The notes under the pieces were generated by a model that was not told the origin of the DNA, ran no database searches, and saw nothing but the letters and a program-made list of their open reading frames with translations. This document shows positions 1 through 41,962 of a stretch of DNA of 41,962 bases, in pieces (position 1 is the stretch's first letter; each line of letters begins with the position of its first letter). The position numbers were made by a program, and so were the translations under genes. Source of the DNA: a virus (taxonomy: Duplodnaviria > Caudoviricetes); IMG/VR virus record IMGVR_UViG_3300042557_001224, positions 1 to 41,962 of that record. The stretch is one strand, 5' to 3'.

Positions 1-254
1 GCGCCCGGAGCGTCATCGTGGCATGCGACTACCTCGGCGCGCACCGAGTGTCCCGGAGCGAGCTCGAGAGGCCCCTCTACTACCAGATCGGGCAGTAGGA
101 ATGTGTCTACCTCGGCCAGCGTGGCGTGACCGGTGGCCAGATCGGTGAACCGCACCATGACCGGCACACTCTCGTCGACCACAACGCCGAGAATGACCAA
201 AGTCGGACACGCGGCTATCGGCCGGGCCTGTGCGCAGGTTGTGCAGCTCATGGG
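1..254. repeat. Terminal direct repeat, left copy (circular overlap)
   Basis: Identical to 41709-41962 except T127 vs C41835. Confidence 0.97.
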
Positions 255-562
255 GTCGTGGCGGGTTCTGGTTGATCCTCGGTAGCGGGCACCGGCTCCT
301 GTGCATCGGGCTTGCTGTCGACCGCCATGAGTGCGGGCTTGGGCCGCAGACCCTTCTCGCCGGAGCGATACATCTGAATGCCCATGCGCTGCAGCATCTT
401 GTAGATCTCGGTCTTGCGAGCTTCATCGAGCTCGTGCGGCGTCAACTTCGCGGCCTGCTCTCCAAAGATCGCCATGTCGACCAGACGCAGCAGGTCCACG
501 TCGGAGATCGAGCGCCGCATCGGCCGCTCTTTGGTCTTGAACTTCGGCAGCGAGTTGCTCAT
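248..562 (-). CDS. Hypothetical protein (104 aa), first gene of the leftward late unit
   Basis: MSNSLPKFKTK...; ATG sits 4 nt after a TTTCTTTG element; its TGA overlaps (ATGA) the start of the next gene across the circular junction. Confidence 0.75.
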   Translation of the reverse strand: MSNSLPKFKTKERPMRRSISDVDLLRLVDMAIFGEQAAKLTPHELDEARKTEIYKMLQRMGIQMYRSGEKGLRPKPALMAVDSKPDAQEPVPATEDQPEPATTP

Positions 563-566
563 GGTA

Positions 567-597
567 CAAAGAAACGAAACGCGAGCGGCCCGCACAA
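567..597 (-). promoter_or_regulatory. Bacteroidota-type promoter TTG-N20-TTTCTTTG
   Basis: TTG at 597-595, 20-nt spacer, TTTCTTTG at 574-567, then TACC-ATG. Confidence 0.65.
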
Positions 598-657
598 GTG
601 CCGCATCGATGGAGCTCTCTCAACGGTCAGACAAAAAACCCCGATCATAAACATATA

Positions 658-692
658 TCGGTTTTTATTTCTCCGAAGGAGAATAAAACCGA
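658..692. other. AT-rich imperfect inverted repeat with GAA loop
   Basis: TCGGTTTTTATTTCTCC-GAA-GGAGAATAAAACCGA, a 15-bp stem with two 1-nt bulges. Confidence 0.6.
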
Positions 693-770
693 GCGCGCGC
701 GTGTAATCCGGCTCGGGGCCTGCGAAGGTTCAGGAGCCGCGTCCCGGAGGGCCTTCGAGGTATCTGGACC

Positions 771-925
771 TGTCCGCGACCTGTCCGGTTCTTGGTCCGG
801 TCCTCTGCTCGTCTGGAGTCCGTTTGGCTGTCCGACACCACACCGCCGTATGTCTTCTGCCCGCGTCCGTCGCGGTCTTTGTGGTGTTCGGATATGTCCG
901 GAGGACTGTCCGGAGAGCTGTCCGG
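771..925 (+). repeat. TGTCCG(G) short direct repeat cluster
   Basis: TGTCCG at 771, 782 and 829; TGTCCGG at 895, 907 and 919 (12-bp period). Confidence 0.6.
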
Positions 926-929
926 CCTT

Positions 930-961
930 CTAACCGTTCGTCACAGAGCTAACCGTTCGTC
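930..961 (+). promoter_or_regulatory. Tandem CTAACCGTTCGTC boxes (candidate operator/activator site 1)
   Basis: Copies start at 930 and 949; same 19-bp spacing at 9103/9122 and 10001/10020. Confidence 0.75.
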
Positions 962-971
962 CCAGAAAATA

Positions 972-1002
972 TTGTGGGAACGACTTCTGTATCTTTTCTT
1001 TG
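972..1002 (+). promoter_or_regulatory. Early promoter TTG-N20-TTTCTTTG
   Basis: TTG 972-974 and TTTCTTTG 995-1002; identical architecture at 9144 and 10042. Confidence 0.7.
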
Positions 1003-1034
1003 TATCAATCGAAACAACAAACACCTCTCACCAA

Positions 1035-1256
1035 ATGAACACCGCCACCACCGTCTGCTTTTTCGAAGGATCCTACCAGATCGAGCGCATCGTCACCGAT
1101 CGCCGCGTAGCCGAGGATTTCCTGATCTACAAGATGGGCGAGCTCGAGGCCCACCGCCAATCTGGCAAGTATTGGGCCAGCGTCGAAAAGAACGGACGCA
1201 CGACGCACTACGGATACAAGGACGGCATGCTGTGCGTTCACGCCTTCGCCAACTGA
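1035..1256 (+). CDS. Hypothetical early protein (73 aa)
   Basis: MNTATTVCFF...; preceded by the AAACACCTCTCAC leader and a predicted promoter. Confidence 0.75.
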   Translation: MNTATTVCFFEGSYQIERIVTDRRVAEDFLIYKMGELEAHRQSGKYWASVEKNGRTTHYGYKDGMLCVHAFAN

Positions 1257-1297
1257 GCCCACGACACAACACACAAACCTCTCAAACACTCCTCACA

Positions 1298-2044
1298 ATG
1301 ACCATCACAGCAGAACGTCGCAGCGAGATCGCCGCAAAGATCCGCGCCCTTCGCGCCAAGACCATCGAGAACGGTTGCACCGAGGCCGAGGCCATGGCCG
1401 CTATGGCCAAGGTCGAGGCCCTTATGGACCGCTACCGCTTCGAAAAGAGCGACATCGGGATGGAAGAGCCCGAAGAGAAATACGGCCGTGGCACCAAGTC
1501 CGGCTACGGCACCCGGCATGCCAAGTCCACCAAATGGCATCCCACCGTTGGCACGTGGGCGCTGCTCGCCAAGATGTGCGGCGTGAAGATCTGGACGACA
1601 TCACGCGATGGCAACGTGAACGCCTTCGGGGCTCAGGAGGACGTTCTGAGCATGTGGTACTATATGGACCTCGTGCGGGCTGCCTCTGAGACATCTTGGG
1701 CCAATGCGCACCACCTGAGCGGATACTCCCAGAGAGTCGCCTTTATGGTGGGGTTCTGCGATGGCGTCAACGCCAAGGTGCGGGAGATCATGGAGGCCCG
1801 CAAGGCAGCAGATGCTGCCCAGAACGGAGAGCGCGGCGTGATGCGCATCGGCCGCGATGCGGTCCTGCAAACTCGCTATCGTAATTTCGCGGCGCAAGAG
1901 GGTCTGCGTCTGCGCACCAAGTCCTATGGCGGCGGATCAGGCCAGCAGACCGGAAGGAACGAAGGCCGCGCGGCAGGATCGAGCGTCAACTTCGGCGGCG
2001 CTCGTTCGTCCGTGGGAGGCTCTGCAAAACGCATCAACAACTAA
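1298..2044 (+). CDS. DUF2786-domain protein
   Basis: N-terminal KIRALRAKT..NGCTEAEAMAAMAKVEALMDRY fits the DUF2786 pattern; C-terminal AFMVGF motif and Gly-rich tail. Confidence 0.75.
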   Translation: MTITAERRSEIAAKIRALRAKTIENGCTEAEAMAAMAKVEALMDRYRFEKSDIGMEEPEEKYGRGTKSGYGTRHAKSTKWHPTVGTWALLAKMCGVKIWTTSRDGNVNAFGAQEDVLSMWYYMDLVRAASETSWANAHHLSGYSQRVAFMVGFCDGVNAKVREIMEARKAADAAQNGERGVMRIGRDAVLQTRYRNFAAQEGLRLRTKSYGGGSGQQTGRNEGRAAGSSVNFGGARSSVGGSAKRINN

Positions 2045-2049
2045 AGACC

Positions 2050-2283
2050 ATGAGCGACACGAAGAAAACTGGAGGCCCGGCGTACCCGACAGCATACAAC
2101 TGCTACGATGGTGTCGGCGGTTTCACGACTGAGTATGTCAACGGAATGACCCTCCGCGACCACTTCGCAGGTCTGGCGATGGCGGGCGACCTTGGTTCCG
2201 GGGGCTTCATTCGTGACCAGTACGAAGCGGCAAAGTGGTACTATGCAATGGCCGATGCCATGCTCAAAGCCCGTGAGCAGTAA
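2050..2283 (+). CDS. Conserved small phage protein
   Basis: GGPAYP...GMTLRDHFAGLAM...YAMADAMLKAR, a widespread phage small-protein pattern. Confidence 0.8.
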   Translation: MSDTKKTGGPAYPTAYNCYDGVGGFTTEYVNGMTLRDHFAGLAMAGDLGSGGFIRDQYEAAKWYYAMADAMLKAREQ

Positions 2284-2302
2284 CCAACTAACCATCAGAA
2301 CA

Positions 2303-2521
2303 ATGGCAAAGACGAAGAAAGAGAAGTGCGCCTACTGCCACGGGTTCGGCCTAGCGGCCGACCTGTGGGGCGCGGGATATCGCTGGACGGTCCAAAAGGG
2401 GCAGACCAGCATGACGGCGCGAGTGAACTGCGACCGGTGCGGCACCGGCGGCACGCCGTCTGGCGAGACCGTTGCGGAGAGATCCCGCCAGCGACTGGCC
2501 GCGATCAAGAACAAACGATAA
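2303..2521 (+). CDS. Small zinc-finger protein (DnaJ-like CxxCxGxG)
   Basis: CAYCHGFG and CDRCGTGG motifs. Confidence 0.7.
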   Translation: MAKTKKEKCAYCHGFGLAADLWGAGYRWTVQKGQTSMTARVNCDRCGTGGTPSGETVAERSRQRLAAIKNKR

Positions 2522-2540
2522 CACCAACAACCAGAAGACA

Positions 2541-3122
2541 ATGACCGAACAGAATAAGACAAGGGTTTCCGAGCTGCTGCGGCGGCTCAACGCACCGGCG
2601 CAGCACCTGAAGCTCGTCGAAGAGGTAAAGGAGCTCACCGAGGCCATCCAGACCGGCGTGGGCATACCCGAAGAAATGGCGGATGTGGGGATCGTGCTGC
2701 AAGGGCTCGCGATATCGCACGGCGTCGATCTCAATGCGGTGATGGCAAGAAAGCTGCGCGTGCTCCTGCGGTCGCAGTGGGTGCCGGTGGGTGATGGAAC
2801 CTTCAAGCGCATCAAGATCGAGGGCGGCGAGATCCCGGCACCCCCGAAGGACGACAGCCGCAAGCCCGACCTCTCGCTGCTCTTCCGCGCCTTCGGCCCC
2901 GTGCTGGACGATCTGGCGCGCTTGACCAGCTTCGGAGAGCAGAAATACTCGCCGCTCGGATGGCGCGAGCAGAAGGACGGCGAGGCCCGCTACATCAGCG
3001 CCGCCATGCGTCACCTCTCCGCGCACCTCTCCGGCACCACGATCGACACCGAGAGCAATCTGCCCCATCTGGTGCATGCAGTTTGGTCCTTGATGGCGGC
3101 GCAATATCTGCACGACCAATGA
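2541..3122 (+). CDS. MazG-like nucleotide pyrophosphohydrolase fused to a DUF5664-type dATP/dGTP diphosphohydrolase domain (MazZ-like)
   Basis: N-half KLVEEVKEL...EEMADV (MazG acidic motif); C-half GEQKYSPLGW...RYISAAMRHL...DTESNLPHLVHA (DUF5664 pattern); located next to datZ and purZ. Confidence 0.75.
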   Translation: MTEQNKTRVSELLRRLNAPAQHLKLVEEVKELTEAIQTGVGIPEEMADVGIVLQGLAISHGVDLNAVMARKLRVLLRSQWVPVGDGTFKRIKIEGGEIPAPPKDDSRKPDLSLLFRAFGPVLDDLARLTSFGEQKYSPLGWREQKDGEARYISAAMRHLSAHLSGTTIDTESNLPHLVHAVWSLMAAQYLHDQ

Positions 3123-3147
3123 TCGACAAACACATCACAACACCAGA

Positions 3148-3657
3148 ATGGAAAAAGTAAGCACCCCCTACCTCGTGCGTCGCATGATGCACACGAAGCG
3201 CTGGACCATCATCAACACGGCGCGACCCCAGACGATCGCCGAGCACACCTGCGGCGTCATGATGCTGCTGGACAGCGAGGCTACAGACGCCGGGCTCTCG
3301 GCAGAGCAGCACCTTGCGCTGCTCCGGCACGCGCTCTATCACGACGCCTTCGAGGTCGTGTCTGGCGACATGCCGGGATCCTTCAAGCGTAACAACGCAG
3401 AGGTCAAGAGCGCGATCTCGAAGGCCGAAGAGGCCGCGAGCTGGGTACCGTCTGCGGAGTGTCCTCCGGAACTGAAGCACCTGATGCGCGCCGCCGATCT
3501 GGCGGAGTCCGTGATCTACCTCGATGACGCCGGTATCGGACGCCGTGCACGCCGTGTGACCGAAACGCTCCGCGCGATGGTCGAGAGTACCGGCTTCTCA
3601 CACCTCTTTTTCGAAACCAACAAACTCAACGACGATGAAGACTTGGGCAATCATTGA
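3148..3657 (+). CDS. datZ: HD-domain phosphohydrolase, putative dATP triphosphohydrolase
   Basis: KRW...QTIAEH...ALYHDAFE..SGDMP...AADLAE (YfbR/DatZ-type HD motifs); directly upstream of purZ. Confidence 0.8.
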   Translation: MEKVSTPYLVRRMMHTKRWTIINTARPQTIAEHTCGVMMLLDSEATDAGLSAEQHLALLRHALYHDAFEVVSGDMPGSFKRNNAEVKSAISKAEEAASWVPSAECPPELKHLMRAADLAESVIYLDDAGIGRRARRVTETLRAMVESTGFSHLFFETNKLNDDEDLGNH

Positions 3658-4648
3658 CCTCCAATTCGGCAGCACGGGCAAGGGCCTGATCGCCGGGATC
3701 CTTGCGAAGAAATGGGACGCAACACACGCGGTGACCGCGTGGGGACCGAACGCCGGGCATACGTTCATACACGCAGACGGCACCAAGGAGGTGCGCACGA
3801 TGCTGGCCAACGCCACGGCCCACAAAGGCCTGAAGATGGTGATGATCGGTCCCGGCTCGGTGATCGACGTGCCAGCGCTCCTGCGCGAAATGGACGAGGC
3901 CGGATGGAGCACGGACCGGTTGATCATCCACGACCACGCGTGCATCTTGCAGCCGCGACATGCCGAGGCCGAGGCAGCGTTCGTGCGGATCGGCTCCACC
4001 ATGAAGGGCACGGGCCGCGCCGCCATCGAACGCATGGAGCGCGACCCGGACACGAAGATCATCGCGCGCGATGCCCTCGATGGTCCCCTGCGCTCATGCT
4101 TGCGCACGCCGCTGCAGTACATGACCGAGCTCGCATCGGCAGAACGGGTGCAGATCGAGGGCGCACAGGGCTTCGGTCTGAGCCTCTATCACGGCGAGTG
4201 GCCGCACTGCACTTCTCGAGACGTGTCGACGCACCAGACGATGGCCGACTGCGGCATGCCTTTCGGGCGAGCTCCGCACGTCGTAGGATGTGTACGCACC
4301 TACCCGATACGCGTATCGAACCGCGTAACACCAGATGGTTCCGTGCACAGCAGCGGCCCCGGATATGGAGACCAGATCGAGACATCCTTCGCGGAGATCG
4401 GACAAGAGCAGGAGGTGACCACCGTCACCAAGCTGCCCCGCCGCATCTTCGAGTGGAGCGATGCGCAGTTCCTGCACGCGGCCAAGCAGAACGGCGTGCA
4501 AGACGTGTTCCTGAACTTCGTGAACTACCTCGAGGACGGAAGCATCAAGAAGATGGCGCGATTGGGCCACATCCGGCGCGTTGTCGGTGATCTGTTGATG
4601 GCGGAGGGTCGTGGGCCGCGCGAGGATCAAGTCGAGTTCATGCGATGA
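3635..4648 (+). CDS. purZ: N6-succino-2-amino-2'-deoxyadenylate synthase (2-aminoadenine biosynthesis)
   Basis: Adenylosuccinate synthase motifs with PurZ signatures: QFGSTGKG (Ser where PurA has Asp, GDEGKG), GPNAGHT, EGAQG, TTVTKLPRR, and LNFVNY where PurA has TKLD. Confidence 0.93.
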   Translation: MKTWAIIDLQFGSTGKGLIAGILAKKWDATHAVTAWGPNAGHTFIHADGTKEVRTMLANATAHKGLKMVMIGPGSVIDVPALLREMDEAGWSTDRLIIHDHACILQPRHAEAEAAFVRIGSTMKGTGRAAIERMERDPDTKIIARDALDGPLRSCLRTPLQYMTELASAERVQIEGAQGFGLSLYHGEWPHCTSRDVSTHQTMADCGMPFGRAPHVVGCVRTYPIRVSNRVTPDGSVHSSGPGYGDQIETSFAEIGQEQEVTTVTKLPRRIFEWSDAQFLHAAKQNGVQDVFLNFVNYLEDGSIKKMARLGHIRRVVGDLLMAEGRGPREDQVEFMR

Positions 4649-5277
4649 GCGCCTCGATCACGATATCCAGCGGCATCCTGCGCCACGCGGTCTACCGGAA
4701 CGGCGACGCCATCCGCCTACTGGTGCACATCATGCTGATGATCGCAGAAGAGGAAGCGGCGCACACCGGCACGGAAGAGCGCGAGGCCGGTGTGCTGGTG
4801 CGCTCCATGTACGAGCTCGGTCTGACCCTGCGATGGAGCAGGTCGAAGACCGTGCGCACCGCGGAGGCCCTGCGCAAGGCAGACGCTATCAAGACGCGCG
4901 CGGTGCCCAGTGGTACCGAGATCAAGTGCCTCTACTACTCACGCCCCGAGGCGCCCCGGAAGGAGCGCCCGGCGGCGGCGAGGCGCAAACCGGCACCGGA
5001 GCCCAAGAAGACACCAGAAGAGCGCGCGGCGCGATTTGCGGAGGCCTGCAGCGCTGTGATCGAGCTCGACCCCGCCAGATTGCCAGAAGCTCTGCGCAAG
5101 GAGTTCTACGCATATTGGACCGAGCAGAACGAGAGCGGTGTCTTGCGCTTCGAGAAGCAACCCTTCTTCGATCACGCCCGGCGCATGGACACATGGAGGC
5201 GGAACGCCGAGAGCAAGGGCTTCAGCGCTGGTCCCAGTGAGCCGCGCAAGTCTGGCATCTGGAACCCCCGCGCATGA
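4645..5277 (+). CDS. Putative replication initiator / helicase loader
   Basis: N-terminal wHTH-like segment, low-complexity linker, C-terminal FYAYWTE...RFEKQ..F...RMDTW; ATGA-coupled to dnaB. Confidence 0.6.
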   Translation: MSASITISSGILRHAVYRNGDAIRLLVHIMLMIAEEEAAHTGTEEREAGVLVRSMYELGLTLRWSRSKTVRTAEALRKADAIKTRAVPSGTEIKCLYYSRPEAPRKERPAAARRKPAPEPKKTPEERAARFAEACSAVIELDPARLPEALRKEFYAYWTEQNESGVLRFEKQPFFDHARRMDTWRRNAESKGFSAGPSEPRKSGIWNPRA

Positions 5278-6617
5278 GCATCACCGGAGCATCTACGGCC
5301 TCGGAGGGCACCATCGATCTGGAGCAGGCGCTGCTCGGCGCTGCAATGATGGACGGCAGAGGTCTGTCGGCGCTGGTGCGGATCCTCGCTCCGGACTCGT
5401 TCCACGACGAGAGACACATGCGCATCGCTGCCGTGATCATTTCACTGCACACGGCCAGTGCTCCGGTCGACATCATGACCGTGACGCAGGAGCTGATCCA
5501 GCGCGAGCAGCTCGCGTCGGCCGGAGGGGTGGTCTATGTAAGCGGCCTCACGAACCGCATCGCCAGCACCGCGAACTCCGAGTGTCACGCCCGGCTCATA
5601 GCTGAGCGCCACGCGCTGCGCTCCTTGGCCCGAGTGGCCTCCGATCTGGTCCAGAGCTCCGGACATGCCTCCGACCCGTTCGACGCGATCCGAGGCGCTC
5701 AGAATGCCCTCTCCGGGGTCATGAGCAGGCTGACCGCCGGTGCGGATGTGTCGCGCAACGCTGCTGAGGGCATCGGTGCGCTCGTGGACACAGCTCCGAC
5801 GCCGCCCGGATACAATCTGGGGGTCGCAGCCCTCGATCAAGTGCTCTCTGTGCAGCCGGGCCTGCCCTACGTCTTCGCTGGCAGGCCCGGCATGGGCAAG
5901 TCGATCATGTCGTGCGCTATCGCTTGGCATATGACGCTCGCTGGCGAGGCGCTGCTCTTCTCGCCAGAAATGACCCTCCGCCAAGTGCAGGCCCGCATCC
6001 TGTCCTTGGAGAGCGGCGTACCCTACTCGACGATCTTGGCCCGGCGCATGGACGCGCACCAAGTCGATCTGACCGCAGAATGTGCGAACCGCATCGCTGG
6101 GCGGCTCGCGCTGCTCCGCGTGAACGAGACCTCGGCCATAACACCGGAACAGGTGCACGCGGCCGCAGAGCGCTTCCGCAAGGAGACAGGCAGCGCAGGG
6201 TTCGTGTTAGATCACCTGCACAAGATGAGCACAGGAGATCGACGCGTGGACAAGGACGAGACACCTCGAGTGTCGCAATGCATGGAGGGGCTGACGCGCA
6301 TCTGCAAGGACACCGGCCTCTTTGGTGTGATCATGTGTCAGCTGAACAGACAGGTCGAGTCGCGGAATGACCGCCGCCCTCGCTTGGCAGACCTCAAACA
6401 GACGGGTCGCATCGAAGAGGACGCGGCCGGTGTCGTGCTGCTCTACCGCGACGGCTACTACCAGTCGCCACAGCCCTACGAGGACCTGCTCGAAATGGCG
6501 GTCGCAAAGAACCGCGACGGCTCGTGCGATGTGGTGAGCACGCCATGCGTGCCAGCCCTGAACCGTGTGGGTTACTGGAGCGACGGCGCGCCCCTGCGTA
6601 ACTACAACAACTTTTGA
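5274..6617 (+). CDS. dnaB: Replicative DNA helicase
   Basis: DnaB N-domain (LEQALLG, VDIMTV), Walker A GRPGMGKS, SPEM, QLNR, RPRLADL, KNRDG. Confidence 0.93.
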   Translation: MSITGASTASEGTIDLEQALLGAAMMDGRGLSALVRILAPDSFHDERHMRIAAVIISLHTASAPVDIMTVTQELIQREQLASAGGVVYVSGLTNRIASTANSECHARLIAERHALRSLARVASDLVQSSGHASDPFDAIRGAQNALSGVMSRLTAGADVSRNAAEGIGALVDTAPTPPGYNLGVAALDQVLSVQPGLPYVFAGRPGMGKSIMSCAIAWHMTLAGEALLFSPEMTLRQVQARILSLESGVPYSTILARRMDAHQVDLTAECANRIAGRLALLRVNETSAITPEQVHAAAERFRKETGSAGFVLDHLHKMSTGDRRVDKDETPRVSQCMEGLTRICKDTGLFGVIMCQLNRQVESRNDRRPRLADLKQTGRIEEDAAGVVLLYRDGYYQSPQPYEDLLEMAVAKNRDGSCDVVSTPCVPALNRVGYWSDGAPLRNYNNF

Positions 6618-6629
6618 CCATATAAAATC

Positions 6630-7295
6630 ATGGGCACGAACAACAAACTACTGACCACGATACGGGAGGCGCTGGATAAGTCTATCGCTGATGTAGAAAA
6701 GGCATGGCAACGGCCGAGTGAATTGTATGACCCGGTAGAGGAAGAGAGAGCGCTGCTTAAAGCGGCAAAAGATGCCCTTGCCGCCCTCGACCAACTGGAG
6801 GCACATCAGGCGGACATCGGCAAGCTGGTGGATGAAGTGTCAAACACCGTTCAGGCCGTAGTCGCCGCGTTCGAGCGGAAGTGCGGCCTCAGCGAATACA
6901 GCGACAAAAACAAATCGCTCGTCAAGTCCATGCGCGATGCAGCTGACGCCCTTCTCTATGGTACCTACACCGCCGCCAAGTCCGCCGCACCAGCACAGCA
7001 GCAGCCCAAGCGGTTGACGGATGAGGAAATCAAGGCGGAAATGATGCGCTACGACGAAAGCCTTGAGCAGAACACCAACTTCGACGTGACGGAGGTGCTG
7101 CAAATGGGGACGGCTTACGGAGCCGGGATGCGCTACGCCCGCGACAACGGCTACCTCGGCGGGTTAAGCGTGGAGGAGGTGATGTCTGAAGTTCACGAAG
7201 CATTGGTGGCAAAGGGTATCAAGTTCTCGGACAAGACGCTGCCAGTAGAACAAGACCTCCGCGCCCGCCTAACCGCCAAACTTCAAGGCAAATGA
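6630..7295 (+). CDS. Hypothetical protein (221 aa)
   Basis: Open frame filling the gap between dnaB and the convergent terL; A-rich leader. Confidence 0.65.
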   Translation: MGTNNKLLTTIREALDKSIADVEKAWQRPSELYDPVEEERALLKAAKDALAALDQLEAHQADIGKLVDEVSNTVQAVVAAFERKCGLSEYSDKNKSLVKSMRDAADALLYGTYTAAKSAAPAQQQPKRLTDEEIKAEMMRYDESLEQNTNFDVTEVLQMGTAYGAGMRYARDNGYLGGLSVEEVMSEVHEALVAKGIKFSDKTLPVEQDLRARLTAKLQGK

Positions 7296-7296
7296 C

Positions 7297-8676
7297 CTAG
7301 CGCGGCCTCTGGCCCTCTCGCCTCTCGATCCAACGCCGCAGGAACGTATTGCACAGGTAGCGGTAGCAATCTAGCGCATCGGCCTGTTGGTTAGTCTTCG
7401 AGCGGTCCGATTTCACTATGGATCCAGAACCATCTACGCTGACAGCCTGCATGTCCGAGATCAGACGACGGCACGACGGGTCAACGCGTGCATCTGGGTG
7501 AGCTTTGAGCACCGTATTGGTCTGACTCCGGGAGAGCAGATGCGTCGGGTTTGGCGGCAGAGAAAGCTGCGAGGCCGGTATGCCGAGCTTACGCTGCAGC
7601 TCTCCGAAGAGCGTGAAGGCGCCGTTAATGCCGATGATCCTCGACGTACCACCACGGTCGCCTGTGATCCGCAGCAAGTGTTCTCCGGTTGGCGACTGCG
7701 CTCTGATCCAGTCCGCCATCATCTGCACCGATGCCGTTTTCAGTGCCACCTCGGCAAAAACGTGGAAGTGAGGACCGTTCTGGTCCTCCCAGATGTGGGC
7801 GGCGATCGCGCTGAACGGGTCGACGTTGAAATCTATGCTGATATGCACCAGATCGCCGGGCCTGCGCTCCACCGGCCGCACGTGTCTTTCTCTGTTGAAT
7901 GCCCACGCGAACGGCCGGTCGCTCTTTGGTGCCGCGCTCCAGTCTCCGTGTAGCAAGCGCGCGCGATCGTAATCGTCGAGGAACTCGAGCGTCTGCGTGT
8001 ATTCCTCTGCGAACTTACGATCTACGTGCGTGTCGATCCCGAACAGAACGCGCGCGGTGCCCTCATCAAGCACCACCGGGTGATCATCGTCGTCCGCGAT
8101 GAACTTCCGTTTAACCCAGCCGGGTTGCGGGTTTCCGGTGTAGAGGATCTTGGGCAGCAGGCTCAGCTCGCTGGTCTTGTAACGAATGCGCGACATGATC
8201 AGCGACGCGGCCCTCTCGTCCACTTCTGGGGCCTCGTCTATGAACGCGTCGGTGTATTCCATGCCACCGATGCGGTTGTTGTTCGTGTCGCCTGCTCTGG
8301 TAGCAAGCCAGCGGAACATCGTCTGAGAGCCGTTGCTCCACGTCACGGTGTGCTTGCTGTCGTTATATTCGAAGTCGATGCCCGCCTCCTGTCCCAGCGT
8401 CTCGCAGACATCGAAGAACGTTGCCATCGTACTATCTCGCAGATCGCTGTAGGTGCGTCTGGCTATCAGACCGCGAGTATACGGGTAGGTGATCCGTCTG
8501 GTGATCTGCCACAGCGAGCCCACGAACGACTTGCCGCCACCAGCTCCACCACCTGCGAACAACTGGCGCGTCGTGCTGTCAGTCAACAGCTTCAGCACCA
8601 GCTTCTGCGGGTCGCTCAGTCTGATCCTGATCTCCCGGAGGGCCGTCGATGTAGATGATGGTCCGCTGGCCTGCAT
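7297..8676 (-). CDS. terL: Terminase large subunit
   Basis: Walker A GGGAGGGKS, Walker B FIDEA, TGNP coupling motif, nuclease motifs SIDFN and DALDCYRY; exact start uncertain. Confidence 0.92.
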   Translation of the reverse strand: MQASGPSSTSTALREIRIRLSDPQKLVLKLLTDSTTRQLFAGGGAGGGKSFVGSLWQITRRITYPYTRGLIARRTYSDLRDSTMATFFDVCETLGQEAGIDFEYNDSKHTVTWSNGSQTMFRWLATRAGDTNNNRIGGMEYTDAFIDEAPEVDERAASLIMSRIRYKTSELSLLPKILYTGNPQPGWVKRKFIADDDDHPVVLDEGTARVLFGIDTHVDRKFAEEYTQTLEFLDDYDRARLLHGDWSAAPKSDRPFAWAFNRERHVRPVERRPGDLVHISIDFNVDPFSAIAAHIWEDQNGPHFHVFAEVALKTASVQMMADWIRAQSPTGEHLLRITGDRGGTSRIIGINGAFTLFGELQRKLGIPASQLSLPPNPTHLLSRSQTNTVLKAHPDARVDPSCRRLISDMQAVSVDGSGSIVKSDRSKTNQQADALDCYRYLCNTFLRRWIERREGQRPR

Positions 8677-8854
8677 TCGGTGGTAGGGGTTGTGCTGCGC
8701 CGAAAGCGCGGTCTAGCAACAGGGCCGCAGCGCGCACGTTGCCGTTTTGCGCTTCGTCAGCCATGGCGCGGAGGATCCGATAGAGGCGCGGTCTGCCAGA
8801 GATATCCTCGGAGAGGACATCGTGCAACGCCTCCCGCAGATCGCTGGCCGTCAC
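8579..8854 (-). CDS. terS: Probable terminase small subunit
   Basis: Helical AQNGNVRAAALLLDRAFG motif; upstream of terL; GTG start overlaps the HTH gene stop (GTGA). Confidence 0.6.
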   Translation of the reverse strand: MTASDLREALHDVLSEDISGRPRLYRILRAMADEAQNGNVRAAALLLDRAFGAAQPLPPNAGQRTIIYIDGPPGDQDQTERPAEAGAEAVD

Positions 8855-9054
8855 AACCGGAGCCGTTGCGCATCGGAGCGCGCGACGCCGCAGATGCGGG
8901 TAAAGACGTCGGAGCGCAGGTACTTTGACCGGCCGCTCATGAACTTGGACAGACACGCGCGGCTAACACCGGCCCGGTCTGCGATGTTTGACTGCTTCAC
9001 ACCCTTCGCACAGATCAGCATCAGGGTGTCCCGCAGCGTTTGCGTGGTTTCCAT
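8851..9054 (-). CDS. Cro/XRE-family helix-turn-helix regulator (67 aa)
   Basis: KQSNIADRAGVSRACLSKFMSG HTH; ATG 4 nt after TATCTTTG. Confidence 0.8.
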   Translation of the reverse strand: METTQTLRDTLMLICAKGVKQSNIADRAGVSRACLSKFMSGRSKYLRSDVFTRICGVARSDAQRLRL

Positions 9055-9058
9055 GTGA

Positions 9059-9089
9059 CAAAGATACGAATCAGAGGCCGCTCCCACAA
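9059..9089 (-). promoter_or_regulatory. Canonical Bacteroidota promoter TTG-N20-TATCTTTG
   Basis: TTG 9089-9087 and TATCTTTG 9066-9059 match the -33/-7 consensus TTG/TAnnTTTG. Confidence 0.7.
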
Positions 9090-9102
9090 GGCCGCACACC
9101 TT

Positions 9103-9134
9103 CTAACCGTTCATCACTCTTCTAACCGTTCGTC
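9103..9134 (+). promoter_or_regulatory. Tandem CTAACCGTTC(G/A)TC boxes between divergent promoters
   Basis: Copies at 9103 and 9122. Confidence 0.75.
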
Positions 9135-9143
9135 ACAAAATAC

Positions 9144-9174
9144 TTGTGCGGACGACTTCCGTGTATTTTCTTTG
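9144..9174 (+). promoter_or_regulatory. Early promoter TTG-N20-TTTCTTTG
   Basis: TTG 9144-9146 and TTTCTTTG 9167-9174. Confidence 0.7.
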
Positions 9175-9203
9175 TATCAACAAAACGCGAAACACCTCTC
9201 ACA

Positions 9204-9716
9204 ATGAAGACCCAGACCACCATCATCGAGCAAGCCGCACCAGCAGTCGCCGCGTCCTACGTCGCCCTCGTCCACACTACCTACAACGCGCTCGTGCAGA
9301 AGATGGGCGGCACGAACATGAAAGGCATCTACAACCGCCGCGAGATCTTCACCTTCCGTGCCATCGAGGCGTGCATCAACAAAGAAATGGGAGCGTGGCC
9401 CGAGAACAGCATGATCTGCACGATCGACGAGACGAAACTCGCCGCCGCCGCCGCCGCTCATGCAGAGGCCACCGTCGCAGAGTGGGCCGCAAAGATCACC
9501 GCCAAGATGGGCGAGCTCGATACCGCCGAAGTTGCCGCCATGGGTAGCACGAGCTTTAGCGTGAGCGGCACGAAGAACGGCAAGCGGGTGCACATCGAGC
9601 AGACCATGATCATCAACGTCTCGAGCCGTGGCATCCTCTTCAACCAATTCCCCGCCCTGATCTACGTCGAAGGCAAAAAAACACCCGCGTCGAAGTTCGG
9701 CGCGGCCGTGGCCTAA
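9204..9716 (+). CDS. Hypothetical early protein (170 aa)
   Basis: MKTQTTIIEQ...; AAACACCTCTCACA leader; strong C/G third-position bias. Confidence 0.8.
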   Translation: MKTQTTIIEQAAPAVAASYVALVHTTYNALVQKMGGTNMKGIYNRREIFTFRAIEACINKEMGAWPENSMICTIDETKLAAAAAAHAEATVAEWAAKITAKMGELDTAEVAAMGSTSFSVSGTKNGKRVHIEQTMIINVSSRGILFNQFPALIYVEGKKTPASKFGAAVA

Positions 9717-9730
9717 TCAACACCTGAAGC

Positions 9731-9949
9731 ATGGACACACGGACAGAATACCGAAACGGCGGGGTGGTCTGCAATCTTCTGCGGCTCATGACCCAGAATG
9801 GACGCCCCATGACCAGCGACGAAGCGCTGGCGGTTGCAGCCCACGACGCGATGCCGCGAGGCCAGTGGTACACAGAGACACAGGTGCGGGCCAAGCGGGC
9901 CGAGCTTCAAAATGAACAGCAACAGAACAGCACCTCCGCTGATCTGTGA
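9731..9949 (+). CDS. Hypothetical protein (72 aa)
   Basis: ORF follows the previous gene and precedes a hairpin. Confidence 0.6.
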   Translation: MDTRTEYRNGGVVCNLLRLMTQNGRPMTSDEALAVAAHDAMPRGQWYTETQVRAKRAELQNEQQQNSTSADL

Positions 9950-9964
9950 GAGGTGGGGCGGAGG

Positions 9965-9990
9965 GTGGGCGGCCCGGAAGGGTCGCCCAC
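9965..9990 (+). terminator. GC-rich hairpin, possible terminator or processing site
   Basis: GTGGGCGGCCC-GGAA-GGGTCGCCCAC, an 11-bp stem with one G-U pair and a GNRA loop; no U-tract. Confidence 0.5.
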
Positions 9991-10000
9991 AGCTGCCTCT

Positions 10001-10072
10001 CTAACCGTTCGTCCCTCTTCTAACCGTTCGTCACAGAATACTTGCACGATCGAGCTCCGCATCTTTTCTTTG
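10001..10072 (+). promoter_or_regulatory. Tandem CTAACCGTTCGTC boxes plus TTG-N20-TTTCTTTG promoter
   Basis: Boxes at 10001 and 10020, TTG 10042-10044, TTTCTTTG 10065-10072. Confidence 0.72.
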
Positions 10073-10105
10073 CATTAACGACGAACGACAAACACCTCTC
10101 AAACA

Positions 10106-10339
10106 ATGAACACCCAGAAGAACACCCCCAGCATTGCCTCCGGGAGCGTCTATTTCCGCACCGACGACAAGAAGCTCGCCAAACAGGCAGCCAGCATTCT
10201 CCGCGCAGACGGCAAGGAATGTAAGACCGTGATGGTGCGCAGCAAATACGTCATGGCCTCGACGCAGTGCAACCGCGCCGTGATCTCGTACTGGGTCGTT
10301 GCTCCGTCGCACCCCTACTTCGAACAGGCTACAAAGTAA
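10106..10339 (+). CDS. Hypothetical early protein (77 aa)
   Basis: Conserved leader AAACACCTCTCAAACA-ATG. Confidence 0.75.
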   Translation: MNTQKNTPSIASGSVYFRTDDKKLAKQAASILRADGKECKTVMVRSKYVMASTQCNRAVISYWVVAPSHPYFEQATK

Positions 10340-10366
10340 CACACGAACCAACCAGCACCTCTCACA

Positions 10367-10585
10367 ATGGAAGCCCGCAGCAACACCAAGGTCACCGTTT
10401 TCACCAACCAGTTCGTGCTCTCGCACGGCAAGCAGCCGCGCGGCTTCGGCTCATGGGCCTTCAACATCCATGGCGAAGAGTTCTGGCACACCGGCACCTT
10501 TTCCGAGGCCTGCGCAGCCGCGAAGGCATTTGCTCGCAGCATGGCGCGCGGTCGGCGTTACCTCTGCATCGACGTGATGCCCTGA
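10367..10585 (+). CDS. Hypothetical early protein (72 aa)
   Basis: CACCTCTCACA-ATG leader; HGKQPRGFGSWAF motif. Confidence 0.75.
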   Translation: MEARSNTKVTVFTNQFVLSHGKQPRGFGSWAFNIHGEEFWHTGTFSEACAAAKAFARSMARGRRYLCIDVMP

Positions 10586-10620
10586 TCGATCAAACAAGAC
10601 CCACAAACACCTCTCTCACA

Positions 10621-10920
10621 ATGAACACCCAGAAGAACACCCCCGGACCTTGGACAATCGACGAAAAGCTGGAAGGCCAAACCTGCATCACATCGAAGCA
10701 ACACGTGTCGTTCGCAGAGCCTATCATTTGCCGCGTCTCTGATAGTTCACACGTACCGTTGAGCGAACAGGATGCCAACGCCCACCTCATCGCCGCCGCG
10801 CCGGATATGCTACAAGCCTTACTTGTGCTGCGGTCCTACTTTGAAGGCAAAGAGCACATTCCGAACGCGCTGGCTCCTGCCATCGCCGCCATCGCCAAGG
10901 CCACCGGCACCAACGCCTAA
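10621..10920 (+). CDS. Conserved small phage protein (TPGPW...ANAHLIAAAPD family)
   Basis: TPGPW and DANAHLIAAAPDML motifs, common in phage early regions. Confidence 0.8.
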   Translation: MNTQKNTPGPWTIDEKLEGQTCITSKQHVSFAEPIICRVSDSSHVPLSEQDANAHLIAAAPDMLQALLVLRSYFEGKEHIPNALAPAIAAIAKATGTNA

Positions 10921-10934
10921 CACATCCCCTCACA

Positions 10935-12332
10935 ATGAGCACACCCACGACCATCGAGGCACGCATTTCTCACGATCTCGCCCAGTTTGATCCAGTAGAT
11001 GCCGAGATCGCCAAACTCGCACAAGAGTATCACGGCCTGCAGATCAACGGACCAGATGACAAGGACGGGCGCAAGATCGTGCACGCCGCTTGGCAGGTGC
11101 TCAGAGACACCCGCCTCGGCGCGGAGAAGCTACACAAGGCGCTGAAGGAGGACGCCCTGAAATACACGCAAGCCGTAGATGCCCGGAAGCGCCAGATCGT
11201 TGGTGCGATCTCCGACATGGAGGATCGGTTCTATGCGGACTGGAAGGCATTCGACGCCGCCATCGATGCCCGCAAGAGGGCGGAGGCAGAGCGAGCCGAA
11301 AAGGAACGAACCGAAATGCTGGAGCGCAGGAGGCAATCTCTCTATGCCCTCGGCCTGTTCTTCGACGGCGCGCACTACGTGTCGAAATATGAAGGGGTCG
11401 CACCGGTGACCACGCTCATGCTGGAGCAGGGCACCGGCGAGCAGTTCGCCGAGGCAGAGCGCAAGGCGTGGATCGAGATCGAAGCGGCCCGCGTCGAGGC
11501 CGAGCGCATCGAGGCCGAGCGCATCGAGGCCGAGCGCATCGCCAAGCTGGAGGCCGAGCGCCTGCAACGCATCCAGAAAGAGCTCGATGAGAAAGTGGCC
11601 CAGATGCACGAAATGCGTGTGCAGTCACGCCGCGCTCGCCTACTCGGGATCGGTTGCAGCGAGCTCTCTGGCGGCACTATGCTGGTGTTCTTTGGTGATA
11701 TGGATCTGTGGTCGTTGTCGGCAACCGAGATCGACAGGATGGATGATCGCGATTTCGAGGTTGCCGTCAGTGCAGCCATGGTGGCCATAGAAGATGCCAA
11801 GAAGCGCACACGAGAGGCGGCGGAGTGGGCCGAGAAGCAGGAACGACACCAAGCACGTCTGCGCATGCTCGAGGCCCGCGTGAAGCGTCTGAAGGACTCA
11901 GGGTGGGTGCACATGGACGGAGAACATGAGCCCTACCTCTCGCTGTGTGACGCCGACCACAAGGTGATTATGACCTTGCTCTACGATAGCGAGCAGGGCA
12001 TCACCGGAGCCTCTGATGACAAGATCAACGAGTGTGTCGCCAAGGGCCTCGTGATCCAGCAGGCCATGGCCGCCCGGCATGAGGCAGAAACTATCGAGCG
12101 CATCCGTAAGGAAGAGCTCAAGCGGATCGAGGACGAGAAGGCCGCGAGCGCTGCAGCTGAACAAGAGCGCAAGGCGCAGCAATCAGACGCACAGAAATGG
12201 CAGGAGTGGCGCGCCAGCATCAAGACATCTGCACCCAGCATGCAGAGCCAGATCGGCAAGCACGGAGTGAAGCACTTGCTCCAGCTGCTCGAGGACATGA
12301 CGCCCGGCATGGTCGCCGATCTTGCCGACTAA
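10935..12332 (+). CDS. Long coiled-coil protein of the recombination module (DUF1351/Gam-like, uncertain)
   Basis: 465 aa, E/A/R/K-rich, EAERI x3; lies directly upstream of the RecT-like gene. Confidence 0.6.
   Translation: MSTPTTIEARISHDLAQFDPVDAEIAKLAQEYHGLQINGPDDKDGRKIVHAAWQVLRDTRLGAEKLHKALKEDALKYTQAVDARKRQIVGAISDMEDRFYADWKAFDAAIDARKRAEAERAEKERTEMLERRRQSLYALGLFFDGAHYVSKYEGVAPVTTLMLEQGTGEQFAEAERKAWIEIEAARVEAERIEAERIEAERIAKLEAERLQRIQKELDEKVAQMHEMRVQSRRARLLGIGCSELSGGTMLVFFGDMDLWSLSATEIDRMDDRDFEVAVSAAMVAIEDAKKRTREAAEWAEKQERHQARLRMLEARVKRLKDSGWVHMDGEHEPYLSLCDADHKVIMTLLYDSEQGITGASDDKINECVAKGLVIQQAMAARHEAETIERIRKEELKRIEDEKAASAAAEQERKAQQSDAQKWQEWRASIKTSAPSMQSQIGKHGVKHLLQLLEDMTPGMVADLAD
11496..11540 (+). 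repeat. In-frame 15-bp tandem repeat x3
   Basis: GAGGCCGAGCGCATC repeated perfectly three times (EAERI). Confidence 0.9.
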
Positions 12333-12359
12333 CACACGAAAACCCAAAACATCAAGACC

Positions 12360-13073
12360 ATGGACCAGTTACCTACCAAGGCAGCAGAGCAGCATCCGTC
12401 GAAATTCGAAATGGCGCAGCGCGAGGCCAAGGCGCTCGCCTCCAGCGACCTCGTGCCAGCGGCCTATAAGAACAACGTCGCGAATACCCTGCTGGCAATG
12501 GAGATAGCGAGCCGCGTCGGGGCTTCTCCTTTCGCGGTGATGCAGAACCTGCACATCGTACAGGGCCGCCCTATGTGGAGTTCGTCCTTCCTGATCGCCT
12601 GCGTGAACTCCTGTGGTCGCTTCTCGCCTCTGCGATTTGAGACGCGCGGAGGCAGCGATGCCAGCAGCAAGACCTATGCCGTGCGTGCTATTGCCACCGA
12701 CAAGGAGGGCGGCAAGGATTGCGTAGGTGCTTGGATCACTTGGCCGATGGCCGAGGCCGAGGGATGGGCAAAGAAAACGGGCAGCAAGTGGTCCACGATG
12801 CCAGAGCAGATGTTCATGTACCGTGCGGCAGCATTCTGGTCACGCGTCTTCGCGCCGGAGATCAGTCTAGGGATGCACACCAGCGATGAAGCCGAGGACA
12901 TGCAGCGCGAGCGTCACGCACCGGTGCGCACGATGAGCCTGTCGCCGGTCCAGATGGCCACGGCCAAGGCGGAGATCACCAGCGGTAACGCTTCGATCGA
13001 CAGCATTCAGGAGCTGATGCCAGAACTCGACCCCGCGCAGCTCGAAGAACTCAAAGCGCACGCGGCCAAATGA
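12360..13073 (+). CDS. recT: RecT/Red-beta-like single-strand annealing protein
   Basis: LASSDLVP..YKNN...PFAVMQNLHIVQGRP...W..MPEQM..YRAA..W.R.FAPE..LG; followed by an exonuclease gene. Confidence 0.75.
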   Translation: MDQLPTKAAEQHPSKFEMAQREAKALASSDLVPAAYKNNVANTLLAMEIASRVGASPFAVMQNLHIVQGRPMWSSSFLIACVNSCGRFSPLRFETRGGSDASSKTYAVRAIATDKEGGKDCVGAWITWPMAEAEGWAKKTGSKWSTMPEQMFMYRAAAFWSRVFAPEISLGMHTSDEAEDMQRERHAPVRTMSLSPVQMATAKAEITSGNASIDSIQELMPELDPAQLEELKAHAAK

Positions 13074-13861
13074 TCAGGCAGCATGATGATGCGGCTTGGC
13101 GCGCTACGCGCGTGGGCCGCTTTACGGCATCTAAGATGCACACGCTAATGTCACAGCCGCGCAGCGCTGCAGACAGAGCGGCGGGCAAGTTCAGCGAGGC
13201 CGGACACGACTACATCACCGCAAAGGCGGTCGAGCGCGCCACCGGCGTGGCCATGGACTCTAGTGATCTGCACTCGCATGGCATGCGGCGCGGCCTGCTA
13301 CTGGAGCCCGCCGCGCTGCACTTGTTAGGCCTGCATTGGAAAGAGTGCAAGGCCTGCACATGGCAGCCGATAGGCCAGATCGCTGGCAGCACTCCAGATG
13401 CGCTGGTAGACGCCGGTGAGCCGATGGACCTCAAATGTCCGACCAATCCGTGTGATGTGGTGCGCTTCGGCCTCGAGGTGGTGGGCGATTTCGAGTCGCT
13501 TCTCTCTTGGGATGCACATTATGCTTGGCAGATCGCCACGCAGGCCCTATCATGTGGAGCAGATCGCGCGCACCTAGTGCTGTTCACCGATGCACTGCCC
13601 ATCATCAAACTGAGCGAAAGCGAGCGCGAGATCGCACAGGAACTGATCGACGAGGCTGCGGATCATCATTCAGCTCTGCACGGATGGCCGTGGAGCTACC
13701 GCTACAAGAGCGACGGCATGCACTTCGTCGCTCGGTCCTTCGAGATCGGCCAAGACATCAAGGACCGCATCACGAAGACGCTCGAGCGGGCCGATCTCGA
13801 GTGCGATCGCGTCATGCGAGAGGTCACCAAACAACTAGACACGACATGGAAAAGAAACTGA
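13070..13861 (+). CDS. YqaJ/lambda-type exonuclease
   Basis: W...RVGRFTAS, MRRG..LEP, GSTPDA, DLKCP, Y.WQ motifs. Confidence 0.85.
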   Translation: MIRQHDDAAWRATRVGRFTASKMHTLMSQPRSAADRAAGKFSEAGHDYITAKAVERATGVAMDSSDLHSHGMRRGLLLEPAALHLLGLHWKECKACTWQPIGQIAGSTPDALVDAGEPMDLKCPTNPCDVVRFGLEVVGDFESLLSWDAHYAWQIATQALSCGADRAHLVLFTDALPIIKLSESEREIAQELIDEAADHHSALHGWPWSYRYKSDGMHFVARSFEIGQDIKDRITKTLERADLECDRVMREVTKQLDTTWKRN

Positions 13862-14097
13862 TCGAGATCTTGAGCGAGGCCATCGTCTCGCGCCGCCGCG
13901 CTCTGCGCTTCGGGTGGAGTAAGAGGAAGGACCACGGCGATGTGTCGCGGGCGCTCATGCGGTGTGAGCAGTTCGTCGCCTCTTATCCCGGCGCTAGCGA
14001 TGCCTTGGTGCGCGACTGGTGCAGGAACAACGCCGAACATGTCTACCGCGTCGTGCTTGGTCGCCGCGCCGGTGTGCTCAACAAGCTCATGTCATGA
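13846..14097 (+). CDS. Hypothetical protein (83 aa)
   Basis: MEKKLIEIL...; overlaps both neighbours in a tightly packed operon. Confidence 0.6.
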   Translation: MEKKLIEILSEAIVSRRRALRFGWSKRKDHGDVSRALMRCEQFVASYPGASDALVRDWCRNNAEHVYRVVLGRRAGVLNKLMS

Positions 14098-14516
14098 TCC
14101 AGTGGCACAGATATCAGAGGGCTGACGGCGAGTGGGCCGAGTTCGGTGCGTTCGTTCTGGAGGCCAGCAGCAACGGCTCTTGGGTCGTGCGCCACAAGAT
14201 GGGCGAGGTGCCGTGCCGCTGCAGCGCCGATCTTGGTGGTATGCAGCCGGGCGGGATCGACTCCGCGAAAGCTGCGTGCGAGAAGATCCTCGCAGAGATA
14301 CTGGCCGCCCCCAGTGGGAACGGCGCGCTAGTTTCTACCTCTGCCCTCAAAGAACAGAAGGCCATCACGGTCGCCCTGTGTAAGCGACATATGGCCGTGC
14401 GTGCGCTGCAGGCAGAGGCCGCCGAGAAGAACACGGAAGAACACACCAACAAGGCCAACGCAGCGCAGAGCGAGCTCGATCGCCGCATCAAGGCCTATAT
14501 TGACCAGAATACATGA
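14094..14516 (+). CDS. Hypothetical protein (140 aa)
   Basis: ATGA overlaps at both ends. Confidence 0.7.
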   Translation: MIQWHRYQRADGEWAEFGAFVLEASSNGSWVVRHKMGEVPCRCSADLGGMQPGGIDSAKAACEKILAEILAAPSGNGALVSTSALKEQKAITVALCKRHMAVRALQAEAAEKNTEEHTNKANAAQSELDRRIKAYIDQNT

Positions 14517-14932
14517 GCAAACCCACAGGCATCTACGAGGGCAAAGAGGACGGTTTCCAGCAGTCCGCGATCCGGCTCATCAGGATCGAGCTCAGGGCTG
14601 CGGGCTATGATCCAAAGTGCGCGGTGCACATACCGAACGGCGGCGAGCGACATCCAGCCGTAGCGGCCAAGATGAAGGCGGCCGGAGTAGTACCCGGATA
14701 TCCCGACATCATGGTGTTCGTGCCAGAGGTCTTGCCGCCCATCAACCGCCGCAGGGAGATCGTGATACCGCGCTGCGGTCTTGCGCTCGAGCTGAAGGTC
14801 TGGCCGAACAAGCCGACGCCCAATCAGGCACACGTCCATGAACTGCTCCGCTGGTCCGGTTGGCGAGTGGTAACATGCTGGTCGCTGGACACCGTAATTT
14901 CGGAGATCAAGCAATATCTGGACCGGCGATGA
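14513..14932 (+). CDS. VRR-NUC nuclease / Holliday-junction resolvase-like
   Basis: HIPNGG, GVVPGYPD, LELK, TPNQ PD-(D/E)xK motifs. Confidence 0.85.
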   Translation: MSKPTGIYEGKEDGFQQSAIRLIRIELRAAGYDPKCAVHIPNGGERHPAVAAKMKAAGVVPGYPDIMVFVPEVLPPINRRREIVIPRCGLALELKVWPNKPTPNQAHVHELLRWSGWRVVTCWSLDTVISEIKQYLDRR

Positions 14933-15408
14933 AGAGCAGCACAAATGTCGGGCGCACCGGTCTGGTGTTCGAAATGGCCGGAGAGGCCCACACGATGTCA
15001 CCGGAGGAACTCGAAGCCATCGAGCGCTCCGGACCCCCGCACAGCTGGCGCGAGTACGCCGGAGGCCATCACGGACGCGGCTACTGGCAACCGCGACCCG
15101 GGCATATCACGGGCTCGATCCTCCAGATGTGCCTGCGCCCCGGTAGAACCGAGCCGGGGATCTTGCCCGTGGACCCGCCACCGCTACCAGCCCCAACCCG
15201 TGGTCAACCCATGTTCGTCAGGTCTGGAGACAGGGCGCTGCACTGGATCATCAAGCGAGCGGATCGTCGCGGCGTCTATCGCGCCTGCGATCCCAACCGC
15301 GCTTTCGCGAAGCCCTGTGATGGTCTGTTCATGAAGAGGTTCAGCGCGGCCATCTGGATCCCGAGGCTGTGCCCCATCTGCGTCGAAATGTTCAAGCTCC
15401 GCGACTGA
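14929..15408 (+). CDS. Hypothetical protein with a C-terminal Cys cluster
   Basis: ATGA overlap upstream and TGATG downstream; C..C..CPIC. Confidence 0.6.
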   Translation: MKSSTNVGRTGLVFEMAGEAHTMSPEELEAIERSGPPHSWREYAGGHHGRGYWQPRPGHITGSILQMCLRPGRTEPGILPVDPPPLPAPTRGQPMFVRSGDRALHWIIKRADRRGVYRACDPNRAFAKPCDGLFMKRFSAAIWIPRLCPICVEMFKLRD

Positions 15409-16109
15409 TGCTGTTATATACCAGTCTCTCACCCTCCGCCTCGGCCGTCGCAAAACAGCGAGAATGCATCGAATCGTGGCTCGCCCACGGCCACGAGGTC
15501 GTGTGCGTTCAGGGTCGATGTGACGACATCGCCGCATCTATCGATGGTCTGCCCGTGCAGGTCATACGCACCAAGCCCACGATGGCGGGTAGCAGGCCCA
15601 AGGCATATGTGGGACTCGATGCGATACTTGACGCCTTCCTGCTCAGCGGTGCGGATCGCTGCGGGATCATCAACGGAGATATCGAGATCTACGACCCAGA
15701 TGGACTGATCGACGCCGAGCAACGTGGTCTGGCGTGCGTGCGGCGCTACGACCATGATGGAGATCTGGCGACCGCACGCGTTTTCCCGTCTGGCTTCGAC
15801 CTCTTCCTGCTAGATCGCAGCCATGCCGAGTCGGTGCCCCGCTCCATGTTCGTGATCGGCCAGACCTTCTGGGATTATTGGCTGCCGTGGTCGTGCCTGC
15901 AGGCCGGGCACATACTGACCACCATCGACGCACCAGTGATCTATCACAGGAGGCACGCACTGAACTACGCGCACCAAGACTGGCTGCGCACGGTCCATCA
16001 CTTTTGCTGGCTTACGAACAGATCTACCAACGTGCAGGCCATCCGCATCAGCACAGACGTACACACGGCGATCAACAGAGCGATCGCACAAACCCAAAGC
16101 ACCAGATGA
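15408..16109 (+). CDS. Putative GT-A fold glycosyltransferase
   Basis: GIINGDI (DxD-like), GFDLF, IGQTFWDYWLP, YHRRH. Confidence 0.6.
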   Translation: MLLYTSLSPSASAVAKQRECIESWLAHGHEVVCVQGRCDDIAASIDGLPVQVIRTKPTMAGSRPKAYVGLDAILDAFLLSGADRCGIINGDIEIYDPDGLIDAEQRGLACVRRYDHDGDLATARVFPSGFDLFLLDRSHAESVPRSMFVIGQTFWDYWLPWSCLQAGHILTTIDAPVIYHRRHALNYAHQDWLRTVHHFCWLTNRSTNVQAIRISTDVHTAINRAIAQTQSTR

Positions 16110-16822
16110 CAACAGATATCTTCATACGGACCTGCGCCAAGGACATCGCTTGGCTAAGGTTCGCCATCGCCTCGATCCGCTCCCGTGTTAGCGGCTATCG
16201 CCATCTGGTGATCACCTGTCCTGTGCGCGATGTAGCCCGCGTAGCTCGCGCTACCGGCGAGCACGTGATCGGCGTGCAGGCATTTGTCGACGACTACATC
16301 GGACAGCAACACACAAAGCTGACAGCGACAGATCATACCGATGCCGATGTGATCTGCTTCTGGGATAGCGACACGATGGCCGCAGAGGCCATTGATCTGA
16401 ACTCGTTGCTGTTCGGCGAGGGCGGTCTCGTCTTGCATCGCGTCCCGTTCGCCGGTCTGGCAGACGGTTCGGAGATCTGGCGCTCCATCGTGACTAGGGA
16501 CATGGGTTTCGAGCCAGAGTACGAGTCGATGCGCAGACTGCCGTTGGCCTACCACCGAAAGACGCTGCTCGACTGCAAGAGACACATTGAGAGAACACAC
16601 GACATGCCCCTGCGGGCCTATATGCTGAGGCTACCACAAAGGTCGTTCAGCGAGTTCAATTGCCTAGGCGCTTGGATCGAGGCCAACGAGACACACCTCT
16701 ATGATCTGCGCATCAATGAAGGCGAGGCGGCCATGTGGAAGAAGCGCGTGCGCCAGTTCTGGTCGTGGGGCGGGATCACACCACAGGTCCTAGACGAGTT
16801 GCACAGCATCGGGCTAGCCTAA
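16106..16822 (+). CDS. Putative glycosyltransferase (DUF6492-like)
   Basis: DIFIRTCAKD..WL, YIGQQHTKL, FWDSD (DxD), FSEFN.LG. Confidence 0.65.
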   Translation: MTTDIFIRTCAKDIAWLRFAIASIRSRVSGYRHLVITCPVRDVARVARATGEHVIGVQAFVDDYIGQQHTKLTATDHTDADVICFWDSDTMAAEAIDLNSLLFGEGGLVLHRVPFAGLADGSEIWRSIVTRDMGFEPEYESMRRLPLAYHRKTLLDCKRHIERTHDMPLRAYMLRLPQRSFSEFNCLGAWIEANETHLYDLRINEGEAAMWKKRVRQFWSWGGITPQVLDELHSIGLA

Positions 16823-16831
16823 ACGCGCGAC

Positions 16832-17500
16832 ATGATAAAGACCATCAAGCTCGCAGACGGGTCGAGCGCCAAGATCATCGAAGGCGACACCCACATCTGC
16901 AAGTGGATCGAGGATTCTGGGCGCCTCGACCACGACCAGAACATGCTCCCGCTGCTGATCCCCCACTTGCGTGGCACGGTCCTAGACATCGGCGCCTTTG
17001 TTGGAGACCATACCACCTTCTATGCCAGACATGCCGACAGGGTGCTAGCATTCGAGCCGAACCCGGAAGCCTTCGAATGTCTGGCCTACAACACCGGCGA
17101 TCTGGCTAACGTGTCCTTCCATGAGGTCGGACTGGGCGCGCGATCTGGCACGGCGTCGCTGGTGCCGCATGCCAACGCTGGTATGGCCACATTGCGATCT
17201 GGCGACGAGATCTCGATCATTACTCTGGATTCTCTCAGTCTGCCCTCCGTAACCTTCATCAAGATCGACGCCGAGGGATGGGAGTGTGACATCTTGGAGG
17301 GAGCCCGCGCCACCATCGCCAGATGTAGGCCCGCCATGCTGATCGAGGTCAATGCTGGGGCGCTGAAGCTCCACGGCAGATCGGCCGGTGAGCTGCTGAC
17401 CATGCTCGGAGGCATGCAATATGTGATGCGGAACATCTACGCAGAGCAACCCATGAGCGGTACTCAGTTCGACATGCTTTGTGAACCCTTATTCCCATGA
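16832..17500 (+). CDS. FkbM-family SAM-dependent methyltransferase
   Basis: VLDIGAFVG, AFEPNP, TLDS, FIKIDAEGWE..ILEG, P.MLIE. Confidence 0.92.
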   Translation: MIKTIKLADGSSAKIIEGDTHICKWIEDSGRLDHDQNMLPLLIPHLRGTVLDIGAFVGDHTTFYARHADRVLAFEPNPEAFECLAYNTGDLANVSFHEVGLGARSGTASLVPHANAGMATLRSGDEISIITLDSLSLPSVTFIKIDAEGWECDILEGARATIARCRPAMLIEVNAGALKLHGRSAGELLTMLGGMQYVMRNIYAEQPMSGTQFDMLCEPLFP

Positions 17501-17603
17501 GCTTCTCCTTTCGCCTCCTTTGCGGCGCAGCACGTTCTTGGGTATTCGAGGCCGAGAGACGCCTCAACGCCTTCCTCGGGCCGTTCCTGTGCCCAAGGAG
17601 GTA

Positions 17604-18062
17604 CTAGCGTTTGTCGGCGCTGCGGTGCGGTGGGTACCTATACAGGAGGAACATCGCCAAGCTGAACATGCCAAGGATCAGCGCGGCGGTCCTCCACCAC
17701 TTGTGAACCTTGGCATCTTCAGGGCATGGCACCACACGCGGCACCTCTACGGTGATCGTGCTGTATACGGTGTCCGGCTTCACGCGGGCCTCTACGTCGA
17801 GCGCAATGGCTGCGGTATCACATGGCGACCCGGTTCTGATGCGCTGGATCTTGACCACTTGGCGCTCATTCTCCACGGTCACGGTATCGCGTAACAGGAC
17901 GGAACGCCACAGCGTATCGCCCGGCACCACGATAGTATCGACCACGGTGATAGTATCCACGCGGGAGAGTTCCGGGAACTTGTCAAGGAGCCGCTGCAAA
18001 CGGCGCTCCGGTGAGCAGGCCGTGAGCAGTAGCGCGGCGGTTATGATGGCGGCGGTTCTCAT
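17604..18062 (-). CDS. Lipoprotein with C-terminal transmembrane helix, putative unimolecular spanin
   Basis: MRTAAIITAALLLTA-C lipobox, beta-rich middle, C-terminal WWRTAALILGMFSLAMFLLY; at the end of the lysis operon. Confidence 0.7.
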   Translation of the reverse strand: MRTAAIITAALLLTACSPERRLQRLLDKFPELSRVDTITVVDTIVVPGDTLWRSVLLRDTVTVENERQVVKIQRIRTGSPCDTAAIALDVEARVKPDTVYSTITVEVPRVVPCPEDAKVHKWWRTAALILGMFSLAMFLLYRYPPHRSADKR

Positions 18063-18069
18063 TGTGGCT

Positions 18070-18318
18070 TTATGCTGCATCAGTTCCAATTACCTGCGAT
18101 GGTCTTGGCGGAAGAGGCATCCACCATGTAGGAGGGTCGCAAAGGCCAAGCCGAATGATATGCCAACTATCGCCCATTCCGGTTGGGTATCCTTGGTATA
18201 CAACGCCACCCGCTATGACCAAAACGCCATCTACAACATCACCATCATACGGCCCTTCTTTCATTAATCCCGGACCGCTAATGTTCGGCAACCTATCGTT
18301 TACGCTGATCCATTCCAT
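18070..18318 (-). CDS. DUF551-like small protein
   Basis: MEWISVNDRLP...TWWMPLPPRP. Confidence 0.75.
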   Translation of the reverse strand: MEWISVNDRLPNISGPGLMKEGPYDGDVVDGVLVIAGGVVYQGYPTGMGDSWHIIRLGLCDPPTWWMPLPPRPSQVIGTDAA

Positions 18319-18329
18319 GGCTCTCGCAA

Positions 18330-20897
18330 TTACCGCGCAAACGGCGAACACATCAGATCACCCACAAACAACGTCCGGTCGGGACATTTGACCGCAGCCC
18401 ACGCCGCCACGCCAACGGGCGAGCCGCCAATGAACAAGGGGTGGAAGATCCGCACATCCACGAACTGCTCCACCAGACTGCCGGGGCTATTCCCGCTGCG
18501 ATCCTGCCAAGGCTCCACCACCGTTCCCGCCGTCATGGATGCCCCCCTGTCAAGGTGATACGTGAGCGGCGTTTGACCCGCGCCCGTGGGCAGCGTTCCG
18601 CCCGTGCTGGTTACGTGGTCGCCGTAGAAACCCTTTGCCCATACAGCGCCACCGTCTGCTCCAAGTTGGAACATGGACTGATAGCCCGCAATGATGGGCG
18701 TTGTGCCCGGCTTGCGCGTAGCTACCCAGCAGTCATTGCTGATCCAGTTGCAGGCGTTGCCTCCCGTGCCTACGTTGCTCAGGCTCCGGTTGTCCCATAC
18801 GGTCACACCCGCGATGCCTTGTGCGGCCCTTGCGCTGCCCCGTGGCGTTCCGCTCTGGTCCTTTGCGAGTACCAAGATGCTCTGACCCGTTGGCCGCGTC
18901 CCGTGGGCATCTTTCCGAATGTAGTTCGCAGACCTCAATAGAACCGCAGGAGCTACCCCTTTGTCGCTTCGCGGCATCATTCCCGTGTACTGATACAGCG
19001 ATGAAACAGTCATGTTACTAACAGACCTGTTACCAAACGTGATTGCGCTGGTGATGCTCTGCTGCCCCGCGTAACGGCTCGGCACACTGAACGCAAGAAC
19101 CGTGAACTGCCGACCCTTGGCGTTGATGGCCGTGCGTGCCGTGTTTAGCGTTGTGGCGTTGGTCAGGTCTTCGCCCGTACTCAGCGACACGTTCACAAGG
19201 TTTGCCAGTGGGATGCTCCACGCGGTCATGTATGCCGTGGCCATTGCTGCCGATGTGGGGTCGTTCGTGTTTACTACCACGCACACGTCAGCCGGGTTGA
19301 TGCCTAATGCGGTCGAAGGTGGCGGCGTTACCGTGCAAGCCTTGGCGATGCTATCTGCTGGTGCCGTACCTGTGCATCCTGCTGGCGATGCCGTGGCCGT
19401 GCGCGTCTGCTGCCCGTTCACGCAAGCCGACCACGCCCCGTAGGTGAACGTGCAAGGCATGGGGGGTGGTGTGCCAGTCTCTTCGCCCAGATAAATGGTG
19501 GCGGAGCTCCTTGGCGGTCCTGCTATGATGTGCTTATGTGGTACGGCCGTTGGCCCCATGCCGATAGGCGCGGTGCTGCCAGCGACGTGCGCAACACGGA
19601 AGGTGGCGAGGCCGTTCGTTGCGGTCAGAGGGCGCGATCCGGTCTGCCATGCCAGCCCTTCTGCACCGTCATACTCCAGACTATGCGCACGGTAGTCGCC
19701 GATCTTGGCAAAGCCACGGCCGCGCATGATGTCGTGCACGAGGTACTGATAATTGTAGCCCTTCATGCTGCCGACACGGATGTGGCTACCCTGCAGGTCG
19801 CCCCTCTCTAGTCGAGGATCTACGACAAAGAGCGCCGGTAGTACGCCGCCACCGCTCGCGCCGCTGATGGCTCCGATGTTGATCGCGAACTGCCCATAAA
19901 ACACCCCGACCGGCATACCGCGCCACACGCGTTCAAATCCTCCGGTCGTGTTCGGCTCTACGGCCACCATCGTCTCGAGCTTCACCGCACCAACGTTCCA
20001 CGTACCTCCGGCCTGCTGTCCGTGTCCCGGCACGCTAGCCATGAGTGCACCGTTGTCGTCACCGCTGATCATATCCATGTTGATCGTGCCGCCCCAGCAG
20101 CCCACGCAGAGCAGCCCGGCCACCACGTTCTCGAACACGCTCAAGTTGCTGATGTGATGCGGAGTAGGGCCGTGCATTTCGATGCCAGCCGTGCGGAAGT
20201 TGCGCGCGAAAACGTTGTCGGTGGTGGTCACTTCACCGGGCTTCCACATCCTGATGCCGCTGCTGTTGAAACGCAGGTTGGGGAACTGCTTGCTACGACC
20301 GTCGAGGCTGATCCCCTCGATGTGTGTGACTTCTACGTAGGCGATGTTACCCTTGCCGCCCCAAGGGCCTGCCTGCATGCCGTGGCGCTCCATGGGATCG
20401 CCGTTCCACCGCTCGTGCCAAATGACCAGCCGCGTGTTTTGACTGGTGTTGTTCTCCACGCTGTAACCCGCACCGGCTCCGCGATAATGACCACCGCTGA
20501 ACTCGGCGGTGATCGTCTGATAGTAGGTGCCTGCAGGTATCTCCACGTCGTTGTTACTGCTCAGCCATCCGCTGATCGGCTGACCGCCGCCAAGCCCGGA
20601 CCACACGGCCTGCAACCAAGCAGCATCAAACGCGCTCAGGGTCATGAACTTCGCGTCGCTCCACGCGGGTCCGGGTGCTGGCGAAGTCATGCGAGCATAG
20701 GCGCGCGGGTATTTCGCCTTCATGGCGTCGAGGCTGCCCAGATTGCTCAGCTGGAGCATCGATTGCAATTCGGTGAGGCCGAACTCGGCGCGTAGGTCAT
20801 AGGTCTTGCGATCCTGTGCACCGACGGAGAACGCGAGCAGCCAAGCGAGGCAGAACGCGAGAACGTGGCAGATGAGGCGAGAGAGTAGTTGCGTCAT
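18330..20897 (-). CDS. Large secreted multidomain protein (signal peptide, beta-helix-like region, TSP1-like repeat, TIGR03790-like domain), 855 aa
   Basis: MTQLLSRL...LAFSVGA-Q signal; VEIPAGTY; CTFTYGAWSACVNGQQTR; VCVVVNTNDPTS...IP..N...GTVVEP...GDLMCSPF. Confidence 0.6.
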   Translation of the reverse strand: MTQLLSRLICHVLAFCLAWLLAFSVGAQDRKTYDLRAEFGLTELQSMLQLSNLGSLDAMKAKYPRAYARMTSPAPGPAWSDAKFMTLSAFDAAWLQAVWSGLGGGQPISGWLSSNNDVEIPAGTYYQTITAEFSGGHYRGAGAGYSVENNTSQNTRLVIWHERWNGDPMERHGMQAGPWGGKGNIAYVEVTHIEGISLDGRSKQFPNLRFNSSGIRMWKPGEVTTTDNVFARNFRTAGIEMHGPTPHHISNLSVFENVVAGLLCVGCWGGTINMDMISGDDNGALMASVPGHGQQAGGTWNVGAVKLETMVAVEPNTTGGFERVWRGMPVGVFYGQFAINIGAISGASGGGVLPALFVVDPRLERGDLQGSHIRVGSMKGYNYQYLVHDIMRGRGFAKIGDYRAHSLEYDGAEGLAWQTGSRPLTATNGLATFRVAHVAGSTAPIGMGPTAVPHKHIIAGPPRSSATIYLGEETGTPPPMPCTFTYGAWSACVNGQQTRTATASPAGCTGTAPADSIAKACTVTPPPSTALGINPADVCVVVNTNDPTSAAMATAYMTAWSIPLANLVNVSLSTGEDLTNATTLNTARTAINAKGRQFTVLAFSVPSRYAGQQSITSAITFGNRSVSNMTVSSLYQYTGMMPRSDKGVAPAVLLRSANYIRKDAHGTRPTGQSILVLAKDQSGTPRGSARAAQGIAGVTVWDNRSLSNVGTGGNACNWISNDCWVATRKPGTTPIIAGYQSMFQLGADGGAVWAKGFYGDHVTSTGGTLPTGAGQTPLTYHLDRGASMTAGTVVEPWQDRSGNSPGSLVEQFVDVRIFHPLFIGGSPVGVAAWAAVKCPDRTLFVGDLMCSPFAR

Positions 20898-20913
20898 GTC
20901 TTTGGTCTTTGGT

Positions 20914-21330
20914 TTATGTTGGGTCAGTAATTTCAAGCATGAGCGGCCCAGCTCCGACCGCGCTGTGGAATAGGTCCATGGCGCCACGCGAGCGCGTGAT
21001 GTCCATCACACCGTCACCGTCGATGTCCACGCGAGACATGCCAAGCGCGATGCAGCCGTGCAGCTCGCTGGCCTTGTTCGCGGAGTGAATGCGGATCCCG
21101 GCGCGGCCCTTCACGTTCTTGATCTCCCACAGCTTCCTCTTGAAGCGGTTGGACATCGTTAAGGCCATCGGATAACGGCCAGCAGGGATACACGACCTCA
21201 TGCTCTCGTTATCTTGCCAAGGCAGCTCTATCGTATGACAGCGGAACACGCAAACGGGGCCGTGCCAGATCTCTGCTACGCCCCAAGTCGCAAGGTCGCT
21301 CTGCGCGGTCCTCTTTACCGTCATCACCAT
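20914..21330 (-). CDS. Putative endolysin, DUF5675 (L,D-transpeptidase-like)
   Basis: CHTIELPW...SCIPAGRY...RAGIRIHSAN...HGCIALG; adjacent to the holin; alternative start at 21354. Confidence 0.8.
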   Translation of the reverse strand: MVMTVKRTAQSDLATWGVAEIWHGPVCVFRCHTIELPWQDNESMRSCIPAGRYPMALTMSNRFKRKLWEIKNVKGRAGIRIHSANKASELHGCIALGMSRVDIDGDGVMDITRSRGAMDLFHSAVGAGPLMLEITDPT

Positions 21331-21334
21331 GGGT

Positions 21335-21814
21335 TCAGGGCTGCGGGTCGGCATCGCTGCTGTTCTTGCGTGTGAGCAGATGCCCGAAGGCCTCGCGCAC
21401 TTTTGTGGCCAGATCGAGCCCTGTGACCTTGCCGATGTTCTCGAGGTTGCTCAGCAGCTCGCGCCCGGTGATCAGACCGGCGACTATGTACGTGGTGCCG
21501 AGCATGCCGTCTAGACCGAATGACAGATCGCAGCCGCGACAGATCAAGATCGCCAGCATGTAGAGTACCGTCTTCTCAATCGTCCCTCCCATGCCCTTAG
21601 AGTTGAAGCGTTCGCCCCGTAGCTTCTTTGCCGCCCTCCATCCCGTGTACATATCGACCACCACCAGCGCGCCGATAATGAGGAGATAGTGCTTTATGGG
21701 CATTACGAAAGAGGACGCAGAGGCGATGACCATGCCTGCGAATTGTCCGACCCATGCGCCGCCGGACGGGTCTAACATTTGGGCGGCGAGGTGTTTGATA
21801 CGTGCTGTGTCCAT
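21335..21814 (-). CDS. Holin (phage holin 4 / toxin-secretion family)
   Basis: Several hydrophobic helices; DMYTG..AA, NSKGM...K, ELLSNLENI motifs. Confidence 0.85.
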   Translation of the reverse strand: MDTARIKHLAAQMLDPSGGAWVGQFAGMVIASASSFVMPIKHYLLIIGALVVVDMYTGWRAAKKLRGERFNSKGMGGTIEKTVLYMLAILICRGCDLSFGLDGMLGTTYIVAGLITGRELLSNLENIGKVTGLDLATKVREAFGHLLTRKNSSDADPQP

Positions 21815-21816
21815 GG

Positions 21817-23085
21817 TTAGGCTACTCGGCGAATGAACCCGATCACATTGGTGACGGTGATAGTGGTAGTGGTTACCGTTTCCGTTCGGAATTGAAGTCG
21901 GATGGCGGAGGCTGCGTTGAAGATCACGCGCCCACGAATGATGGCTTGGTTGCCAGTTGTGGCGCGGGAAGATGCAGCCACAACGTCAAGGGCGAAGCCG
22001 CCACGGAACGTAGAGCGATCACCAGATCCAGCGTCTACGCCCGTTTCGATCGCGGAATAGTCAGCCGTTCCGCCTACGGTGTTGCGTGCCGTGAAGCCCG
22101 CGCCCGTGGTGGTGGCGTTGGCATTGTACGTGACGCGGTATTCAAACTCGTACATCCCCGCGCCCGGCACCGTCAATTCGGTATCGGTCACATCGGTAAG
22201 CGTTACCGCTGTCGTGGCCTGAGTTCCCACCGTCCATGCCGCGAGCAGCGAATAGGCGAACGGGGTGAGGTAGCGTGCATCGGCCTGCGATGTCGTTGGC
22301 ACATCCCCGCTACCCGTTCCCGTGTTGACCACAGCCGCCGTGCCAAGGCCCATCGCCGTCAGTGCCTGTGATGCCGTCAGATCTTCGGGGTCTCCAGTGC
22401 CAGCACCCGCCTGCCTGCCTTTAATCGTGGCCTGTGCCATGTTAGCCAACTTCGCGTTGGTCACGGCATCGTTGGCAATGGTCGTTGCGTTGTTGCCTGC
22501 GGATGCCGTCACGTCACCCGTCAACGCGGCCCTGCGAAGGTTCCCGCCCTGCAACTCCAAGCTGCCGTCGATACCGATGCTTTGAGGGTGGCCATTCCCG
22601 GCAGAATGTCGCCCGATAAGATGCCCGCTGGAAATGTCCTGCATCTTCACGAACGTGACGGCGTTATCGTCGATGTCTCCAGTCGCTACGGTATCCTTTA
22701 CCGCAAGGTCGCCAAGGCCGAGCGTTGTGCGCTGTTCAGCGGCATCGTCATCATCTAAAAGGTCACGTCCCGCTTGTGTGATCCTGCCCTCTACCGGATC
22801 GTTCGCGTTGTCGCTGTACCAGTATCGGTCAGGCACGCTGAACTTCAAATTGAAAGACACCGCCCCCGTATCGGCCTGCGCGTCGATTGTGTTGCTATCG
22901 CGGTACCGCCTCAACTCAATAGGCGATACCCCGCCTGCACTCGAAATAGGCGAAATGCCCTCCGGGTTGCCATCCGTGTCTACCGCCTTTTTCCAATCAA
23001 TGCCACCAGCCCCGTCAGACGTTGGCACAAGGCCCTCATCTTCGGAGCCGCTGCCCACATTCACGTTCACGTCGAAGGTTGCCAT
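21817..23085 (-). CDS. Tail fibre / receptor-binding protein
   Basis: G/A/T-rich; repeats DDNAVTFVKM / ANDAVTNAKL and TTLGLGDLA / TAMGLGTAA; beta-rich C-terminal domain. Confidence 0.7.
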   Translation of the reverse strand: MATFDVNVNVGSGSEDEGLVPTSDGAGGIDWKKAVDTDGNPEGISPISSAGGVSPIELRRYRDSNTIDAQADTGAVSFNLKFSVPDRYWYSDNANDPVEGRITQAGRDLLDDDDAAEQRTTLGLGDLAVKDTVATGDIDDNAVTFVKMQDISSGHLIGRHSAGNGHPQSIGIDGSLELQGGNLRRAALTGDVTASAGNNATTIANDAVTNAKLANMAQATIKGRQAGAGTGDPEDLTASQALTAMGLGTAAVVNTGTGSGDVPTTSQADARYLTPFAYSLLAAWTVGTQATTAVTLTDVTDTELTVPGAGMYEFEYRVTYNANATTTGAGFTARNTVGGTADYSAIETGVDAGSGDRSTFRGGFALDVVAASSRATTGNQAIIRGRVIFNAASAIRLQFRTETVTTTTITVTNVIGFIRRVA

Positions 23086-23086
23086 C

Positions 23087-23941
23087 TTACCAGCTTATGT
23101 TGATGTTGATCGTCTGCGCCTCGCACGGGTCAAGGTTGTTTTGAACCTCGACAAGTTCCCCGTCCACGTAGATGAACGCATCCACAAGGCAGGGCTCGTC
23201 GCATTCCGGCACCGTATGCACACCCGTGGCCGGGTTCAGCGTTCCGACTTCTACGCCGCCCTGTAGCACCGTGATGGTCGGCGTATCGCTCTCCGTGCCG
23301 TTGACCGTGGTCGGGTCGCACGGCCCGCCGCCGTCGCAAATCTCATCGAGGCGACCACCCAGACACTCTGCCACCTTCGCGTTACTGGCACCCCCGATCA
23401 CCGCACATACGAGGTCATATGGCTCGCCGCACTGATCCAAGCAGTCTGCAGACGCGTCGACATATATGACGCAGGTCAGGGCCAGCACGACCATCGAAGT
23501 CGGCACCACGGCCTCCTGAACTTCGGAAGATCGCACGGTGTCGGTGCCCAGTGTGATCCCGCCAATGGAGACGCCGAACGCGCCCGCGATCGAGTTGCGC
23601 ACGACCTTCGTAGATGCTCGTAGCTGGTGCGCCGCTGCATTTAGCAGTTGGTCTGGGGCGTCACATTGCTCGCGCCGCACAAAGGCTATGAGGGCCATGG
23701 GGATCGCTACCCTCACGGCATCACCACAGGCTGCGGTCCTGTCAAGTTGCGACACGGACTGCGCGCCATTCGCACGCCAGTAGCTAACACCTCCGTTGGC
23801 GTCCGTGATGATGGGCTTGAACTGGTCGCGACCTACGCGCTCAGAGGGCACGCCGTCGATCACCTCTGCGAACGGCACACGCAAACCCACTGGCAGCGCG
23901 AGCACCGTCTCATTGAGGACCGACGTGATGTGCCTTATCAT
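23087..23941 (-). CDS. Putative structural protein (tail completion-like) with a Cys-rich C-terminus
   Basis: Position after the neck genes; ATGA coupling; 12 Cys. Confidence 0.55.
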   Translation of the reverse strand: MIRHITSVLNETVLALPVGLRVPFAEVIDGVPSERVGRDQFKPIITDANGGVSYWRANGAQSVSQLDRTAACGDAVRVAIPMALIAFVRREQCDAPDQLLNAAAHQLRASTKVVRNSIAGAFGVSIGGITLGTDTVRSSEVQEAVVPTSMVVLALTCVIYVDASADCLDQCGEPYDLVCAVIGGASNAKVAECLGGRLDEICDGGGPCDPTTVNGTESDTPTITVLQGGVEVGTLNPATGVHTVPECDEPCLVDAFIYVDGELVEVQNNLDPCEAQTININISW

Positions 23942-24474
23942 CGTGCATTAAGGACTAGCTCTGTGTACGCCTCGAGCACGTGCTGCTGATGCGCGGCGCG
24001 CTCTTCTTCAGTAAGCTTCACGAAGGCCCCCTTAGTTTTGGTGAGCCCTTCGATCTTCTTGGATGTCTTCTCGCTGACAGAGATCACACACCGATATGGC
24101 GTGACCTTCGTGGGCCTCGGCGCCACTCCGCCTAGCCACTCCTTGCGCAGCGTGCCAACGAGCTCGAAAGGCAGATCACCACGGCCCACGAGCTTCTTGC
24201 CTGCGATATAGCTGGGCGCCCAAGTCCCTTTGATCTTGTTGCCCGTCTTGCCCTTGCCGTTGCCCTTTCTGGGCCAAGGTGGAGCATAGATATAGATGCC
24301 TCGCGTCGTTGGACCGTTGTAGGCGATCTTGCCACCAGTAGTGAGCTCGCCCCGGCCCCAGATGCGCTGGCTCATCATGTCCATCGTAGAGCCCGTGGCG
24401 ACATAGAGCACGTTCGCGCTGCCGATGTCGTCGGGGATCTTGCGCATGAGTTCGATGAGCTCCGCCTTGGTCAT
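23938..24474 (-). CDS. Putative neck / head-tail completion protein
   Basis: Basic 178-aa protein with LVGTLRK motif; position after the adaptor. Confidence 0.55.
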   Translation of the reverse strand: MTKAELIELMRKIPDDIGSANVLYVATGSTMDMMSQRIWGRGELTTGGKIAYNGPTTRGIYIYAPPWPRKGNGKGKTGNKIKGTWAPSYIAGKKLVGRGDLPFELVGTLRKEWLGGVAPRPTKVTPYRCVISVSEKTSKKIEGLTKTKGAFVKLTEEERAAHQQHVLEAYTELVLNAR

Positions 24475-25466
24475 GGGGCAGAGGTAACAACGCGTGAATA
24501 GCGAGCGCAGGAGAAACAGATGTCGTCGCCCGGGAGGGTCATACCCTGCAGCAGGTTGCTCATGGCAGCAGCGTACTGCTCGGCCAAGCGATCGGCTCGC
24601 TCCTTCAGCAGATCGAGGTTGATACGCTGCGTGTTGATCCTGTCTACTGCATAGATGCCACGGCGCAGTATGTTCTCGGCCACCTTCATGGCATAGGAGT
24701 ATTGCATGAAGCTTCTATGCTCGCACAGGTACTGTCCATGATCACAGGCCACGTCGGCTACCAAGGACAGGCCTCCGGTGAAGGAACTGCGCCGAAGGTT
24801 CGAGCTGACCATCTGGGCCGAGTTCGGCAGAGAAGCGCCACCAATGATAACGCCACCATAGATAAATCTCCCGCCTACGCAGGAAGAGCATCCCGAGCCT
24901 ATGCGTTGCACGCGCCAGCTCGGGAGATCGTGCGCAATGAAGAAAGCACCAGACCGGCGAGGCAGCTCGATGGTGATCTGGTCTGCCGCAGTCACGATCT
25001 GGTCGGCTTCTGCGTTCAGCTCCACGGTATCTACGACGCTGCCATCGCTGAGATCATAGATCGTAATGGTGACCACCTCGGTGACCGCTCCGTAGAAGCG
25101 AAGCCCTCCGAGGGTCAGACGCGTGTTCGAGCGAGGTTGATGGACCTCTACTACCACCCCGTGCCTTCCAGTAGCTCCCGTGACCAGCGTTTGGTGTTCG
25201 TCGGGTTCTCCGATACGCTGCGCGTGTAGGAAGGTGCGCGGGATGATCCTGCTGGCATATCTGGACAGCACATCCGTTTGCAGTGTGATGCGCGCCAGTT
25301 GTTCTGCGTCGTAGATGATGGAGGCTACCGTGTCCTCTGCGCCAGTGAATTGCGCGATCATCGTCTCGTCGACGCCGAAGGACTCGAGCGGCACGGCGGG
25401 ACTGACCGCATACTCGCTCGCGCAAGCATGGGCCAGTCCCGTGATCCCGTCAAAGCAGCTCAGCAT
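24471..25466 (-). CDS. Putative head-tail adaptor
   Basis: 331 aa directly downstream of the capsid gene; assignment by synteny only. Confidence 0.5.
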   Translation of the reverse strand: MLSCFDGITGLAHACASEYAVSPAVPLESFGVDETMIAQFTGAEDTVASIIYDAEQLARITLQTDVLSRYASRIIPRTFLHAQRIGEPDEHQTLVTGATGRHGVVVEVHQPRSNTRLTLGGLRFYGAVTEVVTITIYDLSDGSVVDTVELNAEADQIVTAADQITIELPRRSGAFFIAHDLPSWRVQRIGSGCSSCVGGRFIYGGVIIGGASLPNSAQMVSSNLRRSSFTGGLSLVADVACDHGQYLCEHRSFMQYSYAMKVAENILRRGIYAVDRINTQRINLDLLKERADRLAEQYAAAMSNLLQGMTLPGDDICFSCARYSRVVTSAP

Positions 25467-25470
25467 GCTC

Positions 25471-26511
25471 TTAGGCGAAGAGCATCTTGGCAGCCCAGTT
25501 CACGCCGGTCAGGTCGTGGCCTGCAGGGTAGATGTCCTCCGGCAGGGAGACCATCTTGCCCGTGAAGGTCAGCGCGATGCTGATGGCTCCGCAGTTGTTG
25601 CTCACCGTCAGATCGTACGGCACGCCGAAGCGGGGCGAGAACAGCGTGTCCCAGACGAAGTTGCTCGCGTCCATGACGGTCTGCCCGAACGCGCTCAGGT
25701 TCGGCGCGAGGGAGATCGACAACAGCTGCAGGGCGCCGGGCGCGAAGATCATCGCGTTCTCGTTGTTGCTCATGGCGGCGTTGAGGTCCCGGTCGTACGC
25801 GAAGGCGTAGCCGTACTGGTTCATCGCCTCCCACAGATCGATGCCGCTGTTGGCGCAGCAGCCAGCGTTGAGGGCTTGGAAGAGCACGCGCGCCTTGGCA
25901 CCGCCGAAGAGCGCGGACATTTCCGGGAAGTCGCTCTCGTCGGCCGCATTGCGGATGGCGGTGATCTCGGCGAAGTAATCACGCGGCGTGGCCATCGTGA
26001 TGTCGAGCACATCGCCGGTCACATCGTCCACGCCAGCACCCCAGCCACCGGCGAGGGCCACGGCTTGGGTGGCCATCATCTGCGACACCTTCTGGTCGAG
26101 GGCGTCGATCATGCGGCGCAGATGCTCGGAGAGGATCTCACCATTGCCCTCGCAGGCCGTGGCGAACTGGTCCACCGTCACGTTCATCTGTACCTGCAGG
26201 TTCTGCGTCGGGTCGATCGTGTAGTCCTGATAGAACTGATTGAGTGATCCGGTCGCGCCGCAGTTGGGATTGGGCTGGTTCTCCAGCACCGCGTCGGTAC
26301 TGAGGCTCTGCCAGCCCTTCACCGTGACGGTGCGCAGCTTGCCGCCTCCGGGCGATACCGCGTCGACGACCATGCGCCGGTTCTCGGGTGCGGTGATCCA
26401 CTCCGCGAACGGGTGGCGGGTCGACATGCCGCCCCACTCGCGGGGATCGGTCCATGCCGTGTCGAGTTGGGCCTGAATGGCCTGACAATTGATCAAGGTC
26501 GAGTAGCTCAT
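25471..26511 (-). CDS. Major capsid protein
   Basis: 346 aa, follows the scaffold-like gene, strongly biased codon use. Confidence 0.75.
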   Translation of the reverse strand: MSYSTLINCQAIQAQLDTAWTDPREWGGMSTRHPFAEWITAPENRRMVVDAVSPGGGKLRTVTVKGWQSLSTDAVLENQPNPNCGATGSLNQFYQDYTIDPTQNLQVQMNVTVDQFATACEGNGEILSEHLRRMIDALDQKVSQMMATQAVALAGGWGAGVDDVTGDVLDITMATPRDYFAEITAIRNAADESDFPEMSALFGGAKARVLFQALNAGCCANSGIDLWEAMNQYGYAFAYDRDLNAAMSNNENAMIFAPGALQLLSISLAPNLSAFGQTVMDASNFVWDTLFSPRFGVPYDLTVSNNCGAISIALTFTGKMVSLPEDIYPAGHDLTGVNWAAKMLFA

Positions 26512-26590
26512 CTTTTGAGAGTTGTTGATGTTCTAGGCTATGGGCCTAGGCCAGAACAACACGAGCTGCTCGTGTTCAGCAGAAACGCGG

Positions 26591-27433
26591 TCAGAACCGG
26601 CGCATCACCTCCCGCGTGCGACGAGCGCCGGGGTGTGCGGGGTCTGGCGCTGGTGCAGCAGAGACGCTGGCCACGGTCTTGCGGGCCGGGGTCCCTGCTT
26701 GCGGTGCTTTGGGTGTGAGCTTTGCCGCGTCGGCTGCTTCGATCAGCAGATCATCCAGCGAGGCGAAGGTCTGCGCCTTTGCTTTGTCCATGATGATCGC
26801 GCCAGATGCGTCGAGCACCTTGGGCTGATCACCGCTGAGATCCAGCGTGTGGCGCTCGAAGAAGTCGCTCAGGAACCCCTTCTTGGCATATTCGTGGACG
26901 TCATCACGGAACTTGATACGCGAGCGTGCTGCCTCTACGACAGTGGTGCGCTTCGCCTCTTCTTGCTTCTTCGTCCAAGTTCCGTTCAGATCGGTGTACT
27001 TGCGTTCGAACTCTTTCGCCTGTGCACCGATGGCGTCGCGCTCTTTGATCAGTGCATCGCGCTCCTGCTGCAGCTTCGTCAGGGCCTCGGTGTTGCCGCC
27101 CTTCTCGGCAGCTTCGCGGAACGCATCGCGCTCTTTGGCGATGTCGCCGATCTTCGCCGACACGCTCTCGTTGAACTTCACGATGAGATCGACAGGATCT
27201 CCTTCGTCGACGTTGCCGATGTCCACACCGATGGTCTTTGCGCCAGATTTGAGGCGCTGACGAGCGATGGCGTTGATCTTGCCGAAAACGCGGTCGCGCA
27301 CGGTCTGATCATCGTGTGCGATGTCGCGACGCAGGAACGCCGCATCAAACGCGGCTTTCATCGCTTTCTCGTCCTCGATCTTCTCGATGTCCAGACCGAG
27401 ATAGGCTACAACGGTTTCAGGCTTGACCGGCAT
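26591..27433 (-). CDS. Capsid scaffolding protein
   Basis: Charged coiled-coil with a Pro/Ala-rich C-terminus; immediately upstream of the capsid gene. Confidence 0.7.
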   Translation of the reverse strand: MPVKPETVVAYLGLDIEKIEDEKAMKAAFDAAFLRRDIAHDDQTVRDRVFGKINAIARQRLKSGAKTIGVDIGNVDEGDPVDLIVKFNESVSAKIGDIAKERDAFREAAEKGGNTEALTKLQQERDALIKERDAIGAQAKEFERKYTDLNGTWTKKQEEAKRTTVVEAARSRIKFRDDVHEYAKKGFLSDFFERHTLDLSGDQPKVLDASGAIIMDKAKAQTFASLDDLLIEAADAAKLTPKAPQAGTPARKTVASVSAAPAPDPAHPGARRTREVMRRF

Positions 27434-27590
27434 CGCTCTGTGTTTTAGGTTTTACCGGCATGATGTCGTGGGCCACCCGGAACCCGAGGTTGGCGAGGTG
27501 CTTCGATTGCGAGGCTTTGATGCTCACATAGGAGATCTTGCCCTTGGGGCCGATCATCTTCACGCTGTTGTTGGCGACCTTTTTCGACAT
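27417..27590 (-). CDS. Small basic protein (57 aa), not in the ORF track
   Basis: MSKKVANNSVKMIGPKGKISYVSIKASQSKHLANLGFRVAHDIMPVKPKTQSDAGQA; ATG 4 nt after TTCCTTTG. Confidence 0.6.
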   Translation of the reverse strand: MSKKVANNSVKMIGPKGKISYVSIKASQSKHLANLGFRVAHDIMPVKPKTQSDAGQA

Positions 27591-27594
27591 GACA

Positions 27595-27602
27595 CAAAGG
27601 AA
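27595..27602 (-). promoter_or_regulatory. -7-like element TTCCTTTG ahead of the head operon
   Basis: TTCCTTTG-TGTC-ATG, same spacing as at 562, 9054 and 40105. Confidence 0.5.
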
Positions 27603-27634
27603 AGCACCGCGATGCTGGTGCTGGTTTCCTCGCG

Positions 27635-27826
27635 TTAATCTGGCCTCTTAGAATAGACCAACTCGCCAGTCTGATCTGGTCGCACCTCGCGGTGCCTTTC
27701 ACGTGCCTTCCAGATCTCCGGCGGTATATCATCCGGGAACGCCGGACATTTGCCGCCAACCAGATGCTTGCATGTGCAGCAGTCGGAGAACACGATACCG
27801 AGAGGTTCGTCGAACTTTGATGTCAT
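27635..27826 (-). CDS. Small Cys-rich protein, candidate immunity partner of the MuF-ART
   Basis: CCTCKH...CPAFPDDIP..IW...H; ATGA-coupled to the ART gene. Confidence 0.6.
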   Translation of the reverse strand: MTSKFDEPLGIVFSDCCTCKHLVGGKCPAFPDDIPPEIWKARERHREVRPDQTGELVYSKRPD

Positions 27827-28878
27827 GGCGCTAGTCTAACGTCTATGAAGGTCTTACCACCTACCGTCTGCGTACCGAGAATGACGAAACTCGACTGATG
27901 ATCGAGCAGCATTTCCTTCTCGTTGGGGAACCGGCTCACCGGCGCCACGTAGAGAGCCTTGGAGCCCTTGGGTATCAGTATGCGTAGCACGGTCGTAGCG
28001 CGACTAATGAAATCGAGCTCCCGCTTTATGGTGGCGGAGGCGAAGCCATTGATCGTGAACTCTGTCCCCGGTGCGGCCACTCTGGCCATATCTGCGAGCT
28101 CTGTGGCCGTGTTGCCGCTGCCCACACCCCTGAACACCACCTCGTCGGATGGTGTAGACTGCTTGGCTAGGATCGAGCGCAACGCGGTGATCGTCTCGAA
28201 ATCGGTGTCGAACATTTCTGACTCGGCCCGGGCATCGGGGATACCATCGGGCTTGCGGCGCAGGAACTTGTTGATACTCTCATATGCCGATCCGGTGTAT
28301 TCGCGCAAGGAGCCAACCTCAGACGTAGATAGCTCGGGTCTGATCCGCTGGTTGAAATCACTGCTGAGCGCTATGTCCTTCCGGTACAAGTTGCTGGCAT
28401 TCGTCCCATTCTCCCACTGAGCCCTAATCGCCTTTATGTCTTCGGCGTTAGAGCGCTCTACTTCCTGAGCAGCCGCCTGCACGACCGGTGTAGGAGCAAG
28501 CAGGCCCTTGTCGCGAATCCTCTCCATGTCTTCTGCAGGAACGCGCGAAGGGAGCACCGGCACCAGCACGTGCCTGCATGCTGAGCGGTTCCCATACCAA
28601 CCGCCGAGATATGTGAAGATGGTCTGCTCGTTCGTACCCTCTACCATGCCGTCCCAACCTTGGCCAGCGGCGGCGTCACGGCCCCACTGCCGTATTTCCT
28701 CGATGTGCCACACCTTGCCCTCGCGAGCTCTGCACCAAGGGCGCGTCGAGTCGATCGGCCTGCCTTGGAAGCGATAGAACACGATGCCCGCCTTCTCGCT
28801 CGCTGCGGCGGTCTGCGCGCGCTGCACCGCCGAGGGTATCGACGCCACCTGCGTGAGTATGTCGCGATCGATGCTCAT
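27823..28878 (-). CDS. MuF-like minor head protein fused to a VIP2-type ADP-ribosyltransferase
   Basis: N-part DSTRPWC...CRH (MuF); C-part YT..AY..IN.FLR, VFRG, GFASAT, NEKEMLL (R-S-ExE class). Confidence 0.85.
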   Translation of the reverse strand: MSIDRDILTQVASIPSAVQRAQTAAASEKAGIVFYRFQGRPIDSTRPWCRAREGKVWHIEEIRQWGRDAAAGQGWDGMVEGTNEQTIFTYLGGWYGNRSACRHVLVPVLPSRVPAEDMERIRDKGLLAPTPVVQAAAQEVERSNAEDIKAIRAQWENGTNASNLYRKDIALSSDFNQRIRPELSTSEVGSLREYTGSAYESINKFLRRKPDGIPDARAESEMFDTDFETITALRSILAKQSTPSDEVVFRGVGSGNTATELADMARVAAPGTEFTINGFASATIKRELDFISRATTVLRILIPKGSKALYVAPVSRFPNEKEMLLDHQSSFVILGTQTVGGKTFIDVRLAP

Positions 28879-29357
28879 CCTGCAACGAGCTTGCGCACGC
28901 TCTCGGTCACAGCCGCTGCGTCAGCAGATGTCGCGATACTGTTGATCAGCTGCGTCGAGATCGAACCGAAGAGGTCGCGGAAACTTGCCTGATCCAAGAG
29001 TGCTGCGGCGGCCTCCTGCTTTGCGCGTCTGGCAATGGCGCGCAGAACAGCCTCGTCGGCACCGAACTCGCGCAGGCCACTCGATACGGCGCTGCTGAGC
29101 TGGTTCAGGCTCTCCAGATAGATTGCAACGTCTGCCATATAGGTCTCATCGAACAGGACCGCGCGCATGCCGTCGAGGACCGTGCTCACGCGCCCTACGT
29201 TGGCCTCTGATGATACGATCCGGCCATCTGGCCCAATGTCTAGCGTCGAAACCAACGGAGCGAAGCGGTCTGCGGCTCGTCGCATCAACGCAGCGATGGC
29301 GACCTGTAGCGCCTCGGAGGCGTCGTCGCCTATTGTGCGCGCCGTCTCTATGCTCAT
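28875..29357 (-). CDS. Hypothetical helical protein, possibly the split N-terminal part of MuF
   Basis: Lies between portal and MuF with ATGA overlaps at both ends. Confidence 0.6.
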   Translation of the reverse strand: MSIETARTIGDDASEALQVAIAALMRRAADRFAPLVSTLDIGPDGRIVSSEANVGRVSTVLDGMRAVLFDETYMADVAIYLESLNQLSSAVSSGLREFGADEAVLRAIARRAKQEAAAALLDQASFRDLFGSISTQLINSIATSADAAAVTESVRKLVAG

Positions 29358-31195
29358 TCCTCGACCAGTTTGGCGATCCTGCCAAGGATGGGAGGAACTG
29401 CGCCGATGGCGGTCGCTTTCTCGCGGGCCAGTGCGCGCAGGGCTTCTGCTTTCTCGAAATCAGAAAGCGGACCGAACGTGTCGACCAGAGAGGCCTCTGC
29501 CAACAGCTGCAGACCGCTGTAGTGGAGCAGCGTCTCCCATGGCTGAGCTCTGCCGCTCGCGATCTCTGCGGCTACGGCCTGCTCCGTCATCATCGCCATG
29601 CGGTCTGCCATAGAAAGCGCACGCATACCGCTCAGCATGGCAGGATCATCTGCGTGGCGCGCCGAAACGAACTCGCCCACCAGCATCGAACGAACGAACA
29701 CCGGGAGATTGTTCTTGCCAGCCTCGGAGATCGTCGCGATGAAATCGGCATCGGTGCGCAGATCGTACTCCGCAGGAATGCGCAGAGAGTAGTCGCTCCA
29801 CTCGGCCCCCTTCAGCATCCTGCCAATGCAGCGAATGCCGAAATCGAAGATGACGAATAACTGGTCGCAGATCGGCTTGACAAACGCGGCCCGCGCCTTG
29901 GCATCTAGCCCAGACTGCGTGGCCGTCTTCGCGTCGCCTCCGACCATCGGAGTCTCTGCATCGAGGTGCATCACGGACCGGGCCGAGGCTATGTAGCGCT
30001 CGATCTCCTCGCGCATGAACTTCGACGCATCCGTGCTAGGCGACGCATATGAAAGGGCGTTGCTGGCGTTCACCGCATCTGGCCTCGTGCTGTTCGGGTC
30101 GGCGTTGATCACCAGCTCGCCAAACGGACTGATGCGGTTACGATGTCCAGTACCGCCACATGACGGGCACTTCTTCTCATGTCGCTTCACACCTTCGGTC
30201 CACGATATGACGCCGTCCATGCATCGAACGCCGTGCACGTCATCATAGAAATCGCAAGGATCTCCGATCATGACCCGCACCGGGAACATGAGTTTGGCCT
30301 CACTCGCGCGCAGCTGGTGTTCTGTCAGCAGTGCTACGTTGAGCAGGCCAGCAGACGCCGCAAAGGGAGAGGTCCAAACGAGGCCGTCGCTCTGGGCGGA
30401 TGGTGTGCCCATCATGTGGATCACCGGTGCCTCACCTACGCCGTGCGTATAGGCGATCTTGATGTCGAATTGCTCGTCCTTGGCGCGTCCCTTCTGCTCG
30501 ATCCGCCACACGTGCACGTCGTCGATCAGGATGCAAACGATGCCCTTCTTGACCTTCTTGTTGCCCTCGATGATCTCGCTGCGCTCATTGGTCTGCAGCA
30601 GATACCAAGAATCGTACTCGAAACCCCATACGCGATCGCTACCGAAGACCACAGGCTGAGCCTCGAGCTTGGTATCCGGGGCGATCACCTCGTTGCCCTC
30701 TTCATCTGTCACGGTCGCAACGTTAGAGGGCAGGAAGGCAACCACGCCCATAGGGTCGGAGATCTTCCTCTTCAGGAGTGCCATCTTGACGAACCCGAAG
30801 AGCGCGCCCCACTCTTTGATGCCGCCATCGATGTACTCGCGCACTCCTTCGTCTTCTATCGTCAGATTCCAGTTGGTCTCGTGCAGACCACGGCCGACCG
30901 TGTTCTCCAGATCGAGGTAGACGGGTAGCGTAACATGCTCGAAGTTGTCGCGCATCCACGCCAGCTCCTGCGCTGTCTGGTTCGGTGCTCGCGACTTGAA
31001 AAGATGCTCGGGGAAGGTTCCCTCACTGACATGCGGCTCGATACGCGACCGCGACTTCTGCGCATCTACGAAACCGGGCCATGGTTCTCCTCCCAGCGCG
31101 CTCAGCTTGACGATATCGCCGCCTACCAGCGCGGGCTTGATCCGCCCGTACTGGCGCAGAAATACCTGCCCGACTTGTTCCTCGTTCAGGATCAT
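29354..31195 (-). CDS. Portal protein
   Basis: 613 aa upstream of MuF/scaffold/capsid; carries an internal CPSCGGTG insertion. Confidence 0.7.
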   Translation of the reverse strand: MILNEEQVGQVFLRQYGRIKPALVGGDIVKLSALGGEPWPGFVDAQKSRSRIEPHVSEGTFPEHLFKSRAPNQTAQELAWMRDNFEHVTLPVYLDLENTVGRGLHETNWNLTIEDEGVREYIDGGIKEWGALFGFVKMALLKRKISDPMGVVAFLPSNVATVTDEEGNEVIAPDTKLEAQPVVFGSDRVWGFEYDSWYLLQTNERSEIIEGNKKVKKGIVCILIDDVHVWRIEQKGRAKDEQFDIKIAYTHGVGEAPVIHMMGTPSAQSDGLVWTSPFAASAGLLNVALLTEHQLRASEAKLMFPVRVMIGDPCDFYDDVHGVRCMDGVISWTEGVKRHEKKCPSCGGTGHRNRISPFGELVINADPNSTRPDAVNASNALSYASPSTDASKFMREEIERYIASARSVMHLDAETPMVGGDAKTATQSGLDAKARAAFVKPICDQLFVIFDFGIRCIGRMLKGAEWSDYSLRIPAEYDLRTDADFIATISEAGKNNLPVFVRSMLVGEFVSARHADDPAMLSGMRALSMADRMAMMTEQAVAAEIASGRAQPWETLLHYSGLQLLAEASLVDTFGPLSDFEKAEALRALAREKATAIGAVPPILGRIAKLVEE

Positions 31196-31314
31196 CGCTT
31201 AGTTGGTCGCGGCCGCTGCGCAGGGCGCTGCAGAGGTGAGATCGTTCTGGTCTGCTGCGTGGCAGGCCTCGGGCTCTGCTGCTGGCGGCGGGGTTGGCAT
31301 CCTTGACAAGGCAT
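31192..31314 (-). CDS. Small basic CxxC peptide (40 aa), not in the ORF track
   Basis: MPCQGCQPRRQQQSPRPATQQTRTISPLQRPAQRPRPTKR; fills the gap exactly and its stop overlaps the portal ATG (ATGA). Confidence 0.55.
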   Translation of the reverse strand: MPCQGCQPRRQQQSPRPATQQTRTISPLQRPAQRPRPTKR

Positions 31315-31321
31315 GGCGCTC

Positions 31322-32179
31322 TTATTTGCGTTGATCGATAAACTTGTGGGCCATCACGTGGCGGGAGCCATAGGCCGATGCGCCGATGCGCCCGCGCATG
31401 ACCCTGATCTGGCCGTCGTAGAGCTGCTTCTTGTGCTCCGAGGTGCAGCCGTTGGACAAGCGCGAGCCGTAGAGCGGCAGAACATATGCGGCGCTGGCGA
31501 TCTGGTCAGCCCGCGCCGGTGCTCTGTCAAAGAAGCACGCCACCGCTGGCATCGACGGATCGAGCCCGAGCACGGCGCACGCGGCGCTGACACAGAGCTC
31601 GTCGGGGATCACTCCGCCCCACTTGTGCACCAGATCGCGATACGCATACATTGAGCGCGCTCTCAACATTTCGCGCTGCACGGCGTTGAGCTGCTCACCC
31701 TTGCGCATCCAGATCGCGCTCGTGTTCACCGCATAGACATGATCGCCGGGCTTGAGCCCGTGCCGCTCGATGATGGTGCGAGGCGCTACCCACCAATGCC
31801 CCTGCGGGCGCTCTCCTGCGCCCACGACATAGGGCGCGGCCGCTTGTACCAAGAGGGGCCTCTCGTCGCGCTCCAGTAGTTCTAGGAGCGGGGTCACGTC
31901 CTTCATGGCGATGCCGTCCACGTCGAGGTAGAGCGTAGTGTCTTCAGAGATCAACGAAGGTAGCGACGCCTTACATAAACCGGGATCGCTCGCCAGATCG
32001 TTACTCAAACCATGTAACACCACCTCGGTCTTGGTGGCGTCGTCCAACAGTGACTCCATGCCCTCGGTACAGTGCAGGTTGATGCGACCGCGATAGCCGT
32101 GGTGCCGTAGCGACAGTACCATGTTGGCTGTCGCTACGGCATAACCGCTTTTTCCGAAAGCTAGGAGCGTAATGCTCAC
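31322..32179 (-). CDS. Putative GT-A glycosyltransferase inside the structural operon
   Basis: LLAFGKSGY...SLR, K.SL, TLYLDVD (DxD), VNTS, PDE motifs resembling GT8-like enzymes. Confidence 0.7.
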   Translation of the reverse strand: MSITLLAFGKSGYAVATANMVLSLRHHGYRGRINLHCTEGMESLLDDATKTEVVLHGLSNDLASDPGLCKASLPSLISEDTTLYLDVDGIAMKDVTPLLELLERDERPLLVQAAAPYVVGAGERPQGHWWVAPRTIIERHGLKPGDHVYAVNTSAIWMRKGEQLNAVQREMLRARSMYAYRDLVHKWGGVIPDELCVSAACAVLGLDPSMPAVACFFDRAPARADQIASAAYVLPLYGSRLSNGCTSEHKKQLYDGQIRVMRGRIGASAYGSRHVMAHKFIDQRK

Positions 32180-32183
32180 GCGA

Positions 32184-32771
32184 TCAGTAGTTCAGATCAC
32201 CCGGCGTGAATGCCGTGTTCTCCATGATGGGCGCATCGTTGCGATCGCGCCACGTTGCCGTGAGCTCGAAGCGCTGCAACTCGCCGTTGTTCTCGGGCGA
32301 GACACGGCCACCGGCGATGCTCAGGGTAGACGGGATCCACGTCCAGCGATCGGCATCGCACTCGTACAACAGAGCGCCGCCGTTGGTGAACAGGTTCGCG
32401 CTGTTCACACTGGACCAGAACTTGCGCCGCGTCTCGTTCACGTTGGGATCAACGATGGTGAGGGTGCGGTCGTAGTTGATCGTCTGCTCGGGGTTGCACG
32501 GGTCGTACACCGTCGCGGTGACCGCGCTCGGCGCATCGATCGTCACCTGAATGAACGGGAGCACCTTCGCATCGTTGCCATTGATCAAGGCCTGAACCTT
32601 GGCAAGGCTGAGCGCATTGGGGTCTTCATCCTCGACCAGATCGGCGTCGTCGACTCCGCAACGGAGCAGCAACATGAGGCTAATGCCTCCATTCTTGCGG
32701 TCCACGCAGAGGGCGCTGCTGATGTCGTCCCACTCGTCTCCGCAGTAGTAACTAGGGCAGGTTGTTGCCAT
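32184..32771 (-). CDS. Putative major tail (tube) protein
   Basis: 195 aa, acidic and beta-rich, biased codons, own A-rich leader. Confidence 0.6.
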   Translation of the reverse strand: MATTCPSYYCGDEWDDISSALCVDRKNGGISLMLLLRCGVDDADLVEDEDPNALSLAKVQALINGNDAKVLPFIQVTIDAPSAVTATVYDPCNPEQTINYDRTLTIVDPNVNETRRKFWSSVNSANLFTNGGALLYECDADRWTWIPSTLSIAGGRVSPENNGELQRFELTATWRDRNDAPIMENTAFTPGDLNY

Positions 32772-32868
32772 TGTTGTTTCTTGTTTTCAAGATCCGCAAA
32801 TGGCGCGGCTACCAGAACATGTCGCGATGCGAAGTTACGCAGCGCCCGGCCTTCTTCGTTTCCAGTCC

Positions 32869-35013
32869 TCAATTGCCGGTCACTGTCCACCCGCGTGAGG
32901 TGGTCAGGGTGGTGATCATGACCGCGATCGCACCGCTCACAGGTAGCGGCGTATTGGCGCCACCAGATACCTCCAGAGTGCCGCCCGTCTTGCCGCTCGC
33001 ATGACACTGGACGACCAGCATGTTGATCGATGCCGCGTCAAGTGCGCAGCCCCCGAAGGAGATCACTATGTTGTCGTCTATCAGTCCGACCGGCAGCCAT
33101 GGTAGCGTGACCAGCGTGGCGTTGTCGTCGAAGTCGATCGAAGCCATCGGCGTCGTACCCGGAGGCCATAAGACCGCAGTGATGAGGTTGTCCTCGGCGC
33201 TGATCCTCGTCAAATATTGATTCCCGCTGAGATCAAGCTCAAGCAGTAGATTCTCGGTCACGTCTAGCGCGTCAAGCCAGCACAGCTGCGTAACATCCAG
33301 CTCCGTCAGCTGGGCCTTCGTTGCTACGAACGAGACCACGGTATCTAGGGGGTTTCCATCTTCATCACCTCCATAGAAGCAGCGCTCCTGCTGCACGGGT
33401 GATCCGCTGAGCGCATACTTGACACCAGCCGTTACGATCGTCGCGCCACCTAGATCGAACGCGCCTACCTGCCGAATGACCGCGAACTGCGGCTCGGCTG
33501 ACATTGTTCCGATGTTGACGTCGTAGCTCGTCGGGCTCACCGTCTTGAACCGACCGAACCCACGGCCCTCGCAGAGAGGTAGCTGGATCGATGTCGACCA
33601 GTTGCATGTTGGGTCCGTCTTGTTGGTGATCTCGATCTCGACCAGCGAGGCCAGAGGGATCGGCCCGAAGTTGTAGCTCGTGGGCGAGGTCCAAATCTCC
33701 GACGCGAAACTCGCACCGTCTACATCTACGTTCACCCGATCTGGCAGGAAGCCGATCGCCGAGTAGAGAATGACCTCGACATAATAGCCATCCTTGTCGC
33801 AGCCGCTGACAGTGTTGATCTGGACGTTTGGCGCAGTACACGGCACACCAGCAGACGGCGCGCATCCGTCGCCGGGCGCGTCACAGCTCACGCGGCGCAA
33901 GAGCTCGCGCTTGGGTCGCACCGCGAGTTGTACGGCAGCCGTGCCTGTCTGGTCGCCGTAGGCCGGTTCTCCGCCATCGGCATCAACCACGTACTCCGTG
34001 CCATCGATGTAGACGTGATCGAACATCCACAGCGTGGCGATGAACGGGTGCAGTGTCTCGTCGATCGGCCTGATCAGCAGGTCCATGATGCGCTGGCGAT
34101 CGGCGTAATATCTGTGAATGGTGCCGTCGCTCCAGCGCTCGTCGCTCGCATCGTTCTCCCATCGTGGCCGCACCAGTGAAGCATGCAGACGCACGTCGAA
34201 CACGGCAGGAGCGGCGAAACCGAGGGCGTCGTGATCGAGACAGGCCCGCACCACTACAGTGCCCTTGCACTCGTCTCCCACTGCTATCGGTTGCGAGCAA
34301 AGATATAGCGGCGGATCATCGCAGCTACTGGAGGCGCGCAGGTAGATGCAGTCGGGCAGGCTGTAATCGTCCAACGGGATCGACACGCCAAGAATGCCGC
34401 CCACCAAAGTGAAGAGCTCCGGCCGCGTCGAGGTCGAGATCTCTGCTATCGGCTCATTCGTCGCGGCGTCCATGATCTCCACCAGCACGCCGCAGCCGAG
34501 CTCGCCCTCGGAGGTCAGGATGTCGTAGAGCTTGATGCGGTTCAGACACACGCGGCTCGACGTATTTACCAACGTGATGCGCGGCCCGTCTGTTGTGGCC
34601 GCCGTTATCGTCACCGTCTGCAGGCCCGGCATCGACAGGATCACCGTCTGTCCTCCCATCGTGAGCTGCACCAGTCCGGTAATGCTCACCACATCGATCT
34701 CTAGCGAGTAAGTCGAGCCAACCGTGGGAAAGGAGGTCGACGCGATGGGCTCAATGTACGACCCCGGCGACGCACTCGGTGCGCACACCCCTCCGCCGAT
34801 GGTGCTGGTCCACGGACCGGGACCTGCCCAGTCTGAACCGGTATCCCAGTCGCGTGCAGCGCCGGAATATGTGCCCGCAGCTGGCTCGACCAGCACCTGA
34901 AACCGCAGCGTGTCCTCTGGCGAGGCGATCATTGGCAGTCGCTTGTCTGGGCATTCCACGATGATCGGAGACGGGACGAAGCTAATGGGCTGGTTTGGGA
35001 TGGTGCCGAGCAT
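32869..35013 (-). CDS. Tail-tip protein with C-terminal leucine-rich repeats (714 aa)
   Basis: Start MLGTIPNQP with TAATG overlap; LTELDVTQ..WLDALDVTENLLLELDLSGNQYLTRISAEDNLI. Confidence 0.65.
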   Translation of the reverse strand: MLGTIPNQPISFVPSPIIVECPDKRLPMIASPEDTLRFQVLVEPAAGTYSGAARDWDTGSDWAGPGPWTSTIGGGVCAPSASPGSYIEPIASTSFPTVGSTYSLEIDVVSITGLVQLTMGGQTVILSMPGLQTVTITAATTDGPRITLVNTSSRVCLNRIKLYDILTSEGELGCGVLVEIMDAATNEPIAEISTSTRPELFTLVGGILGVSIPLDDYSLPDCIYLRASSSCDDPPLYLCSQPIAVGDECKGTVVVRACLDHDALGFAAPAVFDVRLHASLVRPRWENDASDERWSDGTIHRYYADRQRIMDLLIRPIDETLHPFIATLWMFDHVYIDGTEYVVDADGGEPAYGDQTGTAAVQLAVRPKRELLRRVSCDAPGDGCAPSAGVPCTAPNVQINTVSGCDKDGYYVEVILYSAIGFLPDRVNVDVDGASFASEIWTSPTSYNFGPIPLASLVEIEITNKTDPTCNWSTSIQLPLCEGRGFGRFKTVSPTSYDVNIGTMSAEPQFAVIRQVGAFDLGGATIVTAGVKYALSGSPVQQERCFYGGDEDGNPLDTVVSFVATKAQLTELDVTQLCWLDALDVTENLLLELDLSGNQYLTRISAEDNLITAVLWPPGTTPMASIDFDDNATLVTLPWLPVGLIDDNIVISFGGCALDAASINMLVVQCHASGKTGGTLEVSGGANTPLPVSGAIAVMITTLTTSRGWTVTGN

Positions 35014-36998
35014 TAGAGCGAGTGCATGAGGGTGAAACGCGTGTTCCCGCGCAGGATGTCTCGTGACGCTTCCCTGACCCACGATAGGGTCGGACCCATC
35101 CCAGCACCGTCGATAGTGATCGGGGCTCTCGGATCGCCAAGGAGGGCCATCCACGAGGATGTCGTGACGTGGCGTTCAAACTCCACCAGCGCGATGCGGC
35201 GCTCTCCGCTCGTGCCACTGTCGAAAGAGAGCGACGAGACAGATATCTCGCTGGGAGCAGAGGCAGACAGCTCGAACGTGAGGTCGAGCACCGTCTGGAA
35301 GTCGATCGGCAGCACGATCTCCGGCACGATACGCGCGAGGAAATACTCGCCGGTCTGCATGAACAGCGCGGTAGTGCCTTCTTGGATGTCGAATGATCCA
35401 GAACCGATCGTCTCGCCAGCCACGCTATAAGTGCCGAGCAGCACGTTGGCGGCCGTATAGTGATCCACGACCAAGCGCATGCGCCAGAAGCGCCGAGGGT
35501 CGAGGTTCGACGTGCCGCTCAGGATCACCACGGAGGCGCGAAACCTGAAGGACACGGACCGGATGCCCGTGGCGCTCGCGGTATAGCGGTTCACGCCGTT
35601 CCACTGCGCGCCGGGATCGAGCCCGTTCGGAGGTGCATCGAGTGGCCAAGAGTCGAACACTCCGATAGAGCTCAGCGACACGGGCACGGAGTCGAGCGGT
35701 CCTATGTTGTTCGACCCTTCGACATACCACGGCAGGAGAGGTCCCGACAAGATCGCCGGATCATTTGACAGGACCGGCATGTTTCGTGCAAGGACCGGCT
35801 TTGATGCGGCCTGCCACACGATCACGTCGCATAGGGTCGGATATCTGTTTACGACGCGATAATTCAGCATCGCCTCGTTGTAGAGCGGAGCAGTAGCGAG
35901 ATATGCCGAAGCAGTCACCGTCGCGGTGCTCTGCACATATTGGAGCAGACACACATCCTCGTCGATCTCCGTGTCTGTGTTGTCTTGCCACATCACGTGC
36001 TCGAGGATGCCGTGATCGGCCACCCAGCGACAGGTCAGGTCCAGTGCCTCGCCACGGTTGCACAGGCAGCTGACACCATACTGCTCGTCCACATGAGTCA
36101 CGCTCCTGAAGTAGGGTAGGGCAGAATAGCTGCTGCCAGTGCGGTTGGCCTCGCGGCGCTCTCCTACCTTGACAGAGCCGAAAAGGGCGTCGCTGTCTAT
36201 GCTCTGCACGATGCCATCGATGTGGCTGATCTCGGTGCTCGCGACCTGTCCATAGGTCCCGGCGTCGTCCAAGATCGTGATCGAGGCGATGCCGTTCGCG
36301 TCTTGGCGTACGACCATCCACAGGTTGAAACGCTTCGCGATCTCTAGCCAGAGGTCGGAGAGAGTCCACTGCACCGGATCGTCGGGCAGCGTGCCGGTGC
36401 GCCAGAGTACACCCTGAACGAGCGCCAGATGTGCCTCGTCGGGCAGTGCGCTATACCACGTGTTGGTCACCATGACGGTGCCATCGGTCAAGAAGTCGAC
36501 CGCGTGCTGCATGGCTCCGCTCCAGTCATAGGCCGCGCGGGTCGTGGTCGAGGCCGGTGCTTGTGGATCAAAGACCGTCAGCGCGAAACTGGAGCACGGA
36601 GCGATCTGGATGCCGTCCTTTGATGTCTCCGCGACGGGAGAGATCACCAGCTCCATGTTGTCGAGGATGCGAGCACCGACCGATGCGACCTGTATCGCAG
36701 CCTCGGCCGTACATCTGGACAGGTTCCACTTGATGTCCGCGAGGATGATCTCGCCAGAGAGCAGGAGCTGCGCCACGCCGGTGCAGTCGTCGTAAATGCG
36801 CAGCGGCATCGATGCGCAGAAGTTCGCGAGGAACTGGTCACGCAGGATCCGCCAAGCACCGCCCGTAAACGTTGCGGTCGCGGGTGCTTCGCTGTAGATC
36901 ATGCGGCGCTCGAAATCGCGCACGATGCGCTGCTCGAAGCCGTCCAGATCGCCCGGCGTGGGCACGATGGTGCTGCCAAGATAGACGATCAGGCCCAT
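35013..36998 (-). CDS. Tail hub / minor tail protein
   Basis: 661 aa immediately downstream of the tape measure gene. Confidence 0.65.
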   Translation of the reverse strand: MGLIVYLGSTIVPTPGDLDGFEQRIVRDFERRMIYSEAPATATFTGGAWRILRDQFLANFCASMPLRIYDDCTGVAQLLLSGEIILADIKWNLSRCTAEAAIQVASVGARILDNMELVISPVAETSKDGIQIAPCSSFALTVFDPQAPASTTTRAAYDWSGAMQHAVDFLTDGTVMVTNTWYSALPDEAHLALVQGVLWRTGTLPDDPVQWTLSDLWLEIAKRFNLWMVVRQDANGIASITILDDAGTYGQVASTEISHIDGIVQSIDSDALFGSVKVGERREANRTGSSYSALPYFRSVTHVDEQYGVSCLCNRGEALDLTCRWVADHGILEHVMWQDNTDTEIDEDVCLLQYVQSTATVTASAYLATAPLYNEAMLNYRVVNRYPTLCDVIVWQAASKPVLARNMPVLSNDPAILSGPLLPWYVEGSNNIGPLDSVPVSLSSIGVFDSWPLDAPPNGLDPGAQWNGVNRYTASATGIRSVSFRFRASVVILSGTSNLDPRRFWRMRLVVDHYTAANVLLGTYSVAGETIGSGSFDIQEGTTALFMQTGEYFLARIVPEIVLPIDFQTVLDLTFELSASAPSEISVSSLSFDSGTSGERRIALVEFERHVTTSSWMALLGDPRAPITIDGAGMGPTLSWVREASRDILRGNTRFTLMHSL

Positions 36999-39900
36999 CT
37001 TGCGCGAGGATTGCGGCCGCGTGTCTGGGCCATTTTCTCCAGTAGCTCCGTCTGCCTGCGCTGCTCGCGCAGAGATCCCACGGTGCCGAGCGCGCCAATG
37101 ATGCGGCGATCGTCGCGCCCTTGCACCAAAGCAGCACCCCCGTTTCGCGCGGCCGTGGCCGCACCGGCCCTTGCGAGTGCTGCGGTCCAGTCCACCGAGC
37201 CGCCGAAACCGGGAACACCGAGGTCGCCCCAGATGCCTTTCCCGAAAAGGCGCTCGGCCCGCGCTCTGCTCGCACGGCTCAGGACGATCTCCTTGTCTTG
37301 CAGGGTCGCCACCACGTTATCGCCGTTCGAGCGCCGCGTCTTCGGCCCCCAGCTCGCGTCGACCTCGCCACCATGGGCGAAGCCGGGCACCGCCTGCGCC
37401 AGAAGGGCCACGGCCTGCGCCACGTTCGCGGTGATCTGGATCAGACCGGCCGCGAACTGGGCCGCACCGGCTGCGCCTACCGTGACCGCGTTTGCGGGGT
37501 TGCCTGCCGAGGCCGCCACCAGTGCGGAGATAGCACGCGCCGTGTCGACCGCGATCTGGGCCAGCGTGAAAGCGCGGTTTATCTGGAATGCGCGCCGGGC
37601 GGCCTCCTTCTGCTCGCGCTCTCTCTCGCGCTCCAGTGCGGTCGCGTCCTTCCCGGCCCTCTTCTGGGCCTCTATTCGCTTGTCGAGTTCTCCGAGGCGG
37701 TTCGACGTGATAGAGCTGTCTATGGCGAGTATTGAGTTGCCGAGATTGCGCGAAGAGTCGAGCAGGGCCTGCGCATCTTGGAGCTGGCGCTCTCTGGCCT
37801 GCTGTGCTGCGTCGATCGTGATCTCTGCCAGAGCATCGGCGCGGTTCTTCTCGATGGCCAGCAGGATCGCGGTCTTTTCTTCTTCTGACTCGATCACTCG
37901 CTGCGTTTCGGTGCGCTGCAGATCGAAACGTTTGTTGATCTCGTCGACCTGTAACTGCTCCTTGGTCCTTCCGAACTCGCGAGCGCCTGCGATGTCTTGC
38001 TGACGCAGCCTCTCTAGCTCTGCGGCCTTGGCCTGCTCTGCCTTCGTCACGGCGGCGGCCTGCTCGGTCGCTATCTTGCTGCGCTCGGCGTCGCTGGTGG
38101 CTAGCGCAGTCAAAGCAGCGAATGCCTTGCGGGCTCCCTCTATCTGCTTGTCGAAGCTGGCGCGCACGGCAGCATCGCGCCTCTCGACCTCCGACAGCCC
38201 GATGGCGGCGGCGGCTTGGTCGATCTCGGCGATGGCATCGTTGACCGCCTGCTGCGCCGCGAGCTTGGCGGCGGCCGCCTCCTGTGTCTTGGCATCTTCT
38301 GCCTCGCGCGCCTTGGTCCGCAGCTCGGCCTGTCTGGCCGTCTCCCGCGTTTGCTCGATCTCTGCAGCGATGGCGGCGATCTCCCTCTTATTCAGCGCGT
38401 CCTCTGACTTCTTCAGCGCGTCGGCCTCCTTCTTCAGATACTCGTCGCGCGCTTTCTCTAGACTGGTCAACACCTCGCGATCTTCTTCGCTCAGCTTCTC
38501 CATCAAGACCTCCCGCGCCTTCACTGCGGCGGTCTGGTCCTTGCTCAGCTGCACACCGGACTCCGAAGCATCGGCCAACGCCTGCCCCTGCAGCTTGAGC
38601 CCGGCCGCATATCGCTGGCCTGCGGTCGCATAGGCGTCGCTGAGGCGCTTCTCTACGACGCCGCGAGCTAGGGCGGCATCTTGTGCTTCCTGCTGCGCTC
38701 GAACGCCTTCGTCGCCCAGCGCTGCGGCATCGCGGCGGCGTTCTATGGCGGCGGCACGGTCCGCTAGGACCTGCAGCTTGATCGCCTTCTGTTCTGCTGT
38801 AGCCCTCGAAGCGTTGACGGCGGCCCGCTCGCGCTCGATCTGGAGCAGTTCCTCGGCCGCAGCGCGCTCGCGCAGATATGTCGCTTCGTCGGCCTGTGCA
38901 GCGATCTTCTCGGCGCGCACCTGTGTGATCCGCTCCAGTGTTTCGACCAGACCCTCGCCGTTGATCGTCGCCTCGTCAAGCGCACCACTCAATGCGTACA
39001 TCGCTCCGGTAATGGCGACCACGGCCACCAGCGCGGTGGCGATCGGGTTCGCTGCGATCACCGTGTTGAGCGCCAGCATCGCGCCGCGTGCACTGGTGAG
39101 CCCGCCCGCGAGGGCCGTGCTACCGGCCACGCTTGAAGATAGGACGAGCTTTAGGTTATTGAGGTTGTCCTTCAGACCGCCGAACAGAGACTGCAGACCC
39201 TGCGACACGGCGAGCGCCGACTGGACCTTGAGCAGGCCCTTCTCTACGCTTGCGCTCTCGCCGCCCACCAGAGCGAGAGCGCCCTGCACTGCGGTAAATC
39301 CGCCCGCCAGATTGGTGACAACACCACTGAACGCGGCGAACTTCGCGTCTGGGTTGAACGCTTCGACGGTCGCGTTGAGATCGCCGAAACGATCCTGCAG
39401 CTCGCCAGCCTTCTTGGCCGCTTGGATCAGCTCCGGGGTGATCTTTCCATCGCTCGCGTCGATCAGCCTGTCGAGCTCTTCCTTGGCCTTCCGTATCTGC
39501 ATGCGCAGAGATACGTACTCCTTGCCCGTCTCCTTCACCTCTTTGTCGCTCTGGCCCTGCACCGCGTTGAGCTTGGTGGCCTGTGCGACGAGCTCCGCCT
39601 CTTCGGCCGTGAGCGCTCCCATGGTCTGCAGGGTACTGAGGGCCGCCTGCTGCGCTTCGGTGAGCTCCGTGGCCAGAGCAGCGGCCCCCTGTGGGGTCTT
39701 CGAGGCCACGGTCACCAACTCGCGCAGGAGATCTATGGTCCCGTCTGCACTCAGGTTCAGCGCGTCGAACGCTTCCTGACCTTGCGAGCCCAGACCCACC
39801 AGAACGGCGGCCAGCGCTTTGCCCTCTGCCGACGCCCCGCTGAAATTGACAGCAGCGAGCGACTTGCCCAGTGCAGCACTGCCAGAGGTGGCCGTGCTTG

Positions 39901-40105
39901 TGGCCTTGGCCACCTCCTGCATCGCCACCTTGTGCGCGTTTGCCTTGCCAGCGGCGCTGCCCATCTGCTGGGACAGGGCGGCGGTGCCTTTCTGCGCGTT
40001 CTTCTCGGCCTGTTCAAGGCCCAACACAGAAGCCTCGGCCGCATCGATGGCGGCGGTGAACTGGCCCGTCTCGGCCCGGAACTCGGTGATAATGACCTCC
40101 GCCAT
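36989..40105 (-). CDS. Tail tape measure protein
   Basis: 1038 aa, Ala-rich helical, hydrophobic segments (ANPIATALVAVVAITGAMY), GFAHGG near the C-terminus. Confidence 0.9.
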   Translation of the reverse strand: MAEVIITEFRAETGQFTAAIDAAEASVLGLEQAEKNAQKGTAALSQQMGSAAGKANAHKVAMQEVAKATSTATSGSAALGKSLAAVNFSGASAEGKALAAVLVGLGSQGQEAFDALNLSADGTIDLLRELVTVASKTPQGAAALATELTEAQQAALSTLQTMGALTAEEAELVAQATKLNAVQGQSDKEVKETGKEYVSLRMQIRKAKEELDRLIDASDGKITPELIQAAKKAGELQDRFGDLNATVEAFNPDAKFAAFSGVVTNLAGGFTAVQGALALVGGESASVEKGLLKVQSALAVSQGLQSLFGGLKDNLNNLKLVLSSSVAGSTALAGGLTSARGAMLALNTVIAANPIATALVAVVAITGAMYALSGALDEATINGEGLVETLERITQVRAEKIAAQADEATYLRERAAAEELLQIERERAAVNASRATAEQKAIKLQVLADRAAAIERRRDAAALGDEGVRAQQEAQDAALARGVVEKRLSDAYATAGQRYAAGLKLQGQALADASESGVQLSKDQTAAVKAREVLMEKLSEEDREVLTSLEKARDEYLKKEADALKKSEDALNKREIAAIAAEIEQTRETARQAELRTKAREAEDAKTQEAAAAKLAAQQAVNDAIAEIDQAAAAIGLSEVERRDAAVRASFDKQIEGARKAFAALTALATSDAERSKIATEQAAAVTKAEQAKAAELERLRQQDIAGAREFGRTKEQLQVDEINKRFDLQRTETQRVIESEEEKTAILLAIEKNRADALAEITIDAAQQARERQLQDAQALLDSSRNLGNSILAIDSSITSNRLGELDKRIEAQKRAGKDATALEREREREQKEAARRAFQINRAFTLAQIAVDTARAISALVAASAGNPANAVTVGAAGAAQFAAGLIQITANVAQAVALLAQAVPGFAHGGEVDASWGPKTRRSNGDNVVATLQDKEIVLSRASRARAERLFGKGIWGDLGVPGFGGSVDWTAALARAGAATAARNGGAALVQGRDDRRIIGALGTVGSLREQRRQTELLEKMAQTRGRNPRARWA

Positions 40106-40109
40106 GCTA

Positions 40110-40117
40110 CAAAGAAA
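40110..40117 (-). promoter_or_regulatory. -7-like element TTTCTTTG ahead of the tape measure gene
   Basis: TTTCTTTG-TAGC-ATG; no TTG at the -33 position. Confidence 0.45.
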
Positions 40118-40139
40118 ACGCCCCGGAGCGCATCGCGAT

Positions 40140-40466
40140 TTACCGCGCCCCCTTCACATTGCGCCGGGCTTGCTGGTCCCGGTGCACATCGCCCAGCCAG
40201 CGCTCGATGCGTGGCAGCACCTCGGTCATTGGCATCGCATGGAGTGCGGCGTACTGTGCGGCGTCGTGTCCTACACATCCGTCCAGCAAGCTGCGCCAGT
40301 TCTGGCGCCTGATCTGGCGCATGCGGGCCAGTAGCAGGCCGTCTACATTGACACCATCGCCGCCACCCTCGCCTCGGTCGAGATCCAGCCGATCGAGAGC
40401 CTCGCGAAGGCGTCCACGGAAGAGTGCGTTACGCCGAGCAACTTCTCGAACGCCGCCTGCTGGGTA
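40140..40466 (-). CDS. Tail assembly chaperone, -1 frameshift extension (gpGT-like)
   Basis: The -1 frame is open from the T7 run to the stop at 40140 (YPAGGVREVARR...MRQIRRQNW...KGAR). Confidence 0.7.
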   Translation of the reverse strand, partial: YPAGGVREVARRNALFRGRLREALDRLDLDRGEGGGDGVNVDGLLLARMRQIRRQNWRSLLDGCVGHDAAQYAALHAMPMTEVLPRIERWLGDVHRDQQARRNVKGAR

Positions 40467-40939
40467 AAAAAACGGTGTCCCGCCTCCGCCGCCTCGCGGA
40501 AGGTCTGCATCTTCTGGGCCTGTATGGCGACATCGAAGACATCCGGATCTTCGTCTTCACGCACGGCGCAGATCGCAGCGAGTGCGTAGTAGCACTCCCT
40601 CGGCATGATCTGGCGCGGCCTTGCTTGCAGCTCCATGGCGATCGCGCTCGCCTTGGCGATGTGCCGGTTCCTCGTCTTGCCGTCCTTGGCCTCGACGGCC
40701 TCCGCTAGGGCAGACGTAATGGCCGTGCTCAGGGTGTTGAGCTGTGCGTGGCTGAGCCCGGCATCGATCTGGAGCAGCACGTCGTCCACCTCGTTGGCCC
40801 TCGCTGGCGGCATGCGCGCGAAGTCATCCCAACCATAATAGTGACTCCCATGCTGGTCCGTGAAGGCGAAGGGCGGGTGCCCCTTGGGCCTCTTCGGTGC
40901 GATCCCGAGCAGGTCTGCCAGAATTGACCGCGCGCTCAT
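40343..40939 (-). CDS. Tail assembly chaperone (gpG-like), 198 aa
   Basis: MSARSILADLL...; upstream of the tape measure gene; contains CGT-TTT-TTT slippery site. Confidence 0.7.
   Translation of the reverse strand: MSARSILADLLGIAPKRPKGHPPFAFTDQHGSHYYGWDDFARMPPARANEVDDVLLQIDAGLSHAQLNTLSTAITSALAEAVEAKDGKTRNRHIAKASAIAMELQARPRQIMPRECYYALAAICAVREDEDPDVFDVAIQAQKMQTFREAAEAGHRFFTQQAAFEKLLGVTHSSVDAFARLSIGWISTEARVAAMVSM
40466..40472 (-). other. Programmed -1 frameshift heptamer T TTT TTT
   Basis: Seven Ts in X XXY YYZ register within the chaperone frame. Confidence 0.7.
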
Positions 40940-41175
40940 GCCTTGCGCTTGGGTCCGGCGTTCAGAGGCCAGCGGTGGTGCCATGACAGTTCCTCGATGA
41001 GGTAGGGCCTGTCCTCTGCGCTGAACAGCGCGTCGGCCAGCGATTCGGCCAGCTTGTAAGCGTCCACACGGCGGTTGATAGGCTCGCCCTTCAGCACGAG
41101 CTTGCCGTTGGCAGAGGACACCACGCAAACACACCACTTATTGGAGCGAGTGCGCTGCATTTTGATCACGTACAT
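40936..41175 (-). CDS. Hypothetical protein (79 aa), weak DUF1508-like pattern
   Basis: W.V.VVSSANGKLV..GE....R.DA; ATGA overlap with the chaperone gene. Confidence 0.55.
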   Translation of the reverse strand: MYVIKMQRTRSNKWCVCVVSSANGKLVLKGEPINRRVDAYKLAESLADALFSAEDRPYLIEELSWHHRWPLNAGPKRKA

Positions 41176-41183
41176 GGGGCGGT

Positions 41184-41555
41184 CTATTTTTGGAGGATCT
41201 CCTGAACGCCTACGGCGGCCACGACAAGCGCGAGCACCTCGGCGATCCGGGCGAACGAGAAGCTGATCAACGGTACCGGCACGAAATTGCCAGACGGGTC
41301 GACCATGATCTCCGGTCCGAACAGGGCCAGATCGACGCCAAGATCAAAACCGAACAGGAACAGAGCTGCGATGCCCCACATACCGCACATACAACGAGGG
41401 CACGACGCGAGCGGCTTGGCCATCCACGACGGCAGACGTTCTGCCAGACGCCCGAAGGCGGCGAATATCATGCCGCTGCCCATCGCCACCCAGAGCCCGA
41501 GGGCAAAGACGGCCATCAAAGTGGCCTGCATCAGGAGATCTAGCGCGTGTGTCAC
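41184..41555 (-). CDS. Membrane protein with CxxC (DUF1360-like)
   Basis: GTG start overlapping the upstream stop; hydrophobic helices; KPLASCPRCMCGMW. Confidence 0.6.
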   Translation of the reverse strand: MTHALDLLMQATLMAVFALGLWVAMGSGMIFAAFGRLAERLPSWMAKPLASCPRCMCGMWGIAALFLFGFDLGVDLALFGPEIMVDPSGNFVPVPLISFSFARIAEVLALVVAAVGVQEILQK

Positions 41556-41959
41556 CGGTCTAGGATAATGGTGCGAGGCCCTGCTGGGAACAGAGAGCCG
41601 TCGACGTTGAACGACTTGATGGTCACGAAATCTACGCACTCCACCGCATAGGCGGCGGGTCCGGTGTTCCCGTCTTCGTCTGTGATCAGTGGAAGGAAGG
41701 CCACAGGAGCGCCCGGAGCGTCATCGTGGCATGCGACTACCTCGGCGCGCACCGAGTGTCCCGGAGCGAGCTCGAGAGGCCCCTCTACTACCAGATCGGG
41801 CAGTAGGAATGTGTCTACCTCGGCCAGCGTGGCGCGACCGGTGGCCAGATCGGTGAACCGCACCATGACCGGCACACTCTCGTCGACCACAACGCCGAGA
41901 ATGACCAAAGTCGGACACGCGGCTATCGGCCGGGCCTGTGCGCAGGTTGTGCAGCTCAT
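41552..41959 (-). CDS. Hypothetical protein (135 aa), possibly structural
   Basis: MSCTTCAQ...; beta-rich; coupled to the 248-562 gene across the circular junction. Confidence 0.7.
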   Translation of the reverse strand: MSCTTCAQARPIAACPTLVILGVVVDESVPVMVRFTDLATGRATLAEVDTFLLPDLVVEGPLELAPGHSVRAEVVACHDDAPGAPVAFLPLITDEDGNTGPAAYAVECVDFVTIKSFNVDGSLFPAGPRTIILDR

Positions 41960-41962
41960 GGG
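41709..41962. repeat. Terminal direct repeat, right copy
   Basis: Matches 1-254 with one mismatch. Confidence 0.97.

Follow-up and report, generated by a model that had tools for sequence, protein, structure and literature searches.

Some phages exchange the adenine of their DNA for 2-aminoadenine (Z); of these, 'all of them but S-2L have a PolA', S-2L itself encoding a PrimPol (PMC8342488). The DpoZ phages phiVC8, SH-Ab 15497 and PMBT28, and likewise uncultured PurZ+PolA phages, carry a family A polymerase beside the Z cluster of datZ, mazZ and purZ. Pool control without a selective polymerase has already been shown for S-2L. When the triad is expressed in Escherichia coli, host enzymes bring Z to 3.9% of chromosomal and 12–23% of plasmid adenine (PMC8342488), or to 9–27% in a plasmid (PMC12944874), and Klenow polymerase does not discriminate against Z (PMC8342488). 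The triad is toxic to E. coli, and the addition of DpoZ raises the Z content (PMC8342488, PMC12944874). Host polymerases do incorporate Z in this transplant, but the system is engineered, partial (about 4–27%) and toxic. The Z-phage papers see the chief obstacle to a ZTGC cell in sigma factors and origins, which tolerate Z poorly. Here we describe a probable Bacteroidota phage which encodes the full Z cluster and no recognisable polymerase or primase, and which likely copies a Z-rich genome by host primase and polymerase III after exchange of dATP for dZTP; from its sequence, we put the probability of this reading at about 0.7. In contrast to the E. coli transplant, a natural lineage appears here to be maintained by host polymerases. 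What would be new is a natural phage combining triad pool control with the host replisome, none being found in the literature searched; neither a polymerase-less Z phage nor Z-adapted promoters turned up in that search, which covered papers outside subscription. The 'minimal three-gene Z system' of the earlier note is, however, the known Z cluster, and both pool control and the triad in E. coli had been published. The expression of the three genes which it proposed has in effect been done with orthologues, because the triad puts Z into E. coli DNA (PMC8342488, PMC12944874).

The window, that is the whole stretch of 41,962 nt analysed, contains a freshwater phage genome as a closed circle of 41,708 bp. 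The circle is closed by an assembly repeat (41709..41962, no strand assigned), a copy of 1–254 with a single mismatch in 254 nt; at the mismatched base two sequencing runs agree with the other copy. CheckV completeness is 100%, and a gap-free 25,624-bp unitig (depth 37), from a run that possibly represents the source sample, spans 23107 through 41962 to 1–7022. These three lines of evidence bear out that the genome is complete, as it had appeared to be in the earlier note. Gene order across the circle junction is identical in the relative L001. Terminase, portal and lysis functions are encoded by the phage itself, as is a RecT–exonuclease pair; no integrase was matched by Pfam or PHROGs in 52 ORFs and 119 further frames.

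The Z cluster is complete: it encodes a MazZ-like/DUF5664 fusion, a DatZ and a PurZ, and the key residues of the predicted products are intact. The three genes are adjacent and co-oriented at 2541–4648, as in L001 and L002, and datZ overlaps purZ by 23 nt. The pathway had previously been assigned to 3635..6617; purZ is inside this range, but datZ and the fusion gene are outside. The fusion gene (2541..3122, plus strand) joins a MazZ-like (MazG/PRA-PH) domain to a DUF5664 dATP/dGTP diphosphohydrolase, as judged by Pfam (PF18909, E 5.7e-21; PF01503, E 7e-5; no match to PF04447, DUF550) and pairwise comparison. Its N-terminal half resembles S-2L MazZ (pairwise E 5e-7) and also the C-terminal MazZ/DUF550-type domain of SH-Ab 15497, a phage which likewise fuses DUF5664 to such a domain, the domain order being reversed here. 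An identity as MazZ-2 was ruled out, as phiVC8 MazZ-2 gives no match.

The predicted DatZ-type HD dATP triphosphohydrolase (3148..3657, plus strand) belongs to phrog_7076 and has S-2L DatZ (6zpa) as its top PDB match (E 2.6e-12). Its residues R18, W19, I21, H33, H65, D66, E69, D74, K80 and D117 correspond to R19, W20, I22, H34, H66, D67, E70, D75, K81 and D119 of S-2L; both the HD metal ligands and the W20/I22 specificity gate (S-2L numbering) are kept. Departures from S-2L are P79 to Ser and K116 to Arg. PurZ (3635..4648, plus strand), predicted to be of the ATP-using type, matches PDB entry 7odx (E 1.9e-68) and scores 277 bits (E 1.7e-82) with NCBIfam NF038379, which has a cut-off of 300 but is the best family by 144 bits. 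It has the PurA fold with Ser at the position of the catalytic Asp-13, this S13 being invariant across 45 aligned homologues. S13, F11, T262, F295 and Y298 equal S14, F12, T262, F295 and Y298 of phiVC8, the ATP-type site (F295, Y298) being kept together with F12 and T262 in phiVC8 numbering. In a tree, PurZ groups within PurZ proteins, its clade being on a long branch. The Z genes are under purifying selection, as estimated from aligned sequences, with dN/dS values of 0.14 for PurZ and 0.15 for the fusion (compared with L002). An ATP-type PurZ, the DatZ W-x-I gate and a MazZ-like domain are thus shared with S-2L, as is, in our proposal, a selectivity that arises from the pool and not from the polymerase (6zpa, 7odx; PMC8065100, PMC8342488). 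Unlike in S-2L, the MazZ-like domain is fused to DUF5664 and the gene order is mazZ–datZ–purZ; S-2L has a PrimPol and an SF2 helicase, whereas this phage has an initiator-like gene and DnaB.

The initiator-like gene (4645..5277, plus strand) and dnaB (5274..6617, plus strand) follow purZ, and the ATGA overlaps which had been reported for both junctions are indeed present, at 4645–4648 and 5274–5277, and also in L002. The predicted initiator has an N-terminal winged helix, a basic linker and a conserved helical C-terminal domain. Its AlphaFold model (pLDDT 79) matches the RepA_N plasmid initiator 4pta (Z 8.9, rmsd 3.5, 90 aligned), but this match is level with generic winged helices, and the fold is that of a generic winged helix. 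Neighbours in the ESM Atlas are HTH_36/DnaD/RepL-like, the top cluster being mostly from Bacteroidota, and of 14 related loci, four have the C-terminal domain just ahead of DnaB. We therefore predict, on the basis of the model and the gene's place directly upstream of dnaB, an initiator–DnaB replicon, the winged-helix protein having no Pfam name. The helicase is of the phage DnaB type with N- and C-terminal domains (PF00772, PF03796) and contains the Walker A motif GRPGMGKS and KNRDG; its closest named relatives are from Flavobacteriales MAGs (45–46%). The Flavobacteriales labels, the Atlas cluster and promoters of the TTG..TTTG type point indirectly to a host among the Bacteroidota.

The lambda O/P genes are the initiator plus DnaB-type replication module of a host-polymerase-dependent phage. 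Pseudomonas phage D3 has an annotated initiator and its own DnaB, a module of the same type as here; D3-type phages and this phage share a winged-helix initiator overlapping DnaB, the RecT–exonuclease pair and the lack of a polymerase or primase. Unlike in D3 and lambda-type modules, there are no iterons in the initiator gene (only two-copy, chance-level repeats were found there in the window and L002), no integrase match was obtained, and the Z cluster is joined upstream. GTCCG repeats at 772–924 (9 versus 0.33 expected) were considered as an origin and dropped, not being conserved in L001.

The claim of the earlier note that no phage polymerase or primase is encoded held in every search that was run. 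These comprised six-frame searches for five families, scans of the ORFs against two libraries and three custom profiles, and cover one complete genome of this clade. None of the 52 ORFs gave a polymerase or primase match (Pfam, PHROGs), the 119 further frames of at least 110 codons gave no Pfam match of any sort, and the six-frame search for PolA, PolC, PolB, Prim-Pol and DnaG_N was negative while control genomes were positive. Custom profiles for Z-phage PolA, AEP and PrimPol gave no match (best E 2 to 5.7), the same approach detecting DatZ at 2e-36 and PurZ at 1e-127. That an enzyme too divergent to detect is encoded, or that a co-infecting DpoZ phage supplies it, is most unlikely in our estimation. 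PolA occurs in 31 of 32 complete PurZ records, and two of the ORFs flagged as candidates have no reliable fold, that at 9204–9716 giving a poor single-sequence model (pLDDT 51) and no viral fold match at E 0.001. Against this, the ORFs 6630–7295 and 9204–9716 lack a DxD motif; the only unassigned ORF of more than 300 residues outside the terminase/structural run, 10935–12332, falls among phage coiled-coil clusters; polymerase-less phages such as D3 have just this module of initiator plus DnaB; and terminase, portal and lysis genes are all present in the genome.

As no phage polymerase or primase stands beside the intact Z genes, the host copying machinery likely builds the Z-containing DNA. 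Recruitment of the host replisome together with pool control, as formerly suggested, has survived all polymerase searches and is the best reading; the epithet 'lambda-style' is not strictly apt, since an initiator with its own DnaB as in D3 is found, and no iterons. Judging from gene order, a single early promoter (972) would express the pool enzymes before the initiator and DnaB, and pool exchange may be coupled to origin firing because this one promoter drives both. By analogy with characterised orthologues, the fusion protein would convert dGTP to dGMP and dATP to dAMP, PurZ would form dSMP from dGMP, aspartate and ATP, and host PurB, Gmk and Ndk would complete dZTP; DatZ would destroy dATP and spare dZTP through W19/I21. 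The initiator would then load phage DnaB, host DnaG and Pol III would be brought in by this helicase, and a non-selective polymerase would insert Z because little dATP remains.

Such a replisome might need a further factor, either a small protein of the phage or its divergent DnaB, that alters the selectivity of Pol III or DnaG or blocks host replication. Z incorporation would then not be enforced purely by pool control, as the earlier note had it. Several early ORFs have no Pfam or PHROGs assignment, the PurZ clade is on a long branch, and DpoZ, helicase and SSB together lift Z in E. coli to about 50–60% (PMC12944874). We nevertheless hold this to be very unlikely, as the flagged ORFs starting at 6630, 9204 and 10935 are unmatched in L001 and L002, which span two of the syntenic intervals, and S-2L manages without a selective polymerase (PMC8065100).

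The order Z cluster–initiator–DnaB is kept in L001 and L002, two contigs of a relative, and close relatives add six other PurZ clusters and nine other initiator clusters. PolA is present in 76 of 83 PurZ records in IMG/VR. The exception among the other complete records is G001, which encodes PurZ, DUF550, DatZ and an initiator (phrog_2509, E 4e-35) but lacks a polymerase. When viral contigs were scanned with PurZ and with terminase as single proteins, no relative emerged. PurZ proteins from polymerase-less records form long branches, which one quick tree separates and another brings partly together; a single clade including the fragment G002 is compatible with the PurZ tree test (p-AU 0.30); because the PurZ phylogeny is unstable, independent origins are not established. 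Among 201 isolate records with a PurZ-like match, six were inspected. Bm1 and vB_OspP_OH were ruled out as polymerase-less isolates by their annotated polymerases, and Bacillus phage vB_BpsS-140 by its DnaE. The latter (PurZ-like) has no PolA, and a Pol III-type enzyme would copy its DNA, as proposed here; it encodes, however, its own DnaE and a DnaG–DnaB fusion, neither of which is encoded by this phage.

The co-oriented run 1035–7295, containing the Z cluster, initiator and dnaB, is preceded by a predicted Bacteroidota-type promoter, TTG-N20-TTTCTTTG (972..1002, plus strand), the TTTCTTTG box of which is kept in L001. Further promoters with T at −11 are predicted from sequence at 9144..9174 and 10042..10072 (plus strand) and, leftward, where the run of structural genes starts (567..597, minus strand). 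Four of the five predicted promoters thus have T in place of the −11 A. The fifth, that of an HTH gene at 8851–9099 (9059..9089, minus strand), is the only one with the canonical TAnnTTTG and is also found in L001 and L002. TAnnTTTG occupies −12 to −5 (PMC9723704), and data with 2-aminopurine indicate that stable RNA polymerase complexes form less well when the −11 base bears a 2-amino group (PMC1919498). Under one rule, the −11 base was T in five and A in two promoters of three Z records, versus A in six, T in one and G in one from 16 PurZ-less records; a looser census gave T7/A3 against A9/C5/T4/G3, the non-Z T sites being in AT-rich records. These counts are small and concern predictions from two lineages; they suggest an indirect footprint of real Z use, in which host-sigma promoters would have lost the −11 A, where the 2-amino group hinders opening. 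Upstream of each of the three rightward promoters lies a tandem operator-like repeat of family D5 with a CTAACCGTTCGTC core (926..967, plus strand; further copies at 9099–9140 and 9997–10038), and the exact core is also present in L001 and L002. A scan with the operator pattern returned at least 119 loci, one with a terminase match, apparently by chance.

More tentatively, and with odds somewhat below even, there may be a class of phages with up to three lineages (this clade, G001 and G002) that propagates fully Z-substituted genomes with only the unmodified bacterial replisome and RNA polymerase. Its sigma promoters would be rewritten adenine-free (TTTCTTTG) and fire on Z-DNA, the one A-bearing regulator-gene promoter being a possible Z sensor. 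If so, a ZTGC-DNA cell would have its natural blueprint in this class. A natural phage using host primase, Pol III and sigma on Z-DNA would show the reach of pool control alone and supply as candidate parts a Z-tolerant initiator, a Z-tolerant helicase and an A-free promoter. Whether a bacterial replisome sustains a full Z genome, and whether a −11 A-to-T exchange rescues transcription on Z-DNA, are now testable.

A second footprint concerns restriction sites. The window strongly avoids four of eight A-free and none of 34 A-containing 6-bp palindromes, whereas PurZ-less relatives avoid both kinds, G084 (GC 0.61) doing so for 5 of 8 and 12 of 33; among the 16 sites avoided by G084, the window avoids four of five A-free and none of 11 A-containing ones (Fisher p 0.003). 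G089 avoids the same A-containing sites (CTGCAG 0/8.8, GTGCAC 0/7.7, CCATGG 0/6.3), which stand at 30/33, 17/19 and 20/21 in the window. The phages used for comparison are only remotely related (DnaB 46% and 24%) and incomplete (78%, 43%, 32%), and may have other hosts. The release of A-containing sites is seen in both genome halves, and the same shift separates 39 PurZ+PolA loci from 29 DnaB loci (median O/E 0.42/0.82 versus 0.75/0.68; p 1e-6, the loci being non-independent). SH-Ab 15497 is similar (0.39/0.91); the proven Z-phage S-2L (1.00/0.92) and G001 (0.84/0.76) lack the footprint, A-free scores are below A-containing ones in AT-rich PurZ-less loci too, and four-base palindromes in the window show none. 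The pattern suggests, indirectly and not universally, real Z use, by which adenines would long have been shielded from restriction.

Alternatively, the cluster may be active and make little Z, mainly draining dATP for host takeover or counter-defence, while both footprints reflect another host's restriction repertoire and sigma preference. The low Z obtained with the triad alone in E. coli, the missing palindrome footprint of G001 and the possibly different hosts of the comparison phages speak for this. We regard it as unlikely, since PurZ is intact and conserved, the release is confined to A-containing sites in both genome halves and matches PurZ+PolA phages, and draining dATP without making dZTP would presumably starve a phage dependent on host polymerase. 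Under the reading of a Z-rich genome copied by the host, the palindrome footprint may also allow Z use to be screened for from sequence alone. Z blocks just 53% of 147 restriction enzymes, and SalI cuts Z-DNA (PMC12944874); GTCGAC is also released in the window, although SalI cuts Z-DNA.

No polymerase or primase was found among the 52 ORFs of the window with Pfam and PHROGs, or in 119 further frames with Pfam. Six-frame searches of the window for PolA, PolC, PolB, Prim-Pol and DnaG_N gave no match, with positive controls, and nothing in it matched custom profiles made from the polymerases and primases that other PurZ phages encode. The claim of the earlier note that the phage encodes neither enzyme therefore held in the ORF, six-frame and custom-profile searches alike. 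Of the three ORFs it had singled out, 10935-12332 falls into a group with phage coiled-coil clusters, the structure model of 9204-9716 was unusable, and the two short ones (6630-7295 and 9204-9716) contain no DxD motif. None of the three has a counterpart in L001 or L002, two contigs of a related phage in which the terminase gene directly follows dnaB. On sequence grounds, the lack of both enzymes in the window is well supported, if not absolute.

The genome is complete, as had been supposed. A 254-nt repeat of the window start at its end, a single 25,624-bp unitig bridging the junction without gaps and at even depth (from a run that may represent the source sample), a CheckV completeness of 100% and the gene order across the junction, which is kept in L001, together indicate a closed circle of 41,708 bp. 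The three sequencing runs used are labelled as lake water.

As described previously, purZ, the initiator-like gene and dnaB are joined by two ATGA overlaps. This run within 3635..6617 stands; as the extent of the Z cluster, that range was too narrow, since the cluster also includes 2541-3122 and 3148-3657. By sequence comparison, 2541-3122 encodes a MazZ-like domain fused to DUF5664; the SH-Ab 15497 fusion has the opposite domain order. DatZ (3148-3657) has all metal ligands and a W-x-I gate, which by its sequence should exclude Z. PurZ carries Ser13 and the ATP-type F295/Y298, and scores 277 bits against a family cut-off of 300. For all three Z genes dN/dS relative to L002 is about 0.15, with dS near saturation. 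The 4645-5277 product is predicted to have a winged helix joined through a disordered linker to a helical C-terminal domain; RepA_N initiators are among its best structural matches, tied with generic winged helices, and in 4 of 14 related loci the C-terminal domain is found just upstream of DnaB. Named relatives of the DnaB come from Flavobacteriales MAGs; the host is probably one of the Bacteroidota.

In the most likely reading, to which we assign a probability of roughly 0.7, an early operon would swap dATP for dZTP, the initiator and phage DnaB would then recruit host primase and Pol III, and these host enzymes would insert Z by default. The chemistry of the pool swap is already known: S-2L is described as relying on pool control (PMC8065100), and the datZ, mazZ and purZ triad is reported to give about 4-27% Z in E. 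coli (PMC8342488, PMC12944874). What appears to be new is a natural polymerase-less phage depending on pool control, with genome-wide signs of adaptation. No such phage was found in the literature searched, though the genome tables of PMC12884076, outside that search, could list one.

One such sign lies in palindrome usage. The window strongly avoids GCCGGC (0 observed, 21 expected), GGGCCC (0/11), CCGCGG (1/23) and CCCGGG (3/12), and avoids none of 34 testable A-containing palindromes; the pattern is present in each half of the genome. GC-matched PurZ-less relatives avoid both A-free and A-containing sites, the latter in 12 of 33 cases in G084, 7 of 17 in G086 and 5 of 14 in G089 (stretch L269). 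G084 avoids 16 sites, of which 5 are A-free and 11 contain A; four of the former and none of the latter are also avoided in the window (p 0.003). Loci with PurZ and PolA shift in the same direction (39 versus 29 loci, only those of at least 15 kb and GC 0.5-0.7 being taken and others dropped). Against Z as the cause, the footprint is absent from S-2L and from the PurZ phage G001, a comparable asymmetry is seen in AT-rich non-Z loci, and the PurZ-less relatives compared are distant and incomplete. Further, Z is reported to block only about half of restriction enzymes, and Z-DNA to be cut by SalI (PMC12944874); the SalI site is nevertheless released in the window.

A second sign concerns promoters. 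Five intergenic TTG-N20-TNnnTTTG sites, predicted promoters, stand at the heads of gene runs; four are TTTCTTTG, and TA is retained only at the HTH gene promoter. L001 agrees with this pattern. The consensus is reported at -12 to -5 (PMC9723704), which places the A at -11. Under one fixed rule, Z records have T five times and A twice, and 16 PurZ-less records A six times, T once and G once, all small counts of predicted sites; both A sites in Z records are the orthologous HTH promoter. Each of the three rightward promoters is preceded by tandem operator-like repeats (926-967, 9099-9140, 9997-10038), and the divergent gene at 8851-9099 encodes a Cro-like HTH protein. The phage is probably virulent, because no integrase match was found in the window.

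A set of 83 partly redundant PurZ records from IMG/VR was compared, made up of the 80 best of 435 matches and 3 others. PolA is present in 76 of them, and in 31 of the 32 with a completeness of 90% or more. The exception, G001 (IMGVR_UViG_3300016294_000004), is a complete 42-kb genome with PurZ, DUF550, DatZ and a replication initiator (features at L180:7632-8447, minus strand; PurZ near L180:12275-13699), and the tests used for the window detected no polymerase or primase in it. A fragment related to G001 was binned with Vicinamibacterales. G002 (locus L183), a 13-kb fragment that is 44% complete, has PurZ, DUF5664, DatZ, NinG and an HTH_36 initiator of another family, as well as two TTTCTTTG sites with leaders resembling those of the window. 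The isolates inspected (6 of 201 PurZ-matching records) all have their own polymerase. Bacillus phage vB_BpsS-140 (MH884512.1) combines a PurZ-like gene with its own DnaE (Pol III alpha); this cultured phage also encodes two sigma factors, a DnaG-DnaB fusion, an adenylate kinase and a dUTPase. On four Micavibrio-like and Clostridium contigs (L104, L106, L109, L122), the Ser motif GQFGSTGKG is found in PurA-family genes that lie in housekeeping surroundings without DatZ; in L104 a MazG gene adjoins.

Between divergent promoters at 772-924, nine GTCCG repeats (0.33 expected) adjoin an AT-rich patch at about 630-690; this is a candidate origin, though the repeats are not conserved in L001. A RecT-like annealase, an exonuclease and a VRR-NUC-like resolvase (12360-14932) could support recombination-dependent replication. 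The product of 27823-28878 (minus strand), which joins a head-morphogenesis-like N-terminus (phrog_595) to an ADP-ribosyltransferase domain (PF03496, E 8e-23), is possibly a virion-delivered host-takeover enzyme; a Cys-rich 63-aa ORF (27635-27826) adjoins it. Glycosyltransferase-like ORFs (by motif and a weak DUF6492 match) and an FkbM methyltransferase, at 15408-17500 (plus) and 31322-32179 (minus), might act in glycosylation of the capsid or surface, or might modify the DNA in a second way. Within a tail-fibre-like gene, 22186-23136 shows about twofold depth and variant bases; either another phage shares this stretch or it varies within the population.
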